From the NCBI RefSeq assembly GCF_964194025.1, contig NC_134468.1, positions 86,552,001 through 86,616,000 on the forward strand: a DNA stretch of 64,000 nt, written 5' to 3'. The translations under genes were made by a program, and so were the position numbers. The stretch's first letter is position 1; the number at the start of each line of letters is the position of its first letter. Origin of the DNA: Convolutriloba macropyga. Taxonomy: Eukaryota. The notes under the pieces are model-generated. The model was not told the DNA's origin. It searched no databases and was given only the letters and a program-made list of their open reading frames with translations. Positions 1-64,000 of this stretch are shown piece by piece.

Positions 1-1143
1 CAATATTATAATAATAAGGATCCTATTAGTTATAAAAAAATCAATTGAACATAAAAATAGTTTTTACTGTAATGCTTGTTTTTTTTTGCCTTCGAGAATT
101 TTCTCTCCCATTTTTTATTGAAATATTGAATTAGTTGTTTCTGCCTGTTTTTGTTGCTCTTTACAGGGTCGTAAATTGTTTTTCAAAAAATGACAGGTTA
201 TTATTAGTTTCCTACTATGGAGTGAATCAACAAATTAAAGCAGTCAGTTGATAGTTTCAAAAATTATCATTTTCTTGTTTTGAAGAATTTAAATTTTTGT
301 TTTATTTTTCAATTTGTTGTTCTTTTGGTCAACTTGTAGCTTTTTCTCATCATTGAGGAATCTCATCCTCTTAGTTGTAATATAAACATTAATTTATCTT
401 TCAGCATTTTGGCGATAATAACAGATGCGAATGATTTTGGGTTTATAACAGATGCAAAGGTTTTTGAGTTTATATTTAACTGAAAATTTTAAATGTCATT
501 AAAAAAATAACATATAATCTGCAGATAATAGCTGATGTTTTTATTGGCTTCAATACTTTGTGTTTTCGTAAGTTGCTTTTTTGTAGTACTTCTGCATATG
601 TAGTCCGGTTCCATAGCTTAGTTCAACCGAATACATGTCCTATTGTTTTCTTAGTACCTTATTAGTAAATTTATAAAGAACTTCTTAGTTGAAAGCTGAT
701 GGTTTTTTTGACTTTTTCTGTTTATGACATTTTATGTTGACATTTTAAAAAAAAATCTGAGGCTCATTTTTCTCCTTTTTGTCGACTTGTTACCTATTCA
801 CATCACGCACAAGTTTCAAAAGCTATCTGATGGTTTTTTGATTTTGTTGCTAAGTGCTTTTAGATTTAGATAATGAATATTTGCCGGTAAACTTTTTTTT
901 GGTTTTTGATTATTTTATTGTTTGTTTTTTTCTCGCAGTCTTTTTAATGGCAGATCTTGTTATTGCTTCAATGCGGCATGGTATTATGTAATTCATTTTG
1001 TTTTTTCGGTCTGTAACAAAGATCTATTGGACTCTTACATCTACTGTTGAACATCTCTTCATTTAGTTGACAGTCAATTTAAAAACGTAGATGAGATCGG
1101 GTCAGAACATTATGTGCCAACTCACCTACCGAGCCTCCTTGTT
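1..1143 (+). mobile_element. Helentron-associated non-autonomous element (HINE-like), 3' part; 5' end probably outside the window
   Basis: Ends ...GGGTCAGAAC-ATTATGTGCC...CCGAGCCTCCTTGTT (1143), the reverse complement of the termini at 19203, 39273 and 47076. Internal 330-370 resembles the reverse complement of 40160-40210. Confidence 0.6.
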
Positions 1144-2224
1144 TGTTTTTCCGTAACATTTTTTAAAAATATTTTGCAACTTGAGTGAGGAGGTTGAACT
1201 CCAACCCGTCAAGTTTGAAGTAAAAACCGTTTGACCCAGATGCATACGTACAATTATTTCTACAAAAAATTCTCGTACTCAGTTCTCGTGTAATTTCATG
1301 TCACAATCTTTTTCCTTTTTCAAATAAATCAAATTACAATTATTAATTCAAAAATTAAACAAAAAAAGAAAAAAAACTTTTATAAATGCAAAAAACCAAA
1401 AGAATAATAATATAAAAAATACTGTCAACGTTTTTTATAAGTTAAATATTTTTCAAAAAAGCAAAACTGAAGAACAAATTTTGATATGATTGAAATATTC
1501 GGTTTCAATATTTTAGATGAAAAATAGTAAACGTTGAATCTTTTGCCCTAATTTTTATTCCGATCTGAAAAAGGATTTTATTGGCAATGACTTAACTGTC
1601 TGTTGTTGAACAAAATTTGTTATGTTTTAAATTGTTTACGGTTTCCTTTAAATTAAAATGTAAGATCGGAAACTTGAATTGAAAACTACAACAATTAAAA
1701 AATTAACTTTAATAATTTAATAAATTCTATATTATGCCTCTTCTATTCAGCTAGAGGCATTGTAGATGAATTTGGTTTTCTGGATAAATAATGGATGCAA
1801 ATGGTGTTTGAAGTTTTTCTGCTACTTTTAGTTTTTATTAAAACATATCATTTACTTTTGCTAGATCTGTTCGGTACTGTCGAATTATTTTCCTTTTGAA
1901 TGAAATTAACTTTTTCTAAATCTGAACGAATGGGACTCTATTGTTTTTATTTACTCTATGTCTGGAATTTCTGTTGCTACTTCGAGTATTTGAAAAAAAT
2001 GAAAAAAAAGTGCGTTCAAGTTTGTACACCTTAATTTTTTGAGAAAAAAATCCATGTTTAATCTTTTGGGGTACTCATTTTGTAAGAGAAAATAAATTTC
2101 AATGTTCTAAATTTTGTATCGCATTGATTGGGCAAAAATGGCTCAGCACAAAACTCTTCTATCGTAATGCCAACATTTACATTTGAGGTCCATTTTCATT
2201 TGTTTTTTTTTTTGTGACTGTCTT

Positions 2225-2640
2225 AGAAATGGGAATCGGACCCTCTGAGCCAAATCGGCTTTTTGGGAGTCTACACCACAGCCCCAAAATTGGACAATTG
2301 TGGTGGCATTGCTCTGTTGCAGACGACAAGTTCTTATTCTAAAAAATCTGAATGCTGAATAACATTCTTAGATTGATTCATGAGGCTTGTTTCCTCTCAT
2401 CAGGGATGGCGAGACAAAACCAATAGTTTATTCCATATTTGATCATATGTTTGAGATCTGTGAAGAAACAATTTACCATAACCATACCTGAGTGAGATAA
2501 TTGAGAAATTATTTGCCGTGCGATACAAAAAATTTGCCCGAGAACATCAAATTCAATTAGCAACCTTCGATAAAACATACTTGTAAACATCTAATACATC
2601 TTATTACAAAACCTATATCAAATTTTTCGGTACTGCGGGT
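2225..2640 (-). pseudogene. Degraded UDP-glycosyltransferase (GT1/UGT)-like coding remnant
   Basis: Manual minus-strand translation gives ...SRANFLYRTANNF...YDQIWNK...**EETSLMNQSKNVIQHSDFLE*ELVVCNRAMPPQLSNFGAVV*TPKKPI, resembling the UGT segments 'MTFxERVxN' and 'PRPxxPNxxxVGGxxxxPxKPL'. EKFDIGFV lies upstream in another frame. Several in-frame stops. Confidence 0.4.
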
Positions 2641-3224
2641 CTCGTTTTCGTGAATTTTGTTTGGTCGTTATTTTGTCTGACAAGTTTCCGTTTTTGCGCA
2701 AAAAACGTGATCAACTGTCGGACACGCGTAATAAATTGATATGGATATGACCTATATCTACTAGTTCTTTTTCATTGTGTAAATTTTATTTTTTTAAAAG
2801 TTTCATATCTCAATTATTTCCAGCCGGCTGTAGTTTAAGTTTTACACAATTTTTTCAGATAAAATAATAAAGTGTTAGCTAACCTACACTATATTCATTG
2901 TTAATGATAAATCTAACGTTAGATAACAATACCTCACAAGTTGTAGGTGAACTTTTTTTGAGTTTCTTTTTGTCTGACGATATTGCCTATATTAAATAAT
3001 CTCTTATGTTTTTTTTTCTAATCATGCGTAGACGTTGATTGATTTAAGATAGATTACCAACAGTTGGTCAAAGATGAAATCATATTTCATATTTCAAGAG
3101 ATATTTTTCAAAAGCAGTATACAACATCTCCTACAATTTTCGGCCTTGTCTAATGACGTCAATTAATTATCTTTAGCCCAACTTCAACTAAAAGACAGAT
3201 ATATTGAATAACAATAATCGCGTC

Positions 3225-3370
3225 TTTTCTTTTCCACCCCAGCTTAGTGGGGTTATATATTTTACGCTCCCAGGCGCACGTGCTAATTTATACATAGTAG
3301 CGTGCTATATAACAACAATTAAATTGTAACTGGGCGCGCAAAAACAACGTGGCAAAACAGATAAACCCAA
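3225..3370 (-). mobile_element. Degenerate copy of the GG-terminated MITE family
   Basis: CCCCAGCTTAGTGGG...GCACGTGCT...AAAACAGATAAACCC; same internal blocks as 38269-38431 in the reverse orientation. Confidence 0.6.
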
Positions 3371-3591
3371 TAACCTTGATTATATTTGGACGAGAAATGA
3401 ATCTCTTTGGAGTTCAATTGACCAAATGCTTGTCGTTCAAAATTTTTTTTTTGTCGTTTCTACATCCTCAAAGTTGGTTTTTGTTGCTACATCCTCAAAA
3501 AACGACTCCTGAACAAGTTGGAATGAGAATCCAGATTGAATTAGATAAAGGAACGTTTTCAGTTCGACAGATACAATTACAAATAATCGAG

Positions 3592-6500
3592 ATGAATTAT
3601 CTAGCATTAAGGAAAAGTAAAATTGGTCAGCAGAAAATGTAAACGTTTGATTTGAGTTATCCAGCCTTGCCAATTTATAATCGAAAAGTAAATTTATTGA
3701 GCAGTGAATCTAAATGTTTGATTTGAGTTATCCAGCATAACCATTTTTTAAACCGCATTGGAAATTTGTTCAGCAGAGATTTTAAATGTTTTGATTTGAG
3801 ATATCCCGTTTTACCAAACTTTAAATCAAAAAATGAATTTGTTGAGCAGAAATTGTAATCGTTTGATTTGAGTTATCCAGCATTACCAATTTTTAATCAA
3901 AATTAAATATGTTGAGCAGAAATTGTAAATGTTTTTTTGGGATTGTTAATGTTTGATTTGAGTTATCCAGCATTACCATTTATAAATCGAAATGTAAATT
4001 TGCAGAACAGAAAGTGTAAATGTTTGATTTGAGTTATCCAGCATTACCACTTTTGAATTCAAAAGCTAAATTTGTTGAGCAGTGATTCTAAATGTTTGAT
4101 TTGAGTTACCAACCATTACCAGTTTTAAAATCCAAAATTAAATTCCTTGAGCAGAAATTGTAAATCTTTGATTTGAGTTACCCAGCTTTACCAAGTTTTA
4201 AATCGAAAAATGAATTTGTTGAGCAGAAATTGTAATTGTTTGATCTGAGTTACCCAGCTTTACAATTTTTTCATCGAAAATTAAATTTGCTGAGCAGAAA
4301 TTGTAAATGTTTGTTTTGAGGATGTTAATGTTTAATTTGAGTTATCCAGCATTGCCATTTTTCAATCAATCAAAATTAAATTTTTTAAGCAGAAAATGTA
4401 AAGTTTGATTTGAGTTATCCAGCATTTCCATTTTCAAAAATCCAAAGCTAATTTTGTTGAGCAGTGATTCTAAATGTTTTATTTGAGTTATCCAGCATTA
4501 CCATTTTTTAATTTGAAAAGCAATTTTGTTGAGCAGAAATTGTAAATGCTTGTTTTGAGATTGTTAATGTTTGATTTGAGTTACGCATTATTGCCGTTTT
4601 TTAATCGAAAAGTAGTTGTGTTGAGCAGAAATTGTAAATGTTTGCTTTGAGTTCTACAGCTTTACCATTTTTTAATCGAAATTTAAATTCGTTGAGCAGA
4701 AATTGCAAATGTTTTTTGAGATGGTTAATGTTTATTTAAGTTATCCAGCTTTACCAAATTTTAAATTGAAAAGTTAATTTGTTGAGCAGAAATTGTTAAT
4801 CTTTGTTTGAGATTGGTTACGTTTAGTTTGAATTATCCAGCATTGCCATTTTGTAATCGAAAAGTAAAATTGTTGAGCAGAAATTGTAAATCTTTGATAT
4901 GAGTTATCCAGCTGTACCAATGTTGAAATCAAAGATTAAATTCGTTGAGAAGAAATTGTAAATGTTTGTTTTGAGATTGTTTACATTTGATTTGAGTTAT
5001 CCAGCATTGCCATTTTTTAATCAATAAGTAAATTTATCGAGCAAAAATTGTAAATGTTTGTTTTGAGTTATCTAGCTTTACCAATTTTTAAATCATAAGC
5101 TAGATTTGTTGAGCAGTGATTCTAAGTGCTTGATTTGAAATATCCAGCATTACCATTTTTTAAGTCAAAAAGTAAGATTTTCAAGCAGAAATTGAAAATT
5201 CTTGTGTTGAGTTATCCGGCATTTTCATTTTTTAATCGAAAACTAAATTTGTTCAGCATAATTTGTAAATGTTTGATTTGAGTTATCCAGCATTACCATT
5301 TTTTTAATTGAAAAGTAATTTTGTCGAGCAGAAATTGTATATGCTTGTTTTGAGATTGTTAATGTTTGATTTGAGTTACGCATTATTGCTGTTTTTTAAC
5401 CGAAAAGTAGTTTTGTTGAGCAGAAATTGTAAATGTTTGATTTGAGTTCTACAGCATTACCATTTTTTAATCGAAAAATGAATTTGTTGAGCATAAATTG
5501 CATAAATTTTTTTGAGATTTTTAATGTTTATTTGATTTATCCAGCTTTACCAATTTTCAAATTGAAAAGTAAATTTGTTGAGCAGAAATTGTAAATCTTT
5601 GTTTGAGATTGGTTACATTTGATTTGAGTTATCCAGCATTGCCATTTTTTTAATCAAAAAGTAAATTTGTCGAGCAAAAATTGTAATTGTTTGTATTGAG
5701 TTATCCAGCTTTACCAATTTTTAAATCATAAGCTAGATTTGTTGAGCAGTGATTCTAAGTGCTTGATTTGAAATATCCAGCATTACCATTTTTTATTTCG
5801 AAAAGTAAGATTTTCAAGCAGAAATTGAAAATTCTTGTATTGAGTTATCCGGCATTTCCATTTTTTAATCGAAAATTAAATTTGTTCAGCAGAATTTGTA
5901 AATGTTTGATTTGAGTTATCCAGCATTACCATTTTTTTAATTGAAAAGTAATTTTGTCGAGCAGAAATTGTAAATGCTTGTTTTGAGATTGTTAATGTTT
6001 GATTTGAGTTACGCATTATTGCCGTTTTTTAATCGAAAAGTAGTTGTGTTGAGCAGAAATTGTAAATGTTTGATTTGAGTTCTACAGCATTACCATTTTG
6101 TAATCGAAAAGTGAGTTTGTTGAGCATAAATTGCAAATGTTTTTTGAGATTGTTAATGTTTATTTGAGTTATCCAGCTTTACTAATTTTTAAATCGAAAA
6201 GTAAATTTGTTGAGCAGAAATTGTAAATCTTTGTTTGCGATTGGTTACGTTTAATTTGAATTATCCAGCATTGCCATTTTGTAATCGAAAAGTAAATTTG
6301 TTGAGCAGAAATTGTAAATCTTTGATTTGAGTTATCCAGCTGTACCAATGTTAAAATCGAAAATTAAATTTGTTGAGAAGATATTGTAAATGTTTGTTTT
6401 GAGATTGTTTACATTTGATTTGAGTTATCCATCATTGCCATTTTTTAATCAAAAAGTAAATTTGTCGAGCAAAAATTGTAAATGTTTGTTTTGAGTTATC

Positions 6501-9500
6501 CAGCTTTACAATTTTTAAATCATAAGCTAGATTTGTTGAGCAGTGATTCTAAGTGCTTGATTTGAAATATACAGCATTACCATTTTTTAAGTCGAAAAGT
6601 AAGATTTTCAAGCAGAAATTGAAAATTCTTGTATTGAGTTATCCGGCATTTCCATTTTTTAATCGAAAATTAAATTTGTTCAGCAGAATTTGTAAATAAT
6701 TGATTTGAGTTATCCGGCATTACCATTTTTTTAATTGAAAAGTAATTTTGTTGAGCAGAAATTGTATATGCTTGTTTTGAGATTGTTAATGTTTGATTTG
6801 AAATACGCATTATTGCTGTTTTTTAACCGAAAAGTAGTTTTGTTGAGCAGAAATTGTAAATGTTTGATTTGAGTTCTACAGCATTACCATTTTTTAATCG
6901 AAAAATGAATTTGTTGAGCATAAATTGCATAAATTTTTTTGAGATTTTTAATGTTTATTTGATTTATCCAGCTTTACCAATTTTCAAATTGAAAAGTAAA
7001 TTTGTTGAGCAGAAATTGTAAATCTTTGTTTGAGATTGGTTACATTTGATTTGAGTTATCCAGCATTGCCATTTTTTTAATCAAAAAGTAATTTTGTCGA
7101 GCAAAAATTGTAATTGTTTGTATTGAGTTATCCAGCTTTACCAATTTTTAAATCATAAGCTAGATTTGTTGAGCAGTGATTCTAAGTGCTTGATTTGAAA
7201 TATCCAGCATTACCATTTTTTAATTCGAAAAGTAAGATTTTCAAGCAGAAATTGAAAATTCTTGTATTGAGTTATCCGGCATTTCCATTTTTTAATCGAA
7301 AATTAAATTTGTTCAGCAGAATTTGTAAATGTTTGATTTGAGTTATCCAGCATTACCATTTTTTTAATTGAAAAGTAATTTTGTTGAGCAGAAATTGTAA
7401 ATGCTTGTTTTGAGATTGTTAATGTTTGATTTGAGTTACGCATTATTGCCGTTTTTTAATCGAAAAGTAGTTTTGTTGAGCAGAAATTGTGAATGTTTGG
7501 TTTGAGTTCTACAGCATTACCATTTTTTAATCGAAAAGTGAATTTGTTGAGCATAAATTGCAAATGTTTTTTTGAGATTGTTAATGTTTAATTGAGTTAT
7601 CCAGCTTTACCAATTTTTAAATCGGAAAGTAAATTTGTTTAGCAGAAATTGTAAATCTTTGATTTGAGTTATCCAGCTGTACCAATGTTAAAATCGAAAA
7701 TTTAATTTGTTGAGAAGAAATTGTAAATGTTTGTTTTGAGATTGTTTACATTTGATTTGAGTTATCCAGCATTGCCATTTTTTAATCAAAAGTAAATTTG
7801 TCGAGCAAAAATTGTGAATGTTTGTTTTGAGTTATCCAGCTTTACCAATTTTTAAATCATAAGCTAGATTTGTTGAGCAGTGATTCTAAGTGCTTGATTT
7901 GAAATATCCAGCATTACCATTTGTTAAGTCGAAAGGTAAGATTTTCAAGCAGAAACTGAAAATTTTTTTATTGAGTTATCCGGCATTTCCATTTTTTAAT
8001 CGAAAATTAAATTTCTTCAGCAGAATTTATAAATGTTTGATTTGAGTTATCCAGCATTACCATTTTTTAATTTGAAAAGCAATTTTGTTGAGCAGAAATT
8101 GTAAATGCTTGTTTTGAGATTGTTAATGTTTGATTTGAGTTACGCATTATTGCCGTTTTTTAATCGAAAAGTAGTTGTGTTGAGCAGAAATTGTAAATGT
8201 TTGCTTTGAGTTCTACAGCTTTACCATTTTTTAATCGAAAAGTGAATTTGTTGAGCATAAATTGCAATTGTTTTTTGAGATTGTTAATGTTTATTTGAGT
8301 TATCCAGCTTTACCAATTTTTAAATCGAAAAGTAAATTTGTTGAGCAAAAATTGTAAATCTTTGTTTGAGATTGGTTACGTTTAATTTGAATTATCCAGC
8401 ATTGCCATTTTTGTAATCGAAAAGTAAATTTGTTGAGCAGAAATTGTAAATCTTTGATTTGAGTTATCCAGCTCTACCAATGTTAAAATCGAAAAATAAA
8501 TTTGTTGAGAAGATATGATAAATGTTTGTTTTGAGATTGTTTACATTTGATTTGAGTTATCCAGCATTGCCATTTTTTAATCAAAAAGTAAATTTGTAGA
8601 GCAAAAATTGTAAATGTTTGTTTTGAGTTATCCAGCTTTACCAATTTTTAAATCATAAGCTAGATTTGTTGAGCAGTGATTCTAAGTGCTTGATTTGAAA
8701 TATCCAGCATTACCATTTTTTAAGTCGAAAAGTAAGATTTTCAAGCAGAAATTGAAAATTCTTGTATTGAGTTATCCGGCATTTCCATTTCTTAATCGAG
8801 AATTAAATTTGTTCAGCAGAATTTGTAAATGTTTGATTTGAGTTATCCAGCATTACCATTTTTTAAGTCGAAAAGTAAGTTTTTCAAGCAGAAATTGAAA
8901 ATTCTTGTATTGAGTTATCCGGCATTTTCTTTTTTTAATCGAAAATTAAATTTTTTCAGCAGAATTTGTAAATGTTTGATTTGAGTTATCCAGCCTTACC
9001 ATTTTTTTAATTGAAAAGTAATTTTGTCGAGCAGAAATTGTAAATGCTTGTTTTGAGGTTGTTAATGTGTGATTTGAGTTACGCAATATTGCCGTTTTTT
9101 AATCGAAAAGTAGTTTTCTTGAGCAGAAATTGTAAATGTTTGATTTGATTTCTACAGCGATACCATTTTTTAATCGAAAAGTGAGTTTGTTGAGCATAAA
9201 TTGCAAATGTTTTTTTGTGATTGTTAATGTTTATTTGAGTTATCCAGCTTTACCAATTTTAAAATCGAAAAGTAAATTTGTTGAGCAGAAATTGTAAATC
9301 TTTGTTTGAGATTGGTTACGTTTAATTTGAATTATCCAGCATTGCCATTTTGTAATCGAAAAGTAAATTTGTCGAGCAAAAATTGTAAATGTTTGTTTTG
9401 AGTTATCCAGCTTTACCAATTTTTAAATCATAAGCTAGATTTGTTGAGCAGTGATTATAAGTGCTTAATTTGAAATATCCAGTATTACCATTTTTTAAGT

Positions 9501-12500
9501 CGAAAAGTAAGATTTTCAAGCAGAAATTGAAAATTCTTGTATTGAGTTATCCGGAATTTCCATTTTTTAATCGAGAATTAAATTTGTTCAGCAGAATTTG
9601 TAAATGTTTGATTTGAGTTATCCAGCATTACCATTTTTTTTAATTGAAAAGTAATTTTGTTGAGCAGAAATTGTAAATGCTTGTTTTGAGATTGTTAATG
9701 TTTGATTTGAGTTACGCATTATTGCCGTTTTTTAATCGAAAAGTAGTTGTGTTGAGCAGAAATTGTAAATGTTTGATTTGAGTTCTACAGCATTACCATT
9801 TTTTAATCGAAAAGTGAATTTGTTGAGCATAAATTGCAAATGTTTTTTGAGATTGTTAATGTTTATTTGAGTTATCCAGCTTTACCAATTTTTAAATCGA
9901 AAAGTAAATTTGTTGAGCAGAAATTGTAAATCTTTGTTTGAGATTGGTTACGTTTAATTTGAATTATCCAGCATTGCCATTTTGTAATCGAAAAGTAAAT
10001 TTGTTGAGCAGAAATTGTAAATCTTTGATTTGAGTTATCCAGCTGTACCAATGTTAAAATGGAAAATTAAATTTGTTGAGAAGATATGGTAAATGTTTGT
10101 TTTGAGATTGTTTACATTTGATTTGAGTTATCCAGCATTACCATTTTTTAAGTCGAAAAGTAAGTTTTTCAAGCAGAAATTGAAAATTCTTGTATTGAGT
10201 TATCCGGCATTTTCTTTTTTTAATCGAAAATTAAATTTTTTCAGCAGAATTTGTAAATGTTTGATTTGAGTTATCCAGCCTTACCATTTTTTTAATTGAA
10301 AAGTAATTTTGTCGAGCAGAAATTGTAAATGCTTGTTTTGAGGTTGTTAATGTGTGATTTGAGTTACGCAATATTGCCGTTTTTTAATCGAAAAGTAGTT
10401 TTCTTGAGCAGAAATTGTAAATGTTTGATTTGATTTCTACAGCGATACCATTTTTTAATCGAAAAGTGAATTTGTTGAGCATAAATTGCAAATGTTTTTT
10501 TGTGATTGTTAATGTTTATTTGAGTTATCCAGCTTTACCAATTTTAAAATCGAAAAGAAAATTTGTTGAGCAGAAATTGTAAATCTTTGTTTGAGATTGG
10601 TTACGTTTAATTTGAATTATCCAGCATTGCCATTTTGTAATCGAAAAGTAAATTTGTTGAGCAGAAATTGTAAATCTTTGATTTGAGTTATCCAGTTGTA
10701 CCAATGTTAAAATCGAAAATTAAATTTGTTGAGAAGATATGGTAAATGTTTGTTTCGAGATTGTTTACATTTGATTTGAGTTATCCAGCATTGCCATTTT
10801 TTAATCAAAAAGTAAATTTGTCGAGCAAAAATTGTAAATGATTGTTTTGAGTTATCCAGCTTTACCAATTTTTAAATCATAAGCTAGATTTGTTGAGCAG
10901 TGATTATAAGTGCTTAATTTGAAATATCCAGCATTACCATTTTTTAAGTCGAAAAGTAAGATTTTCAAGCAGAAATTGAAAATTCTTGTATTGAGTTATC
11001 CGGAATTTCCATTTTTTAATCGAGAATTAAATTTGTTCAGCAGAATTTGTAAATGTTTGATTTGAGTTATCCAGCATTACCATTTTTTTAACTGAAAAGT
11101 AATTTTGTTGAGCAGAAATTGTAAATGCTTGTTTTGAGATTGTTAATGTTTGATTTGAGTTACGCATTATTGCCGTTTTTTAATCGAAAAGTAGTTGTGT
11201 TGAGCAGAAATTGTAAATGTTTGATTTGAGTTCTACAGCATTACCATTTTTTAATCGAAAAGTGAATTTGTTGAGCATAAATTGCAAATGTTTTTTGAGA
11301 TTGTTAATGTTTATTTGAGTTATCCAGCTTTACCAATTTTTAAATCGAAAAGTAAATTTGTTGAGCAGAAATTGTAAATCTTTGTTTGAGATTGGTTACG
11401 TTTAATTTGAATTATCCAGCATTGCCATTTTTTTAATCGAAAAGTAAATTTGTTGAGCAGAAATTGTAAATCTTTGATTTGAGTTATCCAGCTGTACCAA
11501 TGTTAAAATCGAAAATTAAATTTGTTGAGAAGATATGGTAAATGTTTGTTTTGAGATTGTTTACATTTGATTTGAGTTATCCAGCATTACCATTTTTTAA
11601 GTCGAAAAGTAAGTTTTTCAAGCAGAATTTGAAAATTCTTGTATTGAGTTATCCGGCATTTCCATTTTTTAATCGAAAATTAAATTTGTTCAGCAGAATT
11701 TGTAAATGTTTGATTTGAGTTATCCAGCCTTACCATTTTTTTAATTGAAAAGTAATTTTGTCGAGCAGAAATTGTAAATGCTTGTTTTGAGGTTGTTAAT
11801 GTGTGATTTGAGTTACGCAATATTGCCGTTTTTTAATCGAAAAGTAGTTTTCTTGAGCAGAAATTGTAATTGTTTGATTTGAGTTCTACAGCATTACCAT
11901 TTTGTAATCGAAAAGTGAGTTTGTTGAGCATAAATTGCAAATGTTTTTTGAGATTGTTAATGTTTATTTGAGTTATCCAGCTTTACCAATTTTTAAATCG
12001 AAAAGTAAATTTGTTGAGCAGAAATTGTAAATCTTTGTTTGAGATTGGTTACGTTTAATTTGAATTATCCAGCATTGCCATTTTGTAATCGAAAAGTAAA
12101 TTTGTTGAGCAGAAATTGTAAATCTTTGATTTGAGTTATCCAGTTGTACCAATGTTAAAATCGAAAATTAAATTTGTTGAGAAGATATCGTAAATGTTTG
12201 TTTTGAGATTGTTTACATTTGATTTGAGTTATCCAGCATTGCCATTTTTTAACCAAAAAGTAAATTTGTCGAGCAAAAATTGTAAATGTTTGTTTTGAGT
12301 TATCCAGCTTTACCAATTTTTAAATCATAAGCTAGATTTGTTGAGCAGTGATTCTAAGTGCTTGATTTGAAATATCCAGCATTACCATTTTTTAAGTCGA
12401 AAAGTAAGATTTTCAAGCAGAAATTGAAAATTCTTGTATTGAGTTATCCGGCATTTCCATTTTTTAATCGAGAATTAAATTTGTTCAGCAGAATTTGTAA

Positions 12501-13827
12501 ATGTTTGATTTGAGTTATCCAGCCTGACCATTTTTTTAATTGAAAAGTAATTTTGTCGAGCAGAAATTGTAAATGCTTGTTTTGAGGTTGTTAATGTTTG
12601 ATTTGAGTTACGAAATATTGCCGTTTTTTAATCGAAAAGTAGTTTCCTTGAGCAGAAATTGTAAATGTTTGATTTGATTTCTACAGCAATACCATTTTTT
12701 AATCGAAAAGTGAATTTGTTGAGCATAAATTGCAAATGTTTTTTGTGATTGTTAATGTTTATTTGAGTTATCCGGCTTTACCAATTTTAAAATCGAAAAA
12801 AAAATTTGTAGAGCAGAAATTGTAAATCTTTGTTTGAGATTGGTTACGTTTAATTTGAATTATCCTGCATTGCCATTTTGTAATCAAAAAGTAAATGTGT
12901 TGAGCAGAAAATGTAAATCTTTGATTTGAGTTATCAAGCTTTACCAATGTCAAAATCGAAAAGTGAAGTTGTTGAGCATAAATTGTAAGCGTTTGTTTTG
13001 AAGTTGGATACGTTTCATTTGAGTTATCCAGCATTGCCATATTTTAATCAAAAAGTAAATTGTCGAGCAGAAATTGTAAATGTTTGTTTTGAGTTATCCA
13101 GCTTTACCTTTTTTAAATTATAAGCTAAAATTGTTGAGCAGTGGTTCTAAGTGCTTGATTTGAGTTATCCAGCATTGCCTTTTTTTAAATCGAAAAGTAA
13201 GTTTCTAGAGCAGAAATTGAAAATCTTTGTTTTGAGTTATTCGGCATTACCATTTTTTAATCGAAAAGTAATTTTGTTGAGCAGACTTTGTAAATGTTTG
13301 ATTTGAGTTATCCAGCATTACCATTTTTGAATCAAAAAATAATATTGTTGAGCAGAAATTGTAAATGCTTGTTTTGAGATTGTTAATGTTTGATTTGAGT
13401 TATGCAGCATTGCCATTTTTAATCGAAAAGTAAATTTGTTGAGCAGAAAATTTAATTGTTTGATTTGAGCTATCCGGCATTACCATTTTTTAATCGAAAA
13501 GTAAATTTGTTGTGCAGAAATTGTAAATGTTTGATTTGAGTTATCCATCATTGCCATTTTTAAATCGAAAAGTAATTTTGTTGAACAGAAAGTGTAAATG
13601 TTTGATTTGAGTTATCCAGCATTACCATTTATTAATCGAAAAGTACATTTGTTGAGCAGAAATTGTAAATGTTTGATTTGAGTTATCCAGCATTGCCATT
13701 TTTAAATCGAAAAGTAATTTTGTTGAGCAGAAATTGTAAAAATTTGATTTGAGTTTTCCAGCATTGCCATTTTTAATCGAAAATAAAATTGGTTAGCGGA
13801 AACTGTATTTGTTTGCTATGAATTATC
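3592..13827. repeat. Satellite array: 71-bp and ~91-92-bp monomers with a ~795-bp 10-mer higher-order repeat
   Basis: Monomer ~TTGATTTGAGTTATCCAGCATTACCATTTTTTAATCGAAAAGTAAATTTGTTGAGCAGAAATTGTAAATGT (period 71, e.g. 3651/3722 and 13621/13692). The long variant adds ~GTTTTGAGATTGTTAATGTTT. The diagnostic variant CATAAGCTAG recurs at 5094, 5727, 6521, 7154, 7858, 8654, 9429, 10878, 12326 and (as TATAAGCTAA) ~13119. Confidence 0.98.
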
Positions 13828-14085
13828 GATCAAATGGGCAAACTGGATGACGGGATTAGCAAAACGAGTTCCAAACCATTCCCATTGAGTGTCTTTGTCA
13901 AAAAATAATCAAGATAACTATTATACAATATATCTGTTGTTATTTCTCTTTCACTTTCTCAATATAAAAATCATTCTCATTTGTACAATCTACAATCCTT
14001 ACAGGTGGCCATTTTTTAAAAAAAATGTGCTTCTGACTTTTTGGGTTTTGGTCAATTAAGAACTATAAATGTAAGACTTTTACTG

Positions 14086-14156
14086 AATGCGGTGAACTTT
14101 TCGCAAAATTTGCGGTGATTGCGGTAAAAACAACTCACCGCAGTTCACCGCAATTC
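14086..14156. repeat. Short imperfect hairpin (TGCGGTGAAC...GTTCACCGCA), probable transposon remnant
   Basis: Repeated TGCGGT motifs on the left mirrored by ACCGCA motifs on the right. Confidence 0.5.
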
Positions 14157-14368
14157 ATAGCAAAAAAATTAACCGCTAAATTTATTTATAATCTTTTTCC
14201 TTCTAGATAATACCGCGTGCCACTACTGAAAAATAGAAGACGTACCAAAATATTAAAATGCTGTCTATTTTGTATTTTCGGCTAAGCAGATTCGCTATAA
14301 TATTTTTGGTAGGCTCTATTTGTGCGCCAATCATCATGACACCTCTTCTCTTCATATGAAAAAGAAAC

Positions 14369-14557
14369 GAGATTTTCTTCCGTTTGTGACCCCCCTCCAC
14401 CCAGTTTAGTGGGCGCATTTTATTTGCAACCCCCCGACGCACATGCCTTTCTTACATGCTGATTTACTATGTAATGACTGTAACTGTGTGTGTGTGTGTG
14501 TGTGTGTGTGGGGGGGGGGGTGCATAACATACTGGGTCCACAAACGGAAAAGATTTT
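14369..14557 (-). mobile_element. MITE (TIR ~GATCTTTTCCGTTTGTG) containing a (TG)n/poly-G tract
   Basis: Ends GATTTTCTTCCGTTTGTG ... CACAAACGGAAAAGATT; internal sequence matches 29599-29778 and 31035-31203 in reverse; flanks AAAGAAAC/AAAAAAAC form a degenerate TSD. Confidence 0.8.
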
Positions 14558-14777
14558 AAAAAAAAACAATTCCTGTGGAGTGGTGAAGCAGTGCATTTGC
14601 AATTGGGGTCAAAGCAGAGAGGTGGGAGTCACAGCCGGACACTAAGGCCACGTGAACAGATCCATCACTTGTAGTCCCATCGCCCGTTTTTAATTGTGAC
14701 GTCACAGAAACCGCGTGGACATTACATTGCAGAGAAAAGATAGATAAAATTGTAAAATTCACTATATATTGGAGCAT
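14558..14777 (-). pseudogene. First exon of a UGT-like gene (signal peptide plus catalytic-His region), interrupted by a MITE
   Basis: MLQYIVNFTILSIFSLQCNVHA is signal-peptide-like. VHVALVSGCDSHLSALTPIANALLHHSTG resembles the GT1 N-terminus (strand, [GS]H, helix 'L.PIA.AL'). The stop codon falls at the MITE boundary. Confidence 0.5.
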
Positions 14778-15659
14778 TGAAGACGCTAAATCGAATATAT
14801 TAATGACAATATCTGCGAGAATATTATAATAGTTAAATATATTTAGAGAACTAAAGTGATAGCTAACGCAAGTTCCAAATATATTTGATCAATGATTATT
14901 TGAGCGATACATTATATCAATGATAAATATGAACTCATTAATAATTTGAAGCCAGCTATATGAAATTATAAACGTGACTCCTTCGAATTGTTTTACATAA
15001 CTTTCTTCTGAGATACTTTCAAGGCTTCGATTAAGTTGAAGGTCAAACGGAGTACAATCGAATATTGAATTTCATTTGAAGCAGTAAAATTGAATTCTGT
15101 TATGGGCTGCTTGATTGTATTTGATGTCTAGATCGCTTGGCGTTCAATAACATGCTTGGAATATTGTATTGTTTTGTGTCTCATTTGGTATGTGGTTTCA
15201 CTTAGTTGAAATTTCCATGATCAAGTCTTCTATTTATCAATTTATATAGACTTTATCATTTAGTAGATAAAAACGGATGAGTTTACAGAGAGTCATGTGT
15301 TTTTCGTTGTACAAAAAATTCAAGTAATTAGTTTGCTTAATAATTATCAAATAACATTAAATAATCAATTGGGGCTATAACTGATCTATAAATTGAGTTG
15401 ATTTATTTGAATCCCGCAAAATATATAAAATATGAAATATTTAAAATATTAAAATCTTGACGTCTTATGCGATCTGATGCGAAAAATTTCTAAATTCGTG
15501 CGTTCACGACAAACACGGTCGAGCAATGTTCTAAAATTTTTGTTAAAAGTAGCGAAAGGCGCTGTTTTCTAAAAATCAGCTCAAATTTGTTGCAAATTAA
15601 TGCGCTGGAAAAAGTTTATTGTATTCTTCAGTGGAACTTATGTTTCTCAGATCGAATGT

Positions 15660-16560
15660 CCTCCCTAAAATCCTCCCATTTTGTTGTATGAGTGGGGGTA
15701 AATTGTCTATGGGGGGTAGGTTGATGTAAGAGTGACAGGTAATTTGGTCGGGGTGTAAAATTATCTAAGAGTGGGGCTGCAATGGGACGATTTTGAGGAA
15801 CTATCCCCCCTGGCCAAAATTGCGACATACGTGTGGGCTGCAAGGGCTGCATTTGGGAGACTTTTGAGGAACTTTCCCTGGCAAAAATTGCAATGTTAGA
15901 GTGCGCCTCAATGAGCCGTATGGGCTGCAATGGTTGGAATTTTGAGGAATTCATCAGCTTGCAATAATTGCGTGTAAGAGTAGGCTGTAAAGGTCTGCAA
16001 TGGGAGGACTTTTGCCGAAATACCCCCTGGTCAAAATTGCGATTCGTGGGCTACAACGGAAAGATTTTCGAAGAATCAATTCCTGGCCAATGTTGCAATG
16101 AAATAGTGGACTGTAATAGTGGGAGGACTTTTGGGGATTTACAACTAACCAATGCTAAAATTGCGATGTAAGTGTGGGCTGCAATAGTAGGACTTTTGAT
16201 CAATTACTGTTGATCAGAGGGGGTAAAATGATGTAAAAATTGGGCTGCCAAGGGGTGTAAAATGATGTAAGAGTGAGGGATTAACTCTCTTACATCATTT
16301 TACACCTTGACAGCCCATTGTAGCCCAATAAGATGCGGCAGTTTTGAGCTGCGTTTTTCTAAATAAAACCTCCCATTGCACTCCCACTTTTACATCTTTT
16401 TGTGCGGAAATTTTTTACCCGGGTTACATTTGATAATTCACTGTGATGTTTGTTTTCAGTCACATGGCCTGAACAGCCTGTTGCGTTTTTCTTTAAAAAA
16501 ACCTCCCATTTAGCCTCCCATTTAGCCTCCCATTTAGCCTCCCATTTAGAAAGCCTCCCA
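15660..16560. mobile_element. Foldback-like repeat remnant with internal GGGCTGCAATGGGAGG subrepeats and a hairpin at 16242-16316
   Basis: Many degenerate GTGGGCTGCAATGGGAGGACTTTTG units; stem GGGCTG..GGTGTAAAATGATGTAAGAG / CTCTTACATCATTTTACACC..CAGCCC; (CCTCCCATTTAG)x4 at 16502-16549. Confidence 0.55.
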
Positions 16561-17495
16561 AGAAGTTAATAAGCACCGAGGGAAGCCTAGTTTCTGAATA
16601 ACTTTGAGACGCTGATAGCCAAAATGTGTCTGTTTTTAGTCAAATTTTACAATGATTAAAAAGTTGCAAGAGTTACATGACTCGTGACTTTGTGTAGTGG
16701 GACAGTTTTTCCGCCACTTTTCTCAGCACTCTTCGAGATGAAGCAGTAAGGAAACGAGCGGGACAATTTGTCTAATCTGGAGCATTTTTAGGCCAGGTTT
16801 CCAAACATTTGTTTTAATTATAGTACTGAAACAAGCTATCTGTAGTTTATTCAACTGTTGCCATCACAACCAGAGCTGATGAAAAAGCTGTCTCAAAACT
16901 CATTGTCACTACAACTTTTCTGGAAAGATGCTTAAGAAATTGTTCTGTTCTATCAATCATCCATCGCAAAACAGGAAAAAATTATAAAAACTACTGTCTA
17001 CTCTTCAAATGACTACTCTTAGGTCAACATCTCCCTTATAAAAGCCCTGGTTTAACAAATAAGCAATAAAAATCATTGCGAGAACAACAAAAACAGAAGA
17101 AATTTTCAAAATTTGATTTAATTTAATCAATTTTTTATTAAAAAAAGTGCTAAAAAAAACTCCAATCAATTCAAGAAGGCACCTAGAAGAAGTAACTTCA
17201 ACAATAAAGATTATCAACAAAAATTTTTGCTAACTCAGCAAAAAAAAAGTTTTTCACAGCTACGTTTCTCGTTCTCTCAGAATGATTTGTTCACAGAGAC
17301 AACTCTTGTCTCCCTTCTTTTGACTTCCGTTCAGTTGATTGATCTAAGCACTTTTTTAACGTTTGGCATTGACTTTGCATTCCTGTCTCGAGAACTAAAC
17401 CAATTTTTTTTTAAAAAAAAACAGAAGATCAGCTTAAATTCCTTTCGAAACGTATAAAAATATATTCGAAGATAGCCATAGGGACAACTGCAAAG

Positions 17496-17695
17496 NNNNN
17501 NNNNNNNNNNNNNNNNNNNNNNNNNNNNNNNNNNNNNNNNNNNNNNNNNNNNNNNNNNNNNNNNNNNNNNNNNNNNNNNNNNNNNNNNNNNNNNNNNNNN
17601 NNNNNNNNNNNNNNNNNNNNNNNNNNNNNNNNNNNNNNNNNNNNNNNNNNNNNNNNNNNNNNNNNNNNNNNNNNNNNNNNNNNNNNNNNNNNNNN
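17496..17695. other. Assembly gap (200 N)
   Basis: N run next to a (TG)n microsatellite. Confidence 1.
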
Positions 17696-17697
17696 TA

Positions 17698-17699
<2 letters not shown>

Positions 17700-17746
<47 letters not shown>
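17700..17746. repeat. (TG)n microsatellite
   Basis: About 23 TG units. Confidence 0.95.
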
Positions 17747-17748
<2 letters not shown>

Positions 17749-18487
17749 CAGAGCATCGCTATCACTAAAACCATATATTAGTGGAACATGCCGCACTCCC
17801 CCAGCCCTGTATAGATGATAACTTTGATCCCGAAATTTAATTTTTTCAGTAATAGCCGAAAGACTGAGAGAAGCGCTTTTAAAACAGCCTCCCAGAATGG
17901 GCCCGGGGGGGGGGGGTTGCAACAGAATAGATCCCAAGATCCCAACTTATTAATAGGAAAAAAAGATTTTCAAAAAATTTAAATATTCTAATTATTTATG
18001 TATCTTGATTCACTCTTCACAAATAGCAATTAAAATAAACGTAATAATCATTGAACACGTTTACCGAGTTCAGAATTTATTGCTTTTCAGCAAAACTTTG
18101 CTCAAATTTTTTTTAGACAACGGTTTGTTAAAATCATAAACCAATTTTGTGGAAATTTAAGAAGAGGAGCGACCTAATTCACAGCAAGGTTTATCTAAAC
18201 TCGTTTTTGGTCAGATTTCTGAACTCAGTTTTTGATGTTTTTATGTATCATTATATATCATTGAGTCAGCGCCCCAGCCTTTAATTAATATTGTGCTAAT
18301 TTATGGAATTTGGCGACAAAGGGCAAAACATTGTAAAATTACCAAAAGTATAATCGTTCCTTTGTCGCCATAACCCACACTTCAAGGCGCCCTTTTTACA
18401 AGCATTAAGACTTTTCGTTGAGGAGTTAGAGAGAAAATGGACCAAATACCGCAATTTTTTTTTGTAGGGGCGCCGGCTGGGAGGGCC

Positions 18488-18873
18488 TTAGTTAAATAAG
18501 CAAATATTCGAGGGCTTTACACAACCCTTTTCTTTCAAATTGGAGTTACAAGTTGTCCAATTTCCAGGTTCGGCCCCACAGACCCGCCTGTAATTCTCGT
18601 TCAGAAACATCGCCTCATTTTCTTGCAACCCGGGTGGGTGATAGTGACACGTGACCCAAGTTTTCCCGTTGTTGCGACACTTGGACATTCCACAGCCCAC
18701 TTTGGTCGTTTTGGCCCAGAGTATCTGGACTACACTGTCAATCTTTGAGGTGCTATTTGGTGATGTGCAGTTTTTGTAGTCTTTATCTTCACCGGGAAAA
18801 GAGTAATCCTTCAGCTGACTGTAAAAGTTGTCAAAACCACATTTGGGCTGGCAAAATTTACGAACGTCATTTC
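18488..18873 (-). CDS. CAP/SCP (CRISP/antigen 5/PR-1) domain protein, terminal exon
   Basis: Acceptor GTTTTAG then an open frame NDVRKFCQPKCGFDNFYSQLKDYSFP...DSVVQILWAKTTKVGCGMSKCRNNGKTWVTCHYHPPG..., matching the CAP signatures QxxWxxTxxVGC and CxYxPxG; Cys-rich tail; stop at 18488. Confidence 0.88.
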
Positions 18874-19202
18874 CTAAAACTTTTTTTTATAAGTCTGAAT
18901 AAAAAAAGCAACTTAGTTAGGGTAAAAAAACAGTGGTAAAAAGCGTCCAACAAGTACGCTGGCAAAACGAGTACTTAAAGTAGTCGCTCCTTCTACTTTA
19001 AAGCACGTACAGGATACAGCTCTTGCTACGATATAATGATCAGCTACAAACATTCTGACAGTTGAGAAAATTTTGAAAATATCTGAGGTTAATTTCTCCT
19101 GAGAAGTTCAAATTTTCATCCTCAAAAACATTTTTGAAGTACAAGAAAATCGAGAAAAATCGAGCTTTTTTCTAAATTGCTGCAAACTTTATATACATTC
19201 AT

Positions 19203-20640
19203 AACAAGGAGGCTTGGTTATGTGCGTCTGCATATAACGTTCTGATCTCGCTCAACCAGATTTTCGACTTAATTGTCTGCCAAACGAGGAAGGGATAGAA
19301 AAATTCAAAAACCCGAACTACTAAAAACCTTTAATAATGCTTAATTAATGAGTTGATGATAACTGCTATTAAAGAAATAGGCAGACAACAATACCAAATA
19401 AAAACACCAAGCCTATTACGATCTAAACTCAATGCCTCTCTGTTTTTTTAAATCTGAATAGCAAAGTCAAATTGGCATCAGATAAAAACTAAATTAGACA
19501 AACTTGACTTGCATTTCACCAGAAAAAACATAGGACCAGTCTTTATTGAGAATAAATAACATGTGGACATTTAGACAAAAACAAAAAGGCAAAATACATT
19601 TATACTTGAAATCAAATAATTTCAAAGAGATAAAAAACATCAGCTATCAACTGAAAACATTAAATGAGCAAGCTCATTTTTTACCTCCAATAAATCATTG
19701 AGACCATTGATTATCCAGATTGTCTTAAGAATATGAAAAGAACAAATATGGGCAAAATCAAAAAATCGATTACTGCAACAAAACGTTGTCGAATGCCTTA
19801 AAATCATAATCTGATCACTGAAAACATTAAAAATATCAGCTGCACCTTTTTCAAAACGATCAATGTGATAAAAGTGTCCGAATATAAAAATATTTTTGAA
19901 AAGTCATTTTAATTTCGGAGCCGAAAAACCATTCTTCAAACAAACAATGCAATGAAGACAATATTCTAACTCCTTTGAAAAAGGCACCTCTCGGTTTGCT
20001 AAAACAACGTTACAAGGTGACAAGAGGGAGACAAAATTTGCAAATTAAAAAACATTAATTTTTTGAAAACAATTTTTCAAAAGAACATAGGGATTAGCAA
20101 CCCTGTGCTTTCAAAATGAAACAAGATGATATGGTGATATGGACATCTCAAAATAGACCTCATCATTGTAGATGATGATAGTGAAAGCAATTTGTTGGTC
20201 AGTAAGACCGGTTAACTGGGAAAAACGTTTTAAATAAGCATATATGGCGCCAAAAATGAAAAATATTATAAATATTCAAAAATTTAGGCAAAATTGTAGC
20301 TAAAGGAGTTGTTTCAAACACTTCAGCATCTCTCTTTCATCTTAAAATTCAAAGCAAATGAGACTATCGTTTCTAATTTTATAGTAGTTTTGGCAAACAA
20401 GAATAAAATTTTCAAGCAAATTTCGAATATTACGAGAAATGTAATCAAAACAAGTCAAGTCAGCTTTTCGTTCACAAAATTTCTTGAAATTCAAAAAAGT
20501 CATTTCAGGTTCATGTTTTACGTTTGACAAAATTTGCACCACTCAAAACTCTGCACAATAAATATATCGGTCGCCAAAAATCGACCGAACAAAAACCCAA
20601 TTGAGGATATATTTGGTCGGAACAAAGTTGGTCGGAACAA
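19203..20640 (-). mobile_element. HINE-like element, diverged copy
   Basis: AACAAGGAGGCTTGG...GTTCTGATC at the left end; AATATATCGGTCGCCAAAAATCGACCGAACAAAAACCCAATTGAG...GGTCGGAACAA at the right end, homologous to 41768-41859 and 49659-49757. Confidence 0.65.
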
Positions 20641-23516
20641 ATATAGATCAATTGTAACTTGGAATTTACTGGAGAAATAGTGCGTGGACAGCAGTCTCTT
20701 GACCAACAAATCTGTCTAATGTTCAGTGATTTTTTTGTTTATTGGTATTACGCCTTTAACTTATAACACCCTACAATTTATGACGCAAAATCAACTTGAT
20801 TAATTCAAAAAAAAAATTCTGATTTTGTTTTTATTTTTAAGCCACCATTGCTCTGATGTTTCAAAGTTGGTTTTGCCAACATCTTCTTTCAAGGAGTTTT
20901 AAAGCCAGTTGAGGCGACAACAAAAAACGAGTCTAGTTCCTGCTACAACAGTGGAAAAAAAAAGATTTCAGACCTCGTTAGAATAGCTTTCATGCTACTT
21001 GCTCAAAAAAGTGGTGATGAGTATTATAAGCAACGAATTGCTAATCTCGAACATTTTCATTAAACCACATTTGGTGGCCTCGCAGAAGCGGAGAAGAGCT
21101 GAAAAACGGTTTTGAAGAACCTTATGGCTTTTAATATCACTTGCTGGCCTTAGGTAGGCAATTCAATTTTTCACTCAATTAATAATTTATAAAAATAGGT
21201 GGATTGAACATCGTCGGGCGGAATTGAGTTTGTTAATGGTTAACATTTCTTTCTTGTTTCATTTATACTGTCGCATCGTAGCATTGGGTTCCCTATCTCA
21301 GTTTCAAAAAGGCTGGAAATTAATGTGCGTTCGGGCATAGTATTTCAACGCATCAATTGAAAAAAGTTTTAAAATAGTTTGAAAACATGTAAACTGTTTT
21401 TCCAAGATGTAGATTCTGTTTTATTCACTGGACATAATTATACACCTGCTTAATGAAGAAAATGATCAAGATTTGTCATAACAGCTGCAGTGTTCTCAAT
21501 TCCGAAAAAAAAGAGAACTTATTATTGTGACCATTTTTTATTCCCAGTTTTCCGGCATTCAAGTGTGAACACCAATACCTAATTAGAAGAGTTGAAAAAA
21601 TTGAAGAAGTTCAGTGAAAGCGAGTGACAGTCAAATGGAAAACCAGTAGCCTTGTACTCAATACAATAAGCAAGGCAATATGACGAATGTTTAGTGGACA
21701 ATTACTGGACCAAAGGATGAGAGTAAAAAATTGCTGTATTTTAGCTATTTCTATAAGTTTATATATCCCATAAAATCTTATATGTTCCCATAAACTATTC
21801 CTATAGGAACTAATAGCGCAAGTTCTTTTTCCTTGATTCATCAAAAAATTCAGAACTTGTGATGAATAACTCTGGCAGCAAAATGCAAGTCAGTTTTGAA
21901 ACCAAGAAAATCTTTTTAAAGTACGAAAAAGTAGTTTGAAGAGCCTCCTTACAGGACAAAGTTATGTATATTTGTAGAAAAATTCTTTTTGACTTAAATC
22001 AATATATTTTGTTGTTTTCATGTTAGTTTGGTTTTAGGTTGATACAATTTAAAGAATTTTAGTTCTATTGGGGCGCTGTCGTCTTACGCCTCGAAGAGGG
22101 AGTTCTAGGGGCATGTTTTTTTTCAATCAATAACTATTGAATAAATTTGAAACAAGAATTGAATTGCCGTACATGCTACAATTTGTATTGACGTGACTGA
22201 TGAACAAAGTTGCAGAGTGGGTAGCGGTAAAAGAACCCGCAGTTTTTGAGAGAGCGAGAACTTGACGTGAAAACAGTTTCCTCCCAGCAATTGCAAAATT
22301 TTGTTAACGTGCTGCTCTTTCAAGCACCCGTTTTAACATTTTTTTTTGCTGTAGAAAATTTACTAAAAATAATTAAAATTTGTTTTGCACGTGTTTCAAT
22401 GTTTTTGATTATTATAGAGAATTTTAAGCTAATTTGAAGGTTTTTGATTTTATTTGTGGCTTTTTTCCGGCTTGTTTAGTGCTTTTTTGCCAGCTGTTTC
22501 AATTTATTGCATTTGTTGGGAATTAAACGTACGCCTGAAATCCAGATCCTTTTTGAATACGAATTGGTTGCATTTTTGCTCATAAAAATCAGTTTACTGT
22601 TCAGAAATATAACAAAATAGCTGGCAGATTGCCAGAAAACAGCTGCAATATCTTCGTAGATCTGCAGTCTAAAAAAACAAAAATAAAAGACATACCAAAA
22701 AAATTTGTCTTTTCATTGAAGGCTGATATGTTATAATTTGATTAAAAATCTGTATAAGTTTTTGCTGCCTCTATTAGTTGCTCTCTAATAACCTTCATTT
22801 AGAGTGACACAAACCCATTTGACCTCATCTCTTTGAATTAAAGTAAATAAAAGTCAATTTCAAAGTGAGGAAGCCCTTTTTGTGAGTGAGGTAAGTCAAG
22901 TGTGACCAAAAATTCAATCGAGCAAATGAACAAAAAAACTCGCTCTACTAAGAAGAGCGAAAAGTGACGTCACGCATGCACTTCAGTTGAAATTGCATGA
23001 GCGAATGAACAGAAAGCAGATTTTAAGTGGTTTTGAGGTCATATGGTGGCAACAGAAATGGCGACGAAAAAATAAAAAACCAAGAGAAGGCCAATAATTG
23101 CCCCAGCTATCGGTGTGCGGCTATTAAAAAATTTTTCAAATATTTTAACTACTTTTTTATTTTGTTCAGGTTTTCTATTTTGACTCAATTTCGAAAAATC
23201 TGGGAATTTTTAATGTCAATAATATTGAGCCCTCAACAATTTAATGTTCTTCAGTGCCTCAACTTAAGTTTTCGTTTTTAAAGAAGAATTAATCATACAT
23301 ATTTTAAATTTTCGTTTCAAACTGTTTTTCGGCTGAATTTTTCATTGATATTTGACGTTAGATCGCTTTGGATGCTCAATGCTCTTTGTCTGATAGATGA
23401 TATTTTTCAGAGGTTAAATTTTTTGCACTGAAGATTCTTCGAGTCGCTTCCCGAATTCTTAAGACTAAGTTTTTTTTAGGATCTGTTAAACCACTTTCAA
23501 TATGTTTGAAGACATA

Positions 23517-26239
23517 TTGAAATGATTTTGGTGATGCCCTAACAGCAAGTAGAGCGCAAAACTAGTGGTCTCGTGACGTGAATTTTGTTCACTCCTATTT
23601 CAAATTAGAGTGAAAAAACCGTGTTTTGAAAAAAAAATGGTTTTCTCTATGCTAGTTTTTTTGTGCATATGCATCAATTGGACCTCAAATTTTTGCTATT
23701 TCTTTCAAAGTGAGTTTCCCCTGTCCATTCTAGTTCTGTTCTTTTGTTTATTAAAAAAGTTCTAGGGAATGTGTCAGGACTTGTCCTGCTATGTTTTTAA
23801 TTTTGCTCGCCAAGAAAAACAACAAAGTGTGAAAAATCTTTAACACTAATTCAACTAAATGAAACATTTGCTGTCAAACAAAAAGTGGCTTCTTGGTAGG
23901 TCGTTGTAATTTAGGCGCTGGAAAGAATCTGTTTACTAAGCATTGTTCAGCACTTAAAGCTCTCCGGAATGTTCTGAGTGTTGGAAAACGCGGGGAAAAA
24001 ACCGATAAAAACTGATGTTGTTTTATCTTTTTCACATGGATAAAGTGAATTTGTTATTTTACATTTTCAAACAATTGAAACATGTATTGGATGGGAAAGT
24101 GGCAGAAATAGACGCATAGACATTTTTAAAAATCTGAAAAGTTCAGAATTTTTAAAAAAGCTGTTCACAGAAAGATTGAAAATTATCTGAGTATTTTGTT
24201 GAAATGATTTTGATCAGGCCCAAACAGCAAGTAGAGCGCAAAACTAGTGGTCTCGTGACGTGAATTTTGTTCACTCCTATTTCAAGTTAGAGTGAAAAAA
24301 CCGTGTTTTGAGAAAAAATTGGTTTTCTCTATGCTAGTTTTTTTGTGCATATGCGTCAACTGGACCTCAAATTTTTTTTCTATTTCTTTCAAAGTGAGTT
24401 TCCCCTGTCCATTCTAGTTCTGTTCTTTTGTTTATTAAAAAAGTTCTATGGAATGTGTCAGGACTTGTCCTGCTATGTTTTTAATTTTGCTCGCCAAGAA
24501 AAACAACAAAGTGTGAAAAATCTTTAACACTAATTCAACTAAATGAAACATTTGCTGTCAAACAAAAAGTGGCTTCTTGGTAGGTCGTTGTATTTTAGGC
24601 GCTAGAAAGAATCTGTTTACTAAGCATTGTTCAGCACTTAAAGCTCTCCGGAATGTTCTAAGTGTTGGAAAACGCGGGAAAAAAACCGATAAAAACTGAT
24701 GTTGTTTTATCTTTTTCACATAGATAAAGTGAATTTGTTATTTTACATTTTCAAACAATTGAAACATGTATTGGATGGGAAAGTGGCAGAAATAGACGCA
24801 TAGACATTTTTAAAAATCTGAAATGTTCAGAATTTTTAAAAAAGCTGTTCACAGAAAGATTGAAAATTATCTGAGTATTTTGTTGAAATGATTTTGGTCA
24901 GGCCCAAACAGCAAGTAGAGCGCAAACTAGTGGTCTCGTGACGTGAATTTTGTTCACTCCTATTTCAAATTAGAGTGAAAAAACCGTGTTTTGAACAAAA
25001 ATGGTTTTCTCTATGCTAGTTTTTTTGTGCATATGCATCAATTGGACCTCAAATTTTTGCTATTTCTTTCAAAGTGAGTTTCCCCTGTCCATTCTAGTTC
25101 TGTTCTTTTGTTTATTAAAAAAGTTCTATGGAATGTGTCAGGACTTGTCCTGCTATGTTTTTAATTTTGCTCGCCAAGAAAAACAACAAAGTGTGAAAAA
25201 TCTTTAACACTAATTCAACTAAATGAAACATTTGCTGTCAAACAAAAAGTGGCTTCTTGGTAGGTCGTTGTATTTTAGGCGCTAGAAAAAATCTGTTTAC
25301 TAAGCATTGTTCAGCACTTAAACCTCTCCGGAATGTTCTGAGTGTTGGAAAACGCGGGGAAAAAACCGATAAAAACTGATGTTGTTTTATCTTTTTCACA
25401 TGGATAAAGTGAATTTGTTATTTTACATTTTCAAACAATTGAAACATGTATTGGATGGGAAAGTGGCAGAAATAGACGCATAGACATTTTTAAAAATCTG
25501 AAAAGTTCAGAATTTTTAAAAAAGCTGTTCACAGAAAGATTGAAAATTATCTGAGTATTTTGTTGAAATGATTTTGGTCAGGCCCAAACAGCAAGTAGAG
25601 CGCAAAACTAGTGGTCTCGTGACGTGAATTTTGTTCACTCCTATTTCAAATTAGAGTGAAAAAACCGTGTTTTGAGAAAAAATTGGTTTTCTCTATGTTA
25701 GTTTTTTTGTGCATATGCGTCAATTGGACCTCAAATTTTTGCTATTTCTTTCAAAGTGAGTTTCCCCTGTCCATTCTAGTTCTGTTCTTTTGTTTATTAA
25801 AAAAGTTCTATGGAATGTGTCAGGACTTGTCCTGCTATGTTTTTAATTTTGCTCGCCAAGAAAAACAACAAAGTGTGAAAAATCTTTAACGCTAATTCAA
25901 CTAAATGAAACATTTGCTGTCAAACAAAAAGTGGCTTCTTGGTAGGTCGTTGTAATTTAGGCGCTGGAAAGAATCTGTTTACTAAGCATTGTTCAGCACT
26001 TAAAGCTCTCCGGAATGTTCTGAGTGTTGGAAAACGCGGGGAAAAAACCGATAAAAACTGATGTTGTTTTATCTTTTTCACATGGATAAAGTGAATTTGT
26101 TATTTTACATTTTCAAACAATTGAAACATGTATTGGATGGGAAAGTGGCAGAAATAGACGCATAGACATTTTTAAAAATCTGAAAAGTTCAGAATTTTTA
26201 AAAAAGCTGTTCACAGAAAGATTCAAAATCATCTGAGTA
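23517..26239. repeat. Tandem repeat, 4 near-identical copies of a ~682-bp unit
   Basis: Marker GTAGAGCGCAAA at 23549, 24231, 24915 and 25595. The unit is homologous to dispersed sequence at ~59150-59600. Confidence 0.97.
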
Positions 26240-26862
26240 AAAATTTTTGTGTATGGTTTTTTTTGGTTTTACGATATAATCGAAAAAACCAATCCTCTCC
26301 TCCTGATGATAACACTTTTGCATCTCAGAAACTGAAGTCCAAGTACCAATTTTTTGAACAAAATTTTTTTTTGGGAAGGTGTAAATTCCTCAACTTTCAG
26401 TTAAAATTGAAAGGTTGGAACAAAAATAAACGGTAAAATTCTTTCCTCGCTTTTATAAAGTATTTTACTTATAGTGTTTGCAAAATAAATAAGTGACATT
26501 CCACCAATAGTGTCTTTGTTGTTGCCATGTAGAGCCCCTTGATGTAAGCAATGAATTTTTCCTGTAACATCAGTCTCGTTAACTTCACTATTTTAAATTA
26601 TGTTGTAAACAAGTAAAGGTGTTTTGCAAAGTATTTTTCCTGCTACTTTATTTCTGAATCAGTTCTTTCTGAGCATGTAACTTTTTGGAAAATTTTTAAG
26701 AAACAATATTGATAAAACACCTAGCTACAAATAACTTGCAGTAAGCTATATCGAGGAAAAAATTCAATTTTCCCAGTTTTTAATCGGAATAATCTGAAAA
26801 CTCAAAAAATCGCCTCTTGGCCTTTTTATGGAAAAGAAAACTAATTTCATATGAAAAAAAAT

Positions 26863-26906
26863 TTCACCGCTTCTATTCCACCGCTTCTATTTCACCGCTT
26901 CTATTC
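26863..26906. repeat. 14-bp minisatellite x3 (TTCACCGCTTCTAT)
   Basis: Read directly from the sequence. Confidence 0.85.
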
Positions 26907-28326
26907 ATAATGGGAGCCGTGAAAAACAATGATGTTTGATGAACAAAAAGACAACTCTAAATTTTCAGCGCCTTTCCTGCAACAATTTTTGCTGCAAATT
27001 ATTGTAATTTAAATTTTTCAGGAATTTCTCTTTATATTTTTCGGTGCCCAATAAAAAATAATAACTTTTTCAAGAAATTTCATCAAACCACTACATCGCA
27101 AAAAAAGCTTTTTCAATATTTTCTTGTTTTTTTTTTTCTAGCATTTTTCTCAGCAAAAAATGTTTTCTTAGCGTTTCTATGCAGAGCATTCATCATTTGT
27201 TAAAAATTTTTCAGCTCTTTTTCAAAGCCAGATTGCGTTGTCATGAAATTTGTTTCAATTTTGTAATTCTGGAGCTCGTACAAAACATTGATTGTTCGTA
27301 TAGTGCAATTATTGGGGCAAATTAAATTGGACAAAATATGTATTCTCTGCAGATGCTAAAATTTAGTGGGGTCTACTTAGAATGGGCCCTGTAACAGAGC
27401 ACTGAAAACGTAAAAATTTTGAGAAAAACGCTCATATTTTATTTTCAGTGTTTTGCATTTTGCTACCAATTAACCATGTTAGACCGCAAAAGGAAAAAAG
27501 CTGGTTCTCTCATTATTAAAAACAATTACTTTTATTTCAATTTCTTTTTGGTTGGTTTAAAAAAATTAAATTTATATAAGAAAATGTTAATCTTTTGATG
27601 CAGTTTTTTTCACTTAAACTTATAGCAGCTATGAACCCGTGGCGGGATTATATTATTGTTTTCTTATGAAAAGTTTGTGTTTTTGAAAAACAATTTTAAC
27701 GAAAAAAAAATTATTTTGGTTGCTACTTCAAAACCTGTTAACGATTTGTTGGAAGTCGGAAAAGCTGAGTGACCTTCACTGTCGCCATTTACCTTTTTTA
27801 ATATGTCATAATCTGTTCTAATCTATAATTGTCTTTTTTAGTTTTTAATCTATTTTAATCTATTTTGATATTTTTGCTGTCTACGGTTGCACTAGAAAAT
27901 GTTTTAAATTCTGTCCTTAAGTTACGGTTAATGTTTTTTGTTTTTGCCATTTTTAACTTTTGTCATTTTCGTTTTTTAACTTTTGAAATCTTTTTAGGGC
28001 GTTCAATTAGTCCAAATTGGTTGCTATTGTAATCCACTGATTCCCCTTTCAAAAACGTGAACCTAAGCAATCTTTCTGGGGGGGGGGCTACCACAGGAAA
28101 ATTGGCAGTTTTGTTTTTTCTCTACTCAACTGTTTTGCTACGAAACTTTGGGCTTTTAGTTATTTGCGAAAAAAAGTTTGCACAGCTTTGCAGTAAATTG
28201 TCAAATTTAAATTGAAGAAGGTTGAAGTGAATTATTACTCAGGAAAAAACGGGAAAACATCAATTTCATTGATTTTGGTTGCAACGGACTAAAAAAGTTC
28301 CGGATAAAATTATAGCTTCTACGAAC

Positions 28327-28579
28327 GAAAAATCAGTGATGTTAACGAGATATGTTCCTGGTTGTTTGTGTTTCTCCTCAATCTGTTCACACATGGTCTC
28401 TGCCTGTAGCTTCCCGGCCTCGTTTCCAGCCTCCCTCGCCATCCCTGTATTCCATTCCAATTCCATCAAGGCTGCATTCACCCGGTGGATATTATGAGCG
28501 GCTGAATTTGCAACTGCTTCCCCGTTTTTTTTGGATTCTATTTTTGTTTCCCTTGGTCCGGAAATTGTCATTTTTAAAG
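28327..28579 (-). CDS. CAP/SCP domain protein, N-terminal exon (donor position uncertain)
   Basis: AAHNIHRVNAALMELEWNTGMAREA matches CAP 'HNxxR...MxxLxW...A..A'; branch-like CTAAC and acceptor TTTTCATAG upstream; candidate donor GTTCGT at 28326. Confidence 0.75.
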
Positions 28580-28777
28580 CTATGAAAATTGTCAAGATGT
28601 TCGGTTTTAGTTAGACAAAAACGACAAAAGCCCTTAATTTTTTTGTTCTGTGTCGTTGTTATGTTCACTTTTCCAACATAGGAAATCGCGGGTATTTAAT
28701 TCAGGTCTTGGTCATCCTAAACGACCCCGCGGCCGTAGTCAAGAGCGTACAGAACCTCCAAAAATTCCAGGAAAATT

Positions 28778-29062
28778 GAGTCTTTCCCATTATAGAACCC
28801 CCCATGAAATTAGGGCCCTCTTTATGGTATAATTANNNNNNNNNNNNNNNNNNNNNNNNNNNNNNNNNNNNNNNNNNNNNNNNNNNNNNNNNNNNNNNNN
28901 NNNNNNNNNNNNNNNNNNNNNNNNNNNNNNNNNNNNNNNNNNNNNNNNNNNNNNNNNNNNNNNNNNNNNNNNNNNNNNNNNNNNNNNNNNNNNNNNNNNN
29001 NNNNNNNNNNNNNNNNNNNNNNNNNNNNNNNNNNNNNNNNNNNNNNNNNNNNNNNNNGACCC
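28778..29062 (+). mobile_element. MITE (GGGTCTTTCCCA family) spanning the N gap at 28836-29057
   Basis: GAGTCTTTCCCATTATAG..CCCCCATGAAATT matches 56304 onward; GACCC follows the gap; flanks GGAAAATT/AGAAAATA. Confidence 0.7.
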
Positions 29063-29598
29063 AGAAAATAACTTGCGTTGAGATTTGATAACGTGATACC
29101 GGGAATTTTTTTGTGTTAGATTGTTGAGATCTACCCGAGAAAAATTCATACTAGACATCTTACGGGAGAAAAGTTTGTGAATCAGTGGGTAAATCATGTC
29201 TGATCCGAAGTTAGTTATTGAAAAACTAAGGGCAAACCAAATAGTCAACGCTCAACGCTTGTTTAAGTTTTTTCTAAAGTCAAAGGTGTATCTTTTTTAC
29301 ATTTTTAATTAATTTATTTGAATAAATCTTGCAAGACCACCATGGTCCTTCTTAACAACTTAGTTTCATTTAAGACATCAAAGTTCAAATGAAACAGGTC
29401 ATTGAAAAGTTAACGCTTATCTCATGTATTCAGTTTCCTTAGCCTTCTCGTCTTCTTCGACAAACGTTGGAATTTTTTCCACGGACTGCTATTTTACCAA
29501 ATGGCTGTCCTGCAAAATAGTGCTTGCTATATGTTATATCAATCAAGTCACATAGAGTCGGCGTTCAGAGAAGAAGGGGGTCACCTAAAAGACTTTCC

Positions 29599-29778
29599 GG
29601 ATCTTTTCCGTTTGTGCCCCCAGTACGTTATGCACCCCCCCCCCCCCCCCCCCCAGTTACAGAGCAGGTGCCATTACACAATGAATCATTATGCAAATAT
29701 ATGGTTCGTGCGTCTAGGGGAAGCAAATAATATGCGCCCACTAAGCTGGGAGGGGGGGGGGGGGCACCCGAAAGGTCC
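29599..29778 (+). mobile_element. MITE with GG termini and a perfect 8-bp TSD GACTTTCC
   Basis: TSD at 29591-29598 and 29779-29786; left TIR GGATCTTTTCCGTTTGTGCCCC; subterminal CCCACTAAGCTGGG. Confidence 0.85.
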
Positions 29779-30059
29779 GACTTTCCATTCTCCAGGCGGG
29801 GAAAAATTTTAAACTTTTACTTATAGAAGAGCAGAGGGAAACAGTTTCCTAAAATGGTGTCCTGAAACGAGCAGTAAACGATGATGAAATAGTTGAAGGC
29901 GGAGAATAATTGAAGCGATAAAAGTTTAGAAGACATCTTAAAGTTACTGTACTGAAAAAAATGAGCAAATGCTCTGACTTCTCAAAACTGACTTCTAATC
30001 ATGTCTCTATTTCTTGATGACCTAAAAATGCATTATGTATCATCAGAGGCACCAGAGTC

Positions 30060-30187
30060 GACGCCCCCAGTTTCAAATTATATGTTGTTATATAACACGT
30101 TACTATTTTAAATATAGCACGTGCACCTGGGGGGCATAAAAAATATAAGCCCACTAAGCTTTAGTTGGGGCGAAACAAAATATATCC
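30060..30187 (+). mobile_element. 5'-truncated MITE copy
   Basis: GCACGTGCAC...AGCCCACTAAGCT...GGGGCGAAACAAAATATATCC. Confidence 0.7.
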
Positions 30188-30250
30188 TATTTTTTTTTTT
30201 TCGTTTTGCGATCTTAATACATCGGAGAGAGCTCTTCCAATCGGAATTTG

Positions 30251-30428
30251 GGATCTATTCTGCTTGCCCCCTCCCCCCGCAGTGTTTTTCACGACCCCTC
30301 CCCCCACTAGTGTCAACTTATATATTGTTATATAGCACGTAACTGTGTAGAACATATCACGCGCGTTTAGTGGGCGTAAAAGATATAAGCCCACTAAGAT
30401 GGGGGGGGGGGCAAAACAGAATAGATCA
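30251..30428 (+). mobile_element. MITE (TIR GGATCTATTCTG)
   Basis: GGATCTATTCTGCTTGCCCC ... GGGGCAAAACAGAATAGATC; flanks GGAATTTG/TGAATTCG. Confidence 0.8.
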
Positions 30429-31034
30429 TGAATTCGCTTGCGCGTTTTTGCCGCCCGTTAGCAATTATTACCATAAAGGGAAAATTGGCGAAATACAAAA
30501 ATGTTGGTATTAAGTCATTTAAGAGGTTATTAAAGGACATTTGAGTAAGTAAAATCCAATATCCTTCAATGTACTAATGTATCGTGGAAATGTAATCTAT
30601 TATACGGCGGACTGTGGAAGGGTATAAGAGAAAAATATTACAGATTCAAAAATACAGTTGTACTTCACAGCAAATGGGTCAAAACCATTAAATAGAAAAC
30701 GCAAAAAAAAACTTTCAATAACATGCAAGTTTTGATATTTTCATCTTATAATTCAACAGAGGTCGTCATCGCAGCTTGCCACCGAAATTAGACACTAAAA
30801 CAAAATTTTTCTGTGTTTTGAGTTCTTAAAAGCCACATAAAATAATAAAAAGAAAACAAAATTCCATATATGCCTGTCTAACTATGAGATCGGAATTGTC
30901 CGGTGTTCAAAGCTGCTCACTGCCGTTTCTGTGAAACGAAAGTTGAAGAACAACAGCTTCTGCTAAATTTGAAAAGATTCCAAATATTTGTTGTCTTTGT
31001 TTTCTCAAAAACTAATTAGCGTATTTCGGCTCCT

Positions 31035-31203
31035 GGATCTTTTTTGTTTGTAACCCTGCCTCCAGTACGTTATGCGCCCCCAGTTAGAGAGCACGTTCCA
31101 TTACATAGTAAATCATTATGTAAAAATATGGCACGTGCGTCGGGGGGATGCAAATAATATGCGCCCACTAAGCTGGGGGGTGGGGCACAAACGGAAAAGA
31201 TCC
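31035..31203 (+). mobile_element. MITE (TIR GGATCTTTTCCGTTTGTG subfamily)
   Basis: Closely resembles 29599-29778; right TIR GGGGCACAAACGGAAAAGATCC. Confidence 0.8.
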
Positions 31204-32671
31204 CAAGTCCTGTCTGCTAACCCAAGAAAGTTTTTAGAGATTTTTGCCAAATGTAGAGATATCTGTTATCCACGCTCCCTGTTTAAAAAAAAATATGAGA
31301 AATTTTATAAAAATTTGTTGGAAATCTTATTTTTTTCTTAAATGTAAGTACAACACATGAACTATTCCTTTTCCGTAAATCATATAACGAAACACGAATC
31401 TCATCTATTAATATAAGGTGTGAGGAATGGGCATGGGGCTTTTTGCATGTACCCCTGTATATACTCAATGTTTGGTACGCTGTTGGTGGGTTCTAACCTA
31501 TACCCAACGTAGCTCTCAATGGTACGCCGAAGGGGGACTCGATTGCTATTTAAATTTCCCATTGTTTGGTACGATAATTTGAGTTGCTATGTTCCCCACC
31601 CTGATGTTATTTTGGGCTCCGCACAGAATTCTATACTAAGCTGTAGAAATTGACTGATTTGGAACACAAATTGAGGTTTTGAGGTTCTATTGGTTCCCGG
31701 TCTTCGTTCGTTTGCCACGAGACAATTATTTCATTTCTGAACACTCTCGACTCCCTCAAATGAATTATAGAAATGCCTACAGCTTGACAAATGCCAAAGG
31801 TTTTGTTTTTAGTTTATCCTTATTAAAAAACGGTCGTGTGCCCGAATTACCTAAGTTTTCCCAGGCTAAAACTTTTCCTCCTCAAAATTTTTCCAAGCAG
31901 GTGTGCGCTCAAAGATATCCTAATCAGAAATTGTTTGAAAATGATCGGATAAAATTAAGTGAAGCAAATTTTGCACTTAATTTAGTTTTTATTTATAGAC
32001 CAAAAGTTAACTTAAACTACTGTACGACACATTTTCAAAGAAAATTCATAAATGGCTGAAGGCTTTACAAGACTATTTTATCAGGAATGTAAACCTTGTT
32101 TGAAATGTCTGTCAAGTTCAGCTGGTTAGAGGTTTTTCTTTTACACTTTCACAAACGGTCGGCAAGAAAGCTTTAATTTCGATTAATCTTCACCCAATAT
32201 TTATAACTAAAACTACTGAAATTTCAGTTAGTTCTATTTTTTTCATTTCATGAAACGTAAAACTTCAAACCACCATGAATATTTTGATTTAGATATCGTG
32301 CCAGATATTAGCCATATTACCATAATCTTATACACCCTAGATATTTCACATTCTCCAATCAAATAAACAATTTGTCCTTCTAAATAATTGTACAGAAACA
32401 CAACTTACATTTCAAAACTAGCATTAACATTTTAAACCAAACAATAAATAAGCTGTCAGTTTTGTAACAAATACTTTTCGATTGAGGTTAATTAAAGTTC
32501 TTATTTGCTCAATTTTGTCATTTCGACGACCTTCGAAAGAGAATTTCAAATTCAAAATCACCATTTGTACGGCAGAAATAACATTTATTATCTAAATTTT
32601 CAGAGAAGATATCTATTTTTTTTAAAAAATTTATTGAGTCTATACCATCAATCAGTATTTAATCTGTGGAT

Positions 32672-34159
32672 ATGGAGGATTATTCCGAGAACCGGAGTTA
32701 CCGTTGTCGCGAGATTTTGACAGTTATTTTGGCATTATCGTATCAATTTCTATTCGGCATTTATCTCACAATAACCGAACCCTTATTCCCTTTAAACGCC
32801 GACGAAAAGGGAATATCCCGAACAGTGGTCGGGCTAATTTCGGGAAGTTCGGACATCGCTTCGGCTCTATGCGGGCTCTTATTCCCTCAAATTGTTCATT
32901 TGATTAACATGAAAACATTTTTCTGGATAGGTTTGGGTTTATTAGCATGCTCTAACCTCCTTTTTGGGCTTATAACCTTTATAAATGTTAACGCTCTCTA
33001 CATAACAAGCGCATTAATTTTGAGAATTTTAATCGGAATCGGTTATTCGGCTTGTTGGGCGTCACTTTTCCCAATTCTGCTGGCTATTTACCCCGAGCGG
33101 ACTGGGCTGATGTCGGGTTTAACCGTCATAGCTTTCGAAAGCGGGTCAATTTTAGGGCCAATCGCTGCAAGTGTGTTTTACAAAATTCACGGCTTTTCCT
33201 TGCCTTATTTGGTTACGGGATCGTTAGGCTTAGTGGTCACTGTAATGTGTATTTTGTTCATGCTTCCTCAACACAAATACCGTTCAGATAAGTCTCGAAA
33301 GCGGCGAGAAAACCGAAAGATCGCCAAGCCGAAAAATACTTCGGAGGGACAACCGCTGGTTAAAAGCCAGGATTTTTCAAACAGTAGCCAGAAAAACAGT
33401 CGATTGATGATGAAAACTGTGTGTACGTCTTCAAAAATTGCAATCTGTACAATTCCATACGCTATTAATTATTCATTACTTGGAGTTTTAGCCGTCTTTT
33501 TTTCGCCATTTCTGCTGAACGTGGTCGGGGTTGAACAAACTTCGGTTGGGCTTTATTTCATACCCCACGCAGTTTTAGCCCTAATTTTTTCACCTCTAGT
33601 TGGCTATTTAGTTGACTTGAAGTTTAAATGGACAATATTTTTCATTTCACCAGTTTTGGGAATTTTGGGGTGTTTATTACTCGCGGTGTTATTGTTTTAT
33701 TCTGGGCATTATTCGAACGTTTTTCTGTTTTCTGGGCTTATTTTGGCGAGAGGTGTGAGCTATATAACCGGATATGTAGCTGGTCTAGTGATATTGCACG
33801 ACGTATTTGAGCAAGAATTAGCAACTTCAAGCGCTTCCGAGTATCGTTTCCTAATGTCGGCGTGGACAAACACCTGGTCAAAAGCTGGGGTGACTTTCGG
33901 AAGTATTTTCATTGGCGGGTTCGTGTTCGATTTCTTGGGCTATAAAGGCGCGATTGCGTTTGAATGTGGTATGTTTACGTTATCGATAATTTTATCGGTC
34001 GTATCTTACTGGCTGGTTTCTGTGAAAGGGGGTGATTCGAAATCGAGATACCTGAAAAATGGTTATGAGTTAGGTCAAAGAAAGGAAACAGGAGAAAAGA
34101 TTGAAAGGGAAAGAGCTGATGAGCAAGATTCTCTCTTGACTGAAACTTATGAGACCTGA
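32672..34159 (+). CDS. Intronless MFS transporter, SLC18B1-like (vesicular amine/polyamine transporter family)
   Basis: 495-aa ORF from ATG 32672 with about 12 hydrophobic segments and a basic central loop. PLFPLNADEKGISRTVVGLISG, LILRILIGIG and GSILGPIAASVFYKIHGFSLPY align by recall with SLC18B1 motifs. AATAAA lies ~10 bp after the stop. Confidence 0.9.
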   Translation: MEDYSENRSYRCREILTVILALSYQFLFGIYLTITEPLFPLNADEKGISRTVVGLISGSSDIASALCGLLFPQIVHLINMKTFFWIGLGLLACSNLLFGLITFINVNALYITSALILRILIGIGYSACWASLFPILLAIYPERTGLMSGLTVIAFESGSILGPIAASVFYKIHGFSLPYLVTGSLGLVVTVMCILFMLPQHKYRSDKSRKRRENRKIAKPKNTSEGQPLVKSQDFSNSSQKNSRLMMKTVCTSSKIAICTIPYAINYSLLGVLAVFFSPFLLNVVGVEQTSVGLYFIPHAVLALIFSPLVGYLVDLKFKWTIFFISPVLGILGCLLLAVLLFYSGHYSNVFLFSGLILARGVSYITGYVAGLVILHDVFEQELATSSASEYRFLMSAWTNTWSKAGVTFGSIFIGGFVFDFLGYKGAIAFECGMFTLSIILSVVSYWLVSVKGGDSKSRYLKNGYELGQRKETGEKIERERADEQDSLLTETYET

Positions 34160-34468
34160 AGAATTGAAATAAACTTTTTAATTAGCTTTTGATCAATTAA
34201 TTCTAAGTTATATCATCCATACGATTTATGTTTAAATTGCAAAGTTGGATATTTTTTTTAAAGCTCATGTGTCTGAAATTGAAGATACGAACTAACTTTG
34301 ACGAACTGAAAATCATTTTACAAGTCAAAAAAATTTATTTTGCGTGACGAACTTCATAATTGCACGCGACTTGATTTTGAAGTAGCGAACAAACTAATTT
34401 ACTGTGAAAAGTACATTACTGTGAATTTACTGGAAACTGAAGTCGATCAAATTATTATTTTTTCCTCA

Positions 34469-34648
34469 CCCAGGTTGAGGTGGCCAGACCGAAGTGACCC
34501 CTGATCAGACGAGTTTCGAGCGCACACATGTTCCCGGGGCGCTCGAACTACATGGTCTGGAAAAAAACTTTGAGCGCACTTTCGTCTGGACAATGGTCTG
34601 GATCTTGTCTGATCAGGGGTCACTTCTGTCTGGCTACCTCAACCTGGG
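34469..34648. mobile_element. MITE with ~42-bp TIRs (CCCAGGTTGAGGT.GCCAGAC.GAAGTGACCCCTGATCAGAC); related fragments at 34885-35120
   Basis: Inverted match between 34469-34510 and 34607-34648. Confidence 0.85.
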
Positions 34649-37600
34649 TATTGTTTGGTTTCAAAGACGACATGAGGGTACAGATTTTCAGTAAACATAA
34701 ATCCATGCAATGCGTTCATCTTCAGTATGGACATACTCGCTTAGGGACTTTAACCTGGGTGATATCTGGACACGTTTATTGCTAAGAAATTTTTTTTCAT
34801 TGATATCTTACTGTTTTATGTATTGTCATGTATGTTCGTGCAATACTTTCGTTATTGAAGATCTGCAGAGATCATCCATGCATATGGTCTGGGACAATAT
34901 TTCGAGCGCACTTTAGTGTGGACAATGGTCTGGAACTCGTCTGGACAATGGTCTGGAACTTGTCTGATCAGGGGTCACTTCGGTCTGGAACTCGTCTGAT
35001 CGGAGGCGGCTTCGTGCGCACTTCGAGCGCACAATGATCTTCGAGAGCACACTCGTCTAATCAGAGGTCATTTCGGTCTGGGACGGTCTGATCAGAGGTG
35101 CCACTTGTCTGGGACGGTCTTTGCGGATCATTATGCGGATCAGTGACCTTAAAACTATACACTGGGAGGGAATTTTAGTTCAAAATTTACAGCAACAAAA
35201 TTATAAAAATGGATTGTTTTTCAGCCGTGCGGTTTTGGATTGAATTCTGGCTTTGTCCTTCTTTTTAAAATAATGTTAAATTTTTACGTAGCAGATACAA
35301 AAAAAAAATCTGTTTTCATCTATAAGCGCAATTAATGAGAGGTTCTTTTCATGTTCAAGTGAGGTCCACTGAATGAATATTATGTTTTCTGAGTAACGCT
35401 TCTGATTTTCATGACTCCGACAAAGTGGATTTGCAACATTTAGTGGATTTTTAATTTGGCCAGCATTGGTCTTCTCTTTTTGGGCTTATGACTCATTCAC
35501 AATAATCGAAGGTCTTATTAAAGATCTAATGAACTAATAAAGAACAAATATACTTACAATTGATACATAATGGTGTTGCGCTACCATAACTCGATAATTA
35601 TCCAAAAATCTTCATTTTTTGATATTTTGACTTTATGTCAATTTAGCTATTTCGGTAAAATTTGGTGCAACTGTTTGTTTCAATAGACGAGCAGCCATAG
35701 CAAGATTTTTGTTTTGCTAATTACAGACCAGAATAAGTTCAAATCAAAACTCATTTTTTGACAAAAATGAAATAAAGTGCAAGTGAACGTCTGTGTACAT
35801 ACTTTTTAATCTCAGCGAAAACCTTATGGATGTTTTGGCTTCAAAATTAATTGCGGAAAATTGTTGGTGATTTTTTGAGTTCGTACTGCTTATATTCGCT
35901 GTTATTTTGTATTCTTTTGACTAACTTTTTTAGTTGAAAAATGCGGTTGTTACGGCCTTTTGCTTCAAAAGAAGTTAATAATTTTTAGAATTCATTTTTT
36001 ATGTATCTTTTTCTGTCACTTTGTTTTTTATCGTTATCTTAGCAAACAAAGAAGTCGCAACTTCTTCAAAATGAACTATAATATGGTCTTCATTGCTGTT
36101 TTATCGATTAAGAAGAAGATTTTTGGCTTTGATACTGCAGGTTTTCGTAAGCTTTCTGTTTATTTTCGGGTTTTTTTATAAGGCTCTCTTTCATTGTCTT
36201 GTCATATAACCACATCAATGAGACATCAAATTTCACATTAAATGCGTCATTGTAGGCGCAGTTGGTTTTATTTAGAGTCTAATATCCGAATTTAATAGAT
36301 TGTGATTTTATGGGCTTCGACACCACTCTCTCACAAAATTTTCGTTTTTTGTCTTTAATAGTTCTTTTTTAATTGTTTGACATTCGGGATATTGACTGTT
36401 CTCAACAACTTTCTATGCGAAGTAAATTGAAGCTATTTATTTTTTCAGATTATAGCTAATGATTTTCATAACCTCGAATTTAATTCTTCTACAAAAATAA
36501 AAACGCAATTTTTAACTTTGCCCTATTTGTTTCTCTTTGTCTAGATGTTAACAATAAAGACTGGTCTCATATGTTCACTGGTGAAACAGAGGCCCGCTTT
36601 TGTTTGGTTCAGTTTTCATCTGACGTTTTTTTGACTGTTATTGTTTAAAAATGTACAGAAAGCTGAAAGAATAGATGCTTGAGTTCTTTTCGTAGTTAAT
36701 TCTTGGGTTTTTTGGTTTTGTGGTATTTCTTTTTTTAAGTCGTCCTAATGATAAACATTATCGGACTTTTTTTGAGAACTTTTTGTAAATTTGTACAGTG
36801 GTTTAAATTTAAAGCGTTTTTAAAATGGATACATCTGTTCGATTTTTTGAGAGTTTTCGGTCTCTTCCTCTTTTGATTGACTATTAACACTGCAGTGTTG
36901 TTGGTTGAGTTTGGGAAAGGTATCTGGGAAGGGACACTGCAGAGCGTCCTTGAGCCAATTATGTTTATGGATACATACAGTGAAAAATATAAATTGGAAC
37001 ATTTAGTTAAATTTATCAAGATAGGATTCACAGCGAAAAGTGATAAGCCTAAAAATCATTACTGGTTCTGTATAAAAAAACTGCTGTAATCGATATTTTG
37101 CTATTAAAGTGTAAAATTTCTTCGTGCCAAGTCATTTTTGCTGTAAACTATAGCACGGCGTTTTTTTAACGTCTAGTAACAAAATGTTCTGCTGGTGAAA
37201 CTGAAAAACATTTTTTTATTCGACGGTAATTTGATTGCATAGCTACCACATTGCGTCACTTTTCAAACGGATGGATACTGATTGCTATCTCCTTTTTTTC
37301 TGCTAGTTTTTTGAGAATCTGTCAATTTAGATGAATCGAATCGTTAATGATAGTCTCTTTGGTTTAGCGTTTAACACAAGAGGGTTGATCGATTTTTTGA
37401 ACCCATTTTCTGGCTGAAATTTTTGCTGTTTTCTTTCGAAAACTCTTCTTTCTTTCGTTTTTTTAAATTGCACAAACATGCTTCCTTGGAACAATTTATT
37501 CAAATTAGCCATTAGAGCAAACATAAAAACAGTTGACTTGTTCACTTAGATGAGGATGGTTTTCTAGAAATTGTTCTGGAACAAAAATTTAGACGGCTTT

Positions 37601-38268
37601 TTGAGAAATTAAATCAAAATTTATCCTGTTTTTAAATGTTTCTGTAATATAGAATTTGGCTAGCAGATTCACTGCTAGGCATCAATCTTTTTTCTGTAGA
37701 AAAATTTTAGTGCCAATAAATTTTTCTTAATTTTTGATTTTTAAGGCGCAAATTTGATCAAATTTGCTTTTCAGTTCAAATTTTTTTCGGGAAATTTGGA
37801 CTCCGAATTCTATATGCAACTTTTTCTCGTTGATGTTTCAATGTTCCTGAAAACTTTTCAAGTTGTTTGTTATTTTACTGAAAAATTGTGAAGACACAAC
37901 CAAAATTAAGCTTGTTTTGTTTGTGTTAATATATTTTGCTGGCTCGCAAAATTTTCAGTTTTGGTGTACAATTTGATGCGCACCTAGATATCAACACACA
38001 GTACATTCGCATGAACTGTGTCAACAATTAGTTCATTTTGTATTCCACTTTCTCAGTTTTTGAATCCAAAAAGAAGAACTTAGCTTAATTTTTCAGAAAA
38101 ACTTAATTAAATTTTTGATCTGCAGTTTGATCGATAGTAAGGATTTTTGTACAGGCTCCTTTTTTTCAGTTCCACTAATTTTGTTGTTAATTTTTTAGAA
38201 AAAGTTTTTGAATTTCATCTCTATTTTATCTCAGTACTTTTTCGGGCTATGACACTTATCAAACAATT

Positions 38269-38431
38269 GGATCTATTCTGTTTCGGTCCCTACCCCAATG
38301 TGTTTTACGCCCCCACTTACAAATCATATGTTGTTTTACAGCACGTTACTATGTAAGACAACAGCACGTGCGCTTGGGAGTGTAAAAAATATGAGCCCAC
38401 TAAGCTGGGGGGGGCGAAACAGAAAAAATCC
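38269..38431 (+). mobile_element. MITE (TIR GGATCTATTCTGTTTCG), TSD AAACAATT/AAATAATT
   Basis: TIRs plus a 7/8 matching TSD. Confidence 0.85.
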
Positions 38432-39272
38432 AAATAATTTTTGGTTTCTATCATACGTCGTGTTGTTAAGCCTACAAAAAAACACTGTGTTTTTTGTCGG
38501 GTACGTTGTTGGAAAAAAATCACTTTCAACATATTTGCCAACAATGGATTTTTATTCCTAATTTTTAGCGTTTTTTAATATTTTGCAGTTTTTGCAAACT
38601 TGTAAACGCTTGTTACTGTGCTTTAATTTTGTTTAATGAAACAGTGGTCTCAAATTGTCCTGGTGGAAAAGATTTTTCATAGTTCCATCCATAAAAAGAT
38701 GTTTGTAGCCTTATAAGGTGGCGCTTCCGCATATCAAAGGTTTCTAGATTGCATAGTCTTGTATAAAATGTTTAGTTTAATTGATTACGCTCTACATTTT
38801 CGAGTGTGACGTATCTAAACACTCTTTACTTGCCTGACGTTTAAATTTCAATTAAAAAATTTTTAAAACAAGGATTTTTTTCAATCAAATTGTTTAATAG
38901 AACCAATTGATCTTTTACTGAAGAAACAAACGAAACCTCAAGCATTGCTCTATAAGAACTCCAGTAACCAAGAGACATGTCATCATTATCACTTTTTACT
39001 ATCTACAAAGACTCTTTTCTTTTGCAAATTGAAATTTGCAACATTTGCATTTTTTTCTTCAGTTCCACGTAATAGTGTGCTGTTTTGGCATTTGTTTTTA
39101 AATAAAAAATTAAGTAAAGAACTGTTGCGCACAAAATTGTGCTGGCCATAATAACTTGAAAAAAAAAGAAACTAGAACCATGATTAAATCGTACGCTAGA
39201 TCAGTGCTGTTTCATTTTGAACTCCAAATCTACGTGCCCCTAAATTTACTTCTACTGAACCATGTTTGATAT

Positions 39273-41859
39273 AACAAGGAGGCTCGTTAATGTACGTTCG
39301 TACATGATGTTCCGAGCCGAGCTGATCTACATTTTTGACCTAATTGTCAATCAAATGAAGAGATAAAAAAAGATGTTTGAGTTTAAAAGTCGTTTCACAT
39401 CCAATCTACTTATTGGACTACATAATACAACGCCTCATTAAATATCTCATAAGATCTGCCATTAAAAAGACTACGAGAAAAAAAAACAAAATATGCAAAA
39501 CTAAAAATTTAACGTCAAAAAATCAATATCTAAATGTAAAAGCACCTAGTAAACAAGTTCAAACTGCAATCAGATGAAGCCTTAACTGCACAATTTTTCT
39601 TTTACATTAACTATATAGCAGATTGGTTTTTTCCCTAATGAGACTAGGTAACCAGTAAAAAAGAAAAAATAAGGAAGCGAAATTCAAAAATCTATCAACA
39701 TTTTTTAAAGCAAATAACTTCAAACGTCTTTAAAATCATTAGCTTTTAGCAAGTTAATTCTCAATAAACTTACTAAAAAGTCATTACAAAACTGATAGGA
39801 ACCGTCTTTGGTTAGACTACGCCATAAAAAAGAACTAGATATGCAGAAAAAAAATTTCAAACAATCTGCGAAAACACAAATTATTGAAGCCATTAAAATC
39901 ATTAGCTATTATCTATATATTGTTTTTTATTTCAATTGTTTTCAGTACTAATTGAGCTAAAATTGTACTGAACGCTTAAATAGTTTCATTTGAGCCTAAT
40001 TTGAAAAAAATGGGCTCTGTTATTACGCGAATGTGGTAAAAGAGAAAAATGAACACAAATTTTGACCACTCATAAAACATTTACATATTGTCCCAGAAAC
40101 AAAACATCAATTACGACATGAAATCAATCAAAAATTTAAATTTTTAATTACCAGGAGTTTGATGAGGATGAGAATATATCTCTCAATGATGAGAATAAGT
40201 CAAAAGTTGACGAAATGAATAACAAAAACTATACAAAAAAAACTATACAAATGACAAAATGAAAAAATGAAAAAAACTTTAAGATTATTCGTTATAAACT
40301 GAATGCATAGAGTAATGTCATTCGTTCATTCCTCAATTAGAAGCTTATGAGACCTCTCATAATCTTACGACTGCATAAAAATTAGAATACAGCAAATTCT
40401 ATAAAAATGAGACAAAGGTGTCGGAGCCATTAAAAAGTTATCCTTTCAGAACAAATGTATCTCTTTTCAATTAATTTTCTGACAACAATAGAATTTTGCG
40501 TTCTTTAACTCTAAGGCTTCAAAATATCAATAAATATGAACGAATATTTTAAAACCACCAAATGTTTGAGAAAACCCGTAGTATCAGCGACATTAATATC
40601 AATGGCTTTCAATGCAAATCAGCCAATACGCTACGTTATGCCTAGATGAGAAACAAAATGCTGTTTAGTGTTGAACAGTCTTCACTAAGACATCAGATTA
40701 AGTCTTGTGACTATGAACACAATAACATTAACAGGCAAAAACCAAAAATTCATTGGAAAAGTGGGAGGAGAAAGTGTCGAAGCGATTTAAGTCAGCGGCT
40801 CTATCTGAAAACTTTGTCCTTGATTCTTTTAACGTCTTCTTTGAGCCAATGGGAACTAAAAACATCAGAATAATGCAACAAGACTCCTAAAGGAAACAAA
40901 ATTACGAAAAAATATCCAAAAATTTAAAAAATATATATAAAAACTCGTCGGATCGAAGTCGTAAAACCAATAATTGAAGATAAAACAGCTAACATGATTA
41001 TTTTGGTTGCAGTATAAAACGGGGTTACTGTCATTACTCAGTCCGAGTTAGATTTTGCAGAAAAATGTTCGCTTTAAGATCGGCTAATCTTCAAAAAAAA
41101 AATTCCAAAAATTATTTATATAGTCTTAACAGCCACTTAAAACACTATATATGTTCACTTAATGCTCATCAGGAAGACTATTGCAGTTTTAGTGAAGGTG
41201 TCAATGGCATGGTACTTCAAAAAATAAACAAAATCTTGGATAGAAATTCAAAATTTTATTAAAATATCAACGAACACTCAGAGTCGAAGCCAAAAAAATT
41301 TGAACGGTTCCTTGAAAGCTAATTTTCTGTTCATTAGGAATCATTGGATTGCAAATGAGGTTTGTCATTAATGGAACCTCAATATGAAAAGTGACTACTC
41401 ACTAGGTGACTTAAGAAAACAAAAAACTGAAAAGTTTTCTAAAAAAACAGCTCTCAGATAGAATTCGAACATTTTGATAGTAAACTTCCTTCTGGGACCA
41501 GAACTTGTTTTTTATCGCCTTTCCTCTATAAGGAACCTAACAATGATTCATTTTGTAGCATGAAAGGTAATTTTGAATTAAAATTTTCATAGAAAACATG
41601 TTAAATCGAACAGAAATTACGCTAAAAGTGATCAAAAGTGAACCACACACCCTGTGTTCACATGAAACTTTAAACCTCGATAACTCCACGAAAAGATCGA
41701 ATTTCAAAAAGATCATTTGAATTCGGATTCTAAGCTGGACAAGCTTTTTAATGCTGCCACTCACATTTCTCTACGATGAATATATCGATCGGCCAAAATT
41801 GTCTGAACAAAAACCCATTTGAGTATATAGTTCCTCCCCCCACAAGTGGGGTCGGAAAA
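39273..41859 (-). mobile_element. HINE-like (Helentron non-autonomous) element, ~2.6 kb
   Basis: AACAAGGAGGCTCG, stem-loop ATGTACG-TT-CGTACAT and subTIR GTTCCGAGCC at one end; GTTCCTCCCCC..GGGGTCGGAA hairpin/subTIR at the other. Confidence 0.75.
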
Positions 41860-44124
41860 ATTAACACAATTTTGCGTTGAAAACAGAAATCATATGAACC
41901 ATTTCCTATGCATCGTACGCACACTTTTCGACTGCTCGTTGAAGCTTTATCTGTCAATTTATCATTGACAGGTAATTTTAGAGGGTTCCAACAGTTGTTA
42001 GAAGCAAATTGTTGTTAACAGACCACACTAAAACATTTAACCATTGAACAAAACAATAAATTGTGCTATCAGTTAAGCAGTCAAAATTTGCTAACTTGTG
42101 GTCAACGAAATTGTTAGAGTGTCCTCTTTGTTTATTCAATTTCTTGCACTTTGGGGAGCATATACTTTTTCTCATCTCCATATTTAACGAAACTTGTGTG
42201 ATGTTGTGAAAAAAAGATTTATTTTTCGTTTTTTCACAATTTTCACAACTTTTTGTTGAAATTTGTATTTATAGGAAGCTATCCATTGGAACTCATCACA
42301 AACTAAAACTTTCTTTGTTAACAAATAGCAGCAATTCTTTGACATCTAAATGGTTGAAATGTATTTTGAATCAATCAATTATGAAGTACAAAATCAATCA
42401 AATAGATTTTTTAAACTTTTGGCATTAAGTGAATTTAAGCATCAACAAATGAAGTTGTCGATAATGCAGAATAGAACTCTCCGCTACCAAAGATTACCTT
42501 CGGTCCTCTCTAACCCAATTACCAGGTTACAAATATTTTATCGAAGCATATCTAAAGCTTGAAAGGAATCTCGTTGCTGTAGGTTGGTAACCCTCAAAAG
42601 AGGCTCAAGTTCAAGCAATGAAAAATAATTAAAATCAAATATATAATTAATTTCTATCGAACTCAATAATTCGTGAGATCAAAATTGACAAAGAGTTAAA
42701 TATTTCAATATTTTGTGTTCCTGGATTTTTTCTAGATTAATTTTTATTTTCAGCATTTGTTTCCAGACTCGTCGAATAAACTATGTTTTGTGGTTTTTCT
42801 TCTGAGAATAGTTATATTTGTTTTTTTTGCTTCATATTTCGAAAAAAAACATTGAATACATTGAATTATTTTGAATACATTGATTTATTTTTGTCATATG
42901 ACGCGACACTTGGGTTGTAACTTATTTGAATAGTTTTTCTAAAAATCAGTAAGCTTGAAGTTTATAGAATTCCTTATAATTGTTTCAAGATGCAGTAGAA
43001 TTTGTATAAATAAAATTTCTATGAGTCGGCTCATATTTCCTATGATTCATGTAATACAGCATTATTTAACTTGAATTTCATTTAAAAACTAAAAGTTGAG
43101 CGGGGATCTTTTTTTTCAAAAACTAGATGAGAAATATGAGCTCTCTTTTTTGCCAAATTGATAAAAATTGAGTAATCGAGCAAATTGAAGATAACTGAAG
43201 ATCAATTTTCAAAATCAGCCAATTTGAATTTCGTCATACCTTGGCGGCGTGATGAAAATAGCAATCAAACAGCAATCTATAATACTTAACCCTTACGTTT
43301 GATTCTGTTTCAAATTAGCGTTCATAACTTTTGAAGGGACAAATTTACCCTGGTTGTTTTGTAAACAAAACTCCCACGCACGTTATGTCTCATGAAATTC
43401 ATTCAAAGTTTCTTAGTCATAAAAGCGTTGCATTCACCTGGACTCAAAAGTAGAAAACGGAGCTGAATTTTAAGGAATAGAAAATTTCAATAAAATCATA
43501 AAAGCAAATTTGTACAGACCAATATTGACGTTTTGATAAGGTTCTGGCTCTCTTTGAAGACACTTTGTTTAATTTGGGCTCAAACTCTGATACCAACTGG
43601 GTTTTGTTCACATGAAAATTGGGGAGATCCAATTAAAGTTCTGGTTGTTCACTGCAACACCTGGCTGAGGATTTGGTTTGGACATAAAACGGGATCGCAG
43701 CCCAAGGAAACTGTTATCTTTGCCCAATTTGGGAAAATATGGGAAAAGTTACCTGGACTAAGCAAGGAAAACACGCCAAATATTTAGCCCAATTTGTGGA
43801 AACTTTGCCCAAATTCCACAAAAGTTAGTCCAAAATCAAAAGCATATTTTGTGTAACTTGGGTCAAACTTACAAAATTTCGAGTTGGATTTTGAGGTAAA
43901 TTCCTAAAATTCATTAAATTTCAAACCGTTTCCACGTGGAACCCGCGAAACATGAAATGTTTGTTCAGTTTATCGCTATTTATTGCTTTCCAGCTATCTG
44001 GTTGAATTAAGTGGACTTACAATTGTGGGTGATATTCTTGGAAGTAATTTGCTCTGCCAAGGGAAGTTTGCTGAACTGAAACTAGAAGGAAAACAAATTC
44101 TACAAGCTACAAACAACCAATACA

Positions 44125-46102
44125 ATGAAATACGAACTAAGCTCAAAACTCTCCTACGCTTCTCGTGAGGAACAAAAAATGGCGACTTCTAAAATTTCTT
44201 CGAGTTCTGTCGTGATTAAGGAAGCTGCAACTTCGTCAATTGTTGTGACGAACGAACAAAAATTGTCCAGAAGTACAAGCCGAAGAAAAGCGATAATGTC
44301 AGCAGTTGCCGACGACGAGAAGCTTTCAACGTCGTCAATATCGCTGGCATCAGCTTCGTCGTCGGAATTCGCAAGCGAACATACATTAAACTCCTCGTCA
44401 ATTGTGTCCCACGGACAGAAAGTTTCGCTGTCAGAAGTTGACGAACATGACTTGTCGAGCGTCGAAGGAGAAAGAAAAATTTTAATGACGTCAGAACTCG
44501 GTAGTCAACAGAGTTTGACGCCAATGACGATCGAAAACGGTGGCGGTGAAACGACTTCAACTGTTGTGAACAAAAAGATAATGTCCTCTTCAACTGCTGC
44601 AAAAAATCTGAGGTCGGCTGTCGTGAACGAAAAAATTTTATTGACTTCGGTTACTGAGACAAGTAAAAAGACATCGTTGACCTCTGTTGCTGATGTGAAG
44701 AACCAGAAATTATCTTCTACGATTGTTCGAAGCAAACAGGACTCGTCATCAACTGATTTTGAGAGTGATGAAATTTCAACTTCAGTTGCTCGCGGAGGAA
44801 AGGCCAGTTTTTCATCTCGAGCTCCCGAGGGTGAAATTGTTTTGGAATCGACAAGTGCGTCGCCTGAACAAATACTGTCCAATTCGGCTGTTGAAAGCCA
44901 GCAGACATCGTCTGCTGATTTCATCAAGCGAAGCACGTCATCTTCTGCAACTGAAAGCCGACAGATGTCATCGACCGTCGTCAGAAAAAAGAGTTCGACC
45001 TCTGCGACCCTCATGACTGAGAAGATATCGTCTTCAAATGGAATCGTAAGTGATCAACAGACATTTTCAGCGACGGGTCTCGTGAACAAAAGGAGTTCAA
45101 TGTCATTAACAGGTACTCAGAACAATCGGAGCTCTTCAACGTCGGCGGTCATGGCAAAGTCAGGCTCGTTATCTGCAGCTTTTGTTGATGAACAATTTTT
45201 GGAATCGACAAACGAAATGGCTCAACCAGTCTTGTCATATACAAGATCTGTTGTCGCTGGCAAACAGAGATCCAATTCGTCGGCTGTTGTCCTGCGCAAA
45301 CAGAACTCCGGGTCATCAGCTTTCGAGGATGATAACGAACTTTCAGAATCTACAGATGATGAACAAATTTCGTCATCGCTGTTTGCCAGAACTGGAAAAA
45401 CGACATCGTCATCAACAGTTGCGAGGAAACAAAGCTCATCGTCTACTGTTGTCGTTAACAGAACCAGGTCATCATTGTCATCTCTTGTAAGACAACAAAG
45501 ATATGCATCATCAGCTGTTGCGAGTGAAACGATTACATCGACTTCGGTTTCCGAGAGCCGCAGAATTACATCATCGTCCGCAACAGAAAGCAAAATGATT
45601 GCATCGACGGCTGTGAAGAGTCAAAGGATTGCGTCATCGTCGGACGCTGCGACTAGAACGATTACGTCATCGTCGGCTGCTGCGAGTAAAAAGATTACAT
45701 CATCATCGGCTGCCGAGAGTAAAATTATTACGTCATCTTCGGCTGCCGCAAGTAAGAGGATTACATCATCATCGGTTGTCGCTGGTACAAAGATTACATC
45801 ATCATCAGCAGCCGCGGGTCAGAAAACGATAAAAGCGTCATCATTTGACACGAAAGATGAAGAAATACTTTCTGATGTGAGCGAACAAAATTCGGAATCC
45901 GAAGAAATAGACGAGAATATTTTGTCCTCATCAACATCGGTTGTTCTTAATCAAAAGCAAGTTGCCTCGACCGCAAACAAGAAACATAACCAGAGCTTGT
46001 TAACTACTACAGTTGATAAGAATAAAAGTGGAAGCAAAGAACAGAAACGGGAGGAGCTGAAACTCGAAAAAGATGGAGGCAGATTGGCTCAGTCTAAGAA
46101 AG
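44125..46102 (+). CDS. Large unknown protein, exon with Ser/Thr-rich, 11-residue-periodic low-complexity region
   Basis: 659 open codons with raised GC relative to the flanks; donor AAG|GTAACA (phase 1) where the composition changes to intron-like. Confidence 0.8.
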
Positions 46103-46407
46103 GTAACAAATATTTATATATTTTTTTAATTTTCCCCCCATTTTGTTGATTTCTGAAGCTGTGGTGATTCGTGATTTTCAAACATTACAGAAAGAAATTG
46201 AAAACACGATGTTAGATCTGAACGTATATGTAATCAATTTTTCCGCAACAGCTGAGACACTTCAAAACGGATCGCATGTGTATCCAATTGTATTCTCACC
46301 TTTTATTTGCTTGGGTGTTTGATATACAAAACAATATGTTGACTCAATTTAAAAGGCATACAATTTATTATTTTTTATTTTTCGTTTTTTTTTTGTTTTT
46401 TTTTCAG

Positions 46408-46455
46408 TTCAAGCGAAACCACTCACATCTGCAAAACACCCCGAACAGTTGGTGG
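46408..46455 (+). CDS. Possible small (cassette) exon VQAKPLTSAKHPEQLV
   Basis: Very strong acceptor (T-run + CAG), open in phase 1; donor ambiguous (GTGGGT phase 0 or GTGTAC phase 1). Confidence 0.35.
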
Positions 46456-46477
46456 GTGTACAAAAGGCTTCTACTTC

Positions 46478-46820
46478 TTTTCCGATTCAGTTAACCCCGA
46501 ATGCTTTAACCACAAGTCATTTAACCCCAAATCATTTCAGCCCTCTATCATTTCAACCTGCCAATTGTCAGTTGACATTGCAGGCATGTTTTGTCATAAC
46601 TAAGTGGATAACTTAATCCAATGTTCGGTTGTGATATTTTCATATCAAATCCTGCGGGTCGCTGACACATGGCCATGGCCCGCGAGGCATGGGCAAGTGA
46701 ATAATTTACTGATTGACAGTTTAAAATCGGGGTGAAATGACAAAGGTGTTAGATGATAGAGGGGTGAATAAATCGGGGTTAAATGATATGGGGTTAAATT
46801 AAAAGGGGTGAAAAAGGTGG
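46478..46820. mobile_element. Foldback/MITE-like element with modular TIRs (TTAACCCC.../...GGGGTTAA)
   Basis: Repeated ATTTAACCCC/ATCATTTCA units on the left mirrored by GGGGTGAAATGA/GGGGTTAAATGAT on the right. Confidence 0.6.
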
Positions 46821-47075
46821 ACAAAGCAAATAAGTTTGCTTAAGGTTTTAATGTCCCTAGAAACATTGTCCTCGGGAGGAACAATATTGGCCCGCCGTAC
46901 ATCTTCAGCAGAAAATCAAAAAAATATCAACTTTTCAAGTATGCACCAAATAAAAAGTGACACACGTAGTTTTATTTTGAAAAACCGCAGCCAACTGATA
47001 ACACTATAACAACTGATCTGCATCGAGTTGCGTCTTAAGAAAAAGCAAAATTATGCAAAAAATATTTTATTAGCG

Positions 47076-49757
47076 AACAAGGCGGCTCGGTAATGTGCGA
47101 TCGCACATAAGGTTCCGACCCCGCTCATCCACAATTTTGGCATAATTGTCTACCAAATGAGGAACAGACGGAAAAACACAAAAAATTCAAGTAATTTAAA
47201 AAAAAAACTGGTGTATAAACGAAAAGATAGCCTCCAAAGCAAACAACTCAGTGGAGTAAAAAATAATGCAATAGATTGATGAAATATTCCGATATTAAGA
47301 ATGCGAGCGAAGACGAACGGCAAAATCAAACAACAACAACAACAAACATTAATTACATCAAAAAAATTATGTCCGTTTTAAAAAACAAAACTTAATAACA
47401 AAGTCAAAATAGCGTCAGATAAAACTGAAAATAAACAAAATAACTTGTGAATGACTAGAAAAAAATGGTTATTCACCAGTTCATAATAAAGCTTGTTAAC
47501 AATTAGACAAAAAAGAACAGAAACTTTAAAGTTAGAAAATTCACTGAACTTTTCTTTAAAAAAACAATTAATTTCAAATTAATGAAAACCATTAGGAAGC
47601 AACTAAAATATCCCATATGTTTACAATTACCAATGCTTCTATAGAAATGAATTAAGAACTCTTGGTATTCAATTTTTTTTTGCAGTTACAAAAAGAAAAA
47701 CAAATAGACGACAAACTAAAAATCAATTAAAACTTGCCAGAAAATGCTTTGGAAGCCATAAAACCATACTTTGGCCCCCAAAATATGTTCGATTAGACCT
47801 TTGTGGAACACCGATTATGTATTATGTGGCCGCTTATTAATGAAAATAAGCAACAATTAGACAAAAACGATGGGATGCAAAATTATGTAATACTTGTTTT
47901 TTTTTCGAAAAAAAATTATTTCCAAAGACATAAAAGCCATTAATTGCAATATGAAAAATTTGAATAGGTTCGTCCATTCTTCCAAAGGAATCACTTGAGA
48001 CCTTCAATTATCCAGAATATGTCTTACGTCTACAAAAAGAACGTCAAATTTGACAAAAAATAAAAAATTCTTTTAATTTTTATTGTGAAAAACCCGTGTG
48101 GAAGCCAGTAAAGTCATAACGAATTCTCTTAAAACAATAGATTTTATGACACCAATCCCTTTTAACACCTTCCCCTGACAAAATTAATGTCATCTCTAGC
48201 CTTTAATTAACGAGACCAGGTAACAAACAGACAATAAAAGGAACAAAATTGCGAAGATGAAATGTTTTTTTTTTTCATTTTAAAAAAACAATTGTTTTCA
48301 AAGTCATGAAAGCCATTATCTATCTTCTGATATCAGAACATCGGCTCATCTCCTTTTCCAGGAAAAGCCAGTCCAAGCATGTCATTGTACAGGAAATTAA
48401 ATACGACTAAAAAGACAAAGTAAAAACGACAGTTAGAGACAAAATTAAAAAAAAAAATTCAATTAAATTCTTCGAGAAAGTACTGTCGAAGCGGTAAAGA
48501 ACCACAATCTATATCTGTAAGGATTAAAATATTATCATCTGTGCGTTATTTTGAACGCAAAAAATGTGATATATGAACTGACAATAACGTGATAATTGGA
48601 CAAAACTAGAATACATGAAAAATGGGAAAATAACTAAAAATTAAAAAAAAAATGGAAAATCTAGTAGTATCAAAGCCAGAACACCATAACTTAAGACATA
48701 ACACCACAATAAAGACTAAATTTAAATTCAGCAGAAAGAAGGAGCACTCTTTGATTGCTGACACTAAGCTACAGTTGACCAACATAAGAGAAAAATGGAG
48801 GCAAAGTTCAAAAAGCCATTTTTTTTTTAAAATCAAATATTTTGAAAATCAAAACGACTATAAGCTTTCAAGCAAACAACTAGATAAATTAATTGTGAGT
48901 TTATTAGGAAACCAATAGGACCTATCACTAGTGAGCTTTGATTTGAAATGTTCTGTTATTTAATTAATATAAAAAAGATCGAATTTTTTTTAATAAAAAA
49001 CCGACCGACGACAATCCGAATTATTTTTGGATTGTAACGGTCCAAGATTGGTACAGAACTAGTCCTGCTAATGTTGATTGTCCGTTAGGATATTTAATTT
49101 TTGGAATATCATTGATATAGATATTTTGTTAGTTAAAAAATTAAAAATAAATGCTGCGTTTTTGATAATCAACGAATAAAGTTAGCAAAATCAGCAAACT
49201 TTTATTTACAGAGCACTCTCAACGGAAGTTGAAGTGAAATTAGCCCTTTTTTTCAGTCTACAAAGATTGTGTTAGTGGTTTTTGGGTGTGCAGTTCATGC
49301 AAATTTAATCAGAGTGGACTAAAGAAACTTATTTCTTGCTGTTTTTTATGAAAAAGTCTGTATTTTGTGAAATATTTAACCAGAAATTGTGACAAAAAAA
49401 TCAATGAAAATAGCCGACAATATAATTTGACTGTAAACGTAAAATTAGCAACATTTATTGAAAAATTTTCTTAAATTTCATCAGAATGGGCGAAATTTTC
49501 GTCAAAAATGCCGAAAAAAGGTGAAAGAAATCAACGGAATTCACTCTATTTTCTCGGAAGTTGAAACCTCTATATCTCCCTGTCAAAAACGAAAATCAAA
49601 AAATCTTTTTAATTCCATTTTTTACGCTGGACAAGCTTTCTAATGAAACAGTCTCAACTCTCTACGATGAATATATCGATCGGCCAAAATTGACTGAACA
49701 AAAAAAACGCATTTGAGTATATAGTTCCTCCCCCCCCCTCAGGAGGGGTCGGAACAA
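47076..49757 (-). mobile_element. HINE-like element, best-preserved copy, ~2.7 kb
   Basis: SubTIRs GTTCCGACCCC (47112-47122) and GGGGTCGGAAC (49745-49755); perfect palindrome ATGTGCGATCGCACAT (47093-47108); terminal CTTGTT on the minus strand; 5' hairpin partner GTTCCTCCCC at 49724. Confidence 0.82.
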
Positions 49758-50233
49758 TAATATGAGACAAGAATTGGAGTGATAGCCAACTTTGAGAAGA
49801 ATGTCAATTTGTACTTTGGCGACTGATTTATGAAAACAGTGATTTCTGAATTTAGCACCAGGAAAATAACGTGGTCAAAAATTTCGGAACAAGCAGTATT
49901 CAACAGCAAGTCCCATGAGAAACATAAATCGCAATAATCTATATAGTCGTTGAAAAAAATCTTTAAAATGCTTCTTCATTCCCCATTAGATGACAATTTT
50001 CTAAGAAGGAGGCCAAAACGAAAAATTAAAGTCGAGATTTTTGAAATTAAATAAAAAAATTGATGTAAATCTGTTCAATTCTAGGTTGATAAGCCTTTCA
50101 TTGAAGTTTGAAAAAAAATTAATTTCATATGATTTATTTTCGAAATTTTTAATGTGGCAACTTTTTTTGGCAAGAGGCCTAAAACAAATTTTAAAAAATT
50201 TGGTTCTTTGTGAAAGGAAAAAAAAATATATTT

Positions 50234-50991
50234 TTCTGGTTCTGCACTGTCACATCAAAACCAACATCAATTTCAATAAAATTTGAATAACTAGCGTATC
50301 GTTCTTTGGAGTAGATAAAACTTTTATTGAGCACTTTCTCAGATTAGTTCTTAAATTACTACTTGCTGAAACTTGTTGTGATTCAAATAAAACGTTGATT
50401 TTCAAAAATTAGAAAACGCGTTTTGAATAGTGAAATACATTTTATGGATAACATAACCGGAGCCAAATCACTTCTTAAGCTTTGCTTAAAATAATAGATA
50501 GCTGTTTATTTGGTACATTTTGACTAATTATTTGAAAATCAACGTTTCATTTGAATCACAAAAAGTATCAGCTAGCGGTAATTTAAGAATTAATCTGAGA
50601 AAATGCTCAGTAAAAGTTGTATCTACTCCAAAGGACGATACGCTAGTTCTTCAAAATTTATTGAAATTGACGTTGGTTTTGATGTGGCAGAAACTATTTT
50701 TTGGTTCTGCACTGTTACATCAAAACCAACATCAATTTCAATAAATTTTGAAGAACTAGCGTATCGTCCTTTGGAGTAGATACAACTTTTACTGTGCACT
50801 TTCTAAGATTAGTTCTTAAATTAATGCTAGCTGATACTTTTGTGATTCAAATAAAACGTTGATTTTCAAATAATTAGTCAAAATGTACCGAATAAACAGC
50901 TATCTATTATTTTAAGCAAAGCTTAAGAAGTGATTTGGCTCCGGTTATGTTATCCGTAAAATGTATTTCACTATTCAAAAGGCGTTTTCTA
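50234..50991. repeat. Long palindrome (arms 50410-50685 and 50717-50991) plus an extra direct copy of part of the right arm at 50234-50412
   Basis: Arms are near-perfect reverse complements over ~275 bp with a 31-bp spacer. Confidence 0.92.
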
Positions 50992-51445
50992 TTTTTTTTT
51001 GCACAAAATTAAGTGCAATAAGAAATATATTTAGTAATTTGTCAGTGATTCAATCTGAACAAGTCCCAAATCATGTTTACAATTGAATCAAGCCTTCCTT
51101 TGAGAATTTCAAACGCTCTTAGTTTGGGGGGAGAAATTTATGTTCTCTTGCTCCAAAATTCTTTTGATCACATAAAAAATTGAATTTGAAAATTGGTAGC
51201 AACTTTTTTTTAAATTAATACCTAGGATTTCTGCAATAAACACAAACATTTGCAAAAAAATATTTAAAAAAGTGAAACACATTCTTTTGCAAACTGAAAA
51301 GACCTGGAAACTAGTTATAAGATTAACGTCGGGTTGAGAACGTGAGAAAGAAAATTTTTTGAAAACCAATAAGTGTCATTAACAAAATATTTGAGAACCT
51401 GCTGGCTCTTAATTTTTAGTTTGTTGCTCATTTTGATAATTATAG

Positions 51446-54400
51446 GTGAATTTGATGCGTGGATTCGTCTACGAGAACGAACAAATTGGAACTGCGATTC
51501 GGAGTACGCTGAAATCATAAAACACCTGGACCAAATCACAGATGTGACACTTAAAAAATCTCTTTGTTTGACCCTGTTGCACCCAAGTTACCTGTCCCAA
51601 ATGTGGGCGCGACCCAGGGAACTTTTTGCCCTAAACCCAAGCGGGGAGGATGACAAAACGCCCTCAAATGCCCAATCAAGACAGGAGTACACAATGAACA
51701 GCGCACTGAACATGAACTCGTCCAAAAATGAGGAGCTGGCGTTTTGGAAACGACTTCGAGAAAAGTTGAGCAAGTTGAACCCGGAGACTACGACTGACGT
51801 TTCAACTTTGCCCAAAATGGAGTTTACCCCTGAATGTCTGCAAATTAACCCGCCTTTTGCTGGTTTGGTACCAGAAGGTGTTGCATCGGCCGAGGGAATC
51901 CTTGACATCTGGAATCAGATATCGGCCAACGATTCCTGCCAGGGGCTCAAACCGACGAATGAAAAGGTCAGCGGTTCCTTGCAAAGTGACTTTTCAGTCG
52001 CAAAATTGCTGGAAACAACTTACAGTTCTCTGATTGCCGCTGCAAAAACTGACGTTTTAACTTGGGAAAAAGTTTTGGAAAACGTGGAAAAAGTTGTTGT
52101 TTCAAGCACGGGTGAAAAGTCGCAGACTCGAGAGGAAATTTTCGGAAACTCGAAGAGTAAAAAACTTCAAAACGAAGCAGTTTTGGCTCTCGCCTCGTTT
52201 GCTTTCGTCAAATGGTACGAAGTTGATCGAGAGAAAATACCGGCAATCGTGATGCTATTCGCCAAACTGCTGGAACAACAAAAACTTCTCGGCAGCGACG
52301 AAAACGCGAATAGTTTTGATTACGTAATGAGCTTAATCGAGTCGGAAGGCTTGGCCAATGAGCAAACTATGAGCTCTTGGTCTAGACTTCGGGAAATGAA
52401 TATTGCGTCAGAGGAGAAAACGTCGGCAGCCAATCAGAGTTCGTCGGTATGTGAACAAGTCGATGAATCGGAAAAAGTGACAGAACCCGTTTTGTCGGTT
52501 GGTTTGGAATCGAAAGGCGAAGTTTACACTCGAGCGAGGGAAATCTTTTCGGTCGAGTTTAGTGAATGTTTGCAAGAAACGTGCGGCAAACTTTCGGACC
52601 AAGACTTTGTTGCTGGTTTTATAAACTGCATACAACTTGCAAGAGCGCTTGATCGTGATCTTGAAGAAGAGTTTAAATGGGTTGAAGTTGGAGTCAAAGA
52701 CCAAAATGAGCTTATTTCTGAGAACAAAGACAAAAAGAGTGACAAAAAACAGAACTTGTTGTCTAATAAGACCAAAACAGACCAAGAAAAGATAACGGAC
52801 AATTGCATTTTGAGGATTCGGACATCAGTAAATACCTTATTTGGAATTGGTAGCGAGAAACAAATCGACATGCGAGAAACGAGCAGCCTTGAAGACAGTG
52901 AACCCCGAGCAAAGGTCAAAAAAGTTCAGCTCGATTCGGAAGAGCAAAGTCGCAGCAGTCAGTTTGCAGACCAGAAGATAAAGTGGGAACATGATCAGGT
53001 GGTTCTGGCGATAGCGTCGTTTGCTTTTATTGACTGGCAAAAAGTGGATCCAGAATTGATTCCGGCTCTGGTTCTGTTCTACGCCAGATTGGTCGAGCAC
53101 CAGAGGTTGCTTGGTAAGAGTGGAACCGAATTTGAAAAGTACTTGGTCAGTGAAACTGTATCAGAATGCAACGCGTCCGAATCGAGCGAGCTTGTCGCCT
53201 CGTGGCTGCGACTTCGTGAAATGGTCGAAAAACCAAATCACAAATCTAAAGCTTCGCTTGAATCAATTTCTGTTCACGAAAAACTTGCGCAAAGTGAACA
53301 AAATTCTTGTCACATTTCGGCCATTGCTTCAGAGCAGAAAACTGAAGATTTTATCCGAACACGTGAAATCTTTTCTGAAGTGTTTGCGCGGTGTGTTGAG
53401 GAATCACGGGGAAAAACTGGCTTTGAGGGTTCGGTGGCCGAATCGTTCGCTGAACCGAAAATGGGCAAATGTTTAGAATCTATTCTTGAGAATTGCTTTG
53501 CTGACCTCGAAGCTGGTGAGTTATCTGTGAAGAAGTCAACTGGTACAAAATCTAAAATTTCGTCACAAAAGAGAGAAACTGATTTCGATTTTGAGAAAGA
53601 ATTGACATCTTTTGAGCAGAAAATTCTCGCAATTGCGTCATTTGGTTACATAAACTGGAGCAAAGTTGATCCTCAACTTATCCCGGCCTTGGTTATGTTC
53701 TATGCCCAGTTGATCGAACATCAAAAATTACTCGGAAACAAAATCCCGTCGGAATCGTACATCATCAATGAAATTGCGTCACAATGCAAAGGAAGCGAAT
53801 CTTCTAAGTTGCTTTCGGCTTGGAATCGCCTTCGAGAAATGACTGAAAAACCGAAGCCAACATCGAAGGTTTCAAATCATATGATGTCAGAACTGGACAA
53901 ACTGTCCAAATCTGATGTAAATTTGGGAGAAATTCTGGCTTTAGCGTGTGAACAAAAACCAGAAGACTACATCCGAACGCGTGAAATTTTCGCGGAAGTT
54001 TTCCCAAAATGCGTTGAAGAGTCGGGCAATATTAGCTTTGAAGGGTGCTTAGCCGAAACGTTCAGCAAAATGAAAATGGGCAAATGTTTGGAGTCTGATT
54101 TGAAAAACTGTTTCGCCCAACTTTTGGCACAAGAATTAGAGGACCAAGAACCCGAGGTCAGAAAAACTGACTCAATTTCACAAGATCGAAGTAAAAATAT
54201 GTTCAATTTTGACGATAAAATGAAGTATTTTGAACAAAGTATGCTGGCCATTGCTTCGTTTGGATATATCGACTGGCACAAAGTTGATCCGGAACTTATA
54301 CCGTCTTTGGTTTTGTTCTACGCTAGACTTGTTGAGCACCAGAAAGTGATCGGCTACAGCGTTCCAGCGGACGAGTATATACTTAGCAAGATCATTTCAG

Positions 54401-56263
54401 AATGCAAAGCGAACGAGTCTGATGAAAATATTTCAGCTTGGAACCGATTGCGAGAAATGACCGAAAAATCGCGAATGACTTCAAAAGCTTGTGAACAGTT
54501 CACGAACGAACATGAAACAATGTCAGTTAAAGAGGACAATTTGAACAAAATTCTCGCTTTAGCAGCGCAACAAAAAACGGAGGACTACATTCGTACGCGT
54601 GAAATATTTGCTGAAGTTTTTGAAAAGTGTGGACAGGAGTCACGAATTAGCGATTTTGAGGGTGTTTTAGCCGAAACGTTCAAAGAGCAGAAACTTGGCC
54701 ATGGTTTACAGACAGATTTGTCAAGAATATACGAGTTTGCAATGTCTGAAAAACTTTCGACTAAAAATGACGATACAGTTCAAGTGTCCACCGACCCACA
54801 AGAACGCGAAGATGTATTTGGTTCTGAAAAGTCGACATCTGTTCGTCAAAGGGTCCTTGCTATGGCTTCCGAGGCCTTCATCAAATGGCTGCAACTTGAT
54901 TCCGCTCAAGCAATACCTGCTGTTTTGATGTTCTACGCTCAGATATTGATTCAAAACAACACACTACCTGAAAACCCGAAAGATTTCGAATACTTTATCA
55001 CCAAAATTCTTTCGAACTGTCTTGGGTCTGATAATGCGCCCAAATCTTGGATCAGACCTAGAGAAATGCCGGTTGAGGTACCAGAAAAACCGAGCGCTGA
55101 AAATCAACTAGTGCCGATATCGGAAAAATTACTGGGAAGTAATTTTTCCACGAAACCAATTACAGCATTTGGGTTGGAAAAGAACCTTTCGGAGTTTTCG
55201 CGGCCCCGGGAATTACTTTCGGCTATTTTTGAGGAAACGCTTCAAGAACCCTGCGGCGTGATTCGTGACAGTTTCTTGGCCAGCGTGGTGAAATTGAACA
55301 AACTTGCCCGAGCCCTCGAAATGAACATCGACTTCGAAAAAACGTGGATAAACGTGAAAGATCTCAACCGAAAAGAAGCCTTGAACGGCAGAAACGAAAC
55401 AAGAAAACTTCAGAAAATCGATTACGTCAAAAACGGTTCAACTAACAACGCGGAACTTTCACAGGATAAAAACATGATCGTTGCTCGAAACGCACTTGGG
55501 GTTGTAAAACTCGAAGAGACGCACAATAAAGAATTCCGAGTTTTCAACACGAAAGCGAACAAACTTCCGACGCCTAAAAGTTGTCATTTCACGAGCAAAG
55601 AAACGATTGATCGCGCTCTTGCCCATGGCAAAAATGACAAAATTGACTTATTTGAGGCGCACAAATTAAACTCACAAACACGTAAAGGCACTAAAACTTT
55701 CGAAAGTTTGCAAGATGATAACTGCACTTCCGAAAGCGAAAAATTGATTAGCAAAGTCCTCGCCAAAGCCAAAAGTCAAGGTTTAATTTTGCTTCAATCT
55801 GAAGACGAAATTGACCAAAAAGGCGCAAATCCGAATGTCGAAAAAGCCGAAGAGTTTTCAAGTGAGCAAAATTGTGTTCACGCAACGAAAAAAAGGTACT
55901 CGGAAAAGATTTTGGCTTCGTGCGCGGTCGAGAACTTGAAATTGATTTCATTGGACGACGAAATCGCAATTGATGACGTCAGAAAGTGCCAAACGTTGTC
56001 TGATTTGTGGACGAAAGAGGAATACGAGTCGGATCCGTCATTGATGACAAAATTTTTGGCGTTCGGAAAAGAGGCGAATGATATTAAATACGAGAAAGCG
56101 AATGAAGATGAACTGGAGGTGATGGAGGGGGCTATTTTGCCTCACGAGCAGCAATCTTTGGAAGCCGCGAGAACCCGAAAGGTCAGGATGGCCAATGTTC
56201 CAGTCGAGGCCATGTCAAAGGTCACGCTGAGGTTGATCGAGGTGGCACAGGTCATCGACAAAG
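51446..56263 (+). CDS. Large unknown protein, 4.8-kb exon with five ~205-aa internal repeats
   Basis: Acceptor ATTATAG|GT (phase 1), 1606 open codons, donor AAG|GTACGA (phase 1). LAxASF repeats at about 52180, 53000, 53620, 54240 and 54850. Confidence 0.88.
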
Positions 56264-56303
56264 GTACGAATTTTGGAATATATTCTGTCCTCAAAGGTTA
56301 TTG

Positions 56304-56449
56304 GGGTCTTTCCCATTATAGCCCCCCATGAAATTGTAGCCCCCATTATGGTATGTTTACCATAATTTGGGGGGGGGGGGGGGTGAGGGACTACAGGTTA
56401 TCTGACCACTAAGCTGGGGGGGGGTTATGGTTTATAGTGGGAAACACCC
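56304..56449 (+). mobile_element. MITE with TIR GGGTCTTTCCCA/TGGGAAACACCC and a perfect 8-bp TSD GGTTATTG
   Basis: TSD at 56296-56303 and 56450-56457; shares CCACTAAGCTGGGG with the other MITEs. A further partial MITE follows at 56460-56578. Confidence 0.88.
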
Positions 56450-57308
56450 GGTTATTGAACTTATATCTTTTACGTCCACCAGGTGCACGTGCTATTTTTT
56501 TTATAATAACGTGCTATACAACACATAATTTGTAATTGGGGGACATAAAAAACACCTGAGGCTGACACCGAATAGAACAGACATTCTTTTCAATTTTAAT
56601 TCAAACATAAGTAATTAGAACATGAGTAATACATAAATAATTAGTATTCGGACACGAAATGTTTTCAAATGCTGAGATTTATTATGGTACCAAAAAGTTG
56701 CTACAACATGATTTGTGAACTTTCTGTATCTGATAGAATCTATTTCTGTCAAAGAATTCCCAGATCTATTTTCCAAAATATGTAGACCTAAATTTCGCTG
56801 CGTCTATTCGCAGACTAGCGTGTTCTGTTTATCCCATTACAGACAAAACAGCTCGATGAAAGCCCAGGGTGAGGTCCGCGACCAAAAACAGTTATTGGCC
56901 AGACCGACTTGGGTCGCGGACAGGGAGTCTGGTGCGAACCAACTCAATGTTCCGGAAAAAATTGAGTCGAGCCCTCCGTCTAAAAATTTTAAAAGAGATT
57001 TTAATTTCGTTTTCTCACTTAAACAGAAAAGATGACAAAACCGTCTTGTTTTTTTTTACTGTTTGCGATAGTGCTTGGCTGGAAAAATGCTGGAATTGGA
57101 TGAGCGACAAAAATCTTGAGAGATTTCAATCACAACCACACGCACGAGATGCTTCCAAACCATAACTTGAAATTGACGGCAATGTAATCCTGAAGTACAA
57201 AAATCGAATATTGTCAGCTATTTATGCTGAGTAAAAAAGTGGAAAATAGTTGATTAATAAAGCAATTCATATGTTTCGAGCAGTTTTGATTCAACGGTTA
57301 ACAAAACA

Positions 57309-58040
57309 AACAAAAAGGCTCGTTACACTCGAAGTTCCAACCGCGCTCATCGACATTTTTGGTATAACTGTCTACCAGAGGAGAAACAGATAGAAAACCA
57401 CCAAAATTTAAGTATTTTGGTGTATGGCGTATAAACAAAAATTGGCGTATGAACAAAAAATATTGTCTCCAATACAAATACTTCAGTGGAGTAATAAAAA
57501 GCCTTATTAGATTGATGAGATCTGCCGTATGCAAATACCCAAACATAGAAAAGTGAAATCTGGTAGTATCAAACCAAAAAACCAAAATTTAACGCGTAAA
57601 ACTGCAATAAAGATTGAATTGGACTCAGTAGAAAGAAGAAGCATTCTTTTTTGCAGACACTAGCCTACAAGTTGACCAAATTAAGAGAAAATAGTGGCAA
57701 AATTTAAAAAGCCATTGTTTATTCAAACATCAAAATTTGACAAGCCAAAATGACCACAAGCTTTCGAGTTAAAAACTAGATACATTAATTTGGAACTGCT
57801 TAGTAAGCCAATTTGACCCAACACCAATGAGCTTTGATTTAAATTGTTCTCTTCTTTAATTAACATAAAAAAGATAGATTTTTTTAAAAGACCGACTGAT
57901 TACAATTGGATTTTTTTGGATGGCAACAGTCTGGCACCAAAAATGGCCTTGCTATTGCTGTTCGTCTATTAAGAACATTTAATTGTATTGAATGTAATAA
58001 ATGTAGCTAATTTGTAAATAAAAGAATACAAAAAGTATTG
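57309..58040 (-). mobile_element. Internally deleted HINE-like copy
   Basis: 57309-57545 matches 47076-47310; 57550-58010 matches 48655-49130. Confidence 0.7.
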
Positions 58041-58530
58041 CTTTTTTCTCAAATACTTATTGGAAATTAGTTTTTTTATAAAAAAAAACTGTACAAACCG
58101 TCTACTATACCTTTAAAAAGTGAAAAACGTTATAATGAGAAGACTAGAGAACTAATTTATGCTCCAATTCGTTGCCTTAACGTTTTCCTTGTTGTTCTTA
58201 ACATATAACTTACATAGCCTTTTCACGCAAAAAAAGTTTTGAATGTGTCGATTTGAAATAGAGAGAAAATAGAGAAATAGAGAAATAAAGAGATGGAAAA
58301 CTGTTTATCAGCTTTAATGTTGTTTAGATGTTTTTTTAACGTTTTTATAACTATATTCACATCGTAACGTTTTAGAACAAAACCTGCATATTTTGAGGGT
58401 CATGGGTCATAAACGTCAGGTCATAAAAATTGTACTTGGAACCATAAAAAGCTATGGAGGGGAGGGAGGGATGAAACAGAACAGATATAAATTCACGCCT
58501 AACTGTTGTAACAGCGAGGAATAAATTTAG

Positions 58531-58771
58531 GAACTGGCTGTGACCTCGACGTGGCGCTTGAGAAATCTGCTGCAGAAGTTGACTCTGCTAACAACCAAGT
58601 GGTTGAGCTTCAACTGAACTGGGAGGAGTTCTGTCCTTATTTGGAAGAAATTATGAGTGCAGTTGTCACACCAGACGAAGAGAAGGGAAATAACGAGGAG
58701 AAAATGGAATATATGTTTAACATGACGGCCAATGGTGGTGCAGTGGCTGCAAGTGACATTACGGCACAAAT
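58531..58771 (+). CDS. Large unknown protein, internal exon
   Basis: TTTAG acceptor, phase 1 (compatible with 56263); acidic open frame; donor GTGAGT, phase 2. Confidence 0.8.
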
Positions 58772-60417
58772 GTGAGTTTTTCTGTGAACATTTTAGGCGC
58801 TAAAAAGTGGCCATTGTCACCAAAAAAAGAGCATTCATGCTCACAAAATGAACAGTCAGAGATGTGGGGAATAATAGCAAAGGACGGCTGAGAACAGGCT
58901 ACTGTTAATGCACTGCAGACTAGAAGATTAATGCTGCTCCGCTGCAATTACGCAGAAACTAACTTATTTTTATTTTTAATAGCCGCGAAGCGACAGCAGC
59001 TATTATTGGAGACATCGTGGCTTTTTTTACAATTCAAAGAATTTGAATTGTATTGGAGGCTGTCTTTTTTTAAAGATCTGTTCACTCATTTTCATGATTT
59101 TTGAAGTCAAAATGGAGTAGTGATTTTGGTCACGCCGAAACAGGAAGTGGAGCAAAAAAGCGATTTGTTTCGCGGCGTGAAATTTTTTACTCTAATTTTG
59201 AAGTAGAGTGAGAAAACGGTGTTTGAACAAAAAAAGATTGCTTTCTCGCTAGTGGTTTTTTGTTCACAAGCGGCAATTCCACTTTGGTTTTTACTTTTTT
59301 TCGATTTTTTGGATTGGATTTTTTCTAAATGGTTTTACCAATCCTTTCATAGTTCATTCCAGGCCTAGTTTTTTGTTTGAACTAAAGTTCTTTTTCTCGC
59401 TAGTGGTTTTTTTTGGTCACATGCGGCATTTTGACATTGATTTTCATTCAGATGGAAATGGTTTTTCTTTTTCAGATGGAAATGGATTTCGTAATTCACT
59501 CATAGTCCGTTCTATGTCTAGTTTTTGTTTAGTCAATGAAAATTTTTTGACTTGTACGTCAGGACTGGTCCTGCATCGTTTTTTCAATTCGTCGTCTCCA
59601 TCAATTATTCTTGCGACCTGACTTCTTTCTTGGAATTGACTTTTCAATTTAAGTGATTTCTACTGCTTTGCAGTTAGAATTTGTGTGCGAGACGTCATTT
59701 GTTCTGCTTTCATGTCAATTGCGTGACTTACCTCACTCAATAAAAAACTTCTGAACTCGCTTAATGAACTTTAAATTTTATCAACATTTACTAGTTAGAG
59801 GTTAATAGTGTGCATCTAAGTAGTGCCTAACGTATATGCCTTAATTCTTGAGTATCAGAGTCTTGAATTTTTTGATTTCGAATTTTTATTTTGAAACAGC
59901 TCCATTAGGGTTTTTTCCTTATAGAGCTTATGTGTCTCATAAAAATTACAATCCGAATCTAACTCAAAAAGTCTAGTGGTCTATTAAAGGACTGGTGGTC
60001 GATCTATCTATCTTATTTCTTTAGTTTTTTCAATTCATAGAAGGACATAAGTGTCAATCGCGGCTATTTTCCGGCAATCTGCCCGCTATGTTGTTATTAT
60101 TATTATAAGTTGCAATTTTTTTCATAGATTCTCAAATTTTTCAGGTTTTTTTAGATTGTGAAAGGTAGTAAACAAGCTAACAAAAAAGATATCAAGCTCA
60201 GTAATATGTCTGTTTAATGCGTAAAAGCCAAAAACTAACGTACATTTTTTGAAGCGAATTGTTTTGTATGAGTTATTTCTTGATATGTTGCTTAATTTGA
60301 ATTCGAGAATTTTTCCTTTACTTTTCTCCTTTACCTGTAACACTGTTGAATTTATTAGGAACAGTTAATGGAAAGAAACAACTGAGCAACAAATTAGTTA
60401 TGTTAGCTTGTTACCAG

Positions 60418-60880
60418 GTACGAACGCGGGGAGATTGATTCAACTATTTCAATGGCTGGATATGAAAACCATCCCGAAAATGAGCTTATCAGAGAAAGCT
60501 CCCAACTCGAGCTCAACAAACTCCTCAAAATCGCTGACGAATCTTGCGAGCCAGACAAATTTGACCAGTATCCGGCGTACATCGAAGAGTTTGTGGAGTA
60601 CACAAATATCGACTCGACCACAGAAAGCTTCGCCAGTGAGTGCCTGGGAAGTGTCGAGAACATCGAAAGACTCGAGGCGCTGGGTTCGTTGCAAAGTGTT
60701 ATCAGCGAGCATTTATCGACTGCAGACGACATGAGTGAAGTCGTGTACGAGAAGCCCGAAGACTCGGACGACGAAGAAGTTGACGAGTTGATAGAGCCGA
60801 CTGAGAAGCCACAAGTGGAACACGCTCCCAGACGCGGATTCGGAAGGAATTTGAAGCCAGAGGACGCGGGAGTGTTTGAA
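60418..60880 (+). CDS. Large unknown protein, acidic internal exon
   Basis: TTACCAG acceptor, phase 2 (compatible with 58771); Glu/Asp-rich frame; donor GTAAAT, phase 0. Confidence 0.8.
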
Positions 60881-60940
60881 GTAAATTTGTACCGTATATT
60901 TTCTCTTCCTTCATTTTCCAATTATACCAACAACTGCCTG

Positions 60941-61553
60941 TGTTAGAATATCGATCAAACTATAGTCTTAAACTTAGTGAGAATTAGAAAGAAAGTTTGA
61001 CTTACCAGATTAGAAAGACAAGCAATATGACTTCGATCAAAGAAATTATATAAATGAATCGTCAAGAAATGGTGCTTAGAATCAATATTCGGTTCAAATT
61101 GGTGAATCCAGATAACTATTATTAGATTTAGATTAATTGATGTAAAATCTTCCCAGCATGTATTAAATGATGATGATATCTCCGGAAGTGTGAATGAATT
61201 CTTAGAAAAGTGCAAAAGCATTCCATTTATGGTTCCCTTTGCGACTGATTTGCAGAAGCAAACCATATTGGGTAACCTTTGATACCCCCCCCCCTATAAA
61301 TCACGGTGCTATGATTAGTTTTGTACCTTGAATTTTTCACACTGATAATGGGTATATGTACAGCTGATTTTTGAGTCCTTTTTCATCCCCAAATTCAAAT
61401 CACCATCTTGATCTAATAATCCGATCTCTCCTGCTAAATCTCTAAATTCTACTGTAAAATATCATTTTGTTATTCTCTCATTTTTGAGGAATTAATTCTT
61501 TTACTTAGTTAAAAACGCTTTTTATTCCGCTTGCGAAAGTCCATAATCCAACA
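60941..61553 (+). repeat. Probable 5' LTR of the copia element
   Basis: Begins TGTTAGAATAT and ends ATAATCCAACA (imperfect inverted termini, TG...CA), immediately before the PBS. Confidence 0.65.
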
Positions 61554-61567
61554 GGTTATGGGCCCAG
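61554..61567 (+). other. Primer binding site GGTTATGGGCCCAG (initiator tRNA-Met half-molecule type)
   Basis: Matches the PBS known from Drosophila copia-type elements. Confidence 0.85.
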
Positions 61568-64000
61568 CAATTTTCTAAGTCATAAAATTAATTTCCAAAA
61601 CAAAACTAATTTGTTGTTGACAGTCATAATCCTTTTCTGCTTAGTACCTTTTATTTTCACAACTGTTTTGCCTGCTCAAACTCCAATGGATCAACAGACA
61701 GTGAAGCTGCTGACCTACACAGGAAAGGCACAGGACTTTCCAATCTGGAGCACAAGATTTGTGGCGAAGATGCAGACGAAGGGACTCTACAAATCACTAC
61801 TGGGGACAGAGGAGCAACCCAACGAGCCTGCGCCACTGGCCAATGGGGCAACCAATGATGAGAAGAAGAACCACAAGGTGCTGAAGGATGCATATGAGAA
61901 GGAAGTTGCAGATATCAAGGAGAAACGGAAAAATGTGTGGTGCCATCTGGCACTGACTCTAGATGCAACAACCCTCATGCTGATGAGACATGACTGTGTG
62001 GGAGATGATGGCATTGGAGATGGAGCAAAGGCTTAGAAGCTTTTGCAAGAGAGATTTCAGACTGTGGAGACGCCGACAGTGGTGACTTTAGTGGCACAGC
62101 TTGCTCGACTGCAGCTCGAGGATTCTGAGGATTTGGACAGCTTCTTCATCAGAGGACAGGAGTTGCTCACAAGGCTACAAGAAGCAGGGGAAGCAGTCTC
62201 AGAGACCCTCTTCAACGCCTTGGTCCTCAATGGTCTGCCAATGAGGTATGAAAGTTTTGTTATACAGGAAAGCTTCAACACGGCAACAAACTTCACAGAG
62301 TTGAGGAAAAGGCTGCAGAAATTTCATGAGAGCACGGTGCAGAGACACAAGGGACAAAGTGGTTCAGTGGCACTGGCAGTGAAGCGTGACTTCAAGAAGG
62401 GACCCAAGAAAGGAAACTGTTTTGTGTGTGGGATTCCTGGAAACTTTGCCAAGGACTGCAGGAAGAAGGAGACAGCACAATACAGCAAGTGTGGTGAGAA
62501 GGGTCACCTAGACAGGGCATGCAGGAGACAAAGAGATGGAGGCAAACATGAGTCAGTGGCAATGGATCCAACATTGGCTACACCAGACGGGGAATGCTGG
62601 GCAGCTCTTACCCAGTGGAAGACAGCAGGCATGCTAGTGGACAGTGGTTGTACAGATCACACATCGATGCGTTCCTGGACTTTGTGCCCATTCAATCAGT
62701 GGTCAGAAATCCCAACAGAGAGGCTTTCAGAGTGGTGGGCAGAGGCTGTGTGAGGATCAGCATACCCTCAAACAAAGGGGAATTCCAATGCGAACTCAAA
62801 AATGTTCTGTGTGTGCCGGACTATTCTTCAAACCTCCTACCAGTCTCAAGATGCACGGAATGAGGCCATAGCTTCACTTTCGAGAGAGGAAACAGCTGCA
62901 TGAAACTCCAGAAGGGAACTCGGGTAAAACTAACACAAGAAAACAATTTGTTTTACTCACCCTGCAGCGTTCTAGAATTCAAGATGAGTTCCAACAGCGT
63001 GAAACTTGACAGTGCAAGGAAGTGGCACAGACGATTGGGTCATTTGAATCAAGCGGATGTGGTCAGGAATGCACCAGAAACAGTGGGGGAACTCGATGAT
63101 GTATGCAATGTGTGTGCATTGGCCAAGATCACAAAGACTCCAGTACCAAGAGTGGCAGAGACCCAAGCAGAGGAGAAGCTGGAGAAGGTGTTCACAGACG
63201 TGATGGGACCTTTCAGAGTAGAGTCACTGTCAGGGTTCCGGTTCTGCATAGTGTTTGCAGACCAGTACACGAAGTTTGTGTTTGTGGAATTGCTTAAGGC
63301 AAAGAGTGAAGCATTGGCCAGCCTGAAGAAATTTGTTCTCAGTGTGGGGACGCCCAAGAAGCTGAGGCAAGACAATGCGAAGGAGTTTCTCTCAGAGCAG
63401 TTCAAAACGTACGCGGTTCAAAACGTTTCTTTGCGGTCAATCCGGTTCAAAACGTTTCTTTGCGGTCAATCCTTGACAACAAAGAAACGGCTGAACTACT
63501 AGATGATGGGTCGGAACTGGGAATCTGGCACCCAGATGATGGTCATCAAGACGTTGAAAACAGAGAACGACAGGACACATCTACTGCAATAAAGGAGGAG
63601 TGGCATGACGCAGGGAGCGTGAATACTCAAGAAACAACACTGAGACAAGAGGCCTCGGATGTTGGAGAAACAGCACTAGATGAAGGATCTACTGCAACAA
63701 GAGGGAGTCACAGAGACTCAGAGTCCCTGGAAGACAGTGACACAGAAGACTTCTCACAGTTAGAGACAGTTGGCTTCGATGAAGATGCACTGGAACACGC
63801 GGACAGAGCAGAGCCCAGACGAGGGACACGAGCAAGGAATGTTCCGCAATTGTTTGGAGAAGTCAGGACCCATCTTGCTGTGACTGAGGGCGACTATGTG
63901 GAACCCACAACAGTCTACGAAGCCAAGCAAGGTGACGATTGGGACCAGTGGCACCGGGCAATGAAGGACGAGGTCAAGGCACTCCAAGACAACGAGACTT

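Follow-up and report, generated by a model that had tools for sequence, protein, structure and literature searches.

The stretch 51446–56263 on the forward strand of the window (the whole 64,000-nucleotide stretch of DNA analysed here) is one exon of the gene for XP_075251415.1, the 'uncharacterized protein LOC142343907' of Convolutriloba macropyga (2827 residues). On the evidence of sequence comparison, the five tandem units encoded by this exon are an undescribed, predicted all-α repeat module outside described protein families. The constant 49-residue spacing between the paired motifs of each unit, in which the first-pass annotation saw a possible molecular ruler or multivalent docking scaffold, looks like the conservation of length that is usual among copies of a domain.

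The open frame that contains the exon extends from 51373 to 56331 on the forward strand (1652 residues) within AT-rich DNA and clusters with XP_075251415.1, the exons of which map back to the window at 99–100% identity. Splice sites, tblastn and the open frame define a giant exon of 4818 nucleotides and 1606 codons (51446..56263) that carries all of the motifs and units discussed below: an AG acceptor ends at 51445, a GT donor starts at 56264 and residues 660–2268 of the RefSeq model map between them at 99.9% identity. Exon 1 (44125..46102, forward strand), located by tblastn (model residues 1–668, 99% identity) and in the ORF listing, encodes a Ser/Thr-rich low-complexity N-terminus of about 660 residues with short tandem repeats; it contains a 99-nucleotide tandem repeat at 45617–45814 and is followed by a GT donor at 46103. 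The next downstream coding exon (58521..58772, forward strand, approximate borders), found by tblastn with model residues 2263–2346, is joined directly to the giant exon in an intron-less JGI contig. A further downstream coding exon, acidic in character and also with approximate borders, lies at 60419..60883 on the same strand (tblastn, model residues 2347–2501; JGI residues 874–1041). The remaining C-terminal exons of the gene fall outside the window. No signal peptide was found in the 2827-residue protein, which is therefore presumably intracellular.

The notion that the stretch is not a functional gene, and is instead a chance open frame, a pseudogene or a set of transposon-derived repeats, can draw on the fact that no RNA run is listed for it, the four runs there being genomic DNA. 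It can nevertheless be dismissed almost entirely in view of the 1652-residue open frame, the single-copy locus, the intron-less transcript-like contig in one relative and the fact that three or more other sources, 25–50% identical, share its motifs, their order and the exon structure. Judged by these comparisons, the locus is a real gene under constraint. The four genomic DNA runs cover the stretch evenly and without splice joints and are uninformative on expression.

A search of the repeat profile against 1.84 billion protein representatives produced four true matches, namely the C. macropyga protein and three relatives: the Symsagittifera roscoffensis orthologue (XP_063722455.1), one transcript-like JGI contig and one ENA contig. 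Two word-based searches returned the same set of relatives, and a third, using the C-terminal third of the protein, gave no matches, the full-length proteins probably not being cluster representatives. None of 122 pattern matches obtained in metagenomes with unit alignment A1 was confirmed as a further relative; a second unit alignment, A2, was too divergent to yield patterns. In the 1.18 Gb genome of C. macropyga itself the profile finds the five units at one locus only, with no paralogue. Both taxon-assigned RefSeq members are acoels, and these results point to a single-copy gene that is taxonomically restricted to this group. The sequence is already public as XP_075251415.1 and its orthologue XP_063722455.1; neither record carries domain, repeat or functional annotation and no paper citing either accession was found in the literature searched.

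A pattern search of the translated open frame (51373–56331, forward strand) identifies exactly 13 [WYF]xRxRE motifs, compared with a mean of 0.02 and a maximum of two in shuffles of the same protein. Three N-terminal motifs start at 51460, 51604 and 51745, with separations of 48 and 47 residues, and are followed by five W-to-Y/F pairs, in each of which the two motifs are 49 residues (147 nucleotides) apart. The W-to-W periods are 275, 206, 206 and 203 residues, and an LA(I/L/M)AS-type helix start was located in all five units. Motif count and positions, the five 147-nucleotide pairs, the periods, the N-terminal separations and the LA(I/L/M)ASF-type helix starts were thus all recovered as the first-pass annotation had given them.

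The profile, run against the genome of C. macropyga, delimits the five units on the forward strand. Unit 1 (52138..52689; W motif at 52378, Y motif at 52525; E 5.7e-66) is of a long form, while unit 2 (52960..53514; W 53203, F 53350; E 3.3e-67), unit 3 (53581..54132; W 53821, Y 53968; E 1.1e-72) and unit 4 (54199..54750; W 54439, Y 54586; E 3.4e-71) are of a short form; all four are also defined by alignments. Unit 5 (54817..55359; W 55048, F 55195; E 1.8e-61), delimited by the profile match, is of a terminal type. Upstream of the units, the motif positions reveal a WIRLRE and WARPRE pair 48 residues apart (51460..51621, forward strand) that lacks the LA helices and is effectively a sixth W/Y-type pair. 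It is followed by a lone W-type motif (FWKRLREKLSKL) and a PPFAGL.PEG segment (51727..51900, forward strand); sequence comparison identifies this as the best-conserved block of the protein, near-identical in P0002 and recognisable in P0014.

Nine columns are invariant among 16 units from four sources: Ala18, Trp27, Trp83, Arg85, Arg87, Glu88, Arg134, Arg136 and Glu137. In a tree of the units, the last units of C. macropyga (unit 5), S. roscoffensis and the JGI transcript group together (support 99/99), the short forms make up a clade (support 100/99), and orthology between species is seen for the first units and for the last. Units of about 205 residues, as originally described, do exist, but the unit alignment and the tree show that they descend, by shortening, from an ancestral unit some 267–275 residues long. 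Comparison of the W-type half of the unit with the Y-type half using hhalign gives a probability of 72% (E 3.5e-5 over 25 columns), a modest likeness that is partly owed to the shared motif and that suggests the early duplication of a segment some 49 residues long.

The same 13 motifs occur in the same order in the orthologues. Among relatives, the W-to-Y/F spacing is 49 residues in 14 of 22 pairs and 47, 48, 50 or 51 in the others, so that the linker keeps a length of 47–51 residues in all 22 pairs from four lineages; the N-terminal motifs, 48 residues apart in C. macropyga, are separated by 49 in S. roscoffensis and 48 in the ENA relative. The proposed invariance of the spacing therefore stands as strong, near-invariant conservation but not in its strict form, since values of 50 and 51 occur beside 49 in orthologous units. 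Variable spacing in orthologues had been named in the first-pass annotation as grounds for giving up its proposal, and such variation is present in mild form. Nor is the 49-residue interval special, as other anchor distances within the unit are equally constrained: Trp27 and Trp83 are separated by 51–56 residues, and Tyr132 and the next conserved tryptophan by 49–51. The spacers between units are also nearly constant between orthologues. The unit period, on the other hand, ranges over 203–275 residues in C. macropyga, 205–267 in S. roscoffensis and 328–734 in the ENA relative, and this variation between species counts against a ruler that would fit a filament along the entire array.

The suggestion that 49 residues represent seven heptads fails because prolines occur in 16 of the 17 within-unit linkers (one to five in each) and because the AlphaFold models are mostly non-helical there, with coil as the main secondary structure, albeit at low confidence. 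Neither the uninterrupted helix nor the heptad hydrophobic pattern of a seven-heptad coiled coil was found in the interval. Most linkers also contain glycine, and 50–77% of their residues are polar. Their sequences have mostly diverged strongly, as first reported, but small conserved islands persist: K-S-K-A after the W motif, S..EKL in mid-linker and I-x-A-x-A/G-x-E about 13 residues before the Y motif. Since a polar, proline-bearing and disorder-like linker normally permits drift in length, linker length may be under some constraint in addition to that of simple folding.

The earlier failure to place the repeat in any known family is borne out by searches of Pfam, the PDB, the ESM Atlas and Foldseek. 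Taking a match at or above the gathering threshold as the mark of Pfam membership, no Pfam-A family was found for the exon, both full-length proteins, the JGI relative, the segments following the repeats or 16 single units; the scattered matches (E > 0.01) are far below the cut-off and no family recurs across units. Against PDB sequences, phmmer gave no matches and the repeat profile only noise (E 0.2 and 0.56), and the ESM Atlas offered no usable neighbour for one unit, the N-terminal block or the C-terminal third. AlphaFold2 models of one unit are all-helical, with a mean pLDDT of 51 (12-row alignment) or 56 (16-row alignment) and a pTM of 0.23. A Foldseek search of the PDB and AFDB clusters with such a low-confidence model returned nothing below E 0.4 (TM ≤ 0.2); the models are too poor for fold assignment and this null result is therefore weak evidence.

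The explanation that best accommodates these observations is that the exon encodes the middle of the 2827-residue protein as five tandem, predicted all-α modules of about 180 residues each. Each module has four aromatic anchors about 50 residues apart, the middle two carrying the invariant aromatic-x-R-x-R-E helix motif. The W-type and Y-type halves look like two descendants of an older sub-repeat some 49 residues long, and the pair recurs once at the N-terminus with no other part of the module. On this view the 49-residue spacing would be the period of that sub-repeat, passed down and preserved because a compact module constrains its own length. Within such a putative compact fold, the motif helices of one module would pack together; the i+4 arginine could stack on the aromatic side chain and the i+2 arginine could pair with the i+5 glutamate. 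First, middle and last units were probably all present in the ancestral protein, and a shortened middle unit would have multiplied in the Convolutriloba lineage. The most likely role would be that of a large multivalent scaffold in which repeated helical modules present identical surfaces. Taken as a whole, this account of an acoel-gene exon with sub-repeat-derived compact modules, an inherited period and a scaffold role has, from the sequence data, about an even chance of being correct. With models at pLDDT 51 and 56 and pTM 0.23, the compact fold and the helix packing stay hypothetical.

The spacing could instead reflect selection for binding, the W/Y pair forming a bipartite site at a fixed distance and the array binding at least six copies of a partner that is itself periodic, a cytoskeletal filament for instance. 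Strict invariance of the W, R, R and E positions in 16 of 16 aligned units amid variable surroundings is consistent with this idea, as are the pair that stands alone at the N-terminus and the maintenance of linker length in every pair of all four lineages, although the linkers are poorly conserved in sequence and disorder-like in composition. The equally conserved distances elsewhere in the unit, the periods of 203–734 residues between units and species, which are unlike those of nebulin-type rulers, and the proline/glycine linkers in place of a coiled coil make it unlikely, at perhaps a fifth of the total weight, and no periodic or other partner for the repeats was identified. A more elaborate version is somewhat less probable again: paired W/Y-type RxRE helices would form a new bipartite docking site, the 49 residues would fit the geometry of a periodic structure, perhaps a cytoskeletal or ciliary-rootlet filament found only in acoel cells, and the protein would act as a lineage-specific multivalent cross-linker with a previously unseen fold.

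Two more specific functions are both improbable. In Sfi1 and in giant ciliate proteins, repeats bind the small EF-hand protein centrin, the targets of which carry a W-x-x-L-x-x-x-L triad (XPC) or [FL]-x-x-W-[KR] (Sfi1), and the motifs of the present protein might by analogy be amphipathic, basic, W-anchored helices that bind centrin or calmodulin in a calcium-responsive fibre. The best-conserved motif, L-A-F-W-K-R-L-R-E-K-L, fits both the XPC and the Sfi1 patterns, but most unit motifs lack the hydrophobic residue at position 8 or have a proline at position 4, and the Y-type motif does not fit. Sfi1 repeats are defined by A-x7-L-L-x3-[FL]-x2-W-[KR] every 23–36 residues together with a match to PF08457; here no match to that family appears at E values up to 1 and the spacing is 49 residues (47–51 over all pairs). 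An actin-associated scaffold, with a WH2-like motif after the fifth unit and the repeats arrayed along actin, is marginally less probable still. It takes its support from a WH2-like stretch in the S. roscoffensis orthologue (17.3 bits, E 0.0038) and a similar string in the JGI relative, whereas WH2 (PF02205) consists of an amphipathic helix followed by an LKKV-type motif scoring at least 23.1 bits, the Pfam cut-off. The S. roscoffensis score is thus sub-threshold, neither the C. macropyga protein, which lacks the hydrophobic half of the motif, nor the other two relatives give a match, and nothing ties the repeats themselves to actin. Inspection of the sequence also eliminated several short motifs: an Akt-type RxRxxS/T site fits units 3 and 4 only, an LIR (WxxL) lacks its acidic context and fails in unit 5, and the PP1 RVxF pattern is absent. 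A membrane hairpin formed by the LA and IPALV helices was rejected, as the segments are too short and have charged residues between them.

The repeat would constitute a new protein repeat family and a candidate Pfam entry, apparently confined to acoels, a lineage relevant to early bilaterian evolution and to photosymbiosis. It would trace a growth path for a lineage-specific giant protein, from a sub-repeat of about 49 residues to a module of about 270, which was then cut by deletion to about 205 and multiplied locally. It is genuinely odd, and merits structural study, that a polar linker evolving so fast should keep an almost constant length.

Among known systems, Sfi1 and the giant centrin-binding proteins resemble the present protein in their large size, their many short helical motifs combining tryptophan with basic residues, their regular spacing and a proposed role as multivalent scaffolds; here, however, the motifs sit inside a module of about 180 residues with additional conserved hydrophobic helices, and there is no sequence match. 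The nebulin rulers share tandem modules within super-repeats of about 200–250 residues and very large genes. Nebulin repeats (PF00880) are 35-residue SDxxYK modules in regular super-repeats, whereas the present protein has no Pfam match to them, a different motif, an irregular period of 203–734 residues and five units only. α-Solenoid repeats of the HEAT/ARM-like type, built from hairpins of about 40–50 residues, are comparable in the predicted all-α content, the sub-repeat of about 50 residues and the conserved charged and aromatic residues, but they differ in that neither Pfam nor Foldseek, the latter queried with a low-confidence model, gives a match, and in that the polar, proline-containing linker of about 40 residues is unlike a tight solenoid.

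Translation of the forward strand gives an open frame of 1652 aa (51373-56331) that holds the repeats and, by exact-sequence look-up, shares a cluster with the RefSeq protein XP_075251415.1 (P0012; 2827 aa). This protein maps to the plus strand of the window in four pieces at 99-100% identity: a serine-rich first exon (44125-46128), the giant exon (51445-56271) and two downstream coding exons (58521-58772 and 60419-60883). An AG directly precedes position 51446 and GTACGA directly follows position 56263, so that the start coordinate of 51446 chosen in the first-pass annotation is the real start of the giant exon. The protein is largely polar and lacks a signal peptide. Exon 1 (44125-46102) encodes ~660 serine-rich residues with ~11-aa repeats of the ITSSSAAxSK type and a 99-nt tandem period at 45617-45814; since only ~95 aa lie opposite it in the orthologue from Symsagittifera roscoffensis, this part is free to expand and contract. 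In P0003, a relative from a JGI contig, an unbroken frame runs from the giant exon into both downstream exons with both introns skipped, suggesting that it derives from the spliced RNA of a related species. Among the sequencing runs listed for this sequence none is of RNA, and the four analysed are genomic DNA with even coverage. A genome note on the acoel C. macropyga has been published (PMC13650328).

A pattern search recovers exactly the 13 [WYF]xRxRE motifs previously listed, with an N-terminal trio starting at 51460, 51604 and 51745 and five pairs at 52378/52525, 53203/53350, 53821/53968, 54439/54586 and 55048/55195; shuffles of the same protein contain 0.02 motifs on average. The periods of 275, 206, 206 and 203 aa between successive W motifs, the distances of 48 and 47 aa within the trio and the 49 aa separating the two motifs of each pair were all reproduced. 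In an alignment of 16 units from four sources (A2), Ala18, Trp27, Trp83, Arg85, Arg87, Glu88, Arg134, Arg136 and Glu137 are invariant and position 132 is Tyr or Phe in every unit; the W/R/R/E core is thus invariant at the level of the aligned sequences. Each unit opens with two hydrophobic helices (LAIASF..W and IPALV.FYA.L), the sole part modelled with a pLDDT above 70, followed by a further helix ending in the W motif and then by a polar linker. The Y motif opens a long amphipathic helix, and the next conserved Trp lies ~50 aa further on. A WH2-like string follows unit 5 (window ~55400-55480; residues 1395-1414 of P0002, the S. roscoffensis orthologue), scoring 17.3 bits in S. roscoffensis, below the Pfam threshold; the JGI relative has a comparable string without a Pfam match, and in the window's protein the string has decayed.

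Counting all neighbouring motifs separated by 45-53 aa in five sequences from the four sources gives 14 pairs at 49 aa, three at 48, two each at 50 and 51, and one at 47. The spacing first described as invariant is therefore 49 in all five pairs of the window and near-invariant, at 47-51, across sources; the variation among orthologues that had been named as contrary evidence is present, but mild. Between the A2 anchors, 51-56 aa separate Trp27 from Trp83, 49-51 aa separate Trp83 from position 132, and 49-51 aa lead from there to the next Trp. Orthologous inter-unit spacers are also nearly equal (for example, units 4 and 5 are separated by 90, 91 and 91 aa in three species), and the third N-terminal motif lies 211, 207 and 206 aa from the W motif of the first unit in three lineages. 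Length conservation is therefore a property of the whole protein rather than of the 49-aa interval alone, and the length of the module is constrained. The proposal that 49 residues represent seven heptads does not hold, as 16 of the 17 within-unit linkers contain one to five prolines. Most of these linkers also contain glycine, 50-77% of their residues are polar, and low-confidence AlphaFold models draw them mainly as coil. Column entropy is 2.1-2.4 bits in the linker versus 1.0-1.6 bits in the motif blocks; the linker is nearly gap-free and carries three small conserved islands, so it is not featureless.

A profile of 12 repeat units (A1) scored against 1.84 billion representative proteins gave four matches that are true and a fifth, of low complexity, that is spurious. 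The true matches are the window's own protein, P0002 (the giant exon of XP_063722455.1 from the acoel S. roscoffensis), P0003 (a 3980-nt JGI contig) and P0014 (a 160-kb ENA contig); two word-based searches returned the identical set. In the 1.18 Gb C. macropyga genome the profile found nothing beyond this gene's five units, hence no paralogue, and both full-length orthologues carry exactly 13 motifs in identical order. The gene is shown to be real, conserved and single-copy in the C. macropyga genome. Pfam searches of the exon, both full-length proteins, P0003 and 16 separate units produced scattered noise with no family recurring. No PDB sequence was matched by phmmer or by profile, and ESM Atlas queries with a unit, with the N-terminal block and with the C-terminal third returned no usable neighbour. 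A single unit modelled by AlphaFold2 from alignments of 12 and 16 units came out all-helical but with poor confidence (mean pLDDT 51 and 56, respectively; pTM 0.23); Foldseek with the better of the two models found nothing below an E value of 0.4, as expected from so poor a model. A literature search found no paper citing the RefSeq identifiers. The repeat, which the first-pass annotation could not assign to a known family, is a genuine, undescribed and lineage-restricted repeat domain, the sequence of which is already public as an uncharacterized RefSeq protein.

When the 49 columns surrounding the W motif were compared, profile against profile, with those surrounding the Y motif, the probability was 72% (E value 3.5e-5 over 25 columns), against 5% or less for other segment pairs. 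The N-terminus holds an additional pair of this kind, in which a W-type motif precedes a motif ending in RELF but the remainder of the unit is missing. These two motifs are 49 aa apart in S. roscoffensis and 48 aa apart both in the window and in the ENA relative, which has them in a separate upstream exon. We read the 49-aa spacing as the surviving period of an old ~49-aa sub-repeat. A maximum-likelihood tree built from the units pairs the first units of the two named species, joins the last units from three sources in one clade (99/99 support) and groups units 2-4 of the window with unit 4 of S. roscoffensis and one JGI unit (100/99 support). The latter are the short units, which lack a ~60-aa conserved tail element present in window unit 1 and S. 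roscoffensis units 1-3. The ~205-aa repeat is therefore a shortened form of an ancestral unit of ~270 aa, and its copies multiplied within the Convolutriloba lineage.

Other repeats were observed in these proteins. The C-terminus (residues ~2620-2790 of XP_075251415.1, beyond the window; 1165-1235 of P0003) contains three copies of PP-x-[ST]-K-M-x-[IV]-x-V-[ST]-R, to which S. roscoffensis adds INNMxxKVTR repeats, and the final residues are conserved as FEH.SIEM. The ENA relative carries some ten nearly identical 33-aa repeats in tandem (ETIVV[YH]GRNLNVKNKTPDVEVSETENEET), inserted between units 2 and 3 (~4000-5200 of its contig L002; residues ~740-1130 of P0014); the precomputed Pfam hits mark them faintly as TIG, and the window's protein lacks them.

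Elsewhere in the window, a ~10 kb satellite array (3612-13827) has nested periods of 71-72, 91-92, 143 and 163-164 nt, 27% GC and a strong positive GC skew (0.2-0.28). An intron-less plus-strand ORF of 497 aa (32666-34159) encodes a Major Facilitator Superfamily transporter (Pfam MFS_1, E value 9e-32). Downstream of the 60419-60883 exon, and presumably within the next intron, lies a plus-strand copia-type LTR retroelement remnant (61611-63502) with a gag match (Retrotran_gag_2); GAG-pre-integrase scores 28.2 bits against a Pfam cut-off of 28.4 and the integrase core 26 against 32.6, and the domains are split across separate reading frames. Summed contig depth in genomic DNA runs reaches 10^4 to 10^6 in the intron at 58780-60170 compared with ~50 in exons, and this intron sequence is therefore a repeat family of very high copy number. 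Lesser peaks occur at 56194-56591, 56791-56989 and 57587-57984. Runs of N occupy 17496-17695, adjoining a dinucleotide microsatellite, and 28836-29057.

The protein is most likely a large intracellular scaffold. On a helix, the i+4 arginine of the motif would lie over the aromatic ring and the i+2 arginine would face the i+5 glutamate, contacts by which the motif could staple its own helix and present a charged face. The helices of the W and Y motifs probably pack against each other and form the two ends of a compact ~55-aa element. The first-pass annotation, accurate in its description, had instead proposed a molecular ruler or multivalent docking array, a functional inference that is unsupported. 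Strictly invariant residues of surface type and a disorder-like linker of fixed length would suit such a role, but the unit period varies from 203 to 734 aa and the proposal comes without any partner, making it rather improbable. Two weaker leads are putative centrin or calmodulin binding, suggested by motif similarity, and a putative association with actin, to which the sub-threshold WH2 match, confined to S. roscoffensis, would point.
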